Virus record (IMG/VR): IMGVR_UViG_3300032307_000731
Span: 32,001 to 96,000 of that record
Strand: one strand, 5' to 3'
DNA: 64,000 bases
Origin: a virus
A program made the translations under genes and the position numbers. This document shows positions 1-64,000 of the stretch, piece by piece; within the stretch, counting starts at the first letter, position 1; every line of letters begins with the position of its first letter. The notes below the pieces were generated by a model that saw only the letters and a list, made by a program, of their open reading frames with translations, had not been told where the DNA came from and ran no database searches.

Positions 1-612
1 AATTGTTTGTCTTAATGTTGTTTTTTCGGAGTCGGTTAATTTATTACCTGTTTCAGATTCAATTGCAGAATATATTCGTTTAAACGCTTCTGCTGATTTA
101 GATAAATCAAATCCTCCTTCACCATATTTTTGTGTAAATTCATTTGTTAATGAATCAATAGTTCTATCAATAATGGTGTCAGTATTTGTTTGTTGGAATT
201 GTTGAGGTATAATAGAAGGTGTTGGTGGAGTGGCAAAGTTTGCAACTATTTCAACAGAAACCATACTTTTATCTCCATTAGGATTAAACCCAGGTCTTAT
301 TTCTGTAAAAACGTCTGATGTGGGTAGAAAAGTGAATGTTTTATCTAATCTAAAAAGTCTCCATCCTGGTAATGGTTGTGAACCAATTGTTGCGGTGTGA
401 GATGCCCCCTCTCTTTCCCAAGCACGAACAACACGATTACCGGCTTTACTAACTCCGACACAAACCGGCTCTATAAGTCTTTGACCTTTACCACCCGGTT
501 CATCACCATCGTAACTAGTACCCATTACTCGTTTGTTCTTGATTGCGTCAATAACACTTTCAATAGATGCTATTTCTAATATTAAACTTTTAAGAGAGCT
601 TTGTAATTTCAT
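1..612 (-). CDS. WYL-like domain protein, 3' end truncated by the window edge (not in ORF track)
   Basis: Open frame from ATG at 612 (overlaps the upstream TAA as TAATG): MKLQSSLKSLILEIASIESVIDAIKNKRVMGTSYDGDEPGGKGQRLIEPVCVG...VRAWEREG...GWRLFRLDK. The R.IEP and WRLFRLD motifs are WYL-type. Confidence 0.75.
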   Translation of the reverse strand, partial: MKLQSSLKSLILEIASIESVIDAIKNKRVMGTSYDGDEPGGKGQRLIEPVCVGVSKAGNRVVRAWEREGASHTATIGSQPLPGWRLFRLDKTFTFLPTSDVFTEIRPGFNPNGDKSMVSVEIVANFATPPTPSIIPQQFQQTNTDTIIDRTIDSLTNEFTQKYGEGGFDLSKSAEAFKRIYSAIESETGNKLTDSEKTTLRQTI

Positions 613-911
613 TATAGTTGAAAGTTCGGGTAAGTGTTAGAAGAATTAAATTTATTTATTTTAATTTCATTTTTTCTTTCAACAATATCTGTTGATGTTC
701 CTGCGTTTACATTATAAACATCAAGAAATGAACCTGTACCTCTACCCATAGAATCTCCATCCGCAACCGCATCTCTATTCACAGAAGAATATTCATTACC
801 TGCTGCGTTATAATCATTCTTAGGTATTAATTTCGCTCTTTCCATATCAGCAATTGCTGTAAGAGAGTTTTCAACATTTTGGGATAAATCCACAGTAATT
901 TCGTTTGCCAT
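612..911 (-). CDS. hypothetical protein, possible virion protein
   Basis: 99 aa ORF tightly packed in a minus-strand operon. Confidence 0.7.
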   Translation of the reverse strand: MANEITVDLSQNVENSLTAIADMERAKLIPKNDYNAAGNEYSSVNRDAVADGDSMGRGTGSFLDVYNVNAGTSTDIVERKNEIKINKFNSSNTYPNFQL

Positions 912-913
912 AA

Positions 914-1390
914 TTATAATTTTGTCATTATTTCATTTATTCTTCGTAAACTTTCAGTAACTGCCTCATCATATCGTTCAACAGTTTTAGAATGTTCTTG
1001 AGATTTTCTTACGTTTGTAAAATCTTTTTTCTCGTGAGAGTCAATGTAAGAATTTTGCATTCCAGTATCCATTTTATTTCGTTTGGTTAAATCTCCAAAC
1101 TCTCTCATTTTTCTTAACTCATCGTTAACCCAATTTTTTATTTCAACACCACCATTTAAAATAAATGAAGGTTCAGTTTGTTTCCCTTTAAAATTGTCAA
1201 AAAAGTTTTTAATTCTTTTTAATTGTTTGTAATCAATATATGTTTTAGTTTGTAATTCTTTGTTTCTGTTAAACCCCTCAGTATTTTCATCGGCACCTTT
1301 AACCATATGAAAAGATTTTTTCATATGTTCCCTTTTATCTTTTGGGAATTCAATTTCTCCTTTGGGTGAATTATATAAATCTTTATTCAC
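914..1390 (-). CDS. hypothetical protein, possibly head-associated
   Basis: 158 aa ORF; C-terminal VTESLRRINEIM motif. Confidence 0.7.
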   Translation of the reverse strand: MNKDLYNSPKGEIEFPKDKREHMKKSFHMVKGADENTEGFNRNKELQTKTYIDYKQLKRIKNFFDNFKGKQTEPSFILNGGVEIKNWVNDELRKMREFGDLTKRNKMDTGMQNSYIDSHEKKDFTNVRKSQEHSKTVERYDEAVTESLRRINEIMTKL

Positions 1391-2189
1391 TTTTTAACAT
1401 TTTGATTAATTCTGATATTGAAATTCCTTCTTTATCTGCTTGTCTTTTTAATACAGATAAGTTTCTTTTTAACATTCTTGACACTTCAATATCTTTTTTA
1501 TTTATATCAGAAGAATCTGAATTTTTCTTTTTTGTTAACATATCTTCAACAACTTTAATTGCTTTTTGTTTTTGTATTTCAGATAATGTTTCTCTTGAAA
1601 TAAAATTAGGGTCATCATAGTATTCTGACTTCTTATCTTTTTTTCCTGTCCAATCTTTTCCTTGTTCCTTTGTTCTTTCTTTTGCCTCATCTTCATCCAT
1701 ACCTAATTCTTCAATATAATATTTATAAGTTTCAGGTCCATCCATGTCTTTAGTTTCTTTATTTCCAAAAGTTTTTGACAAATTAGTTTCTTTCATTTCA
1801 CTTTCACCAAAATAAGTTCTATAACCACGAGAAATTGGGTCGTTTGTGATTCTTGAAGCGGGAACAATTTGGTCCATTGTTTTTTCTGACCCAACTCTTG
1901 GGTCAAGGATTGGAATTGCCGAATTTGACATTGCTCCATCTGCGTTTACTAATTCTTCCAAATCAGTTTTAAGTGTTTTGGTTGATTTCTTTTTTTTGTC
2001 TTTTACGGTTTTTTCCAAATAATTTTTAACTTTCTTTCCTTTCTTTTTATCAAAGTGAATAACCTCGTCTTTTTTACGGGCTTCAGTTAAAGTTTCCTCT
2101 ACGGAGAAATATAAGGAATATTTATCCCCTTTATCTCTAATAAGAAAATAATAAGGTGATGAATAAAATTCTGTGTCTACGCTAATCAT
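1383..2189 (-). CDS. hypothetical highly charged (K/E/D) protein
   Basis: 268 aa ORF, preceded by TATTTATA on the minus strand (2204-2211). Confidence 0.75.
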   Translation of the reverse strand: MISVDTEFYSSPYYFLIRDKGDKYSLYFSVEETLTEARKKDEVIHFDKKKGKKVKNYLEKTVKDKKKKSTKTLKTDLEELVNADGAMSNSAIPILDPRVGSEKTMDQIVPASRITNDPISRGYRTYFGESEMKETNLSKTFGNKETKDMDGPETYKYYIEELGMDEDEAKERTKEQGKDWTGKKDKKSEYYDDPNFISRETLSEIQKQKAIKVVEDMLTKKKNSDSSDINKKDIEVSRMLKRNLSVLKRQADKEGISISELIKMLKSE

Positions 2190-2203
2190 CTATTCTTTTT
2201 AAT

Positions 2204-2231
2204 TATAAATACTATGAAACAAGGTATTTAT
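2204..2231. promoter_or_regulatory. back-to-back divergent TATTTAT putative late promoters
   Basis: TATTTATA on minus (2204-2211) and TATTTAT on plus (2225-2231), each just upstream of an ATG. Confidence 0.6.
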
Positions 2232-2240
2232 CAATTGTAT

Positions 2241-4340
2241 ATGGCATATCAAAACATTAATCAGTATAATTTTAGACGATGGGGTCTAAAACCGGCGAAT
2301 GAAATCACGGACATTTGTCTTGCTTCAGACGAAAAAGACTACGACCAAGAGGTTGTATTTTCACCTTTACTAATTGGGGAATTGGATGGTAATAGAATGC
2401 CATTTAAATTTGATTTTAATAGTAGTGGCACCACATTATGCCCAACAAGTGCTTGTACTTTTGATTATGACACTATCGTATCTGAAAATTATTGGAACCC
2501 TGATGATATTGACCCAAACTTTTGTCCAATCATAACTGATTTATGTGATGTTGGATTAACAGGGATTGATAATGGACTTGTTAAAAAAATGTCCGGAGAA
2601 ACAATTCAAATTAATACAGGTTTATATCTTACCCAATCCGATAAATTTAGTAGATACAAATATGATAGAAGGATGAAGATGCACCCAATTACCGGGTTCA
2701 CCACATCTGAAAATAGATTATGGGATGATAATTCATATAACTACGATTTAAATTATGTAAATGCCGGTGGTGACATTGGTTATGTTGCAAGATTAGACGG
2801 AGGATTCTTCCAAGGATTTTATAAAATACCGGGTTATGATTATCAAGTATTTCCACAAAGACCTAATTTAGGGTGGACTGCTGAATTTATGTTAAAATAT
2901 CGATGGACCGGTGATACTTCAGTTGGTCTTAATGTTCGATATCCTGAAAATAAAGGAACATTCTTTTATATGGGTGCCAGAGCGGAAAACAAATTTTATC
3001 ATTACGCTGACGGTTCTCCAAAACAAGATACAGGATATACCCGAGTAACATCAGGTTTAACTTGTATGAACACTTGTGCTTGTAATCTATTAGGTAGTAA
3101 CTCTAACGATTGTCTACCGGTTTATCAACCATCAGGTGGTACATCATACAATTGTAGTTGTGGGTGCCCTTGTAATTGTGATGTTACAGTACAATATCCG
3201 GAAACTGACCCATTATATGATGGGGTTTCAAATGCATTATCATTGAGATTAAGTGGTGACACCGGAAGTCCAAGATTATGTGTAAAAACATATAGAATCA
3301 CCGGAGGATGTGAAACAACAGGAACTTGTTTAACTGGAGTGACTTATACAACAGGAACATCCGTAACAGAATGGTGTTCAACAAGAGGAATTTTTGATGA
3401 TTGTAGTGGTACCACTTATACTAATGTTGAACATTGGGTTCAAATAGATGCCGTATTTCAACGAAATGAATGGTTTGATGCTTGTGATTTAAGTTTAAAA
3501 GGTGGGTTAGGTTTAATCACCAAAGAGGTGTATACTGCAACTACCGCAAATAATAGTATTAGTTTAATTGAACCACCTCTTACTCATGAACCGGATTATG
3601 ACCCGGCAACTACTGAAGTGGTAACATTTAATGACGCTTGGACTGCTGAAGAAAAATATCGTTTAGGTACTTTAAAATTCTATGTTAATGGTAAATTGTT
3701 TTTAGTTGCCGAGGATTTTGAAGAAATTATACCAAGATTACTTAATACCCCAAAAGAAAAACAAATTGGGGTTGGGTATAATATTTCATTAGGTGGTGGG
3801 ACACAAGGACTTCATGATAACTTAACATTTTCGGGAGGTTGTCCTGAAACAATAGATGACATTGTTTATCAACAAGACCCTGAGTGTTTAACAACTCACG
3901 ATTTAGACAATACAATTTATTCAGGTCTAACGACTCATATTAAATTGGAAGAATATTTTGGGGGTAGTTTGATTGGTGATATTAGTACATTTAGAATGTA
4001 CACTGAACCATTAAATGCATCTCAAATAAAACATAATTTTAATTTATTAAAATTTAAGTATGATTTATTAAATCCGGATTGTAAGGATTGTAGAATTGTA
4101 ATTCCAAGTAATGACCTAACTTACATTTTTATTCCGGATAATGATTTGTATTACATTTCTATACCAAGTAATGATTTATCTTATATTAATATACCTAACA
4201 ATAATTTATATTATGAATTAATTGAACCAACTCCAACACCTACCCCAACACCTACTCAAGTACCTTTAATTAACCCAATATTAATTAGTTCTAACATATA
4301 TCTTAAGGTTAGAATCGATGAATACTTACAATATAATTGA
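2241..4340 (+). CDS. LamG/concanavalin A-like, Cys-rich putative virion protein
   Basis: LamG-like strands (WTAEFMLK, LKFYVNGKL, GDISTFRMYTEPLNASQIKHNF), many Cys, 10-aa IPxNDLxYIx repeats and a PTPTPT tract. Start set at 2241 rather than 2214 because the TATTTAT motif is at 2225-2231. Confidence 0.7.
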   Translation: MAYQNINQYNFRRWGLKPANEITDICLASDEKDYDQEVVFSPLLIGELDGNRMPFKFDFNSSGTTLCPTSACTFDYDTIVSENYWNPDDIDPNFCPIITDLCDVGLTGIDNGLVKKMSGETIQINTGLYLTQSDKFSRYKYDRRMKMHPITGFTTSENRLWDDNSYNYDLNYVNAGGDIGYVARLDGGFFQGFYKIPGYDYQVFPQRPNLGWTAEFMLKYRWTGDTSVGLNVRYPENKGTFFYMGARAENKFYHYADGSPKQDTGYTRVTSGLTCMNTCACNLLGSNSNDCLPVYQPSGGTSYNCSCGCPCNCDVTVQYPETDPLYDGVSNALSLRLSGDTGSPRLCVKTYRITGGCETTGTCLTGVTYTTGTSVTEWCSTRGIFDDCSGTTYTNVEHWVQIDAVFQRNEWFDACDLSLKGGLGLITKEVYTATTANNSISLIEPPLTHEPDYDPATTEVVTFNDAWTAEEKYRLGTLKFYVNGKLFLVAEDFEEIIPRLLNTPKEKQIGVGYNISLGGGTQGLHDNLTFSGGCPETIDDIVYQQDPECLTTHDLDNTIYSGLTTHIKLEEYFGGSLIGDISTFRMYTEPLNASQIKHNFNLLKFKYDLLNPDCKDCRIVIPSNDLTYIFIPDNDLYYISIPSNDLSYINIPNNNLYYELIEPTPTPTPTPTQVPLINPILISSNIYLKVRIDEYLQYN

Positions 4341-4373
4341 AAATTATTTTCAAAATAAAAAAAATAAAATATT

Positions 4374-4955
4374 ATGATGACAGGAAAAACAATTAACGAA
4401 TTACCGGAAATTTTTGAAATAACTCAAGATGCGGAATTTGTGGTAGAACAATTAGATACAACTTACAAAATTAAAACTTTAAACATTACTTCAGGTTTTG
4501 CTAAAGGTTCTTTTTACTCAACTGAAACACAATCAATAACAGGGACAACTGAACAACCCTACCTAATGTATACAGAAGTTACAGATTTTGCTCAAGGGAT
4601 TTCAGTAGTTGACAATACTAAGTTTACTGTTGAATCGGGTGGGACCTATAATTTAATTTTTAGTGTTCAAATGGATAAATCCTCTTATGGTTCACCATCT
4701 CTTATTTCTATATGGATTAGAATAAATGGGGAAGATATTGAGTGGAGTGCAGGTGAGGTGATTACACCACCAACGGTTGTAGGGGCTAGAATTATTTTAG
4801 GTTGGAATTATCTTTATACATTGAACGCTGGTGATTATATGGAATTAGTTTGGTATTCAAATAATGCTGCTACTATAATCGAAGCTACCCCAAGAAACGA
4901 AGAACTTGGAATTCCTGCGGTACCATCAGTTGCGGTAACTATAACACAAGTATAA
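4374..4955 (+). CDS. C1q/BclA-C-like (TNF-fold) putative fibre or spike head protein
   Basis: FTVESGGTYNLIFSVQ...IWIRINGEDI...LNAGDYMELVW pattern. Confidence 0.55.
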   Translation: MMTGKTINELPEIFEITQDAEFVVEQLDTTYKIKTLNITSGFAKGSFYSTETQSITGTTEQPYLMYTEVTDFAQGISVVDNTKFTVESGGTYNLIFSVQMDKSSYGSPSLISIWIRINGEDIEWSAGEVITPPTVVGARIILGWNYLYTLNAGDYMELVWYSNNAATIIEATPRNEELGIPAVPSVAVTITQV

Positions 4956-4957
4956 TA

Positions 4958-5524
4958 ATGCCAAATTGTTATCAATATCAAATAACCAATTATAATAATA
5001 TTCAAGAAGGATATTATAGATGGACAGGTTGTACAGGAATTGTAAGTGTTTCACAAGTAAATCCTTTACAGACCGATTATGTTTGTGCTGATGAATTAGT
5101 TCAAGAAGAATATGGAGCTCCTTTAACAATAAATAATATTGGATTATGTCCATCGAACACACCAACACCTTCAATAACCCCATCGGTAACTCCTACTGTG
5201 AGTTTAACACCAACTCCGGTTACTCAAACCCCAACACCAACTAATACCGCAACACCATCAAATACGCCTCAACCAATATATGTTCAAAATTTAAGAACAG
5301 GTGGTTGGTATCAAAATGTCTGTGAATCGGTAAATTCATTTGCAAATCCTGCAAATGTCACAATATATTCAACAAAACCTTTCGGTCAACTTAATGTAGG
5401 TGACCATGTTTATGGTAATAGAATATTAACAATACCTCCGGTTAATGCTAGTTTTACAATATCGGATGGTGCAAAATTTATACAAATATCAGGAACATTA
5501 ATCATAAATGAAGGTGTTTGTTAA
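4958..5524 (+). CDS. Thr/Pro-repeat (mucin-like) putative virion protein
   Basis: Cys-containing N and C domains flanking a TPTPSITPSVTPT...TPSNTP linker. Confidence 0.75.
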   Translation: MPNCYQYQITNYNNIQEGYYRWTGCTGIVSVSQVNPLQTDYVCADELVQEEYGAPLTINNIGLCPSNTPTPSITPSVTPTVSLTPTPVTQTPTPTNTATPSNTPQPIYVQNLRTGGWYQNVCESVNSFANPANVTIYSTKPFGQLNVGDHVYGNRILTIPPVNASFTISDGAKFIQISGTLIINEGVC

Positions 5525-5562
5525 AAAAAAAATAAAATAAGAAAAATTGAGTATTTATTAGT

Positions 5563-7572
5563 ATGGCAATCGGAATAAGAATTTTAAGTGATAATTTAAG
5601 TGGTTTAACCACAAATGTAACATTTTTACCTCAATCAGGTGGAACAATCAGTCTTGGGACCCAAGTATTCCCATTTAATTATATTTCAGACTATGTTTAT
5701 GGAACATACAATTGTTATGTGCCAACATATGGATACACTTATAGTTTAGATGTTTTAGGTCCGACTCCAACACCGACTACTACGATAACTCCAACAAATA
5801 CAAGTACTCCAACTCAAACTCCAACAAATACAAGTACTCCAACTCAAACTCCAACAAATACAAGTACTCCAACTCAAACTCCAACAAATACAAGTACTCC
5901 AACTCAAACTCCAACTTCAACAACTATTGCTAGATATATCTTTAGTATATGTCATGATGAATCAGATGTGGACAATGTTTGTAATTGTCCCGCTAATGCA
6001 ACTGTATGGACTAATAATCCCGTATTTAGTGCAAGTACGTTAATATGGTCAGACGCTTCAGGTCCTAACACAGGAAATCCTGAAGGGTGGTATGCAACTG
6101 ATAGTTTTATTTATTTTGCAAGTACTGAATGTGGACCGGGATGTACAAGTGGTGCAACACTAACTCTTGTTGGTCCATGTAGTGTTACTCCAACACCAAC
6201 TCCAACAAATACAGGAACACCAACACCAACTCCAACACAAACTCAAATTCAAATTTTGGTAACATACCTTATTGCACCTTGTTTGGGTGGTACGGCTTTA
6301 AATGTTGACTTTAATAGTGTATCTCTTCCTGTAATTGGAGGAAATTATTATTTAACATTCTCAGGAGAAACATCAGATGGGTGTTATGAAATTGTTAATA
6401 CTGAGGCCCCGGGAACTGGTTCTGATTATGTATCATCATTATCGATAGATTATGATAATTGTTCGACTTGTTTAAGTGTTGTGACAACACCTACTCCAAC
6501 ACCAACTAATACATCAACTAATACACAGACGCCAACTAATACACCTACTAATACATCAACACCTATTGTAAGTTCAACGCCAACAACAACACCGACTAAT
6601 ACAGAAACTCCAACTAATACACCGACTAATACTCCGACAAATACGGAAACTCCAACTAACACACCAACTAACACAGAAACTCCAACTAACACACCGACAA
6701 ATACGGAAACTCCAACTAATACACCAACTAACACAGAAACTCCAACTAACACACCGACAAATACGGAAACCCCAACTAATACACCAACTAATACAGGAAC
6801 ACCTGCGGAAACACCAACAAACACACCAACTAACACCGAAACTCCAACTAATACACCAACAAATACACCAACTCAAACTCAAACAGGTACCCCAACAAAT
6901 ACTCCAACAAATACACCAACTCAAACACCAACTCAAACTCAAACTCAAACTCAAACAGGTACACCAACAAATACTCCAACTAATACTCCAACTAATACAC
7001 CGACAAATACACAAACACCTACTCAAACTTCTACACCTACATCAACATTTGCATGGTATACGTATAGTTTAGGGACAGGTGCAACTTCTAATGATGCGTG
7101 TAATGCAATACCACAAACAATCTACGGAACAATTGAAGGTGGTGTAGGTCCAAACGTGGGTGAATATTTATACGAAACCGAAGGAAGACCTCTTACAGAT
7201 GCAGTGCCTGATGGATATTATTCTGACGGAACCTCATCGTATCGAGTTACAGGTGGTTTTGGACAAATTACTTCATCAGACCCATTAGGTTGTGCTGGTT
7301 TAATTACTCAAACTCCAACCTCAAGTCCAACACCAACACAGACAACACCTCTAACTCTTTACTATGACACACTACCTAATTGTGGTGCAACTAATCCATT
7401 TAATAATGTTATTTTAGATAATGACTTTTGTTCTGCAACAACAATAACATCAACAACAGTATTGCCTGATGGAACTTATTGGATAGTTGATAGTCTTCTT
7501 TCAGGTAGAAGAGATATTATTGCAAGTTCGGGTACATACACATTTAATGGTGGTTGTGTGGGTTGTGCATAA
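5563..7572 (+). CDS. Thr/Pro-repeat (mucin-like) multidomain putative virion fibre protein
   Basis: 669 aa with a long TPTNT(E)TP tract and Cys-paired globular modules; no signal peptide; TATTTAT upstream. Confidence 0.85.
5788..5915 (+). repeat. perfect 30-bp tandem repeat x4 (encodes [10 protein letters not shown])
   Basis: ccaacaaatacaagtactccaactcaaact at 5791, 5821, 5851, 5881. Confidence 0.95.
6484..7045 (+). repeat. degenerate tandem repeat tract encoding [12 protein letters not shown] units
   Basis: Near-identical 30/60-bp units around 6590-6860. Confidence 0.9.
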
Positions 7573-7638
7573 AATTATTTTAACATAAAAACATAAAATC
7601 AATACTATCATAGTATTTATATATAAAACAGAAATAAG

Positions 7639-9543
7639 ATGGCATGTAGTAAATATACTTTAACAAATACAGGTTCTACAATAGTGAACTTTAACTATAG
7701 AAGATGTGATGATTCTCTATGGCAATATCAAGTTGAATTAATTCCAAATCAAACTAAAAATATTTGGTTACTTAATAATACTTATTCAATTGCACCTTCA
7801 TTTAGAAATAGTGTTGTATTGGTAAACCAAGGCGCATTTCCTCCGGTTACGGCTAGTAATACACCAACTCAGACCAATACACCAACTACCACTCAAACTC
7901 CAACACCAAGTAATACTGCCACAAATACGCCTACACCAACTCAAACTCAGACTCAAACTCAAACACAAACTCAGACTCAAACACAAACTCAGACTCCGAC
8001 AAATACGGAAACTCCAACTAATACTCCAACCCAAACTCAAACTCAGACTCCGACAAATACGGAAACTCCAACTAATACTCCAACACCAACAAATACAGAA
8101 ACTCCAACTAATACTCCAACACCAACTCAGACTCAAACTCCAACCACAACTTTTTTATATTTTATTTATAGTTTAGGTTTTGGAAATAATGCAAGTGATG
8201 CATGTAATGATTTTGCAGCATCACCTCAAACTGTTTATGGTCAAGTAGTTGACGGACCGGGTCCTAATGTTGGTGAATTCTTATATCAAACACCTGGTAA
8301 CCCATTAACTAATCCTGTTTCTGACGGATATTATTCTAATGGAACTGCTTGGTTTATTGTATCAGGAGGTTTAGGTGAAATTACACAATCAGACCCTAAT
8401 GGTTGTATTGGATTACCAACGGCAACGCCAACTAGTACTCCAACAAATACACCAACAAATACAGGAACACCGGCAGAAACTCCAACTAATACTCCAACAA
8501 ATACAGAAACTCCAACAGGAACACCAACTAACACTCCAACAGGAACACCAACTCAAACACCAACTCCAACTGCTAATAGATTTGCGTTTACAGTTTATTC
8601 AGGAACAACATCTGACGAGGCATGTGGATTATATTTCCCATCAATAACAATTTATGGTGAAGAACAGGTTTTTGATGATAATACAATACTTTATGATACA
8701 ATTGTTGGACCAAGTGTTGGAAACTTAACAGGATATTTCAATAATTCTCAAATTGTTGTTCAATTAAATAATGGTGTGGAAACAGGTGGTTATGTTGCTT
8801 GTCAAACCTTAACTCCAACACCTACACAAACTCAGACACAAACGCCTACACAAACATCTACTCAAACACCTACTCAAACATCTACTCAGACTCCAACTCC
8901 AACTCAAACTCCAACTCAAACAGGAACACCAACACAAACTCCAACACCAACAGGTAATAGATTTGCATTTACTGTTTATTCAGGAACAACATCTGACGAG
9001 GCATGTGGACTATATTTCCCATCAATAACAATTTATGGTGAAGATTCTTTATTTGATGAAAATACTATATTCTACAATACAATTGTTGGTCCAAGTACAT
9101 TAAACTTGACCGGATACTTTAATAATTCTCAAATAGTTGTTCAATTAAATAATGGTACACAAACAGGAGGTTTTTCATTATGTCAAACATTGACTCCAAC
9201 ACCGACACAAACATCAACTCAAACTCCTACACCAACAAATACACAAACTCCTACACAAACATCTACTCAAACACCAACTCCTACATCAACTTTCGCTTAT
9301 TATACATATAGTTTAGGAACGGGAGCAACGTCAGGAGCGGCGTGTATTGCAACACCACAAACAATTTATGGAACTGTTGCAGGAGGACCTGGCCCTAATA
9401 CGGGTGAGACATTATACTTAACCGCAGGTATCCCTCCAACTAATCCAGTACCTGATGGATGGTATTCTGACGGAACTAAAACTATTAACGTAACAGGTGG
9501 ATTAGGTGTAGTTTTCTCCGTAAATCCAACGGGATGTGCATAA
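7639..9543 (+). CDS. Thr/Pro/Gln-repeat (mucin-like) multidomain putative virion fibre protein
   Basis: 634 aa; four TP/TQ tracts separate duplicated ~80-aa modules; TATTTATA upstream. Confidence 0.85.
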   Translation: MACSKYTLTNTGSTIVNFNYRRCDDSLWQYQVELIPNQTKNIWLLNNTYSIAPSFRNSVVLVNQGAFPPVTASNTPTQTNTPTTTQTPTPSNTATNTPTPTQTQTQTQTQTQTQTQTQTPTNTETPTNTPTQTQTQTPTNTETPTNTPTPTNTETPTNTPTPTQTQTPTTTFLYFIYSLGFGNNASDACNDFAASPQTVYGQVVDGPGPNVGEFLYQTPGNPLTNPVSDGYYSNGTAWFIVSGGLGEITQSDPNGCIGLPTATPTSTPTNTPTNTGTPAETPTNTPTNTETPTGTPTNTPTGTPTQTPTPTANRFAFTVYSGTTSDEACGLYFPSITIYGEEQVFDDNTILYDTIVGPSVGNLTGYFNNSQIVVQLNNGVETGGYVACQTLTPTPTQTQTQTPTQTSTQTPTQTSTQTPTPTQTPTQTGTPTQTPTPTGNRFAFTVYSGTTSDEACGLYFPSITIYGEDSLFDENTIFYNTIVGPSTLNLTGYFNNSQIVVQLNNGTQTGGFSLCQTLTPTPTQTSTQTPTPTNTQTPTQTSTQTPTPTSTFAYYTYSLGTGATSGAACIATPQTIYGTVAGGPGPNTGETLYLTAGIPPTNPVPDGWYSDGTKTINVTGGLGVVFSVNPTGCA

Positions 9544-9565
9544 AAAAAATAAAATATATTTCAAT

Positions 9566-9594
9566 AAACCCTCGACTTATCTCGAGGGTTTTTT
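9566..9594 (+). terminator. Rho-independent terminator
   Basis: AAACCCTCGA-cttatc-TCGAGGGTTT followed by a T-run. Confidence 0.8.
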
Positions 9595-9618
9595 ATTTTT
9601 AAGACAAAAAGTAATATT

Positions 9619-19542: not shown

Positions 19543-20664
19543 TTATATTACGTAAATTTGTCGAGGCATTGCTCTAAATTTCATTTGTTTGTTTAAGTTT
19601 TCTGCGATTAACGCTTCTCGTTCCATTACTTTTTCAGGTCTTAATCTTGTTAACCATCCTTCGGCACCTGTAAGTTCTTCAAGTAATTTTGTTTTTTCAT
19701 CCTTTGCCTCAGTTGATAAAGATTGGTAATCCATCGTTAATTCACTATCAGGTGTTTTAAGATTTCCACTATATTTTCCTCTAACTCTTGCTAAAGTTTC
19801 TTTACAATATGCCGTAAACCATCTTCTAACCCATTGTTGTCCCGGAACGTTTAGGTCTTCCCAACTTAATTCTTCAAGTGGTACATCTGTTGGTAATTTA
19901 ATTACATCAGGATTATTTTTTAAACAATCCGCTCTATTGTCAGGTGTTACATCATAATACCAATACCAAACTGCTTTACCAACATATTGTCCATAACTTG
20001 ACCAGTTGAATCTTCCTCCCGGTGTATTGTATAAGTGAATGTTTTTCTTACCATCAGGTAAACCTGTTATTCTATATGTTAAAGAGCCACCTAAAATTCT
20101 GTTAAGAATATTTGATTCTTGTGCTCTGATTAAGTAATCGAATCCTGACATCATAAAGTAAGACCCCTGATTACCCATTTGAGCAAAACCTGCTTCACTA
20201 GCACCAAGTCCAACACCACCAAAAGGACCTGCCATACCACCTAATCCAAGATTATATGGACGGTCACTAAACCATAAAAGTTCGTTAACTTCTCTACCTG
20301 CGGGAATTTCATATGTTTGGACATTCTTCTCAAGAATAAAATAATCTTTCTTTAACACCCAAGGACCTTCAGTTTGAAGACCGACGATTTTAGAATACGA
20401 ATAACTAAACTGTTGTTCAAAATCCATGGTTCGAGTAATCAAAGCTTTTGCAACTGATTTCTCATTCATGTTTAGGTTAACTAAATTAACCCATTGACTA
20501 TCTATTAACCATTGAAGAACATATTCTTCATAGTCACCTATAGATAATTCCATTAACGAGTCCATCATTTCATCCTCAAGTTCAACACTTCTAAGTGGTG
20601 CACCTAATTGATGTTTGACTCTAGTATAAATTTTACTTCTTTCTGGTTCCGGTATAACTGCCAT
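19543..20664 (-). CDS. head-tail adaptor/neck protein (T4 gp13-like)
   Basis: VKHQLGAPLRSVEL at the N-terminus and WVRRWFTAYCKETLARVRGKY near the C-terminus. Confidence 0.75.
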   Translation of the reverse strand: MAVIPEPERSKIYTRVKHQLGAPLRSVELEDEMMDSLMELSIGDYEEYVLQWLIDSQWVNLVNLNMNEKSVAKALITRTMDFEQQFSYSYSKIVGLQTEGPWVLKKDYFILEKNVQTYEIPAGREVNELLWFSDRPYNLGLGGMAGPFGGVGLGASEAGFAQMGNQGSYFMMSGFDYLIRAQESNILNRILGGSLTYRITGLPDGKKNIHLYNTPGGRFNWSSYGQYVGKAVWYWYYDVTPDNRADCLKNNPDVIKLPTDVPLEELSWEDLNVPGQQWVRRWFTAYCKETLARVRGKYSGNLKTPDSELTMDYQSLSTEAKDEKTKLLEELTGAEGWLTRLRPEKVMEREALIAENLNKQMKFRAMPRQIYVI

Positions 20665-20687
20665 AACTATAAATATATTGTTAAATA

Positions 20688-22220
20688 TTATTGTATATCA
20701 TATAATAAAGAATCTAATGGAAATAAAAAGTTACCATTAACAATTACAGGTTTTTTATCAAAAACTAAAACATTTTTACCTTTTTGAAAAATCATTAAAT
20801 CCGTTTTATACATTTTAACACTTGCGGTTCCCTCAAGTAAAATACCCTCATCTGTTATCTTTTTTTCTCGGAAAGGTTTAACTTGAGCGGTTTTAGTTAC
20901 ACCATCTTTGGTTATCTCTAAATCAATTCCACCAATTCCATCTCTTTTACTTCCAAGTTCACCAACAATTTCAACTTTAACACCTTTACCAAAATATCTT
21001 CTTAATATTGAAGCTGTTATCTCTTCACGTTTTGAACCCGCAGCATCCTTAACAATTAAGACCTTTAACAAGTTTTGAAATGTTGAACTCTCTCGATTAA
21101 ATATTTTAAATTTATAATAGTTAATTGCTGAAACAAATCTTGTAGCTTCTTTTTTTTGTTCTTCAATATTTTTATTTCTAAAATTAATTGGTGGTTCTTT
21201 TGTTAATTTTGTAATAACTTGATTTAAATCATTTAATAAAATACAGAATGTTGTGTAATTCGTATTTAATTTATTAATTATTGACCGACCTGGTCCTTCT
21301 AAGTCATAGACACCTGACATTTGGTTATTACTTGGATTTTGAATATAATTTTCGGAAAAAACTTCTTTCAAAATCCTATCAATACCATGCATATAAATCC
21401 ATTTAACATCTTCGTTAGTGTTAAATAAAGTTCTATAAAATTCGTTTTCAGATGATGAACACATTTCTGATTTACCTTCACTTAATATTAGTCTCATTTT
21501 TGTGGACTCTAAAAGTTTTGTTTCAGTTTTCATTTCATATAATTTGGAAACAAAATTCCAATTCACAACTTTCCAAAAGTTTGAGATATACTCATCTCTC
21601 TTATTCCTATACTTTAGATAGTAAGCGTGTTCCCATAAATCTAATCCTAATAGTGGGAATCCACCACCTTCGATAACATTCATTAGTGGGTTATCTTGGT
21701 TTGGGGTAGACATAATTTTTAAAGTATTTCTTGATGTTAAAACTAACCATACCCAACCCGAACCAAATCGTTCTTTTGCAATTTTTTCAAATTCTTTTTT
21801 AAAGGTAGGAAAACTACCATATTGTTTGGTAATTTTATTTAAAAGTTCCCCTTTAAGTTTTGTGGGTGTTGGTGATAACATATTCCAAAACAATGCGTGG
21901 TTAAATGCACCTCCGGCATTATTTCGAATTGTTTTATCAAATCGACTAATTGTTTTAATTATTTGAATTAGTTCTAAATCCCCGTATTTTTTCTTTGAAA
22001 GAGCGTCATTCAATTTATCCACGTATCCCTTGTAATGTTTGTTGTAGTGAAATTCCATTGTTTCGGGGTCAATGAATTGTTTCAAGGCTGAGTAAGAGTA
22101 AGGTAATTTTTCAATCCCTATTTTCTTCATTTCTGTAATCAACAGATTTTTTTCCTTAAGTACGTGGTTCCCAAGGATTGTTGTTTCTAATTGTTGAATT
22201 TTTTGTTCTATTTTTTTCAT
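20688..22220 (-). CDS. sod: Fe/Mn superoxide dismutase with a long C-terminal extension (possible PD-(D/E)XK-like domain)
   Basis: LPYSYSAL, FHYNKHY, FNHALFW, FGSGWVWL, DLWEHAYY; extension contains GGIDLEI...TAQVK. Confidence 0.9.
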   Translation of the reverse strand: MKKIEQKIQQLETTILGNHVLKEKNLLITEMKKIGIEKLPYSYSALKQFIDPETMEFHYNKHYKGYVDKLNDALSKKKYGDLELIQIIKTISRFDKTIRNNAGGAFNHALFWNMLSPTPTKLKGELLNKITKQYGSFPTFKKEFEKIAKERFGSGWVWLVLTSRNTLKIMSTPNQDNPLMNVIEGGGFPLLGLDLWEHAYYLKYRNKRDEYISNFWKVVNWNFVSKLYEMKTETKLLESTKMRLILSEGKSEMCSSSENEFYRTLFNTNEDVKWIYMHGIDRILKEVFSENYIQNPSNNQMSGVYDLEGPGRSIINKLNTNYTTFCILLNDLNQVITKLTKEPPINFRNKNIEEQKKEATRFVSAINYYKFKIFNRESSTFQNLLKVLIVKDAAGSKREEITASILRRYFGKGVKVEIVGELGSKRDGIGGIDLEITKDGVTKTAQVKPFREKKITDEGILLEGTASVKMYKTDLMIFQKGKNVLVFDKKPVIVNGNFLFPLDSLLYDIQ

Positions 22221-22262
22221 ATGTTTGGATTAACCATTACATATAAATAATCAAAAAATAGT

Positions 22263-24017
22263 TTAACGACGCATTTCATTAATTCTCTTTAATATTTCTT
22301 CCGCGGCATCAGCTGTATTTTGATTATCTCCCATGACGGTGGCTATCACTTGTTTTTTATTATGTAGTATGTCGTAAATAATACCCTCAATAGTATTTTC
22401 AAAAATTGGGTAATAAACTAATACATTATTTTTTTGACCATAACGATATGCTCGGTCTTCCGCTTGTGCGTGGTCAGATGGTAAAAATGATAAATCATTA
22501 AAGATAACAGCTTCGGCGGATGTTAAAGTAATACCAACACCAGCGGCTTTAATATTACCAACAAATACTTTTACTTTTTCGTTTTCTTGAAATTGGTCCA
22601 CACTAAATTGTCTTTCAACCTTTGACATTGACCCATCAAGTTTAACCGCAGCTTTCCCAAAATGTTCTGTTATTTTATTTAATGAATCAGTAAAATTACA
22701 GAATATAATAACTTTTTTATCTTGTTCTATAATGTTCTCAGCTATCTCGATAGTTTGTGCAATTTTTTCATCGGCAATAATTTGACGAACTTTGGTCAGT
22801 TTGGTAAATTGTACCGTTAAAGATTTTGATTCTTCCGGATTTTTTTCATACCAATTATAGTAGTCACCCATTACTTCCTCGTATACTTTTGATTTTAATC
22901 TCAAATATACTGGTGTAATAATTTTGTCGGGTAAATCTAATACATTTTCTTTTAACCTTCTTAAGGTTAGACCTACGGTTCTATCTCTCAATTCTTCAAG
23001 GTTTGATGCTCCTTGAACGTTCCAAATTTTTCTTGGACCAACTTTAAATTGAAAACCGGCACAATAACGAATAACATATGCCATCCAATTCTTGGCAACA
23101 GGTGAATCAATTAAACTAAGTAAATTAAAATAATCGATTGGACGGGATGTCATTGGTGTACCGGTTAACAACCATAATCTATCAACACTCTTGGTGATGT
23201 CGTTAATAAGTTTTGTTCTTTGAGCTTGGGCATTTTTGATATAGTGTGCCTCATCAATAATAATTAAATCGAATTTGGACATTAAAATTAACGACTCATC
23301 TTTTTTCTTAGGGTCGTGAAAATTTTTAATAATATCGTAATTAACAATAACAAAATCATCTTCTGTACTAAATTGTTTTCCTTCAGATATGAATATACTT
23401 CGGTCTGAATAATTTTCTATTTCTCGTTTCCAGTTAATTTTTAAAGTTGCCGGACAAATTATTAAAATTTTCTTTGCTCCGGTTTCTAACGCGGCTATAA
23501 TAGTTGATGTGGTTTTACCAAGACCCATATCATCGGCAAGGATAAACTTTTTATTCTCAACTAATTTTTGGATTGCCTCTTTTTGATGTTCAAGAGGTGG
23601 ACGATTAGAATATTTTGAATAATCTATTACAACATCTTTAACCGAATTATCTTTAATGATTGCGGCTTTTGGTAACCAAAAGTGGTGGAATTCCTCATTC
23701 TCAAATACTTTACCCCAAATATGATACGCCTTTTCTTTATCACATAATAGTTTTTCTACCCAAACTTTTTGTGGTATTTCCGTGTATAGTTTATCGTCGG
23801 CGAGTTTTTGAGCAAAGTAGGCATCAAGTATTACCCATTTTTTTGCAACTTTGGGTTGTTTGTCATGATTATTAACAATATATTCTGATTGACTCCTTGT
23901 TGGATAAAACTTTCTGTTTAATTGAGATTTACGTTTTAATTCAATTAAATAATTATTACCCCCTTCATAAGTTTCCAATAGGGATAACGCCTTTGACTCT
24001 ATACTAGTATTTTCCAT
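22263..24017 (-). CDS. SNF2-family (SMARCAL1/HARP-like) helicase
   Basis: ILADDMGLGKT, DEAH, LTGTP, QAEDRAYRYGQ. Confidence 0.9.
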   Translation of the reverse strand: MENTSIESKALSLLETYEGGNNYLIELKRKSQLNRKFYPTRSQSEYIVNNHDKQPKVAKKWVILDAYFAQKLADDKLYTEIPQKVWVEKLLCDKEKAYHIWGKVFENEEFHHFWLPKAAIIKDNSVKDVVIDYSKYSNRPPLEHQKEAIQKLVENKKFILADDMGLGKTTSTIIAALETGAKKILIICPATLKINWKREIENYSDRSIFISEGKQFSTEDDFVIVNYDIIKNFHDPKKKDESLILMSKFDLIIIDEAHYIKNAQAQRTKLINDITKSVDRLWLLTGTPMTSRPIDYFNLLSLIDSPVAKNWMAYVIRYCAGFQFKVGPRKIWNVQGASNLEELRDRTVGLTLRRLKENVLDLPDKIITPVYLRLKSKVYEEVMGDYYNWYEKNPEESKSLTVQFTKLTKVRQIIADEKIAQTIEIAENIIEQDKKVIIFCNFTDSLNKITEHFGKAAVKLDGSMSKVERQFSVDQFQENEKVKVFVGNIKAAGVGITLTSAEAVIFNDLSFLPSDHAQAEDRAYRYGQKNNVLVYYPIFENTIEGIIYDILHNKKQVIATVMGDNQNTADAAEEILKRINEMRR

Positions 24018-24385
24018 TATTCAAACACACTACCATTACCATAGTTTATTAACAATTCTTCCTCTTCATTAATATCTCTTAATGCAAAATATACAAATGT
24101 TCGTTCTTCATTATTTGTGTACCAATCAACATTTGGTGTTTCAGAGTGATTGTAATATGAACCATAACCCAACACCAACGCATGTTCATCCCAATTTTCA
24201 GAACGAGGATAGCAAAATGAATAATTTGAAAAAACCGGTATTTTTTCCTTAGAATTTTGAGGAAAAGAAAGAAAAGGGCATACATCTATTACTTCACCTT
24301 TTTTTATGGTTTGTGAAGAAAAAACCCCTAAATTATGTAAGGGACTGTCTTTTAAATATATTTTAGTTGGAGGACTGATTTTCAT
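24017..24385 (-). CDS. SET-domain protein-lysine methyltransferase
   Basis: HNLGVFS, YYNHSETPN, ALRDINEEEELLINYG. Confidence 0.85.
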   Translation of the reverse strand: MKISPPTKIYLKDSPLHNLGVFSSQTIKKGEVIDVCPFLSFPQNSKEKIPVFSNYSFCYPRSENWDEHALVLGYGSYYNHSETPNVDWYTNNEERTFVYFALRDINEEEELLINYGNGSVFE

Positions 24386-24457
24386 ATTTCTTTAAATATA
24401 GTTAATAACCGAGTATTTATCAATATATGAAAATAACACAACAAAAACATTATTAAT

Positions 24458-24970
24458 ATGCAAAAATTAGTTCCAATAACAAGACTAGGTAAATTCTTTG
24501 GTGCTGAAGATTATGCTTTGGATATTGGTATGGGTGAAGAATGGTTATTGGGAGATATGAACTTTACCGTAATTCTTTACCGTATTGATAGATATAAAAC
24601 CAAAACGGATGATGTTTATGGTGAGGTAACGGAAGATGGTATTCAATTTATGGCACCTGTTGAATTACAAGGATTAGTTCAAGTTATGGCACCAACCTCT
24701 AAGAATTATGGAAATTCACGAGTTGAATTACAAGAACCTGGTAATATGAAATTTTCATTGTATCAAAAAACTCTTGACGATATGGGTGTTGAGATATTCC
24801 AAGGGGATTATCTTGGGTATTATGAAACTGAAGATAGAGTTAGATATTATGTTGTAAGTGATGATGGATATGTTAGGTCAGATAATAAACATACATATGG
24901 AGGATACAAACCATTCTACAGAAGTGTTGTTGCAACTTATGTAAGTGAAAACGAATTTAGAGGAATATAA
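24458..24970 (+). CDS. putative neck/head-closure protein
   Basis: Motif DDVYGE, late-type motif upstream, and position among neck genes. Confidence 0.55.
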   Translation: MQKLVPITRLGKFFGAEDYALDIGMGEEWLLGDMNFTVILYRIDRYKTKTDDVYGEVTEDGIQFMAPVELQGLVQVMAPTSKNYGNSRVELQEPGNMKFSLYQKTLDDMGVEIFQGDYLGYYETEDRVRYYVVSDDGYVRSDNKHTYGGYKPFYRSVVATYVSENEFRGI

Positions 24971-25359
24971 TGGAATACGTAATAAAAGAGAGTAAATTAT
25001 TTAATGCCATCTATCAGTATATTAATGGGTCTTATGATTTGACTAAAATTGATTTTTTTAATCCAACCACTTGGAATGATGATGAACATGATGACAAAGA
25101 AAATCCATATATTACGGAGTTTTTCAATACAGAATATGATGGTGATTATGATGAAAATGGGATGTTATTTATTTATATTGTAAAGGAATATTATTCAGAT
25201 GAACCTTCAAGACAATCTTTTATAAATCAAACACCAATTTTAATTGTTAATGATTATGGAAAATTAGAAACAATGTTTGGTGAATATTGGAAAGACCCTT
25301 TTAAAAAATGGTTTGAAAATAAATTTGAATTACCTGTTAAAACAATTGTTGCTGATTAA
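24970..25359 (+). CDS. acidic hypothetical protein, paralog of the next gene
   Basis: MEYVIKESKLFNAIYQY...MFGEYWKDPFKKWFENKFELPVK. Confidence 0.8.
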   Translation: MEYVIKESKLFNAIYQYINGSYDLTKIDFFNPTTWNDDEHDDKENPYITEFFNTEYDGDYDENGMLFIYIVKEYYSDEPSRQSFINQTPILIVNDYGKLETMFGEYWKDPFKKWFENKFELPVKTIVAD

Positions 25360-25760
25360 TGGAATACGTAATAACAGAGAGTAGATTATTTAATGCTATC
25401 TATCAGTATCTTGATAGTTATCTAAACCCAAACGAAATTGATTGGGTTTATGGAGTTGGTACTGATGAAGATGGTTATGAGGATATAGATAAGGATGATG
25501 AAAACTTTTTAATGTTCTTTAAAGGAGAGTGGAATGGGGAAGATGATACTGACATAGTTTTTTATTATTTTGATGTGGATTATTATGAAAATAGTCCATC
25601 AACTAAATCGTTTAGAAATCAAGCACCTATTTTAGAAGTTATGGGTAAATATGGTGAACATTTAGACACTATGTTTGATGACCATTGGGTCGAACCTATG
25701 AAAAAATGGGTTCAAGATAATTTTAAATTACCGGTTAAATCGGTATCAACACATTATTAA
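25359..25760 (+). CDS. acidic hypothetical protein, paralog of the previous gene
   Basis: MEYVITESRLFNAIYQY...MFDDHWVEPMKKWVQDNFKLPVK. Confidence 0.8.
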   Translation: MEYVITESRLFNAIYQYLDSYLNPNEIDWVYGVGTDEDGYEDIDKDDENFLMFFKGEWNGEDDTDIVFYYFDVDYYENSPSTKSFRNQAPILEVMGKYGEHLDTMFDDHWVEPMKKWVQDNFKLPVKSVSTHY

Positions 25761-25762
25761 TA

Positions 25763-26296
25763 ATGAAAGTATTAGTTAAAGAATCTCAATTAAGAAGAAT
25801 ATTTGAAATTGTCACAAAAGATAAAGTAATTTGTGACGAGTGTGGTTGGTCATGGGATTTAGCTGATGGTGGTGACGACCCTTATATTTGTCATAAATGT
25901 GGTCATGATAATGAAGAAAAAAAACATATAGGTGATAGAGTTATGGTGTATTATAATCTACATAAGCATACTTTTTCAGTTACTTATGATGGTAGGGTTA
26001 TAACTCATGCTGACTATGTTAAATTAACAGATGTTGAATTTAGGGTAAGACAAGGTGGTAGAGAAAAAGTTATTAAAGAAAAAAGAAAAAATGTTCATTC
26101 GTTTGTGATTGGTACTTTAGTGGATTATTGTAAATACCCATGTGAAAACCTACCGGATGAACCGAATAATAATATTGTTACATACAACCCTTACAAATAT
26201 AATACTTATGTAATGAAGGGTACTGAAGAGCCAGTATATCGAGCAAATGAGGTCGATATGATTAATTTAAAGAATAAATTATTTATAATAAGTTAA
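25763..26296 (+). CDS. zinc-ribbon + conserved phage domain of unknown function
   Basis: CDEC...CHKC, then VYYNLHK...KRKNVHSFVIG. Confidence 0.7.
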   Translation: MKVLVKESQLRRIFEIVTKDKVICDECGWSWDLADGGDDPYICHKCGHDNEEKKHIGDRVMVYYNLHKHTFSVTYDGRVITHADYVKLTDVEFRVRQGGREKVIKEKRKNVHSFVIGTLVDYCKYPCENLPDEPNNNIVTYNPYKYNTYVMKGTEEPVYRANEVDMINLKNKLFIIS

Positions 26297-26301
26297 AAAA
26301 A

Positions 26302-28101
26302 ATGAGATTATTAAAATTCCTTAATCAAAATATATTGAATGAGGTTTCTGAAAAAGTTAAGAACCAATTATATTCAAAATTTAAAGATGATACTTCTGAT
26401 AGCCGTGAAGTTATAGTATCATATATTGATTTATTTGACCGATACAAAGATAGTTTGTCTTCTGATAAGAGAGATATTACAAAATATTCATATAATGAGT
26501 TAAAATCATTAGTGGATTCAAAACAAAATGCCAAACTAATTTCTGACATTTTTAAACAATTTAAGAAAAAAGAAAAAGGAATTGAAAATAATGTATTAAA
26601 AAAATACATTAAAAAGTTTTTGGAAATCCAATCAGAACTTCCAAAAGAGTTTCAAGATATAACCAAACTAAAATTTTTACAAGTAGTTAAACTAATTGAC
26701 AAAGCGTATTCTCAAATATTAACTAATAAGATGATTGAAAAATTTTCTGAAGAGAATCCAAATTTAACAAAAGACCAAATTGTTTTTTATCTTGACACAT
26801 ATAATGAGAATTTTGATTTAATTCCATTTGAAACAAAAGGTATTGATAAAATGTCTTTTGATGAGTTGGAACATTTGTTGGATGGGTTAGAAGGAAAAAA
26901 AGACGCTACCGACAAAAGCAAAGAAGAGGTCGGTGACATTGATTTGAAATATGACCAAAACAATTTGAAAATATTTGCACCAAAAACAAAAGACCAATGT
27001 ATTCGTTTAAAAAATGGTAGAGGTTGGTGTACTAGTCGTGAAGGTAGTGGTAATATGTATTACAATTATAGATTAGGTAGTGAAAGAACTCTTTATTATG
27101 TAATTGATGAAGACAAAAGTTTTGATGATTTAAACTTTGCAACCGTAATTCTTGTTGACCCTAATGGAAGAAAATCAATGGCAGATAAATCTAACTCGGG
27201 AAAATATGGAGGTAGTACTAATTTACCTTGGGATGAGATTGTTTCAAAAGTGCCAAAACTTAAAGGGTTAGAAAATATTTTTGTACCGGAACCTTTAACT
27301 CAACAGGAAAGAGAATTGATTAATACAGTTAAAAATGTAAGGGTTGGTGATAATCCAATGGAGTCTTTTGAAAACCCACAACAAGTAGAAATGTGGTTAG
27401 AGTATAATAGCCCAAATTTAAACGATATTCAATATTCTAATTTAACTCCGGACTTAAAGAAAAAATACATTGCGTTAGGAATGAACTTAACTTCTCCAAT
27501 GATTAAATCTTCCGAACCTGAAGTGTTAAAATATTATATTAGTAAAAAAATTGATGTAATTAAAAATAAGGACATTAGTAGTTTAACGAATGAAGAAATT
27601 TCATTATTAGAAACTCCTATGTTGAAAAAACTTAAAGAAGAGTTAAAACCAAAATTTGCAAATTCATTAACTTCTAATGGTGATAGATTAATAATTGATG
27701 ATTTTGAGAGAGGTTCTGCAGCTAAATTTATTAGATTGTATGGGTTAGAGGATTTATTTTCAAATATACCTAAAACTATTACAGAATTCCAAATTCAAAA
27801 TAAAACACAGAACGTGGTTAATATCACAATCCCTCAAGACATTGGAAGGTTTAAAGATTTGGATATGATTATGTTAGATAATTGTATAAGTTCTATACCT
27901 GATAGTGTTTGTACTTTACCAAAATTAAGATTTTTATCTTTAATTAACAATGAAAGATTAACATCCATTCCTGAATGTATTGCCAATTTACCAACGATAA
28001 TATTTCTTAATCTTAAAAATAGTAAAAATGTAGTTATACCTGAAAACATTAAACAAAGAGGTAACGACATGGGTGGCGGAATGTGGGATTTAGGAGAATA
28101 A
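26302..28101 (+). CDS. leucine-rich-repeat protein with a central PcfJ-like (WCT) domain
   Basis: GRGWCTS...LYYVID; C-terminal LRR units (IPDSVCTLPKLRFLSL, IPECIANLPTIIFLNL). Confidence 0.7.
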   Translation: MRLLKFLNQNILNEVSEKVKNQLYSKFKDDTSDSREVIVSYIDLFDRYKDSLSSDKRDITKYSYNELKSLVDSKQNAKLISDIFKQFKKKEKGIENNVLKKYIKKFLEIQSELPKEFQDITKLKFLQVVKLIDKAYSQILTNKMIEKFSEENPNLTKDQIVFYLDTYNENFDLIPFETKGIDKMSFDELEHLLDGLEGKKDATDKSKEEVGDIDLKYDQNNLKIFAPKTKDQCIRLKNGRGWCTSREGSGNMYYNYRLGSERTLYYVIDEDKSFDDLNFATVILVDPNGRKSMADKSNSGKYGGSTNLPWDEIVSKVPKLKGLENIFVPEPLTQQERELINTVKNVRVGDNPMESFENPQQVEMWLEYNSPNLNDIQYSNLTPDLKKKYIALGMNLTSPMIKSSEPEVLKYYISKKIDVIKNKDISSLTNEEISLLETPMLKKLKEELKPKFANSLTSNGDRLIIDDFERGSAAKFIRLYGLEDLFSNIPKTITEFQIQNKTQNVVNITIPQDIGRFKDLDMIMLDNCISSIPDSVCTLPKLRFLSLINNERLTSIPECIANLPTIIFLNLKNSKNVVIPENIKQRGNDMGGGMWDLGE

Positions 28102-28119
28102 TTAAAAAAAAAATAAAAA

Positions 28120-29157
28120 ATGCCATTACCAAAGAAAGTAATACCAACATTACCATTAGTACCACAGAAGACATTGTCTGCTCGTAGGGAACAATTGTTG
28201 GAGTATATCAACAAAGACGGAACTTATTTACCTAAGTCGGTATTACATGCCGATTTGGATAGAGGAATGTTGGATTTTGTTAAAAACGATTTAGAGGTTA
28301 TTACCGCAGGAAAAGTGGTTCCAATGGTGGATATTATAATTACAACACAAAACTGGACTCAATATGTTGAGACTGCCTTATTTGTTGATTTAGATTATAA
28401 CCCATCCCCGCCTTTTATCACGGTAGTTAGAAGTCCTGAAGTTAAGTTTGGTACCAATCCATCATTACAATATACAATCCCTGATAGAAAACAATTCTAC
28501 TACGCGTCTGTTCCAACTTGGAATGGAAACGAACAGGGGATGGATATTTACACAATACCTCAACCGGTTCCCGTAGATATCAATTATAGTGTGAAGATTA
28601 TTTGTAATCGTATGAGAGAACTTAATCAGTTGAATAAAGTGATTATGCAAAAGTTTTCATCAAGACAAGCTTACACATTTATTAAAGGTCAGTATGTTCC
28701 AATCGTAATGAGTAATGTTTCTGATGAATCACAAATGAGTTTGGATTCAAGAAAGTATTATGTTCAAAGTTATGACTTCACCATGTTAGGTTATTTAATA
28801 GATGAAGAAGAGTTTGAAGTTAAACCGGCAATTGCAAGGGTTACTCAACTTATGGAATTAACAGGAACAGGTAATACCAAAAGAGAAAAATACCCAAAGA
28901 ACCCGAATGAATTTTTAGAAAATTATTTATTTGTTGTGGGTAATGATAGTTTAAGTGATGTGGTTGCTTATACCGCAAATCTTTCATTTTCAAATTGGGT
29001 TAATGTAGATTCGTATGATGTCTATATTAATGGTGATTATTTTGGTACCGACGTTCAAAATATTCAAATAACAACAAATGATATTTTACGAATTGATGTT
29101 GTTAAAACTGATGATACTTTAGAGTCAACAATTCAGTTCGAAAACTTACTTGTTTAA
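28120..29157 (+). CDS. putative tail terminator/completion protein (gp15-like)
   Basis: PQPVPVDINYSVKI motif; lies just upstream of the sheath gene. Confidence 0.55.
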   Translation: MPLPKKVIPTLPLVPQKTLSARREQLLEYINKDGTYLPKSVLHADLDRGMLDFVKNDLEVITAGKVVPMVDIIITTQNWTQYVETALFVDLDYNPSPPFITVVRSPEVKFGTNPSLQYTIPDRKQFYYASVPTWNGNEQGMDIYTIPQPVPVDINYSVKIICNRMRELNQLNKVIMQKFSSRQAYTFIKGQYVPIVMSNVSDESQMSLDSRKYYVQSYDFTMLGYLIDEEEFEVKPAIARVTQLMELTGTGNTKREKYPKNPNEFLENYLFVVGNDSLSDVVAYTANLSFSNWVNVDSYDVYINGDYFGTDVQNIQITTNDILRIDVVKTDDTLESTIQFENLLV

Positions 29158-29315
29158 TTTTCCCCATATATATCTTTCTTTTCTTTACAGGTATCTACAA
29201 TTAATTTTTCTAAAAATTTGTACATCTTTAAACCTCGTTTTTCACAATACTTTTTTAGTATCTCGTGGATGGCGGGGTCTATTTTAATATTCTTGATTTC
29301 TTTCGTCTGTTTCAT
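29154..29315 (-). CDS. 53-aa ribbon-helix-helix-like DNA-binding protein (below ORF-track cutoff)
   Basis: MKQTKEIKNIKIDPAIHEILKKYCEKRGLKMYKFLEKLIVDTCKEKKDIYGEN; alternating beta strand, helix, G turn, helix. Confidence 0.65.
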   Translation of the reverse strand: MKQTKEIKNIKIDPAIHEILKKYCEKRGLKMYKFLEKLIVDTCKEKKDIYGEN

Positions 29316-29435
29316 AGGTAGAAAAAAGGTAGAATTTATTCATACTCTTTATTAATAGATATTCAAAAGTAAAGTTTTTTCACATTCTATCTAATATTTA
29401 TCAATAAAATAAATCTGCAATAGAATAATTTAATA

Positions 29436-32400
29436 ATGGCAACAGCACAAGCAAATCAAAAAGTTTTCGTTTCACCAGGAGTTTATACTTCAGAAACTGA
29501 CTTATCATTCGTAGCACAAAGTGTGGGTGTTACAACCCTAGGTTTAGTTGGTGAAACTTTAAGAGGTCCAGCGTTCGAACCGGTATTCATTACAAACTAC
29601 GACGAATTCCAAGCCTTTTTCGGAGGAACAGAACCGACAAAATTCGTAAACACACAAATCCCTAAATATGAGGCTGCTTATATCGCAAAATCTTACTTAC
29701 AACAATCAAATCAATTGTTTGTTACAAGAATCTTAGGTTTATCGGGATATGATGCGGGTCCATCTTGGAGTATTAGAGTTACTGCAAATGTTGACCCAAC
29801 AACAATAATCCAAAGTCCAACAGGTGTTACATCTTGGAATAGAAGTTTTACAGGAGCCACTAGTGGTGGTACCGTTGATTTCGTTTCAGGTTCGTTCCCA
29901 TTAGCGATTCAAGCAAATTTAGATACTCAATATAGATTATCTGATGGTAGTACATCTACACTTGATGATGATTTTACCGCAAACATTTACAATGCGGTTG
30001 GGAATAATACTTTAACTGCGACAACAGCTTTCATTTATGGAGCAATTCCTGAGACAGATTATTATGATATCACTGATAACTACACAACAGTTATAAATGA
30101 ATATGGTTCTGATACTAATAACTTAGCAACTAATGATTTATCTGCATCTGAAAATGACCCATGGTTTTATGCAAACTTTAACAATTATGTTGGTAACTCT
30201 TATTCAGGTTATTCATTTGATTATAACATAAGTGCTTTAGAAGTAACAGGAGTAGGAAATTCACAAACTTTTTCGGGTACAATTTCAGGTAATTATTATA
30301 CATTTATTGGTACTGCTTACACTGAATTTAATAATATGGTTGTTGCAACACTTCGTTCAAGAGGTATTTCATTATATACTAATAGTTCATCAAGTGATAA
30401 TCACGGACAAATCTATGAAGTAAATAATGAAAACAATGTTACAATTTTAAATACTGACCAATATGCTGATATTGATAAAAATCCATTTGCGTCGTTTGGT
30501 TTATCAGGTGTTACTAAAGATGGTGATACTTTCACATTTGAAACTAACTTATCAGCAACTTCATCTAAGTTTATTACAAAAGTATTAGGTGTTGATAATT
30601 TTGGAAAATCAAGAAATGAAGTTCCTTTATTTGTTGAAGAAATTTATCCAAACTCATTAGCTTACGCTTACAATCAAGGATATATTAAAGGTATTAATCC
30701 TGAATTAATTGCATTACCTGAGGCTAGAAGTCAACAATCAAATTCAATTGCTTATAGTGTTGAAAGATATCAATCACCTAGTACACCTTATTTAGTATCA
30801 GAATTAAGAGGTAATAAAGTTTATAAATTATTCAAATTTGTTTCAATCTCTGATGGTGACGCAGCGAACACTGAGGTTAAAGTGTCGATAGCTAACTTAT
30901 CATTCAATAACATGACATTTGATGTATTAGTAAGAAATTTCTTTGATACGGATTCAAACCCAGTTGTTATTGAGAAATTTACTAATTGTAACTTGGACCC
31001 TAACTCTAACAACTTTGTCGCTAAGAAAATCGGTTCAACAAATGGGGAGTACGCATTATTATCGAAATATGTGATGATTGAAATGGCGGACGAAGCACCA
31101 ATTGACGCGATACCTTGTGGTTTTGAAGGATATATTCAAAGAGAATATGATTCGGTTACTAACCCGTCTCCATACCCTGTATTTAAAACGAAATATTTCT
31201 TCCCGGGTGAGACAATTGCTAATCCACCATTTGGAAACGCTAGTGGAAGTTCAAATTTAGTTGAATCTCCTGGTGATATTGTTAGAAGAACTTATTTAGG
31301 TTTCTCAACACAATATGGTATTGACGAATCATTCTTATCATATAAAGGAAGACAAAATCCTGCATCTTGGGTTAACTCTATAACACCTGTTGAAGGTGCT
31401 GCTTGGAACTATGTAAGTAAAGGTTTCCATATGGACTCCGGAGCAACAGTTGTAACAATTTCAAATAGTTATGACACGAGTGGTCAAACTGCTTTTGAAT
31501 GTGGTGTTGCTGACTTTAGAACAGACCCTGAAACTCAAGAGAATCCATATTACTTTATTTTCTCAAGAAAGTATACTTTATGTTTTGCTGGAGGGTTTGA
31601 TGGATGGGACATTTATAGAGAATATCGTACAAATGAAGATAGATTCCAATTAGGTCAATCAGGATTTTTAGCAGGAGCATCGGTATCAACAAGATATCCA
31701 AATGCAACGGGTGAAGGTTTATTCAAACGTATTGTAGTTGAAAATAATACTCAAGATTTTGCAAACACTGACTATTACGCTTACTTACTTGGTATATTAA
31801 CATTTGCAAATCCTGAGGCGACTAATATTAATGTATTAGCAACAGCAAGTATTGATTATGTTAATAACTCAAACTTAGTTGAGGAAACAATTGATATGGT
31901 TCAATTCCAAAGAGCGGATTCTGTTTATATTACTACAACTCCTGATTATAGAATGTATACACCGGATTCAACAAATCCACAAGACGTTATCTATTCTCAA
32001 GAGGCGGTTGATAACTTAGATAATACAGGAATTGACTCTAACTATACTGCGACTTACTATCCTTGGATTTTAACAAGAGACACGGTTAACAATACACAAA
32101 TTTATTTACCTGCAACAGGTGAAGTTTGTAGAAACTTAGCATTAACAGATAACATTGCTTTCCCATGGTTCGCATCAGCGGGTTACACAAGAGGTCTTGT
32201 AAATTCAGTTAAAGCGAGAGTTAAATTAACTCAAGAAGATAGAGATACACTTTACCAAGGTAGAATTAACCCTATCGCAACTTTCTCTGATGTAGGTACG
32301 GTTATTTGGGGTAATAAAACATTACAAATTGCTGACACAGCACTTAATAGATTGAACGTAAGAAGATTATTACTTCAAGCTCGTAAGTTAATATCAGCAG

Positions 32401-32657
32401 TGGCGGTAAGATTATTGTTTGAACAAAACGACCAAGTTGTTAGACAACAATTCTTAGATAGTGTTAACCCAATCTTAGACTCAATCAGAAGAGACCGAGG
32501 TTTATACGATTTCCGTGTAACGGTTTCATCATCTCCTGAGGATTTAGATAGAAATACATTAACAGGTAAAATTTACTTGAAACCAACGAAAGCGTTAGAG
32601 TTCATTGATATTGAATTCTTCATTACTCCTACAGGAGCTTCGTTCGAGAATATTTAA
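29436..32657 (+). CDS. contractile tail sheath protein
   Basis: SPGVYTSETD, PWFASAGYTRG, LYQGRINPI, WGNKTL, LNVRRL, KPTKALEFIDIEF. Confidence 0.95.
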   Translation: MATAQANQKVFVSPGVYTSETDLSFVAQSVGVTTLGLVGETLRGPAFEPVFITNYDEFQAFFGGTEPTKFVNTQIPKYEAAYIAKSYLQQSNQLFVTRILGLSGYDAGPSWSIRVTANVDPTTIIQSPTGVTSWNRSFTGATSGGTVDFVSGSFPLAIQANLDTQYRLSDGSTSTLDDDFTANIYNAVGNNTLTATTAFIYGAIPETDYYDITDNYTTVINEYGSDTNNLATNDLSASENDPWFYANFNNYVGNSYSGYSFDYNISALEVTGVGNSQTFSGTISGNYYTFIGTAYTEFNNMVVATLRSRGISLYTNSSSSDNHGQIYEVNNENNVTILNTDQYADIDKNPFASFGLSGVTKDGDTFTFETNLSATSSKFITKVLGVDNFGKSRNEVPLFVEEIYPNSLAYAYNQGYIKGINPELIALPEARSQQSNSIAYSVERYQSPSTPYLVSELRGNKVYKLFKFVSISDGDAANTEVKVSIANLSFNNMTFDVLVRNFFDTDSNPVVIEKFTNCNLDPNSNNFVAKKIGSTNGEYALLSKYVMIEMADEAPIDAIPCGFEGYIQREYDSVTNPSPYPVFKTKYFFPGETIANPPFGNASGSSNLVESPGDIVRRTYLGFSTQYGIDESFLSYKGRQNPASWVNSITPVEGAAWNYVSKGFHMDSGATVVTISNSYDTSGQTAFECGVADFRTDPETQENPYYFIFSRKYTLCFAGGFDGWDIYREYRTNEDRFQLGQSGFLAGASVSTRYPNATGEGLFKRIVVENNTQDFANTDYYAYLLGILTFANPEATNINVLATASIDYVNNSNLVEETIDMVQFQRADSVYITTTPDYRMYTPDSTNPQDVIYSQEAVDNLDNTGIDSNYTATYYPWILTRDTVNNTQIYLPATGEVCRNLALTDNIAFPWFASAGYTRGLVNSVKARVKLTQEDRDTLYQGRINPIATFSDVGTVIWGNKTLQIADTALNRLNVRRLLLQARKLISAVAVRLLFEQNDQVVRQQFLDSVNPILDSIRRDRGLYDFRVTVSSSPEDLDRNTLTGKIYLKPTKALEFIDIEFFITPTGASFENI

Positions 32658-32667
32658 TAAAAACCAT

Positions 32668-32692
32668 AAGTGGGGATACGTCCCCACTTTTT
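32668..32692 (+). terminator. Rho-independent terminator with UACG tetraloop
   Basis: AAGTGGGGA-tacg-TCCCCACTT followed by a T-run. Confidence 0.85.
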
Positions 32693-32700
32693 AGCCAATT

Positions 32701-33531
32701 ATGAGAAAGATTAGATTAAATGAAGGAATAGATGAAATGGGAACACCCGATATGAAGTATTATGCTTTTGATTGGGACGATAATGTTGTTCATATGCCAA
32801 CTAAGATTATCCTTAAGAATGAAGATGGTGATGAGATAGGTATGAGTACCGATGATTTTGCTGAGTATAGACATCAAATAGGTGGTGAACCATTTAACTA
32901 TAAAGGTGAAACTATTGTAGGATATAGTGACGAACCATTTAAAAATTTTCAAACACCCGGTGATAAAGATTTTTTAATTGATGCTATGAGGGCTAAATTA
33001 GGTCCGGCTTTTGATGATTTTAGAGAAGCTATTAACAATGGTTCAATATTTTCGATTATAACCGCAAGAGGTCATAATCCTAATACATTAAAAGAGGCTG
33101 TATACAATTACATCATATCAGGGTTTAATGGTATTGATAAAGATGAGTTAGTTAAAAACTTAAGAAAGTATCGAGATATTAATGATGATGAAGACATGAG
33201 TGATGATGATTTAATTAAAACTTATCTAAATATGAATAGATATCATCCTGTCTCTTATAATGACCCTGAAGGTGCCGCAAATCCTGAAGAGGCGAAAGTT
33301 CGTGCGATGGAGAAATTTGTGGAATATATTAAAGAAATGTCATATGATTTAGATAAAAAAGTGTATCTGAAAAAAGAGGTGAGTAATAATTTTATTCCTA
33401 CAAAACCGACAATTGGATTTTCTGACGATGACATCCGAAATGTGGAGGTTATGAAAAAACACTTCAAAGACAAACCGGACAATATTGTTAAAACTTATTC
33501 AACAGCAGGAGGAATAAAAAAAGAATATTAA
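32701..33531 (+). CDS. HAD-superfamily phosphatase-like protein
   Basis: FDWDDN (motif I), IITARGH (II), K in EEAK (III), GFSDDD (IV). Confidence 0.7.
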   Translation: MRKIRLNEGIDEMGTPDMKYYAFDWDDNVVHMPTKIILKNEDGDEIGMSTDDFAEYRHQIGGEPFNYKGETIVGYSDEPFKNFQTPGDKDFLIDAMRAKLGPAFDDFREAINNGSIFSIITARGHNPNTLKEAVYNYIISGFNGIDKDELVKNLRKYRDINDDEDMSDDDLIKTYLNMNRYHPVSYNDPEGAANPEEAKVRAMEKFVEYIKEMSYDLDKKVYLKKEVSNNFIPTKPTIGFSDDDIRNVEVMKKHFKDKPDNIVKTYSTAGGIKKEY

Positions 33532-33605
33532 CTAGTTATTAAGAACTAGTATTAAATAAATAATTAAAAAAAACTAGTTAAATAAACTAGAATTAAATAA
33601 ACTAG
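33530..33605. repeat. five AACTAG copies in an AT-rich intergenic region
   Basis: AACTAG at 33530, 33544, 33572, 33585, 33600; TTAAATAAACTAG occurs twice. Confidence 0.8.
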
Positions 33606-33708
33606 ACTGGATTTTAAATATATAAAAATAAATTCAGAAAGTCAATAAAAATATTTTCCTTTTGGATATATTTATGATAATAAACAAAGAAAAACTAATT
33701 TAAATAAT

Positions 33709-34197
33709 ATGGCTGATTTATTGATGAAAATGCCGATTCCTTACGAACCGAAAAGACAGAATCGATTCATACTAAGGTTTCCATCAAGCTTAGGAATTAA
33801 CGAATGGTTTGTAGAAAGTGCTGCGAGACCATCGATTAAAATTGCTTCAACTGAGATTCAATTTTTAAATACCTCAACTTATGTTGCGGGAAGATTTAAT
33901 TGGGATGAAATTTCTGTTAAATTTAGAGACCCAATTGGACCTTCTGCGTCACAAGCTCTTATGGAGTGGGTTCGTTTACACGCTGAATCTGTTACAGGTC
34001 GTATGGGTTATGCAGCAGGTTATAAAAAAGATATTGACCTTGAGTTGTTAGACCCAACAGGAGTTGTTGTTGAGAAATGGATTTTATATGGTACATTCTT
34101 AACAAGTGTGAATTTTGGTTCATTAGGATACAGCACTGATGGTCTTGTAGATATTACAGCGTCATTAAGAATGGATAGATGTGTTTTAGTTTACTAA
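33709..34197 (+). CDS. tail tube protein (T4 gp19-like)
   Basis: YEPKRQNRF, YVAGRFNW, GYKKDIDLELLDPTG.VVEKW; follows the sheath gene. Confidence 0.9.
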   Translation: MADLLMKMPIPYEPKRQNRFILRFPSSLGINEWFVESAARPSIKIASTEIQFLNTSTYVAGRFNWDEISVKFRDPIGPSASQALMEWVRLHAESVTGRMGYAAGYKKDIDLELLDPTGVVVEKWILYGTFLTSVNFGSLGYSTDGLVDITASLRMDRCVLVY

Positions 34198-34230
34198 TAC
34201 TCTTTATAAAAAATCAATACTGATTATATT

Positions 34231-34266
34231 TAACCGTAAAGACATAAACTTTACGGTTATTTTTTT
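34231..34266 (+). terminator. Rho-independent terminator after the tube gene
   Basis: TAACCGTAAAG-7nt-CTTTACGGTTA followed by a T-run. Confidence 0.75.
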
Positions 34267-34268
34267 AT

Positions 34269-35012
34269 ATGGAAAATCAAACAACAGATTACGCACAACA
34301 AAATTTTACTTTACCTCACGATGTGGTACCATTACCATCAGGTGGAGTTTTTTACAAAAACAAAAAAAAATCAATTAAGGTGGGTTATTTAACTGCATCT
34401 GATGAGAATATTTTAATGGCGGGTGGATTAGATATTACCACAAATTTATTAAGAAATAAAATTTACGAACCAGACCTTAGGATTGAAGATATGATTGAAG
34501 GTGATGTTGAGTCAATATTGGTGTTTTTAAGAAACACTGCATTTGGGCCTGAAATGGATTTAAATTTAATTGACCCGGTAACAAAAAAACCATTCAAAGC
34601 AAAAGTTGCACTTGATGAATTGAATGTTATTAAAGGTCAGTTACCAAATGAGGATGGTACATTTACAACAATATTACCAAAATCTAATTCTACAATTAAA
34701 TTAAAACCATTAAATTATGGTGAAATAATGGAAATTAGTAAGCTAGAATCTACATACCCTCAAGGTAGAGTTGTTCCAAAAATAACTTGGAGACTTCAAA
34801 AGGAGATTGTTGAAATAAATGGAAACACTGATAAATCAGAAATATCCAAATTTGTTGAACAAATGCCTATTGCGGATTCTAAGTATATTAGACAATTTAT
34901 GAATGAAAATGAACCAAAATTGGACATGAGTCGAGTTGTAAGCACCCCATCAGGAGAAAAGATGACAGTTAATGTCGGATTTGGGGTGGACTTTTTTCGC
35001 CCTTTCTTCTGA
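34269..35012 (+). CDS. tail/baseplate-hub assembly chaperone (gp26-like)
   Basis: VPLPSGGVFY, LTASDENIL, FLRNTAFG, terminal VDFFRP; located between tube and tape measure genes. Confidence 0.75.
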   Translation: MENQTTDYAQQNFTLPHDVVPLPSGGVFYKNKKKSIKVGYLTASDENILMAGGLDITTNLLRNKIYEPDLRIEDMIEGDVESILVFLRNTAFGPEMDLNLIDPVTKKPFKAKVALDELNVIKGQLPNEDGTFTTILPKSNSTIKLKPLNYGEIMEISKLESTYPQGRVVPKITWRLQKEIVEINGNTDKSEISKFVEQMPIADSKYIRQFMNENEPKLDMSRVVSTPSGEKMTVNVGFGVDFFRPFF

Positions 35013-35151
35013 TTATAGGAAAGGACAAATAGATGAATTCTATTATTTAAACAAATTAATGAACATATCTTATCAAGATTTTATAACAATGCCCTTATTT
35101 GTTAGAAAATATTTGTTAGATAAATGGTTAGAAGATAATAAAAAGGACTGA
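34972..35151 (+). CDS. short overlapping +1-frame ORF (gp51/gpGT-like chaperone partner), possibly reached by frameshift
   Basis: (MSDLGW)TFFALSSDYRKGQIDEFYYLNKLMNISYQDFITMPLFVRKYLLDKWLEDNKKD; 59 aa, missed by the track; fills the gap up to the terminator. Confidence 0.7.
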   Translation: MSDLGWTFFALSSDYRKGQIDEFYYLNKLMNISYQDFITMPLFVRKYLLDKWLEDNKKD

Positions 35152-35166
35152 AAACTCAGTCCTTTT
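35141..35166 (+). terminator. Rho-independent terminator
   Basis: AAAAGGACTGA-aaac-TCAGTCCTTTT. Confidence 0.75.
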
Positions 35167-35195
35167 GTATTTATAATAAAATACTATTTTAAATT

Positions 35196-36992
35196 ATGCA
35201 AGCAGCTGAACAATCACCGGAAGAATATAAAAAATCGCTTATTGGCTCTCTTGATGTTGCAACAGAATTAGCGTCATACGTTGTTGAGATACAAAAATCA
35301 TCTATTGAGATAAATAAGGTTTTTGGTCAGGGTAGAGAACGAGTTGACATATTAATGTCAAGTATCGCAGATGCGGTCCCTATGGTCAATCGTTTAGGTG
35401 GGTCAATGTCTGATGTTGCCAAAACTATTGGTGAAGTTGCGGACGCGTCTAATCGAAATGTTATTGCGAGTACTGAGGAGGTTGAGAAACTTTATGCTGC
35501 TCAGAAAGTATTAGGTATTAGTGCAAAGGATATGACCAATTCTTTTTTGGATATTGGTGTTGGTTTGGCTCAGGTTCCTAAACAATTAGAAGATTCTATA
35601 GAATACATTCAAAGTATTGGTGGTAACACACAGGCGGTAATGAAATCCGTTACCGGTAATATGGAACAAATGAATAGGTTCCAATTTGAAGGTGGTGTTG
35701 TTGGTTTAACTAAAATGGCCGCACAAGCGTCAATGTTAAGGTTTAATATGAATGAAACCTTTAGATTGGCGGATAAAGTATTAGACCCTGACGGAGCGAT
35801 TGAAGTTGCATCCGCATTCCAAAGATTAGGTGTATCGGCAGGTGCCTTAGCTGACCCATTCCAATTAATGAATATGTCTATTAATGACCCATCAGGGTTA
35901 CAAGATAGTTTAGCGGATGTTGCAAAACAATTTACATATTTTGATGAGAAAACTAAAACCTTTAAAATAAATCCTCAAGGTGTGTTAACACTTAGAGAGA
36001 TGGAAAAACAAACAGGTGTTAGTGCTGCGGAAATGAGTAAAATGGGGTTAGCGGCTGCGGAACTAGACAAAAGATTATCAGCAGTTAATTTAGCAGGATT
36101 ATCAATTGGAAGTGAGGAAGACAAACAATTCTTAGCGAATATTGCTAAAATGGGTGAAGGAGGAGAGTATGAAGTTAAAATCAAAAATGAAAAAGGGGAA
36201 GAAGAAACTAAAAAATTATCAGAAGTAACTCAAACAGAATTTGATAAATTAATACAAGAACAAAAAAACGGGCCAAAGAGTTTAGAAGAGATTGCCAGAG
36301 TTCAAATGAACATTTCGGAAACCGTTAAAGGTGATGTCGCAGCAATTAAAAACGCTTTTCTTGGAGGTACCGCAACCGCAAAACCTGTTAAAGAAACTAT
36401 AATTGGGGCTCAAAAAACTGCGGATATATTAGGTGGTGAAGCTTCTAAAAAATTTGGAGACACTAAAAGTACTAGAGTAGAAGTTGAAACAACGTTGAAA
36501 GATTTGGGTACAATGGCGATGGATTTTAAAGAGGGTATTAAACCTGCAACTCAAACATTATCGGATTACTTAATGAAGGTTGGTAATCAAATGGAATCAG
36601 TTCAAAACAAGTTTACTGACGCGTTAAAAGAGTATGGTAAAAATGTTTCTAGTAAATTAGGTGATACACCAATGGAACGACTTACAAAAAAAGGGGTTGA
36701 TACTGCTTTAGAAAAAAGTGGTGTTGAAATACCGTCTAAGACTGCTCCAATAAGTTCAAACACCAATAAAATTGAAAATGAAAAAACGATTCCTAAAAAT
36801 CAAAATATAACCACTAAAAGTACTGTTGATGTTGGAGGAAAAATAGAGGTTGATGTTAAAGTTCCTGCAGGACTTTCATCAGAACAACTAAAACAAATTT
36901 TAGATACTACATTTAATGAGCCGAGATTTAAGGATTATATTGTTAGGTTAATACCTGGTGATTCAAAAGAACCTGTTTCAAAAACTTATTAA
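35196..36992 (+). CDS. putative tape measure protein
   Basis: Helical, Ala/Met/Gln-rich; follows the tube and chaperone genes. Confidence 0.6.
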   Translation: MQAAEQSPEEYKKSLIGSLDVATELASYVVEIQKSSIEINKVFGQGRERVDILMSSIADAVPMVNRLGGSMSDVAKTIGEVADASNRNVIASTEEVEKLYAAQKVLGISAKDMTNSFLDIGVGLAQVPKQLEDSIEYIQSIGGNTQAVMKSVTGNMEQMNRFQFEGGVVGLTKMAAQASMLRFNMNETFRLADKVLDPDGAIEVASAFQRLGVSAGALADPFQLMNMSINDPSGLQDSLADVAKQFTYFDEKTKTFKINPQGVLTLREMEKQTGVSAAEMSKMGLAAAELDKRLSAVNLAGLSIGSEEDKQFLANIAKMGEGGEYEVKIKNEKGEEETKKLSEVTQTEFDKLIQEQKNGPKSLEEIARVQMNISETVKGDVAAIKNAFLGGTATAKPVKETIIGAQKTADILGGEASKKFGDTKSTRVEVETTLKDLGTMAMDFKEGIKPATQTLSDYLMKVGNQMESVQNKFTDALKEYGKNVSSKLGDTPMERLTKKGVDTALEKSGVEIPSKTAPISSNTNKIENEKTIPKNQNITTKSTVDVGGKIEVDVKVPAGLSSEQLKQILDTTFNEPRFKDYIVRLIPGDSKEPVSKTY

Positions 36993-37020
36993 TAATCTAT
37001 TTATAAAATAAAAATCATAG

Positions 37021-40000
37021 ATGTCAAATAGTCCATTAGATTTAATTAACTCGGATGCGTTCAGAAAAAAACTTATAACAAGAAATTTAGTACCTTATGC
37101 TAAATCTCCAAATAGACCTTCTGTACAAGTTCCGTATGAGCATATTCAATCAGATTTATCGGTTATTGATAGCCCTGACCAACTTATTGATGTTCCTTCA
37201 TTTGCAAACCAATTATATCCATTAAACAGATATGGTAATGAGGGTGGATACGAACAAGTTCCTGACCCAAATGGTTTAACGAATACCATTTCAAATCAAG
37301 GTGAATATGGACCGGGACAACAAGATGCTCATATAGTTGATGAAGGTTATGATGCAGTTAGATTATGGAGACCATTAAATGCCTATGCTGACGGATTAAA
37401 TGTTTTTGACTCTGCGGAATCATTTTCAAGTTTAGAGACAGTTAGACCTGACCAAGACAGACAAAGTAATGGACAACCATACCCTGGCCCAATTGTTGCG
37501 TCATCATATTCTCCTTTATCAATCTTATTATCAACTAATCCAACCGGTAGTAATGGTAATTTAAGTCAAGATTCATATATTGCTCGTTTAGGTGCTCAAA
37601 CACTTAGAAATGAGTTTCAAGAAAGAATTGCAGCCCGAATAAGACTTGAAACTATAGGACAAGCCAACATTTTAAATGTAACAAGTGGTACTGATTTAGT
37701 TAATATTTTATCAGGACAAGTTCCGATATTAGAACCAAATTGGCAAATAACAGTACCTGCAAATCCAATAACCGCAGCGGCTGATTTTGCATTAAGATTA
37801 GGGGGTAGTATTTTACCTGTTTCTTTAATACCGGGTTCTTATTTTGACCCAACCATTAATCCGGGACAACCAACAACTATTCAACAAGTAACTAATGCGA
37901 TTGCCGGTACAGGTATTGGTAATTTCTTTAATCAACTATTAGGGGGGACACAAACAGGTTCACAAATTTTTTATAATAATACAGGGGCCGGTCAAAAATC
38001 TCGTTTATTTAAAAACATTGATTACAACAGATACAAACCAAATTTTGTTAGAGGTGTATTTGATAGATTGTTAGGTGCTATAACAGGGACCCTTTCTGAT
38101 AATAGTAACTATTACGTTGGTTCTATAACATCAGAGCCATCTAGAGTGTTTTCTCCTGGTGGGGATTTACCGGTTGACCAATTTGGAAAAGAACAACAAT
38201 CACCGGTATACGGACCTCAAGAGTTAGCTCAACTTTATGAAGGACCAAGTAAAGAAGTTAGGTTAGGGGCTAATGGCCCTACATATTCTAATGGTGGTGG
38301 TATTGAAGGAGGTTTTACTTGGGTTTCTCCAAAATATAAAGATAATGCCGGAAAAAAAGTTGGGTTAGGTGGGGTTGTAACAAATGAAGATGAAGATTTT
38401 AAACCATCATCATATAATACAACTGAATCAACAAACATAACTTTTAAAGGAGGTTCTATCTTAGATGATACTCAGAGAATCATTAATAGCCAACCTCAAG
38501 GAGGTCGAAGATTACAACACGTAGGAAATGCGATTGACCAAGTTAGTAAAGTTTTCCATGATGGATATAAAGAAATTACTAAAGGTTCAAGAGTATATCG
38601 ATATGTTGGTGCTGTGGGACAAGAAGTTGGGACAGAATATTGTCGTATTTTCGCTAAAGATTTACCATATCTACAATACAATGATTTACAAAAAGTAGAT
38701 GGTATTACAACATCGGGTAGAAGATTTTCAGATTCGGTATTTGACAACACCTATAATTTAAATATCGCCCCAAACAAACAAGAAGGTGGACAAGATTCGA
38801 CTAATTTGATTGGAACTGAAAATAATGCGTATGCTAAAAAGTATATGTTTTCATTAGAAAATTTAGCTTGGAGAACATCAAGTACTCCGGGTTATGCGGT
38901 TTCTGATTTACCTGTTTGTGAAAGAGGTCCTAATGGAGGACGAGTTATGTGGTTTCCACCATATGGTTTAACATTTAGTGAACAAGTATCTGCAAATTGG
39001 AATACATCTGAATTTCTTGGGAGACCGGAACCAATTTACACTTATAAAAACACTTCTCGTACTGGTACTTTAACTTGGAAAATAGTTGTTGACCATCCGT
39101 CATCTTTAAATGTTGTTGTTAATAAAGTTTTGGCTAATGAAACAAATAAAGTAAGGATTGATAGTATTTTAGATTCATTCTTTGCAGGATGTAGAAAATA
39201 TGATTTATATGAATTAGCCAAAAAATATTATACGGTTAATCCTAATGATTTATATTTGTTACAACAGGCGATTACTTCAAAAGAAACGACAAAAGAACAA
39301 ACTGAATATATTAAAAAAACAATTCAAACAGGTAACAATTCGACTACAGGTGCTGATACAAATGTTTCTCAAGCAAGTAGTGTAGATTTATTTGGAAAGT
39401 ATAAAGATTTGGGATTCTATTTTGAAAATGATTATCCTCAAAAGAATAATGTAAGTGCTTACCCATCTCAATATAATTTATACATAGGTAATAAAAGTGT
39501 TTATAATAGTAAACCAAATGCGGCACAAACTAGTGAAGTTTTTGAAACTGTTGTAACACCTAATTATGAGGTAATGAAACAATTGGCGGTTGATATTGGT
39601 AAACAATTAAGTGCTAATACTCAGGGTATTGTGACAATAACAATTGATGCAAGTTGTTCCGCACCTGCGACTCCGTCGTATAATGTTGAATTAGCAAAAA
39701 GAAGGATTGAATCAGCTATTAAATTTTTCCAAGAAAACGAAAATACTAAAAAGGAGTTTGGTAAAAGATTATTGGTAAATGAAGGTAGAAGTTTAGGAGA
39801 GCAAACCACCACATTACCTTTAGCGTCTAAATCAAGACAAGCCCCATATACATTACCTTTCGTTAGTAAACAAAGTGTAAATTGTACTGACCAAGACTCT
39901 AGTGTTGTCGGAGGTGATATTAAAGTAGGTGCTAAAGAAGTTTATACTTATGGTGCGATGGCATGTAGAAGAGCGTATATTAGTTCAATTAAATCAACTT

Positions 40001-42051
40001 TAAATAACCCAACAACTACACCGCCAGCACAATTTACTACCGTTCTTGAGGGTAATAAAGTACTGAAAACGGTTAAAGAAGAAGTTGTTAGTCAAGAGTA
40101 CAAACCTAGAGATAATATTACTAAAAGAGTTTTAAGAGCGTTATTATCAGAATGTGATTATTTTGAAACAATAAAAGCAGAAACACCTATGGTTTATGAT
40201 AACTTGAGAGATAAATTAAAATTCTTTCAACCTGCATTCCATTCAACAACTCCTGAAGGATTGAACTCTCGTCTAACATTTTTACAACAATGTTTGAGAC
40301 CGGGGGATACTATTCCAACAATTAAAGATGTGAATGGTAGTCAACAATTGCAATATAATAATGCGACTAACACCTCTTTTGGTGCACCTCCAGTATTGGT
40401 ACTACGTGTTGGAGATTTTTATAACACTAAAATAATACCAACGTCATTGTCATTACAATATGAATCACTTGATATCAATCCTGAGGGTATTGGTATTCAA
40501 CCTATGATTGCAAATGTGACAATGGGATTTAATTTTGTTGGTGGTAGTGGATTAAAAGAGTCAATTGATAAGTTACAAAATGCATTAACGTTTAATTATT
40601 ATGCTAATACTGAGATTTGGGACGATAGAGCCGATGTTACGTCAAATGAAGAATTCTTAAAATCGTTAGATAAAGAATTTTTGGCGATGGCACCACCTCC
40701 ATCACCACCTACATTGAATCAGGCAGAGGTTGAAAATGGTCAAAATAATAATAGTGCTATTGGAACAATTACAACAAATGAGATTACTGCAACTGAGGAA
40801 AAAGGTACTTTAAATTATTCTGATTTTATGGTTAAAGTTGTTAAAGAAACTCAAACTTATTTCCAAACAATTGTTAATAAGACAAAAGAAAGTGTTAATC
40901 AATATAACAACGCTGTTCGTCAACAATGGATGTTAGAAAGGTCATATACTCAAGGTAATATTAGAACATCTGAGAATCCAACTGTGTTATTTGGAAAACC
41001 AAGTAATGTTGAAAAAAGATTTGATGAAATTTTTGCGTCATTACAGAAGAACATTTCAGATGGAGATGAAGGTTTTATACAATGGATGTCTTCTCCTTCA
41101 TTTGGGTTTTCAACTAAAGTAATTCGACAACTTAAGGATAATTACATTAATTTAGTTAAAAACAAAAGAGGTTCATTCCAAAATGCAATTAGCAAGATAA
41201 CTCAGGATGTTACTAATGTTGAACAAACTTATATCCAAACATTAGGTAGAGCTAATACTATTATTTTCCAAGGAATGACTGATATGGGTACTGATGGATA
41301 TCAGTCAAAATCGGGGCCTGTTAGGGTTTATAATACAAGTGGTACAACAAATGTTAATATTACATCAAATGGTGCCGCTAACACATTAATTGAATTAGTT
41401 AATGATATCAATACAATTAAATCGGGTATTACTGAATTTAATAAAATTATTTCGAGTACTTATGATTTCACGTATGAGGGACAAAAATATACCGGTATTT
41501 TAGTTTATGGAACTGACACTAAAGGTAAAACGGGTACTGACGCACCTACGGTTGAAAAAGTGTTTAATCCTTTTAGTAAAAATAATGACTTCCAAAATGA
41601 TATTTTTAAACGAGTTTATATGATTATTTCAGATGATATTCTTGATACTAAAAAATATGAAACATTTAAAACTGCGATGATTGGTAATATAATTGGTAAC
41701 GCTAGTATTATTGGAACCGGATTTGATGATATTGAGAAAAAATTTGATGATTATTGGTTGGTTAAAACAAAACCATTATTCTTAAATGAAACAAATATTA
41801 CAAAATCATTTATTGATAATATTGAGAAAACACCATTAAAAGATTTCTTAATATACACACCTTTTGATAAAAAATCTAGAGAGTTTTTTTATACAACATT
41901 AAGTAACGCTACTGATAATAAAAAGAAATCTCAAGAAACAATGATTTCATCATTGGGTGATACGACAAATAGGAATACAGACATAAACAAATGGAATAGT
42001 GAAGATGGAGTTAATTCATTGGCATATATTTCAAAAGTAAAACTTAATTAA
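37021..42051 (+). CDS. large baseplate/tail-initiator protein with an internal OmpA-C-like domain
   Basis: WNTSEFLGRPEPIYTYKNTSR, PPVLVLRVGDFYNTKII; FYFEND...YNVELAKRRIESA. Confidence 0.6.
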   Translation: MSNSPLDLINSDAFRKKLITRNLVPYAKSPNRPSVQVPYEHIQSDLSVIDSPDQLIDVPSFANQLYPLNRYGNEGGYEQVPDPNGLTNTISNQGEYGPGQQDAHIVDEGYDAVRLWRPLNAYADGLNVFDSAESFSSLETVRPDQDRQSNGQPYPGPIVASSYSPLSILLSTNPTGSNGNLSQDSYIARLGAQTLRNEFQERIAARIRLETIGQANILNVTSGTDLVNILSGQVPILEPNWQITVPANPITAAADFALRLGGSILPVSLIPGSYFDPTINPGQPTTIQQVTNAIAGTGIGNFFNQLLGGTQTGSQIFYNNTGAGQKSRLFKNIDYNRYKPNFVRGVFDRLLGAITGTLSDNSNYYVGSITSEPSRVFSPGGDLPVDQFGKEQQSPVYGPQELAQLYEGPSKEVRLGANGPTYSNGGGIEGGFTWVSPKYKDNAGKKVGLGGVVTNEDEDFKPSSYNTTESTNITFKGGSILDDTQRIINSQPQGGRRLQHVGNAIDQVSKVFHDGYKEITKGSRVYRYVGAVGQEVGTEYCRIFAKDLPYLQYNDLQKVDGITTSGRRFSDSVFDNTYNLNIAPNKQEGGQDSTNLIGTENNAYAKKYMFSLENLAWRTSSTPGYAVSDLPVCERGPNGGRVMWFPPYGLTFSEQVSANWNTSEFLGRPEPIYTYKNTSRTGTLTWKIVVDHPSSLNVVVNKVLANETNKVRIDSILDSFFAGCRKYDLYELAKKYYTVNPNDLYLLQQAITSKETTKEQTEYIKKTIQTGNNSTTGADTNVSQASSVDLFGKYKDLGFYFENDYPQKNNVSAYPSQYNLYIGNKSVYNSKPNAAQTSEVFETVVTPNYEVMKQLAVDIGKQLSANTQGIVTITIDASCSAPATPSYNVELAKRRIESAIKFFQENENTKKEFGKRLLVNEGRSLGEQTTTLPLASKSRQAPYTLPFVSKQSVNCTDQDSSVVGGDIKVGAKEVYTYGAMACRRAYISSIKSTLNNPTTTPPAQFTTVLEGNKVLKTVKEEVVSQEYKPRDNITKRVLRALLSECDYFETIKAETPMVYDNLRDKLKFFQPAFHSTTPEGLNSRLTFLQQCLRPGDTIPTIKDVNGSQQLQYNNATNTSFGAPPVLVLRVGDFYNTKIIPTSLSLQYESLDINPEGIGIQPMIANVTMGFNFVGGSGLKESIDKLQNALTFNYYANTEIWDDRADVTSNEEFLKSLDKEFLAMAPPPSPPTLNQAEVENGQNNNSAIGTITTNEITATEEKGTLNYSDFMVKVVKETQTYFQTIVNKTKESVNQYNNAVRQQWMLERSYTQGNIRTSENPTVLFGKPSNVEKRFDEIFASLQKNISDGDEGFIQWMSSPSFGFSTKVIRQLKDNYINLVKNKRGSFQNAISKITQDVTNVEQTYIQTLGRANTIIFQGMTDMGTDGYQSKSGPVRVYNTSGTTNVNITSNGAANTLIELVNDINTIKSGITEFNKIISSTYDFTYEGQKYTGILVYGTDTKGKTGTDAPTVEKVFNPFSKNNDFQNDIFKRVYMIISDDILDTKKYETFKTAMIGNIIGNASIIGTGFDDIEKKFDDYWLVKTKPLFLNETNITKSFIDNIEKTPLKDFLIYTPFDKKSREFFYTTLSNATDNKKKSQETMISSLGDTTNRNTDINKWNSEDGVNSLAYISKVKLN

Positions 42052-42374
42052 TGGCTTTTCAATATTGGAATAGATACAGTGAATTTTTAATTAACGGTGA
42101 ACAAACCGTAGTTCCATATGTGCAACTACCTCAAAAAACTACCGACAAAGCTTATATCTATAAAGTTGCTAAAAGTAGATTGGATAAAGTTTCACAGGAG
42201 TATTACAATTCACCATACTTTAGTTGGTTAATTTTACAAGCTAACCCTCAATTTGGTGGGTTGGAAAATAATATATATGACGGGGCTATCTTGATAATTC
42301 CATTTCCTTTACTACCATCTTTACAGGATTATAAGGCAGCGTTAGAAAATCATTTTTATTATTATGGCAGGTAA
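42051..42374 (+). CDS. LysM-like baseplate protein (gp53/tail X-like)
   Basis: RLDKVSQEYYNSPYFSWLILQANP...GAILIIP. Confidence 0.7.
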   Translation: MAFQYWNRYSEFLINGEQTVVPYVQLPQKTTDKAYIYKVAKSRLDKVSQEYYNSPYFSWLILQANPQFGGLENNIYDGAILIIPFPLLPSLQDYKAALENHFYYYGR

Positions 42375-45300
42375 CTTACAAGCAGACAACAGCGGAGATA
42401 TTTTAGTTGAGTTTGATTACAACAATATCATTGTAGTTGACCCAAATAAAACAATTGACTCTCAAGGTAAAATTCAAGAAAGATTGGTTGACCATGAGAG
42501 TTTGGTTATGTATGCAAATTTGGAAGCAGAAGTTCTTCCAAGAACTAAACTAGCGGTAGGGGGTAGTCCTGAAGATAGAATTAGAACCATTTCTGTTGCC
42601 AAAATGAATTTTTTAAAACCAACCAAAGATTCGTTTTTAGGTGTGGGTTACTATGATGAGTTAACCGGAGAAAATTCAACCAAATTTAAAGGTGCTAATC
42701 AAATGATGGAAAAGGCGGTTGACCCAAAAAATGGTGACACCCCTTATATTATTAGTTCTCCTGCAAATTTAAAAGATGTTTTCGATAATGGTTTATTAGG
42801 TATTACACAGATTAATGTTACTACTAATTCATCATTTGTTCCTTCAGTTACAATGGAATTAGAAGATGTTCAAGGAAAGGCGTTATTTCAATTGGGTAAT
42901 AATTCACCATACGCGGCGTTTTTTAATTTACCATATCCACCATTTTATTTAACACTTAAAGGTTACTATGGTCAGGCGATTAGATATCAATTAAATTTAG
43001 AGACTTTTAACGCTCGATTTAATTCATTTAGTGGAAATTACCAAGTTAGTTTAAAGTTTAAAGGGTACAAGTTTAATGTTCTAAATGAAATATCAATGGG
43101 ACATTTACTTGCAGTGCCACACATGTATGGTCAAAGATTTGACATATCTACAACTCCAGGGGGTACTCAAGAATCTAACAAACAAGCAGAATCTCAATCT
43201 AACGTTGAGGGTAGGGCATCTCAAAATAATGCCTTAAGCCAAGATGAGGTTGTTACTCAAATTGTTTCAGAAAAAGGTTATCAGAAAATTATTGAGGTTT
43301 ATAGTGAATATAAATCTAAAGGATTAATTCCTGCTAATTTACCTGAATTAACTTTATTTCAGTTAATGACTAAATTACAAACATTTGAGAATAATATAAT
43401 GGCATCTTTTCCTCGTGCAAAAGTTGCTCCTCTTACTAATATTAGAAGTTATAAAGAAGTTCTGAAACAATACTTTGATGCTGTTAGAGGTTCAAATCTA
43501 TCATGGTTTAATAAATATTTAAATCCAAAACCTATTGTAACTAATGGGAATGAAAAAATATATGTATTTAAAGAACTTAGCCGAGAAGATAAGGACTATG
43601 CGATAACATTGTTGGAATCTTATATAAAAAAATTCAATAATGCTTTGTCTGAAAACGCTACTTTAGGTAAGAATGGTGAATCTCCAATTGTTAATCCAAT
43701 AGCGTTAAAAACGATTGAGATAGACCCACCAACAGATGAATCTATTAATTGGAAAGAAACTGTTAGGTTACAAACAGGTAAAGTATTACCAACCATTGAG
43801 GATGAACAAAAAGTTAAAGAATTGATTTATCTTACAAAAATACCTGCAGCAGCAAAAACAGAAACCAATGGTAAAACATCGGTTGATATAGTTAATACAA
43901 AATTTTTCATATTTGAAGGTAATGGTCGATTTGACAATCAAATATCATTAATAGAGGCACAGGCAAATAAAAAATTGTCAGAATATGAGGCGTCAATCTC
44001 AGCTGAATTGTTAAGGAAAATTGAAGATACTGATACAGGTCTTGGATTTAAACCAACGGTTAGAAATATGATTGCGGTTGTAATGGCTTCAGCAGAAGCG
44101 TTTATTCGTTTAATGGATGACGTTCATACTAACGCATGGAATGTAAAATATGACCCAGTTAGAAAACAGGCGATATTAGATAATCCTTCATCGGCTCCAA
44201 GTTCGGAGACAATACAAAAAGTGGCCATTACAACAGAGGCTCAACAATCAAATCAAGGTTTAAGTAATTCTGAAATACCTGTTTATCCATGGCCGTTATT
44301 TTTTGTTGAAACACCTGAAGACACTAAAGGAAGATTTCAATTGAAATACATTGCGGACCCATCAGTTGTTGACTTAACCCAAGGTTATTTATATGACAAA
44401 TGGCCTGAGGTTGAATTTGTGGAAGAATATATGATTGGTTTAACTCAAAAATTTAGTCAACCGTCAGCACCACCACCATTAGATAATCAAAGAGATACTA
44501 ATAGGATTAATATTAATGCAATTGAATTTCCATCAGAAGGATTACCTTATGTTAACAAAGAAGAAGTTAAGTTCTTTTATGAAATATGGGAAAGACAATT
44601 TTTAACATCACATTATTCAAATTTAATTAGGGCTAATCAAAATCAAATTGATTCATTAATTAAATTAAACTCTGAGGCAGAGGTTAATAATATTGTTAAA
44701 GGAATTGGTGTGAGTTCTCCATATTTAAGTTTAAAATTAAAAAATTACGATTTAAATGCTTCAAATTATCAGGAGTTTTTAAAAACTATTTCAAATTCAG
44801 GAACCGGTAGAGCTTATCAAGATTATATCAGAGATTTTTTTGTTACACCATACATTAGAAATTTAACAGAAAATTCTTATAGTATTTTAAGTGTTAACGA
44901 TATCGGTAAGCTACCTCAATCAAGTACTAAATCAGATGCGTTACAATCTTTATTATTGAATGCGTCTAATGAGCCATTGGTTATTGATACGTTACCTTAT
45001 ACAGACCCGACATGGTGTTTAAATAATTTAAGTTCAAGTAACAAATCGGTTGGAAATGAAGTTTTTAATACAAAACAAACTTTAAAAGTTTTTGAACCAA
45101 GAAAAGTTATTGCAAATTTCACAGACGTATATGATTTTACTACTAATAGACCTGTAACGAATTTTTCTTTTTATCAAAATCAAAATCCTACTGTGTTTGC
45201 AATACTAGGGTTAAATGGTTTTTACGAGTCTCGAACACCAAAAACTTTTGTGGCGACCGAAGGGTATTGTGATTACACAACCCCAACAAATGCGTTACCA

Positions 45301-48300
45301 TTTAGAACTACAACTTCAATATTGAACACACCTTATTTTGTTAATTCAATTCAAAATGGTGTGCAAAATATTAGAACAAGTGACCCATATCCGTTTGTTC
45401 AATCCGCTTATTTGTTTTTGAATTCATTACCATTGGCATCATTAAGAGAACGATATAAAACATTGTCAAATGACATTACAACTGACTTAGATTATATATC
45501 GTCATGTTTTAATAAGTTTGGTGCAATTCACAAATTACCATATGCTTGGATTTTAAAATATGGTTCTGTTTGGCATCGTTATAAAAAATATAAGGAGTCA
45601 AATACAGATATTTTAGATAGTGCTTGGAAGAATTTTGATTATAGAACCAATTATAGTCCTATTTTAAGTTCAATTACTCAAACATATGACTTTAAAATAA
45701 ATGACACACCAACAAGTATTACATTACAACAAGAGGATTCAAATAGTGTTAAAATGCAAATCGGGTTTTATCCTAAAGTTGTAAATGACTTTAATGTTTT
45801 TTATAAAGGTTTTGAGTTATACGATGAATATACTAATAGTGAAATTCAAAGTAGTGTTAATAATGGGATGAAAATTTATAATTTTGAAAACTCAAATATT
45901 ACTGCGAATCGAAGTAATAGAACGTTAAATTTATTTACATATTCTGTATTGTTAGAAAATAAAGATTTTGGTACTGAAGTAGATTGTGACCCTACTAATA
46001 ATACTAAAGGTGTTGAATATTTTGTTGTACCTTCTTTTGGTACTTTTTATAACCAAACTCAAATTGCTTGTGTTGAAAATTTAACAACAACTAATAATGC
46101 TGTAGTTGATTTTACCTTTAATCCAAACATATATAATGGTTCAGTTAGAACTTTATGGTCTGCACCAAATTATGGTTATTTTGATAATAGTCAGATTAAA
46201 TACCCTCAGCCCGACTCATATTTAAATTTTATTAATAATGGAGAGGAACAATCCCCTATGTCGTTATTAAATGAGGATAAGTATAGTAAAATTGAAGAAA
46301 TGTTCTCAGTATTTGAGAAGAAAATTTTAGACTCATTCGAACAAGAGTTTTTAAATTTCTGTAAGCCAATTACTGACATTTCAACAATAAAAGAAACAAC
46401 TTCTTTTTATACTTCAACAGTTGATGATAATAATAATTTTAAAAATTTCCAATCAGTATTTAGAGGATTGATGTCCGTTCCTGCAAAACCGGCGGGTGTA
46501 AATGAAGACGAATATTTTAATAATACAATTACTAATCAATACAATACATTCCAAGGTGGTATTAAAGATTTTATGAATTATGATGTTTTATTTAGATATG
46601 GTAATCCATCTGATTATAGAAGAAGACTTTTTAACTCTTATTTATCTCATAATAACACTCAAAAAGTTGTTGACCCTGTTAAATTTAGACCTTACGTTCA
46701 AAATACTCTTCCAACAAATGGAGGAACGTTAACGGTTTCTCAATCAAAAGGATTAAATCCTAACGCGTGGCTAGCACTTGAAACTGAAGTTGGATTTTCA
46801 ACAATAAGAAATGTTGAGTATAGTAGTACCGGTTCATATATAACGGATTTCTTTGTAAATAATAATATTGAATTTACAACAGATAATGTTGTTTTATTGG
46901 CACCAATAATTAAGATGTACGCGACTCAAAAATTGAAAAACCCAACAATTACGGTTGGTCAATTCCAAAATCAGATTAATCAGTACTTAAACAATGAAAG
47001 TGTATTACAAGACAATTTCTTAAATTTAGTTTTAGATGGTGTTCGTAGACAACTACCTAATCAACAACAATTACCGGAAAGAGCTATTAGAAGTGCGATT
47101 GATGGAGAACAAAGTAAAGTTGAGAATTACGAAGTGTTCAAATCTCTTAATGATAAATGGATTGCAGGTGGTGACTATAAAACAAAAACATTATTTGAGG
47201 ATATGTTATTTTTAGATAGGGCATCAAGAAATATTGGTGATACTATCATATTAAATATCTTTGATATACAAGGAATGTTTGGGGTTGGTGGTAAAGATGG
47301 TGATTATTCTTTAAACCAAGCAATGAGTGTTTACACCTTTATTAGTGGACTATTGATTAACAATAATTTCACAGTAATGAATTTGCCGGCATATATTAAT
47401 TTTTATAATGTTCAAGATGTTGATGGAACGGTTATTCCAAATAAATCAGAAGGTTCGTTAGGGTTTGCTAATAGTATGTGGGGAACATTCTTGGATGTTG
47501 ACTATAGAAAATCAAGTCCAAAAATGGTTTGTTTTTATGTGGGTAAACCATCTCAGTATTTGGATTTACCAAAAGGTAATTTTAGATTTAGGGATGATGG
47601 TTTTGAAATGAGAAGAGCGTCTGAAAATCCATTAATTGAAAATCAACAGGGTAAAAAAGATTGGGCTTTATCTAACAAATGTGTTGGTTTTAATGTTGAT
47701 ATTGGAACTCGTAATCAAAGTATATTTTATTCATTTAGTGTTTCCCAAGATAATGGGACTGCCACATCAGAATCGATAAATGCTCAAATTAATATGGTTG
47801 ACCAAGCATCAGGAAAAAATGTTACAACCCAAAACGCAAGTTTATATAATCTATACAAACAGAGAAGTTATAAATGTTCTGTTGTTTGTTTAGGAAATGC
47901 GTTATTACAACCAACCATGTATTTTAATTTAAGACACGTCCCAATGTTTAATGGACCATATATGATACAACAAGTTGAACATAGTATTCAACCGGGTCAA
48001 TTCCAAACATCATTTCAAGGTATTAGACAAGGAGTGTATGATTTACCAGCAATAGATAATTTCATTCAAAGTATTAATCAAAACTTATTAACTAAATTAG
48101 AATCGATTCTTAAGATTAAGAAAGACGTTATTAATGTGTTATCAGCATCAACAGATTCTAGTAAGAGTAATAATATTCAACAAAGTTCTAATACGACTAA
48201 AGCGGCTTCAAATACTTGTAGTAGTAAGGTTCTTCCGGTATATCTTAATGCCGGATATAATGTGGTTGATGCAACGAAAACTAGTCCTACTGAGGCAGAA

Positions 48301-50058
48301 TTTGCAGCGGCACTTAAGAGATTGATACCAAATCTACCGGTACTTCAAACTATTATTTATTGTATCTCTTATGCTCGTTCATTTGAAAAAATCAGTAATA
48401 GTAAAGCGGGTAAATTTAATGGGTGGAATAATAATTTGGCGTCAGTTTCATTAGATATTGACTATGGGGCTACATCAACATCATTCTTAAAAACATATTC
48501 TTGTGTTAACGTTCAAACCAATCCATCGACTAATAGTTCATTACCGATGGCAAGTTTTTCAACAATTGATACATATATTAATTTTATGAGAGATAGGTTA
48601 ATTAATAATATAGATAGAGTTTTAGATGATGGTTTGGTAAAATACTATGTTTGTTATTACCCTAAAAAGAATGTTGCACCAACTTATTACGATACACATA
48701 TTAATGAGTATAAAACTTTAAAAACTACAATGGAAAAGGCGTTAAATTCCGCTCTTAGTGTTAAGGTTGCGACTAAAGAAATTGTATCTGATTTATTAAA
48801 CCAAATAAATGAAACCGATAATAATGGTAGTAGTCCGGGTGTTACACCGACACCTTCACCGATTCCACCATTACCTGGCCAATCTTGTCCACCACCGGTT
48901 ATATCATCGTTCTCACCATTATCAGGTAATACAGGAACGATAGTACAACTTAATGGTAGAAACTTTAATGGTGTTAAATCGGTTAAAGTTAACGGAGTTG
49001 AGGTTGGAATGACAGGTATAACGGTGTTTAACGATTCAACGATGAGAATTATTACGCCTAAATTCTTACCTGATAATGTGGTTAAGAAAGGGTTTATTGT
49101 TGTCACTACTGATTTCGGTACATTTACAACAATTGACCAATTTACCTATGACCCTGCATTACCAGCATCTGCAGCGGCATCACCGGGGGGTTATCAAAAT
49201 CCTCAAAATCAAACTGCAAATACCCCTCAAACTGAGACTGTAAATACTAATCCTCAGACTGTGGGTAATATTACTATGATTGGTACCGCGGTTCAGTTAA
49301 ACGCTAGTAAAACTCAATCATTAAATGTTAAGATAAATCCACAGGAAACTGGGTGGGTATTATCACCTAATCCTGATATGAAATATGTAGTGTATGAATT
49401 AGAGGAAGTTAACGGTCAAGTAACTCGAAAATATATTTCACAAAGTGTGATAGGTGTTGGAGGACAAGTAACAAATAATCAATTCAATGTTACCTTAAGT
49501 GATGTTGAATCTTATTTTATAACTAATATCCCTAAAATTGAAGGTAAAACACAGATTGATATTGTGTTTATTCTTAAAGCATATAAAGGACAAGAACAAC
49601 CTGTGGTACAACAATTCCCGTTCAGAGTTTGGTATACATTACCAAATCAATCTCAGGTTCCTGTTGATAATATCCCAACTAGTCAAACATTACCAACATT
49701 CCCACCTCAAAAAATTGCTTTAATTAAAATAGGTGAGTCTACTGAGTTACAAGGAAGTGGTTGGAGTTATTATAATATTAAAAAACCAGATGGAGGATAT
49801 ATTACATATCAATTAACAACTGAAGAACCATTTGAAGAACGAAAAGCTATTAATAATAGAGTTTTAGATGCGGCGACTTATGATATTGTAAATTTTGGGG
49901 GTAGTGGAAGTGTTGCAACTCAATACACTAATTTAATCAATATTAATAAATTAGGAAGTTTTAGATTACAAGTACAATATAAACCATATGGTAATACATC
50001 TCCAATTGGTGGAGAAATTTTAACTCAAACCATATTAAGTGATGTTTTCACTTTATAA
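42364..50058 (+). CDS. very large baseplate hub protein with a C-terminal IPT/TIG domain
   Basis: 2564 aa; hub-like LGNALLQPTMYFNL..MFNGPYMIQQVEHSI; IPT/TIG PVISSFSPLSGNTGTIVQLNGRNF. Confidence 0.65.
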   Translation: MAGNLQADNSGDILVEFDYNNIIVVDPNKTIDSQGKIQERLVDHESLVMYANLEAEVLPRTKLAVGGSPEDRIRTISVAKMNFLKPTKDSFLGVGYYDELTGENSTKFKGANQMMEKAVDPKNGDTPYIISSPANLKDVFDNGLLGITQINVTTNSSFVPSVTMELEDVQGKALFQLGNNSPYAAFFNLPYPPFYLTLKGYYGQAIRYQLNLETFNARFNSFSGNYQVSLKFKGYKFNVLNEISMGHLLAVPHMYGQRFDISTTPGGTQESNKQAESQSNVEGRASQNNALSQDEVVTQIVSEKGYQKIIEVYSEYKSKGLIPANLPELTLFQLMTKLQTFENNIMASFPRAKVAPLTNIRSYKEVLKQYFDAVRGSNLSWFNKYLNPKPIVTNGNEKIYVFKELSREDKDYAITLLESYIKKFNNALSENATLGKNGESPIVNPIALKTIEIDPPTDESINWKETVRLQTGKVLPTIEDEQKVKELIYLTKIPAAAKTETNGKTSVDIVNTKFFIFEGNGRFDNQISLIEAQANKKLSEYEASISAELLRKIEDTDTGLGFKPTVRNMIAVVMASAEAFIRLMDDVHTNAWNVKYDPVRKQAILDNPSSAPSSETIQKVAITTEAQQSNQGLSNSEIPVYPWPLFFVETPEDTKGRFQLKYIADPSVVDLTQGYLYDKWPEVEFVEEYMIGLTQKFSQPSAPPPLDNQRDTNRININAIEFPSEGLPYVNKEEVKFFYEIWERQFLTSHYSNLIRANQNQIDSLIKLNSEAEVNNIVKGIGVSSPYLSLKLKNYDLNASNYQEFLKTISNSGTGRAYQDYIRDFFVTPYIRNLTENSYSILSVNDIGKLPQSSTKSDALQSLLLNASNEPLVIDTLPYTDPTWCLNNLSSSNKSVGNEVFNTKQTLKVFEPRKVIANFTDVYDFTTNRPVTNFSFYQNQNPTVFAILGLNGFYESRTPKTFVATEGYCDYTTPTNALPFRTTTSILNTPYFVNSIQNGVQNIRTSDPYPFVQSAYLFLNSLPLASLRERYKTLSNDITTDLDYISSCFNKFGAIHKLPYAWILKYGSVWHRYKKYKESNTDILDSAWKNFDYRTNYSPILSSITQTYDFKINDTPTSITLQQEDSNSVKMQIGFYPKVVNDFNVFYKGFELYDEYTNSEIQSSVNNGMKIYNFENSNITANRSNRTLNLFTYSVLLENKDFGTEVDCDPTNNTKGVEYFVVPSFGTFYNQTQIACVENLTTTNNAVVDFTFNPNIYNGSVRTLWSAPNYGYFDNSQIKYPQPDSYLNFINNGEEQSPMSLLNEDKYSKIEEMFSVFEKKILDSFEQEFLNFCKPITDISTIKETTSFYTSTVDDNNNFKNFQSVFRGLMSVPAKPAGVNEDEYFNNTITNQYNTFQGGIKDFMNYDVLFRYGNPSDYRRRLFNSYLSHNNTQKVVDPVKFRPYVQNTLPTNGGTLTVSQSKGLNPNAWLALETEVGFSTIRNVEYSSTGSYITDFFVNNNIEFTTDNVVLLAPIIKMYATQKLKNPTITVGQFQNQINQYLNNESVLQDNFLNLVLDGVRRQLPNQQQLPERAIRSAIDGEQSKVENYEVFKSLNDKWIAGGDYKTKTLFEDMLFLDRASRNIGDTIILNIFDIQGMFGVGGKDGDYSLNQAMSVYTFISGLLINNNFTVMNLPAYINFYNVQDVDGTVIPNKSEGSLGFANSMWGTFLDVDYRKSSPKMVCFYVGKPSQYLDLPKGNFRFRDDGFEMRRASENPLIENQQGKKDWALSNKCVGFNVDIGTRNQSIFYSFSVSQDNGTATSESINAQINMVDQASGKNVTTQNASLYNLYKQRSYKCSVVCLGNALLQPTMYFNLRHVPMFNGPYMIQQVEHSIQPGQFQTSFQGIRQGVYDLPAIDNFIQSINQNLLTKLESILKIKKDVINVLSASTDSSKSNNIQQSSNTTKAASNTCSSKVLPVYLNAGYNVVDATKTSPTEAEFAAALKRLIPNLPVLQTIIYCISYARSFEKISNSKAGKFNGWNNNLASVSLDIDYGATSTSFLKTYSCVNVQTNPSTNSSLPMASFSTIDTYINFMRDRLINNIDRVLDDGLVKYYVCYYPKKNVAPTYYDTHINEYKTLKTTMEKALNSALSVKVATKEIVSDLLNQINETDNNGSSPGVTPTPSPIPPLPGQSCPPPVISSFSPLSGNTGTIVQLNGRNFNGVKSVKVNGVEVGMTGITVFNDSTMRIITPKFLPDNVVKKGFIVVTTDFGTFTTIDQFTYDPALPASAAASPGGYQNPQNQTANTPQTETVNTNPQTVGNITMIGTAVQLNASKTQSLNVKINPQETGWVLSPNPDMKYVVYELEEVNGQVTRKYISQSVIGVGGQVTNNQFNVTLSDVESYFITNIPKIEGKTQIDIVFILKAYKGQEQPVVQQFPFRVWYTLPNQSQVPVDNIPTSQTLPTFPPQKIALIKIGESTELQGSGWSYYNIKKPDGGYITYQLTTEEPFEERKAINNRVLDAATYDIVNFGGSGSVATQYTNLININKLGSFRLQVQYKPYGNTSPIGGEILTQTILSDVFTL

Positions 50059-50090
50059 CATAACGATATATTTATAATAAAAACAATTTT

Positions 50091-50315
50091 ATGAACATAA
50101 AATCAGCATTAGATAATTATCTTGGGAAATCTACAAGAATTTCTCAAACAGATAATGGAGACGGAACACAACAGGTTTGTGATTTAGATACCGGAGATTG
50201 TTATACAATCAGAGAAAGAGATGGTCTTATTGAACGAGCAGGACACCAAACAACTATTAATAGAAAAGTTAGAGTTGAAACAGCTGGTGGAATTAAACAA
50301 TTATTAAACGGATAA
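50091..50315 (+). CDS. hypothetical protein
   Basis: 74 aa ORF with TATTTATA upstream. Confidence 0.7.
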   Translation: MNIKSALDNYLGKSTRISQTDNGDGTQQVCDLDTGDCYTIRERDGLIERAGHQTTINRKVRVETAGGIKQLLNG

Positions 50316-50320
50316 TCGAA

Positions 50321-51010
50321 ATGGGTTTAGACAAAAAATTAATACAAGAGATTACAAGATACCATAGTATTAATAACTATATTATGGAACAGGAGGCTAC
50401 CGATGATTTAGCCGCGTTAACAACACCGGCACCTGAAGGGGAGACGCCAGCGGCACCTGCACCGGCACCATCTGAAGCAATACCACCTGCGGCACCGGGA
50501 GATGCGGCCACTACACCACAACCAATTGATGTTGAGACAGACCCTGATGTTGAGAAAATTGACGATGAAGGAGAATCTGAAGAAACAACTGATGAAAGTG
50601 AAGATAGTGAAGAACTTGAAATTACTGATTTAGTTAATTCTCAAAAAAATATTGAAACAAAACAAGATGAATATTTTGAAAACCTATTCAATCAATTATC
50701 CAACTTAGAATCTAAATTAGGTGAGATGGATAATGTAATGAACAAATTAAATTCACTTGAAAATAAGATTGAAAAATATCGAGAAAAAACTCCTGAAGAA
50801 AAACTTGAATTAAGAAGTTATGATTCATATCCATTTAATCAAAAATTATCTCAATTTTTTGATGACAAACAAGAAGAGATGGAAAAAACCGGAAAAAATG
50901 ATTATGTTTTAACCTCAGACGAAGTTGAAGATATAAATGTGAATGATATAAAAAATTCATTCCAACCTGGTTCTCAAGAAGATGAATATAAAACATCATT
51001 CAAACGATAA
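50321..51010 (+). CDS. acidic, Pro/Ala-rich coiled-coil protein (possible prohead core/internal protein)
   Basis: Low-complexity acidic region followed by heptad repeats. Confidence 0.6.
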   Translation: MGLDKKLIQEITRYHSINNYIMEQEATDDLAALTTPAPEGETPAAPAPAPSEAIPPAAPGDAATTPQPIDVETDPDVEKIDDEGESEETTDESEDSEELEITDLVNSQKNIETKQDEYFENLFNQLSNLESKLGEMDNVMNKLNSLENKIEKYREKTPEEKLELRSYDSYPFNQKLSQFFDDKQEEMEKTGKNDYVLTSDEVEDINVNDIKNSFQPGSQEDEYKTSFKR

Positions 51011-51020
51011 TTAAAAAATC

Positions 51021-51047
51021 AAAGGTGTCTTAACGGACACCTTTTTT
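51021..51047 (+). terminator. Rho-independent terminator
   Basis: AAAGGTGTC-ttaacg-GACACCTTT followed by a T-run. Confidence 0.8.
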
Positions 51048-51048
51048 A

Positions 51049-51080
51049 TTTGACTTCATACAATTTATCAATTATATTTT
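51049..51080 (+). promoter_or_regulatory. putative host-RNAP promoter for the replication operon
   Basis: TTGACT-17bp-TATATT; can also be read as TTTG-20bp-TATATTTT. Confidence 0.6.
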
Positions 51081-51113
51081 TATAACAATACTTAACAATT
51101 TAAATTTAAACAC

Positions 51114-51965
51114 ATGAGTTCATTAGACGCCGTATTGGCACAGTACGAAAATTCAAAACAATCAGGGGGCGGGGCCCAAGGGAAAATGTCGCAAGACGAA
51201 AGAATGAAAAAATATTTTGCACTTATCTTAGGGGATAAGGAGCAATCTGGACAAAGAAGAGTTAGAATCTTACCTACGAGTGATGGTTCTTCACCATTTA
51301 AAGAGGCTTGGTATCATGAGATTCAAGTTGGAGGACAATGGCAAAAATTCTACGACCCGGGAAAAAACGATAACGAACGTTCACCTTTAAACGAGGTTTA
51401 CGAAGAGTTAATCTCAACCGGAAAAGAATCAGACAAACAATTAGCGGCTCAGTATCGTTCTCGTAAATTCTATATCGTAAAAGTTATCGATAGAGATAGA
51501 GAAGAAGACGGACCAAAATTTTGGAGATTCAAACACAACTACAAAAATGATGGTATCTTAGATAAAATCATTCCAATTTGGAGAAATAAAGGTGATATCA
51601 CGGACCCACAAAATGGTAGAGATTTAATCATCGAGTTGACTAAAGCGAAAACTCCAAAAGGAAAAGAATATACAACCGTATCTACAATTATGTATGAAGA
51701 CCAAGGTCCTGTACATACTGACCAAGCACAAGCGGATGCTTGGATTACTGACGAATTAACTTGGTTAGATGTTTATTCTAAAAAACCTGTTGAATATCTT
51801 GAAGCTATTGCTCGTGGAGAAACTCCAAGATGGGATTCAGAAAAAGGTGGATATCTTTACGAAAGTGATTCAGTTGGTACAGAATCATTCGGGGGTGGAA
51901 AGTCAAATGACATTCCTTTAGACCCACAAATGAATGATATTCCTGACGAAGATTTACCTTTCTAA
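51114..51965 (+). CDS. single-stranded DNA-binding protein (gp32-like)
   Basis: VRILP, DITDPQNGRDLII, acidic C-terminal tail DEDLPF; upstream of the recombinase. Confidence 0.8.
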   Translation: MSSLDAVLAQYENSKQSGGGAQGKMSQDERMKKYFALILGDKEQSGQRRVRILPTSDGSSPFKEAWYHEIQVGGQWQKFYDPGKNDNERSPLNEVYEELISTGKESDKQLAAQYRSRKFYIVKVIDRDREEDGPKFWRFKHNYKNDGILDKIIPIWRNKGDITDPQNGRDLIIELTKAKTPKGKEYTTVSTIMYEDQGPVHTDQAQADAWITDELTWLDVYSKKPVEYLEAIARGETPRWDSEKGGYLYESDSVGTESFGGGKSNDIPLDPQMNDIPDEDLPF

Positions 51966-51977
51966 AATAAAATAATC

Positions 51978-52016
51978 AAACTTGGACATTTAGTTAGACA
52001 CTTTGTCCAAGTTTTT
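51978..52016 (+). terminator. hairpin, putative terminator or attenuator after the SSB gene
   Basis: AAACTTGGACA-15nt-TGTCCAAGTTT followed by T. Confidence 0.55.
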
Positions 52017-52029
52017 ATAATAATATTAT

Positions 52030-53031
52030 ATGGCAATTAAAAAAAATGATTTTAAGTCGATTAAAGATAAATTCTCAGTATCGGCAAAATACAAACCACA
52101 AAGATTTTTTGACTTAGGCCCGGACTTCTTAGATGCGGTTGGATTACCAGGTCCTGCAATTGGACATATTAATATGTTCTTAGGTCACTCGGATACGGGT
52201 AAAACAACGGCTCTTGTGAAAACTGCTGTGGATGCACAAAAGAAAGGAATTCTTCCTGTGTTCATTATTACTGAACAAAAATGGTCATTTGAACACGCTA
52301 AGTTAATGGGGTTTGAATGTGAGGAAGTTGTTGATGAGGAAACAGGTGAATTGGATTGGGATGGTTTTTACATCTTCAACAATAACTTTGATTACATCGA
52401 ACAAATTACTGACTATATCAATAACTTACTTGATGAGCAAGAAAAAGGAAACTTAGACTATAGTTTATGTTTTATGTGGGATTCAGTAGGTTCTGTACCT
52501 TGTAAAATGACTTATGAAGGTAAAGGAGGTAAACAACACAACGCATCTACATTAGCGGATAAGATTGGTATGGGTATCAACCAAAGAATCTCGGGTTCTC
52601 GTAAGTCTGACTCAAAATATGAAAACACTTTAATCATTGTTAATCAACCATGGGTTGAATTACCGGACAATCCGTTTGGACAACCTAAGATTAAAGCTAA
52701 AGGTGGTGAGGCGATTTGGTTAAACTCATCATTAGTTTATTTATTTGGAAATCAAAAAGGAGCAGGGACTACTAAGATTACCGCAACCAAAGACAAAAGA
52801 ACTATTAAGTTTGCTTCAAGAACAAAAGTGTCGGTTATGAAAAACCACATCAATGGATTGGGTTATGATGATGGTAAAATTATTGTCACACCTCACGGAT
52901 TCATTGCGGGTAAAGATTCAACGGAAGAAAAAGCATCGTTGGAAAAATACAAAAAAGAATATGCAGACTATTGGAAAGATATCATCGGAACTGAAGGTGA
53001 TTTTGACCTAAAAGAAGAAAAAGAAGCTTAG
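52030..53031 (+). CDS. uvsX: RecA/UvsX-like recombinase
   Basis: Walker A GHSDTGKT, WDSVG, IIVNQ, KGG, KNHI. Confidence 0.85.
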   Translation: MAIKKNDFKSIKDKFSVSAKYKPQRFFDLGPDFLDAVGLPGPAIGHINMFLGHSDTGKTTALVKTAVDAQKKGILPVFIITEQKWSFEHAKLMGFECEEVVDEETGELDWDGFYIFNNNFDYIEQITDYINNLLDEQEKGNLDYSLCFMWDSVGSVPCKMTYEGKGGKQHNASTLADKIGMGINQRISGSRKSDSKYENTLIIVNQPWVELPDNPFGQPKIKAKGGEAIWLNSSLVYLFGNQKGAGTTKITATKDKRTIKFASRTKVSVMKNHINGLGYDDGKIIVTPHGFIAGKDSTEEKASLEKYKKEYADYWKDIIGTEGDFDLKEEKEA

Positions 53032-53055
53032 TTTATTCACCATTAAATCACCATT

Positions 53056-54057
53056 GTGATTAAGACATTATTAATTGACGGGTCCAACTTAATGAAAATT
53101 GGATTCCACGGAGTAAAAGACCTATACAATGACGGAAGTCACTTAGGTGCTATTTACCACTTTATAAATACAATTCGGAAATTCCTTGAGGAACATAACT
53201 ACGATAAGGTAGTTGTGTTCTGGGATGCCGAACATAGTTCATCCACTCGGAAAGAACTTTATCCACAGTATAAGGGAAATAGAAAACAAGATATGAATGA
53301 GTTTAAGTACGAATCATATCTACAACAAAACGCTCGTATTAAAGAATATCTTGAAGAAGTCTTTGTTAGACAAGTTGAGATGGTTTATAACGAGGCGGAT
53401 GACTTGATTGCTTATTATTGTCTAAGAGCGACTAATGAAGAGATTACCATTTTTTCGTCAGATAAGGACCTTACACAACTTATTTCGGACCGGGTGACCA
53501 TCTACTCTCCAAACTTAAAACAATACTTTAAACAGGGTGATATGATTACCATCAATAAAGTTCAGATACCACATTATAATGTATTACTTTGTAAGATTCT
53601 TACCGGTGATAGTTCGGATAATATTAGTGGAATTGAAGGTTTAGGTGAAAAAACTTTAGTTAAATTATTCCCTGATATGCTGGTTAAACCATGCACTATC
53701 AACGAAATAAGAGTTAATGCGGGGATTATCATGCAAGAAAAGAAATCAAAAGTATTGGAAAATATTTTGACTGGTAAGACAAAAAATGGTATAATTGGTG
53801 AAGAGTTTTATACTACAAACGAAAAAATAGTTAATTTATCTAACCCTTTAATTACAGACGATGGAAAAGAATTAGTTGACCAAATTATCACAGACACTAT
53901 TGACCCGACAGATAGGGGATATAAAAATTTAATGAGACTTATGATGGAAGATGGTCTCTTCAAATATCTTCCAAAAAACGATGAAGCTTGGGTAAATTTC
54001 CTAAGACCATTCATGAAATTAACAAGAAAAGAAAAACGTAAAACAAACAAAAATTAA
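53056..54057 (+). CDS. 5'-3' exonuclease / flap endonuclease (T4 RNase H-like), GTG start
   Basis: LLIDGSN, YKGNR, EADD, SSDKD, GDSSDNISGIEGLGEKT. Confidence 0.9.
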   Translation: MIKTLLIDGSNLMKIGFHGVKDLYNDGSHLGAIYHFINTIRKFLEEHNYDKVVVFWDAEHSSSTRKELYPQYKGNRKQDMNEFKYESYLQQNARIKEYLEEVFVRQVEMVYNEADDLIAYYCLRATNEEITIFSSDKDLTQLISDRVTIYSPNLKQYFKQGDMITINKVQIPHYNVLLCKILTGDSSDNISGIEGLGEKTLVKLFPDMLVKPCTINEIRVNAGIIMQEKKSKVLENILTGKTKNGIIGEEFYTTNEKIVNLSNPLITDDGKELVDQIITDTIDPTDRGYKNLMRLMMEDGLFKYLPKNDEAWVNFLRPFMKLTRKEKRKTNKN

Positions 54058-54061
54058 ATTT

Positions 54062-54514
54062 ATGAGAGAACAAGAAAGTACTAAGATGGAATTTTTATTG
54101 ACATTAAACGATAACATCGTAGTCCAAAGATTCTTTAACGTAAGAGGTTTTAACTCAAAGGCGAAAAATTCGGTTGAGTTATATGAGTTTATTTCAGACT
54201 TCAAAGAAGAACTTCAAGAATACTTGAAAATGAAAACTTTAGTGTATATGATGGACAACAAAGAGTCAATTACACACGACCCAACCATTATGGACACATC
54301 GTTTACCGATGGACCTGAAGTGTTTAACATTTTTATCAAATTAGGTGAACAGACAATTTGTCATAGAATTTTTGACGGAAAATTTTATCCACCAAAAGTT
54401 CGTTATACCGTCGATGTGAGACCTTTCTTAAAGGAAACTCTTCGAGGATTGACTGACATTTTTTCAGATAAAAAATTAAGTTACAATTATTTGGAACTTG
54501 ACTTGAGTAAGTAA
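54062..54514 (+). CDS. hypothetical protein in the replication operon
   Basis: 150 aa ORF tightly packed between the exonuclease and helicase genes. Confidence 0.75.
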   Translation: MREQESTKMEFLLTLNDNIVVQRFFNVRGFNSKAKNSVELYEFISDFKEELQEYLKMKTLVYMMDNKESITHDPTIMDTSFTDGPEVFNIFIKLGEQTICHRIFDGKFYPPKVRYTVDVRPFLKETLRGLTDIFSDKKLSYNYLELDLSK

Positions 54515-54551
54515 GTATTTAATAATACAAGGGTAACTTTTAAAACAATTT

Positions 54552-55934
54552 ATGAACAAAAATTTCGATTATTTAGGGAACACATTTCAATTACAATTAC
54601 TGAATCAGATTATATTAGATAAGGACTTTTCATCTTCAATTATGGATGTTATTGAGCCAATCTATTTCGACAACAAGTACTTTAAAATCATTTTACAAAT
54701 GACAAAAGAGTATCACAAGAAATATGAATCTACTCCTAATTTCGATACTCTTGAGCAGATAGTTAAGTCTGAAATCTCCCAAGAGATGGTTGCCAAGATT
54801 GTTTTGGACACATTAACACAAGTAAAGGAGGCACCATTTGAAGGTACTACTTTCGTTCAGGAGAAGGCCTTAAAGTTCTGTAAACAACAAGAACTTCAAA
54901 AGGCGATGGACAAAGCTCAAAAGATTATCACTCAAGGTGATTTCGAGTCTTATGATAAGGTTGAAGGACTCGTGAGAGACGCATTACAGGTTGGGGAGAT
55001 AGATAAAGGTCAAACAGATATCTTCGCTAATTTAGACACTGTACTTGATGAGGATTATCGTCACCCAATTCCAATGGGGATTAAAGGTATTGATAAACTA
55101 CTTAAAGGTGGATTGGCTAAAGGTGAGATTGGAGTTATATTAGCGCCAACAGGTGTTGGTAAGACAACTATCTTATCTAAAATTTCAAACACCGCATTTA
55201 ATCTTGGGTATAACGTACTTCAAATATTTTTTGAAGACAACCCAAAAATTATACAAAGGAAACACTTCACAATGTGGACAGGAATTGAACCGGATAATTT
55301 GGTTCAACACAAAGACGAAGTGATGAGTAAAATTACTGAAATTAAGGAGACAATGCAAAACAGATTAGTTTTGAAAAAATTGGCGTCAGATACGATGACT
55401 ATGAGTCAAATTAAAAATCAGGTTAGAAAAATGATTGCGGATGGAATTAAGATTGATATGGTTTTATTAGATTATATTGATTGTGTATTACCGGAATCAA
55501 GTAGTAAAGATGAGTGGAAAGCGGAAGGTTCTGTGATGAGAGGTTTTGAGGCGATGTGTCACGAACTTGATTTAGTTGGGTGGACTGCAACACAAGGTAA
55601 CAGGTCTTCAATTTCGTCAGAGGTTGTAACTACAGACCAAATGGGAGGTTCAATTAAAAAGGCACAAGTTGGTCACGTAATCATTTCCGTGGCTAAGACA
55701 TTACAACAAAAAGAAATGGGTCTTGCGACTATTGCGATTACTAAAAGTCGTTTAGGTCAAGATGGTGTTGTTTTTGAGAATTGTAAATTCAATAATGAAT
55801 TACTTGAGATTGATACTGAAAGTTCAGTAACATTCTTAGGATTCGAAGAACAACAAGAAGATAGAAAAAGAGATAGAGTTAAAGAACTCTTGGAGAAAAG
55901 AAAACAGAGAGAACAGAGTCAACAACAAAATTAA
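54552..55934 (+). CDS. dnaB: DnaB-like replicative helicase
   Basis: APTGVGKT, LLDYID, WTATQGNR, KSRLG. Confidence 0.9.
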   Translation: MNKNFDYLGNTFQLQLLNQIILDKDFSSSIMDVIEPIYFDNKYFKIILQMTKEYHKKYESTPNFDTLEQIVKSEISQEMVAKIVLDTLTQVKEAPFEGTTFVQEKALKFCKQQELQKAMDKAQKIITQGDFESYDKVEGLVRDALQVGEIDKGQTDIFANLDTVLDEDYRHPIPMGIKGIDKLLKGGLAKGEIGVILAPTGVGKTTILSKISNTAFNLGYNVLQIFFEDNPKIIQRKHFTMWTGIEPDNLVQHKDEVMSKITEIKETMQNRLVLKKLASDTMTMSQIKNQVRKMIADGIKIDMVLLDYIDCVLPESSSKDEWKAEGSVMRGFEAMCHELDLVGWTATQGNRSSISSEVVTTDQMGGSIKKAQVGHVIISVAKTLQQKEMGLATIAITKSRLGQDGVVFENCKFNNELLEIDTESSVTFLGFEEQQEDRKRDRVKELLEKRKQREQSQQQN

Positions 55935-55937
55935 AAT

Positions 55938-56576
55938 ATGAAAATTAATAAAGAGAAATTACAAATAGAATTTAAAGATTCTGAAACTATTAATGAAAAT
56001 TATAGTCAATCCGCTCAGGACATTTTTGTTCTAATGTGTTTGGATGGTAAGAAAAATGGTACATTTTTGGATTTAGGTTGTCATCATCCTATAAATATAA
56101 ATAACACATATCTATTAGAGACCCATTATAATTGGAATGGGGTTTCAATAGATATTGATAAAACGATGACTGATTTATTTGGAATTAGAAAAACCACATC
56201 ACTAACTGAAGATTGTACAAAATTAGATTTTAAGAAAATTTTAAACTTATATGATAGTAAACATATTGATTACTTATCTTTAGATTTAGAGCCGGCATCA
56301 ATAACATTAGATTGTTTGAAAACAATACCTTTTAATGATATTGAATTTAGTGTTATTACTTTTGAACACGATGTATATCGATTTGGAGATGATTGTCGAA
56401 CTAAATCAAGGGAATTACTTGAAGGATATGGGTATAAAAGAATTTGTTCTGATGTTAGTAATGGATATAACATATATGAAGATTGGTATTATAATCCCAA
56501 ATATGTTAGTTATGATAGAATAAAAATTATTGAATCCGAAGGTAAAGAATGGTCGGATATTTTATTAAAAAATTAA
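55938..56576 (+). CDS. FkbM-family SAM-dependent methyltransferase
   Basis: [40 protein letters not shown]. Confidence 0.75.
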
Positions 56577-56580
56577 AAAT

Positions 56581-57528
56581 ATGGAAAAAATATTAGAACC
56601 AAATAATGACAGATTTGTCATATTCCCTATCGAACATAATGATATATGGGAATTTTATAAACAACACCAAGCGGCGTTTTGGACTGCTGAAGAAGTTGAT
56701 TTATCTAACGATATTAGAGATTGGGAAAATTTATCAGATAATGAGAAATATTTTCTTAAAAATATATTAGCGTTTTTTGCGGCGTCTGATGGAATTGTAA
56801 ATGAAAACTTAGCAGAAAATTTCTTAAAAGAAGTACAATATGCTGAGGCAAAATTCTTTTACGGATTTCAGGTTATGATGGAAAATATCCATTCATTAAT
56901 GTATTCGTTATTGATTGATACTTATGTGTCTGATGAAAAAGAAAAAGATGAATGTTTCCACGCGATTGACAGATTACCTGCAGTTCAAAAGAAAGCTAAA
57001 TGGGCTCTTGATTGGATTGAAAACGCTTCATTCCAAGAAAGATTAGTTGCATTCGCGGCTGTTGAAGGTATCTTCTTTTCAGGTTCATTCTGTTCAATCT
57101 TTTGGTTGAAATCAAGAGGAATCATGCAAGGTTTATGTAATGCTAATTCACTTATCTTTAAAGATGAAAATTTACATTGTGATTTTGCTATTCATTTGAT
57201 TAATAATCACGTTGAGAACAAACCAAGTGAAAAACGAATTAAAGAGATTTTATTATCTGCATTAGAAATTGAAAAAGAGTTTATTACAGAATCTTTACCT
57301 GTATCTTTAATTGGTATGAATTCTAATTTGATGAAACAATATTTAGAATTTGTAACGGATGGTCTATTAGTTAAATTTGGATGTAAAAAACAATTCAATG
57401 TTGAACAACCATTCAAATTTATGGAACAAATTGCTGTTGAGACTAAAGGAAACTTTTTTGAATCAAGAACAATGGAATACCAAAAGGCTAAATTAGGTGA
57501 ATCACTAACATTCACTGACGATTTCTAA
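56581..57528 (+). CDS. nrdB: ribonucleotide reductase class Ia beta subunit
   Basis: [41 protein letters not shown]. Confidence 0.95.
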
Positions 57529-57538
57529 TTAAAAATAT

Positions 57539-59965
57539 ATGATGTCATTAAAGATTAAAAAAAGAGGGGGAGATGAAGTTTCATTTAACCCTCAAAAAAT
57601 TTACAATAGAGTTAAACGAGCGTCTAGAGGGTTAAATGTTAACTCAGACGAGATTTTTATTAAAGTTATTACTTCAGTACCAACTGAAGGATTTATTACA
57701 ACTAAAGAGTTAGATAAATTAGTTTATGAAATTGCTGCTTCATATACCGGAAGTCATCACGATTACTCAAGATTAGCGTCTTCGGTAGCGATTTCATCTT
57801 ATCATAAAGAAACTGATGAAAGTTTTTGTAACACAATGCACACCTTACACGTTGATGGGGTCATTAATGATAAGTTAATGGAAACTATTGAACTATATGG
57901 TCCTGAAAATATTGATTCTGTAATTAATCACGAGAATGATTACAATTTTGATTATTTTGCTTGGCGTTCATTACAAGAAATGTATTTGTTAAAAACACCT
58001 GAAGGTAAGGTAATTGAAAGACCACAACATATGTATATGAGAGTTGCTCTATGGGTGACTAAATCATTCGAAGAGGCGGTTGAATATTACAATTCTTTAT
58101 CAAATCAACTTATTTCTCCGGCAACACCAATTATGATTAATGCGGGTACTAAAACACCTCAACTAGCATCTTGTGTATTGAAATACAACCATGGGGATTC
58201 AAGAGAAGGTTTATTACAAACATTAAATGATATCTCAACTTACTCATCAGACGCTGCGGGTATTGGATTATGTATGTCTAACATTCGTAGTAAAGAAAGT
58301 AGAATTAATTCATCAGGTGGATTTGCGGGAGGTTTATTAAAATACCTTAAAATTGTAAATGAATCACTACGTTTCTTTAACCAACAAGGAAGAAGACCGG
58401 GTAGTGCTGCTATCTACATTGAACCTTGGCATAAAGACATCATTGATTTACTTGATATCAAAAAGAATACAGGAGCTGAAGAGATGAGAGCAAGAGATTT
58501 ATTCACGTCAATTTGGTTACCGGATAACTTTATGAATGCTGTTAAAAACAATGGGGATTGGTATTTGTTTTGTCCGAATGACATTAAGAAAGCTGGTATC
58601 AAACCATTACAGGAGACTTATGGTGATGAGTATGAAGAGAATTATAACAAAGCGGTTGAACTTGGTCTTGGTAAAAAAGTTAAAGCTCAAACAATTTGGA
58701 ATAAGATTATTGAATCTCAGGTTGAAACAGGAGTTCCTTACTTATGTTCTAAAGATAGTGCGAATAGAAAAACTAACCATCAAAACATTGGGGTGATTAA
58801 ACAATCTAACTTATGTAATGAGATTTACCAATATACCGATGAGGAAACAACTGCAATCTGTACGTTATCTTCTATGGTGTTGAAAAACTTTATTATTAAA
58901 GGAGAGTTTGATTTTAATTTACTTTACAATGAAGTTAGAAAAGTTGTGAGAGCACTTAACAAAGTTGTTGACATTAATAGTTATTCAACTGAGCAAGGTA
59001 GAAAAGGGGGTCTTGAACAAAGAGCAATTGCGATTGGAACACAAGGTCTTGCGGATGTTTTTTATTTAATGGATTATATCTTCACATCTGAAGAGGCAAA
59101 GAAACTTAACAAAGATATTTTTGAAACAATTTATTTTGCTGCAATCACTGAGAGTTCTTATTTATGTCAACAAGGTTTATACAGACCATATGAATTCTTT
59201 AAAGGTTCACCAATGTCAAAAGGAATATTCCAATTTGATATGTGGGGAATGAATGAGGATAATTTATCAGGTCGTTGGGATTGGATGGGATTGAAAGATA
59301 AAGTGTCGGAATATGGTGTTTGTAACTCATTATTCACGGCTCAGATGCCGGTAGCATCTTCGGCTAAGATTACAGGTTCATTTGAAATGACAGAACCAGC
59401 TCACTCGGCATTGTTTAATCGTCGTGTGGTTGGGGGAGAAATCCTTATCGTAAACAAATACTTAATTACTGATTTTGAAAAATTAGGTGTTTGGAGTGAG
59501 GATTTAAAAAATGAGATTATTATGAATGAAGGTTCAATTCAGAATATTAATTTCAATCAATATCTTGACCCTGAAGATAAAAACTACAACAAGAAAGTTA
59601 AAAGAATTGAACATTTAATACCTAAATACAAAACAATTTGGGAGATATCTCAAAGAGAATTAATTGATATGGCGGCGGACAGAGCACCATTTATTGACCA
59701 ATCACAATCAATGAATATCTATATGTCTGAACCAACATTATCAAAAATTTCATCATCTCATTTCCATTCATGGAGTAAAGGTTTGAAAACTCTTTGTTAT
59801 TATGTTAGAACTAAGGCAATATCAACCGGAGCAAAACATTTAGCTGTTGATATTTCAAAAGTAAAACAAACCTCAAATAAAGTTGAAACACCAAAAGTTA
59901 GTTTAATTGAAAATACTACAAAACCAACTGATTCAGAATTTGAATGTTTTGGATGTGGGTCATAA
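57539..59965 (+). CDS. nrdA: ribonucleotide reductase class Ia alpha subunit with ATP cone
   Basis: IKKRGG ATP cone, SPATP, SNLCNEI, YYVR, C-terminal CFGC. Confidence 0.95.
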   Translation: MMSLKIKKRGGDEVSFNPQKIYNRVKRASRGLNVNSDEIFIKVITSVPTEGFITTKELDKLVYEIAASYTGSHHDYSRLASSVAISSYHKETDESFCNTMHTLHVDGVINDKLMETIELYGPENIDSVINHENDYNFDYFAWRSLQEMYLLKTPEGKVIERPQHMYMRVALWVTKSFEEAVEYYNSLSNQLISPATPIMINAGTKTPQLASCVLKYNHGDSREGLLQTLNDISTYSSDAAGIGLCMSNIRSKESRINSSGGFAGGLLKYLKIVNESLRFFNQQGRRPGSAAIYIEPWHKDIIDLLDIKKNTGAEEMRARDLFTSIWLPDNFMNAVKNNGDWYLFCPNDIKKAGIKPLQETYGDEYEENYNKAVELGLGKKVKAQTIWNKIIESQVETGVPYLCSKDSANRKTNHQNIGVIKQSNLCNEIYQYTDEETTAICTLSSMVLKNFIIKGEFDFNLLYNEVRKVVRALNKVVDINSYSTEQGRKGGLEQRAIAIGTQGLADVFYLMDYIFTSEEAKKLNKDIFETIYFAAITESSYLCQQGLYRPYEFFKGSPMSKGIFQFDMWGMNEDNLSGRWDWMGLKDKVSEYGVCNSLFTAQMPVASSAKITGSFEMTEPAHSALFNRRVVGGEILIVNKYLITDFEKLGVWSEDLKNEIIMNEGSIQNINFNQYLDPEDKNYNKKVKRIEHLIPKYKTIWEISQRELIDMAADRAPFIDQSQSMNIYMSEPTLSKISSSHFHSWSKGLKTLCYYVRTKAISTGAKHLAVDISKVKQTSNKVETPKVSLIENTTKPTDSEFECFGCGS

Positions 59966-59984
59966 CAAAAGGTAATTATATAAT

Positions 59985-60009
59985 AATCCCGACAATGTCG
60001 GGATTTTTT
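59985..60009 (+). terminator. Rho-independent terminator
   Basis: AATCCCGAC-aat-GTCGGGATT followed by a T-run. Confidence 0.8.
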
Positions 60010-60056
60010 ATTTTTAGGTATTTATAAGAAATAATCATAACACTATAATTATAGAT

Positions 60057-60527
60057 ATGGCAGACGGAACAACATATGGTATTAATTTCCCTTTTAGGGA
60101 TTCAGTTAAAGGTGACTATTTACAACTAACTGAATTTGAGGCTCAAGAAATTAAAGCGGATTTAATCCACTTACTTTTAACTCGAAAAGGTTCAAGATAT
60201 TATTTACCAACATTTGGGACTAGACTTTATGAGTTTTTATTTGAACCATTTGATGGGTTAACATTTGATGCAATTGAATCAGATATTCGAGAAGCGGTTG
60301 GTACATTTATGCCAAACTTATTATTAAACCAAATAACCATAAGTCCTGCTGACCCAATGGAAGAGGTTGATTTAGCAACAGGGATGGCAACAATAGGGAC
60401 AAGTGAATCGTCAATTTATAGATTTCCTGGTAAAGGGACTTCAGAATATACTGCAAAAATAAAAATAGATTACTCGACAAACAATTCAACTTTTGGACCG
60501 AGTGATTTCGTTATCATTAATATTTAA
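60057..60527 (+). CDS. baseplate wedge protein (gp25-like)
   Basis: LLLTRKGSRYYLPTFGTRLYEFLFEP. Confidence 0.85.
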   Translation: MADGTTYGINFPFRDSVKGDYLQLTEFEAQEIKADLIHLLLTRKGSRYYLPTFGTRLYEFLFEPFDGLTFDAIESDIREAVGTFMPNLLLNQITISPADPMEEVDLATGMATIGTSESSIYRFPGKGTSEYTAKIKIDYSTNNSTFGPSDFVIINI

Positions 60528-60533
60528 TATCAT

Positions 60534-62372
60534 ATGGCAAATCGTAATATATCATATACTACAAGAGATTATCAAGGAATAAGAACTGAATTATTAAACT
60601 ATGTAAGAACTTATTACCCTGAATTAATACAGGACTTCAATGATGCTTCGGTATTCTCGGTGTTCTTAGATTTGAACGCGGCGGTTGCGGATAATTTACA
60701 TTATCATATTGATAGAAGTATTCAAGAAACGGTTCTACAATACGCTCAACAAAGGTCTTCAATTTATAATATTGCAAGAACCTATGGATTAAAATTACCG
60801 GGTCAAAGACCATCTGTTTCTTTGGTTGATTTTTCAATTACGGTTCCGGCTTTTGGGGATAAAGAAGATGAAAGATACTTAGGTACATTAACAAGAGGGT
60901 CTCAAGTTGTTGGTGCTGGTATTGTTTTTGAAAACATATATGATATTGATTTTACATCACCATATAACGCTCAAGGGTTTCCAAATAGATTAAAAATACC
61001 AAATTTTAATGCTAATAACGTTTTAATTAATTATACCATTACTAAACGAGAATTGGTAGTTAATGGTATTACTAAAGTTTTTAAAAGAGTTATCACACCT
61101 AATGATGTGAAACCATTCTTTGAATTATTTTTACCTGAAAAAAATGTATTAGGTATTACAAGTGTATTACTTAAGAGTGGGACTGAATATACTAATATTC
61201 CTTCTACTGCGGAATTTTTAGGGGTTGAAAATAAATGGTATGAAGTTGATTCGTTGGCGGAAGATAGAGTTTTTATTGAAGACCCAACTAAAGTGTCGGA
61301 CCAACCAGGTATTAAAGTTGGTAGATATATTCAAACACAAAATAGATTTATAAGTGAATATACTTCTGAAGGATTTAAAAAGATGACTTTTGGTGGTGGA
61401 ACAAACACTGCTCAAGATGCGTTAGACCAATTTACAACAGTTGGGGCAACAATTGATTTACAAAGATATTCAAACAACTTTTCATTAGGGTCTGCTTTAA
61501 CGCCTAACTCAACATTATTTATTCAATATCGAGTTGGTGGTGGATTAGCAACAAACTTAGGTACAAACGTGATTAATCAAATTGGTACGGTTAATTTCTT
61601 TGTGAACGGACCATCTGAATCAACTAATTCATCTGTAGTTAATTCACTAAGATGTAACAACGTTACTGCTGCAATTGGTGGTGCGGGAGTTCCTTCATTA
61701 GAAGAAATTAGAAATTATGTTTCATTTAATTTCTCGGCACAAAAAAGAGCGGTAACCGTACAAGATTATGAATCAATCATTAGAAATATGCCATCAGAGT
61801 TTGGAGCACCTGCAAAAGTGTCCATAACAGAGAATAATAATAAGATATTGATTCAGTTATTATCTTATGATACTTCAGGTAAATTAACCAGTATTGTGTC
61901 TGATACATTAAGACAAAATGTTGCAAATTACCTTTCTAACTATAGAATGATGAATGATTATATTTCAATCTTAACCGCTGATGTTATTGATTTAAGTATT
62001 GATGTTCAGATTGTATTAGATTCTGCACAAAATTCAGGACAAGTTATTGCTGATGTGGTTGATAGAATTTCTACTTATCTTAATCCTCAAACAAGAGAGT
62101 TGGGACAAAATGTTTATTTATCTGAAATAAGAAGTATTGTTCAAAATCAAAACGGGGTTTTAACTGTTGCAGGGATAAATGTGTATAATAATGTTGGAGG
62201 ACAATATTCTTCTTCTGAAACATCCATGGAATACTCTAATTCTGAAACAAAAGAAATTGCTCCGGTTGATGACACAATTTTTGCTCAACCATCTCAAGTG
62301 TATCAAATTAGATACCCTAATAAAGATATTAGAGTGTCGGTTAAAAATTTCCAATCAGTTACCTTTTCATAA
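60534..62372 (+). CDS. baseplate wedge protein (gp6/baseplate J-like)
   Basis: YTTRDYQGIR, YRVGGG, AQKRAVTVQDY. Confidence 0.85.
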   Translation: MANRNISYTTRDYQGIRTELLNYVRTYYPELIQDFNDASVFSVFLDLNAAVADNLHYHIDRSIQETVLQYAQQRSSIYNIARTYGLKLPGQRPSVSLVDFSITVPAFGDKEDERYLGTLTRGSQVVGAGIVFENIYDIDFTSPYNAQGFPNRLKIPNFNANNVLINYTITKRELVVNGITKVFKRVITPNDVKPFFELFLPEKNVLGITSVLLKSGTEYTNIPSTAEFLGVENKWYEVDSLAEDRVFIEDPTKVSDQPGIKVGRYIQTQNRFISEYTSEGFKKMTFGGGTNTAQDALDQFTTVGATIDLQRYSNNFSLGSALTPNSTLFIQYRVGGGLATNLGTNVINQIGTVNFFVNGPSESTNSSVVNSLRCNNVTAAIGGAGVPSLEEIRNYVSFNFSAQKRAVTVQDYESIIRNMPSEFGAPAKVSITENNNKILIQLLSYDTSGKLTSIVSDTLRQNVANYLSNYRMMNDYISILTADVIDLSIDVQIVLDSAQNSGQVIADVVDRISTYLNPQTRELGQNVYLSEIRSIVQNQNGVLTVAGINVYNNVGGQYSSSETSMEYSNSETKEIAPVDDTIFAQPSQVYQIRYPNKDIRVSVKNFQSVTFS

Positions 62373-62467
62373 CAGGTTTATTTATCTCCCAACTATCTTA
62401 TAATTAAAAGTAAGGTGTGTGAATTTTAAAAATAACACATAAACTATTTATTAATTAAAAGAATTGC

Positions 62468-64000
62468 ATGGGTCAGTCTTATAGAATTAAAACCGAATTA
62501 GGTGTCAACAAAACTATCAATGTTCAGTTGGAGCAAGATTTTGAGTTTTTAGAAATATTATCATTAAAAATACAACAAGCCGATGTTTACACAAGAAGTT
62601 GTGCAGACTATGGTGTGATTGTTGGAAGGGTTACCGCTAATAATGGGTTTGGTATTCCAAACGCTCGAGTTTCTGTTTTCATACCAATTAGTGCGGTAGA
62701 TGAATCTAACCCATTAATTTCAAGTATATATCCTTACAAATCGCCAACAGATAAGAATGAGGATGGATATCGTTACAATTTACTACCTTACGAAAAATCT
62801 TATTCTGCTCACGCTGCCACAGGAACTTTACCAACAAGAGCGGATAGTTTAACAGGTGCGACTGCCGTTGAAATATACGACACATATTACAAATATACTA
62901 CCAAAACAAATGAGAGTGGGGATTACATGATTATGGGAGCTCCATTAGGTGCTCAAACATTAGTAATGGATGTTGACTTGTCCGATATTGGTGAATTCTC
63001 ATTAACACCTCAAGACTTAATTAGAATGGGGTTGGCCACAGAAGGACAAGTTGCTGGTAACAGATTTAAAACTTCTACCGACTTAAGTTCTTTACCTCAA
63101 ATAGTTTCATTAACAAAACAATTAGAGGTTAGCCCATTATGGGGGGACCCTGATATATGTCAAATTGCCGTGAACCGAATGGATTTTGACCTTAGAGATG
63201 ACGCGAATATAGACATTCAACCAACATCGGTTTTTATGGGTTCAATTTATTCAACCGCTGATGAGTTTCGTGTGAGAAAAAATGCGAAACCTAGAGATGA
63301 TATGGGTAATTTATGTAGTTTAAATGCGGGTCCGGGTCAAATTTTAGCAATTAGACAAACCATACAAGAAGATAGTGATGGTAATCCAATATTAGAACAA
63401 TTTCAGTTAGAACAATCGGGAAATATTATTGATGGTAATGGTGTGTGGATGACCGAATTACCGATGAATTTGGATTATTTTATTACCAATGAATTTGGTG
63501 AGAAAGTTTTATCAAACGACCCTACTGTGGGTATTCCAACAAAAGGAAGGTATCGTTTTAAAGTTAAATGGTCACAATCAGCTGGAGTTTCAGAACAGAC
63601 CAGACGACCAAATTATTTAATACCTAACGTAAAAGAGTATGGATGGGGAAGTGGAAGTGTAAATAGTCCCGCAAGACAAGAAGGTTCGTATTATTTTGGA
63701 TTAGATTGGAGTGGGTATACAAAAGGATTTGTTGGTTTTACATCATCAAATGTTCAACAAAGAAATCAACTGTTAGATTCAAAAATAAATTGTGAGGATA
63801 CTTTTTATGAGTTTAAGTTTAATCGAGTATATACGGTTGCCGGATTTATTGATGAATTTAAAAATGGGGCTAAAGGTAGATTTATAGGTATAAAAGAAAT
63901 AGATAGTAATGAATGTGCGACTACTATAAATAAATTTCCGGTTAATGACGGATTTCGAAATTTTGATTTATTATTTTTTATTTTCGCAATTTTAATGCAA
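62468..64000 (+). CDS. large putative baseplate/tail protein with an N-terminal carboxypeptidase-regulatory-like beta sandwich, 3' end truncated (not in ORF track)
   Basis: Open from ATG 62468 to the window end: MGQSYRIKTELG...GVIVGRVTANNGFGIPNARVSVF; TATTTAT at 62445. Confidence 0.75.
   Translation, partial: MGQSYRIKTELGVNKTINVQLEQDFEFLEILSLKIQQADVYTRSCADYGVIVGRVTANNGFGIPNARVSVFIPISAVDESNPLISSIYPYKSPTDKNEDGYRYNLLPYEKSYSAHAATGTLPTRADSLTGATAVEIYDTYYKYTTKTNESGDYMIMGAPLGAQTLVMDVDLSDIGEFSLTPQDLIRMGLATEGQVAGNRFKTSTDLSSLPQIVSLTKQLEVSPLWGDPDICQIAVNRMDFDLRDDANIDIQPTSVFMGSIYSTADEFRVRKNAKPRDDMGNLCSLNAGPGQILAIRQTIQEDSDGNPILEQFQLEQSGNIIDGNGVWMTELPMNLDYFITNEFGEKVLSNDPTVGIPTKGRYRFKVKWSQSAGVSEQTRRPNYLIPNVKEYGWGSGSVNSPARQEGSYYFGLDWSGYTKGFVGFTSSNVQQRNQLLDSKINCEDTFYEFKFNRVYTVAGFIDEFKNGAKGRFIGIKEIDSNECATTINKFPVNDGFRNFDLLFFIFAILMQ

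What the first reader, a model, noticed from the sequence alone, without database searches (positions are those of the whole stretch)
34972..35151. Candidate +1 ribosomal frameshift (UUU_UUU_CGC) in the tail assembly chaperone
Seen: the chaperone ends GAC TTT TTT CGC CCT TTC TTC TGA (34989-35012). The +1 frame stays open to TGA at 35149-35151 and encodes FALSSDYRKG...ITMPLFVRKYLLDKW, followed by a terminator. Established: tail chaperones between tube and tape measure genes commonly frameshift (lambda G/GT -1, P2 E/E' -1, Mu -2), and UUU_CGN is the +1 shift motif of influenza PA-X and amalgaviruses. Inference: tRNA-Phe slips UUU to UUC at a rare CGC codon. The alternative is independent initiation at ATG 34972.
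Basis: partly seen in the sequence, partly recalled or inferred. Interest (0 to 1): 0.7.

Follow-up and report, generated by a model that had tools for sequence, protein, structure and literature searches.

The report
Plus-one frameshift in tail chaperone gene
One tail-assembly gene of this giant phage very probably makes a short and a long protein, because some ribosomes slip one base forward at a conserved UUU-UUU-CGC site; phage T4 encodes the same protein pair as two separate genes (26 and 51).

Summary
The 247-codon gene at 34269-35012 belongs to the T4 gp26/gp51 family (PF12322, PHROG 150). It lies between the tail tube gene and a conserved ~600-aa putative tape measure gene. It ends GAC TTT TTT CGC CCT TTC TTC TGA, and the +1 frame stays open to 35151.

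In 238 related loci (24-97% identity), the +1 frame continues for 30 or more codons in 98%. The -1 frame does so in 2%. The +1 peptide is conserved from its first residues, and its variation falls on third codon positions. All 154 unique contexts keep an in-frame UUU_Y or CUU_U.

ATG 34972 is not conserved. Some relatives have a +1-frame stop directly before the slip site. Relatives with TTC TTT CGY rule out a -2 slip or polymerase slippage as the general route. CGC occurs once in 19,869 window codons, at this site.

The 50-residue extension resembles the C-terminal part that distinguishes T4 gp51 from gp26. Complete relatives carry only one gene of this family. This is a new variant (+1, UUU_CGN, gp26/gp51 family) of the known tail-chaperone frameshift. 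There is no experimental proof. This scan reached the same reading earlier on other phage genomes.

The parts
33709..34197 (+). Tail tube gene (162 aa), upstream neighbour
   Evidence: PHROG 4542 tail tube E=5.6e-24; weak PF06841 T4 gp19 match
34231..34259 (+). Terminator-like hairpin between the tube gene and the chaperone gene
   Evidence: 11-bp stem followed by T7. Phage SP-15 has an annotated terminator at the same position
34269..35012 (+). Zero-frame ORF: short form, 247 aa, gp26-like hub/tail assembly chaperone (P0001)
   Evidence: PF12322 at 29.8 bits (cut-off 24.5); PHROG 150 E=5e-12. AF2 model pLDDT 86.7. More than 4500 homologues, and those listed stop 2-6 residues after the FF motif
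34983..34986 (+). GGGG run (Gly codon GGG plus the G of GTG), 5 nt before the first TTT and 8 nt before the second: possible Shine-Dalgarno-like stimulator (inference)
   Evidence: The GGG codon is kept in about 80-90% of 68 unique contexts, whereas GGG is only 12.6% of Gly codons in the window. Neighbouring third positions vary freely
34972..34974 (+). ATG in the +1 frame: by-product of zero-frame Asn-Val (AAT GTC), not a conserved start
   Evidence: No Shine-Dalgarno motif at the right spacing in any close relative
34992..35000 (+). Shift site TTT TTT CGC. P-site UUU 34995-34997 re-pairs with UUC 34996-34998, and the rare CGC sits in the A site
   Evidence: It is the only in-frame TTTC word in the ORF
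34999..35151 (+). +1-frame extension, 50 codons plus TGA. It replaces the last 4 residues (RPFF) and gives the 293-aa long form (P0271 = 34269-34997 joined to 34999-35148)
   Evidence: Conserved peptide, with codon-position entropy 0.19/0.15/0.77. Resembles the gp51 C-terminus
35141..35166 (+). Terminator-like hairpin over the +1 stop codon
35196..36992 (+). Conserved 598-aa downstream gene, putative tape measure protein (about the length of T4 gp29)
   Evidence: Homologous gene directly downstream in 123 loci. Single members weakly hit TMP_3 (E=7e-4) and PhageMin_Tail (E=1.8e-3). Atlas lead to PF10145. The function is inferred

Best explanation
Gene 34269-35012 encodes a gp26-like hub/tail assembly chaperone of a ~310-kb giant myovirus. 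Most ribosomes end at TGA 35010 and make the 247-aa short form. A minority pause with tRNA-Phe on UUU (34995-34997), because the A-site codon CGC is extremely rare. That tRNA re-pairs one base forward on UUC, which its GAA anticodon fits better. Translation then continues from GCC 34999 in the +1 frame to TGA 35149. The result is a 293-aa long form (junction ..GVDFF|ALSSDYR..) with a 50-residue, probably helical, C-terminal extension. By analogy with lambda G/GT and T4 gp26/gp51, the shared body would hold the tape measure or hub protein. The extension would add a second contact, and neither form would remain in the virion. Shown: the anatomy, the conservation and the family membership. Inferred: the slipping itself, its efficiency and the binding partners.
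For: 1) Anatomy as described.
2) In 238 loci at 24-97% identity, the +1 extension is 30 or more codons in 98%, against 2% for the -1 frame.
3) All 151 loci of the window's clade keep TTT_CGN. A second clade has TTT TTT TGG or TTT CTT TGG. All 154 unique contexts have an in-frame UUU_Y or CUU_U in the overlap.
4) The +1 peptide is conserved right from the site. Entropy per +1 codon position is 0.19/0.15/0.77 for 35013-35057, upstream of any downstream ATG. The overlap 34992-35012 is nearly invariant.
5) A TGA>GGA change removes the zero-frame stop but is synonymous in the +1 frame (L071, L080-82).
6) The ATG is not conserved, no start at all is present in 27 of 133 distant contexts, and a +1 TAG lies directly before the site in L025-29.
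7) CGC is used once in 19,869 codons, and TTT_CGN occurs nowhere else although 5.6 are expected.
8) No in-frame fused homologue was found, and the homologues listed end at the same place.
9) PHROG 150 holds both T4 gp26 and gp51, and gp51 reaches about 45 profile positions further. The trans-frame product extends the match from position 233 to 253 and adds 6.3 bits.
10) A relative's +1 peptide hits the gp51 family PHROG 634 at E=4.7e-5.
11) hhalign runs across the junction to the gp51 C-terminus at E=4.9e-4. The extension alone scores 26.9, against at most 15.4 in 21 controls.
12) Five complete genomes hold a single gene of this family each.
13) Fold matches to phage tail-chaperone structures: YqbN 3klu Z 5.6 and the HK97 chaperone 2ob9 Z 5.0, with uncharacterised 3fgx at Z 6.4 on top.
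Against: There are no protein or ribosome-profiling data, so the slip and its rate are inferred. No downstream stimulatory structure was found; the local hairpin encloses the site itself and its z-score is -0.86. On this window's T6 run, a -2 slip or a slip at the first UUU would reach the same frame. The window's own extension gives no significant hit to gp51 models by itself. That link rests on relatives and on profile comparisons of modest strength (Prob 18-32%). The fold matches have only middling Z scores. The tape-measure identity of the downstream gene is weakly supported. T4 and some gut Bacteroidales relatives lack the extension, so the device is not universal in the family.
Confidence: 0.87

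Rival explanations
1. The same long product is made, but by a -2 ribosomal slip on the T6 run or by RNA polymerase slippage on it (loss of one U or gain of two). It is not made by a +1 slip at UUU_C.
For: The window has six T in a row, so tRNA-Phe could re-pair two bases back. A second clade has T7.
Against: Seven relatives have TTC TTT CGY, and LR756508 has AAC TTT CTA. In these, neither a -2 re-pairing nor a homopolymer run exists, yet the +1 ORF is intact. The A-site codon CGN is conserved, and a backward slip or polymerase slippage would not need it. Six T is short for efficient polymerase slippage (general knowledge).
Confidence: 0.06
2. The 59-codon ORF 34972-35151 is a separate small gene that starts at its own ATG.
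For: An ATG exists at 34972, and 27 of 32 unique close contexts keep one. An AGGAG lies 15 nt upstream.
Against: The ATG is lost by a synonymous change in 7 relatives that are 97% identical. In L025-29 and L071 a +1 stop separates it from the conserved peptide. It is absent from most distant relatives. No Shine-Dalgarno motif at working distance occurs in any close relative. The residues between the ATG and the site (SDLGW) vary, while conservation begins exactly at FF. The ATG is explained by the zero-frame codons AAT GTC.
Confidence: 0.04
3. The +1 frame is open by chance or is a relic, and no extended protein is made.
For: There is no expression evidence. T4 gp26 has only a 10-codon +1 stub.
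Against: 98% of 238 loci keep the +1 frame open, against 2% for the -1 frame. The peptide is conserved across three clades and shows third-position variation.
Confidence: 0.02

Closest known systems
Bacteriophage T4 gp26 (208 aa) and gp51 (249 aa), hub assembly chaperones (Leiman et al. 2010, PMC3004832, Table 2)
   Same: Same protein family: PF12322 and PHROG 150 hold both T4 proteins and the window's protein. Both systems have a short and a long form differing by about 41-46 C-terminal residues. The extension shares the motif S/T-Y-x-D-V/I-x-x-M-P-x-x-E/V-R with the gp51 C-terminus. gp51 is required for assembly but absent from the particle (PMC3004832).
   Different: T4 uses two separate, diverged genes on opposite strands and no frameshift; gp26 has only a 10-codon +1 stub. 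Here one gene gives both forms. The window's clade has no cysteines, whereas T4 gp26, LR756508 and SP-15 carry two CxxC pairs. The gene lies next to the tube and putative tape measure genes, not beside gene 25.
Lambda G/GT-type programmed frameshift in tail assembly chaperone genes (Xu, Hendrix and Duda 2004; reviewed in PMC5009743)
   Same: The position between the tail tube gene and the tape measure gene is the same. Both have two overlapping frames near the 3' end, a long form that shares the body of the short form, and family-wide conservation. Fold hits to tail chaperone structures were found (2ob9, 3klu).
   Different: The direction is +1, not -1, and there is no X XXY YYZ heptamer. The protein is twice the size and appears to hold two chaperone-like domains. 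There is no sequence similarity to G/GT. A +1 shift in such a gene has so far been proposed only for the haloarchaeal virus HSTV-2 (PMC5009743).
+1 frameshifting at UUU_CGN in influenza A PA-X (UCC_UUU_CGU; Firth et al. 2012, cited in PMC5009743) and Amalgaviridae
   Same: The core is the same: P-site UUU followed by C, an A-site CGN arginine codon that is rare in the genome, and no obvious downstream structure.
   Different: Those are eukaryotic ribosomes and RNA viruses. This is a bacterial system and a DNA phage. Any resemblance in mechanism is inferred and was not tested here.
prfB (release factor 2) +1 frameshift, CUU_UGA_C with an upstream Shine-Dalgarno element (own knowledge)
   Same: It is a bacterial +1 slip of a P-site tRNA onto an overlapping UUN codon during a slow A-site event. 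A second clade here uses CUU_U. A conserved GGGG run lies just upstream in the window's clade.
   Different: The A site holds a sense codon, not a stop. The G run lies 5-8 nt upstream rather than 3 nt. There is no autoregulatory logic.

Membership tests
T4 gp26/gp51 hub assembly chaperone family (PF12322, PHROG 150) | Significant match to the family profile over the whole domain | tested here: met
   PF12322 at 29.8 bits against a cut-off of 24.5, residues 32-234 to profile 12-209/219. PHROG 150 E=5e-12. T4 gp26 and gp51 match the same PHROG at 7e-71 and 3e-84.
T4 gp26/gp51 hub assembly chaperone family (PF12322, PHROG 150) | The long form carries the gp51-specific C-terminal part (PHROG 634; PF28602 in the precomputed labels) | tested here: inconclusive
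   A relative's +1 peptide (L140) hits PHROG 634 at E=4.7e-5. hhalign of the extension profile against the gp51 family gives P=0.0013, score 26.9, with controls at or below 15.4. The trans-frame product adds 6.3 bits to PHROG 150. The window's own extension alone gives no hit, and PF28602 is not in the local library.
T4 gp26/gp51 hub assembly chaperone family (PF12322, PHROG 150) | Four-cysteine (two CxxC) motif seen in T4 gp26 | tested here: not met
   The window's protein has no cysteine. T4 gp26, LR756508 and SP-15 have the pairs. The motif is therefore not universal in the family.
Tail assembly chaperone with programmed frameshift (lambda G/GT type) | Gene lies between the major tail or tube gene and the tape measure gene | tested here: met
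   The tube gene is upstream. A conserved ~600-aa gene lies downstream in 123 loci, with weak tape-measure signals. SP-15 has the order sheath, tube, this gene, 1198-aa tail protein.
Tail assembly chaperone with programmed frameshift (lambda G/GT type) | Conserved overlapping second frame without its own start, reached near the 3' end | tested here: met
Tail assembly chaperone with programmed frameshift (lambda G/GT type) | -1 slippery heptamer X XXY YYZ leading into the -1 frame | tested here: not met
   The -1 frame closes after a median of 6 codons, and the open frame is +1.
Tail assembly chaperone with programmed frameshift (lambda G/GT type) | Tail-chaperone fold | tested here: inconclusive
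   Among the five best of 48,161 chains are B. subtilis YqbN 3klu (Z 5.6, rmsd 3.5, 83 aligned, model 128-216) and the HK97 tail assembly chaperone 2ob9 (Z 5.0, rmsd 3.7, 89 aligned). Uncharacterised 3fgx is top (Z 6.4, rmsd 4.4, 84 aligned, model 10-101). These Z values are below the level the tool calls distinctive. Foldseek gives 2ob9 prob 0.44, E 1.4.
Tail assembly chaperone with programmed frameshift (lambda G/GT type) | Both forms bind the tape measure protein, are needed in a fixed ratio, and are absent from virions | not testable with these tools
   Needs biochemistry and genetics.
+1 frameshift of the UUU_CGN type (PA-X, amalgaviruses) | In-frame UUU followed by a rare CGN codon, with the +1 frame open | tested here: met
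+1 frameshift of the UUU_CGN type (PA-X, amalgaviruses) | Trans-frame protein demonstrated | not testable with these tools
   No proteomic or ribosome-profiling data.

The most novel reading that the evidence does not exclude
A single frameshifting gene is the widespread, possibly ancestral, way to make the gp26/gp51 chaperone pair, and T4's two genes are a duplicated, resolved version of it. T4 would then have had a G/GT equivalent all along, acting on the tape measure protein gp29. UUU_CGN/UUU_UGG would be a common class of bacterial +1 recoding site, used by thousands of giant and other myoviruses and missed by gene callers.
Probability: 0.5. Interest if true: 0.75.

Novelty: new variant of a known kind. 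Interest (0 to 1): 0.66.

Why it matters
Programmed +1 frameshifts at internal sense codons are rare and hard to spot in bacteria and their phages. This one is conserved across hundreds of environmental phage genomes and has a simple, testable motif. It would assign a role to the long-puzzling T4 hub proteins gp26 and gp51, as the short and long forms of one tail chaperone. It would also explain why T4-like phages seemed to lack the otherwise near-universal tail-chaperone frameshift. In practice, annotation pipelines miss the long form: SP-15 lists a 39-aa orphan gene instead. A search rule could recover it: a PF12322 gene ending FF-x-P with an open +1 frame.

Tried and rejected
- Complex prediction of the putative tape measure (A5) with the chaperone (A4) gave no verdict, score 0.00. 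It counts neither for nor against binding.
- The AF2 fold of the trans-frame product without an alignment gave pLDDT 34.8 and is unusable. It shows only a low-confidence helical extension.
- Foldseek against the PDB found nothing at E<=0.001. The sequence search of the PDB found nothing.
- My own HMMs of the extension and of the trans-frame family did not reach T4 gp26 or gp51 by hmmsearch. Only profile-profile comparison and the PHROG models did.
- BLASTP of the long form against T4 gp51 found nothing, and neither did the 598-aa protein against T4 gp29.
- A search for natural in-frame fusions of body and extension (161-513 aa) found none.
- Alignment A3 was too diverse for a locus scan.
- The genome-contig scan gave only 11 loci, mostly contigs of metagenome bins.
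- The hairpin 34983-35003 was rejected as a stimulator. It contains the slip site, would be melted by the ribosome, shows no clear covariation, and has z-score -0.86.
- No tRNA genes lie in the window.
- The literature search found no paper describing this frameshift, but subscription journals are not covered.

Full report
**Observation**

The sequence is as described. ORF 34269-35012 (247 codons) ends GAC TTT TTT CGC CCT TTC TTC TGA at 34989-35012. The +1 frame opens at 34966, holds an ATG at 34972 and runs to TGA 35149-35151. A terminator-like hairpin with an 11-bp stem (35141-35166) covers that stop, though its T tract is weak.

**Context**

The window is 32% G+C. It is part of a 115-kb fragment of an uncultured virus. 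Close relatives are complete contigs of 297-345 kb. The gene order on the + strand is:
- a 1073-aa sheath protein
- a 276-aa protein of unknown function
- the tail tube gene
- this gene
- a 598-aa protein
- proteins of 1676 and 2564 aa.

The 247-aa protein passes Pfam's threshold for PF12322 (T4_baseplate, the gp26 family) and matches PHROG 150. The downstream 598-aa gene is conserved in this position in 123 related loci. It has only weak tape-measure signals. Its length is close to that of T4 gp29 (590 aa).

**Comparative test of the frameshift**

I fetched 80 close loci (74-97% identity) and 160 distant ones. I added the uncultured 484-kb phage LR756508 and Bacillus phage SP-15.

- Of the 238 loci that could be analysed, 98% have a +1 frame that continues 30 or more codons past the zero-frame stop (median 46). 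The -1 frame does so in 2% (median 6).
- The +1 peptide is homologous throughout: FF[AVG]L[ST]S[DE]Y...[ST]Y.D...MP..[EV]R[RK]. Conservation begins exactly at the FF residues.
- Among close relatives, variation at 35013-35057 follows the +1 codon phase, with entropy 0.19/0.15/0.77. This stretch lies upstream of the first downstream in-frame ATG. The overlap 34992-35012 is almost invariant.
- In L071 and L080-82 the zero-frame stop is lost (TGA>GGA) by a change that is synonymous in the +1 frame.

**Slip site against start codon**

- All 151 loci of the window's clade have TTT followed by CGN. The counts are TTT TTT CGT 77, CGC 54, CGG 10, CGA 3 and TTC TTT CGY 7.
- The TTC TTT CGY relatives, and LR756508 (AAC TTT CTA), have no T run. 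This removes a -2 slip and polymerase slippage as general mechanisms. It leaves UUU>UUC re-pairing at the second Phe codon.
- A second clade has TTT TTT TGG or TTT CTT TGG (UUU_U or CUU_U, with the single Trp codon in the A site).
- All 154 unique contexts hold UUU_Y or CUU_U in the overlap.
- By contrast, ATG 34972 arises from the zero-frame codons AAT GTC. It is lost by AAT>AAC in seven 97%-identical relatives. In L025-29 and L071 a TAG separates it from the conserved peptide. It occurs in only 23 of 133 distant contexts, and 27 of those have no ATG, GTG or TTG at all. No close relative has a Shine-Dalgarno motif at working distance.

**Codon usage**

In 19,869 codons of the window's long ORFs, CGC occurs once, at this site. 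In-frame TTT_CGN occurs nowhere else although 5.6 are expected. TTT_Cnn is depleted, 53 against 89 expected. The ORF contains a single in-frame TTTC word. This fits a shift-prone UUU_C combined with a slowly decoded A-site codon. The slow decoding is inferred.

**What the two products are**

- T4 gp26 (208 aa) and gp51 (249 aa) both match PHROG 150. gp51 extends about 45 profile positions beyond gp26. gp51 homologues are labelled PF12322 plus PF28602. Leiman et al. 2010 list both proteins as hub assembly chaperones, and gp51 is absent from the particle.
- Reading the window's gene through the shift gives a 293-aa protein. Its PHROG 150 match grows from profile position 233 to 253, and by 6.3 bits.
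- The +1 peptide of a 44%-identical relative hits the gp51 family PHROG 634 at its C-terminal end, E=4.7e-5.
- A profile of trans-frame products aligns with a gp51 family profile across the junction to the gp51 C-terminus, E=4.9e-4.
- The extension alone scores 26.9 (P=0.0013), against at most 15.4 for one reversed and 20 shuffled controls.
- Five complete relatives have only one PHROG 150 gene each.
- T4 gp26 itself ends EFFELL with only a 10-codon +1 stub. No natural in-frame fusion was found.

The link to gp51 is therefore supported, but at modest statistical strength and mostly through relatives.

**Fold**

An AF2 model of the short form is confident, with pLDDT 86.7. A search of 48,161 PDB representatives puts phage tail-chaperone structures among the top five. 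B. subtilis YqbN (3klu) has Z 5.6 on residues 128-216, and the HK97 tail assembly chaperone (2ob9) has Z 5.0. An uncharacterised Bacillus protein (3fgx) is first, with Z 6.4 on residues 10-101. These Z values are middling. They suggest, but do not show, two tandem chaperone-like domains.

**Mechanism**

The most likely route is as follows. tRNA-Phe sits in the P site on UUU 34995-34997 while the ribosome waits for a rare arginyl-tRNA. It re-pairs on UUC 34996-34998, and GCC 34999 is read next. This gives ..GVDFF|ALSSDYR...

In this window, a slip at the first UUU would give the same protein.

A GGGG run (34983-34986) rests on a Gly GGG codon that is kept in about 80-90% of 68 unique contexts, although GGG makes up only 12.6% of Gly codons here. 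It may act as a Shine-Dalgarno-like stimulator. This is a lead only.

**Limits**

- Nothing here shows the protein or the shift rate.
- Some gut Bacteroidales relatives and T4 lack the extension.
- The binding job gave no verdict.
- I found no paper describing this frameshift. The 2016 recoding review mentions only a likely +1 case in the haloarchaeal virus HSTV-2.
- Earlier agents of this scan reached the same reading on other genomes, including the gp26/gp51 idea. I re-tested that idea here.

Noticed in passing
window 34983-34986: The Gly codon GGG forms a GGGG run 5-8 nt before the slip codons. It is kept in about 80-90% of 68 unique contexts, although GGG is only 12.6% of Gly codons in the window and this stretch is read in one frame only. 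It may be a Shine-Dalgarno-like stimulator of the +1 shift. The TGG clade has no such element.
   Followed up: partly
L002 5740-5859 (Bacillus phage SP-15, KT624200): The annotated 39-aa gene SP15_046 is the tail of a 107-codon +1 frame that overlaps the end of the 'baseplate hub subunit' gene SP15_045 at GAA TTT TTT CAC. The record probably misses the frameshifted long form.
   Followed up: partly
window 34999-35148; G004, G005, G006, G007: In four of five related phage records, the only six-frame match to Pfam DUF6760 (PF20546) falls exactly on the +1 extension. All are below the cut-off (12-15 bits against 27). The extension may be a distant relative of that uncharacterised family.
   Followed up: partly
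window 34269-35012: The protein has no cysteine, whereas T4 gp26, LR756508 and SP-15 homologues carry two CxxC pairs (a likely zinc ribbon). The window's clade has lost them.
   Followed up: no
window 29436-32657: The sheath protein is very long (1073 aa). Sheath-family matches cover only residues ~825-1071, and the first ~800 residues match nothing.
   Followed up: no
window 37021-42051 and 42364-50058: Two giant ORFs (1676 and 2564 aa) follow the putative tape measure gene. The 1676-aa protein has no Pfam or PHROG match.
   Followed up: no
window 34952-34964: AGGAG lies 5 nt before an in-frame ATG (34962) in the last 17 codons of the chaperone gene. It recalls the internal start of T4 gp26' (annotated), but it may be chance.
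   Followed up: no
L250-L255 (gut Bacteroidales and other MAG contigs): Distant PF12322-like genes (26-34% identity) in these contigs lack the +1 extension. In two of them the next long gene overlaps in the -1 frame. The frameshift is therefore not universal in the family.
   Followed up: partly
L164-L188 (clade ending ..VFLNIA): A third clade has a 150-200-aa N-terminal addition and less uniform slip contexts (for example ATT TTC CTC AAT, TTT CTC AAT). It keeps the +1 extension (ISPNYEQNLKDEL...). Its exact shift codon is unclear.
   Followed up: partly
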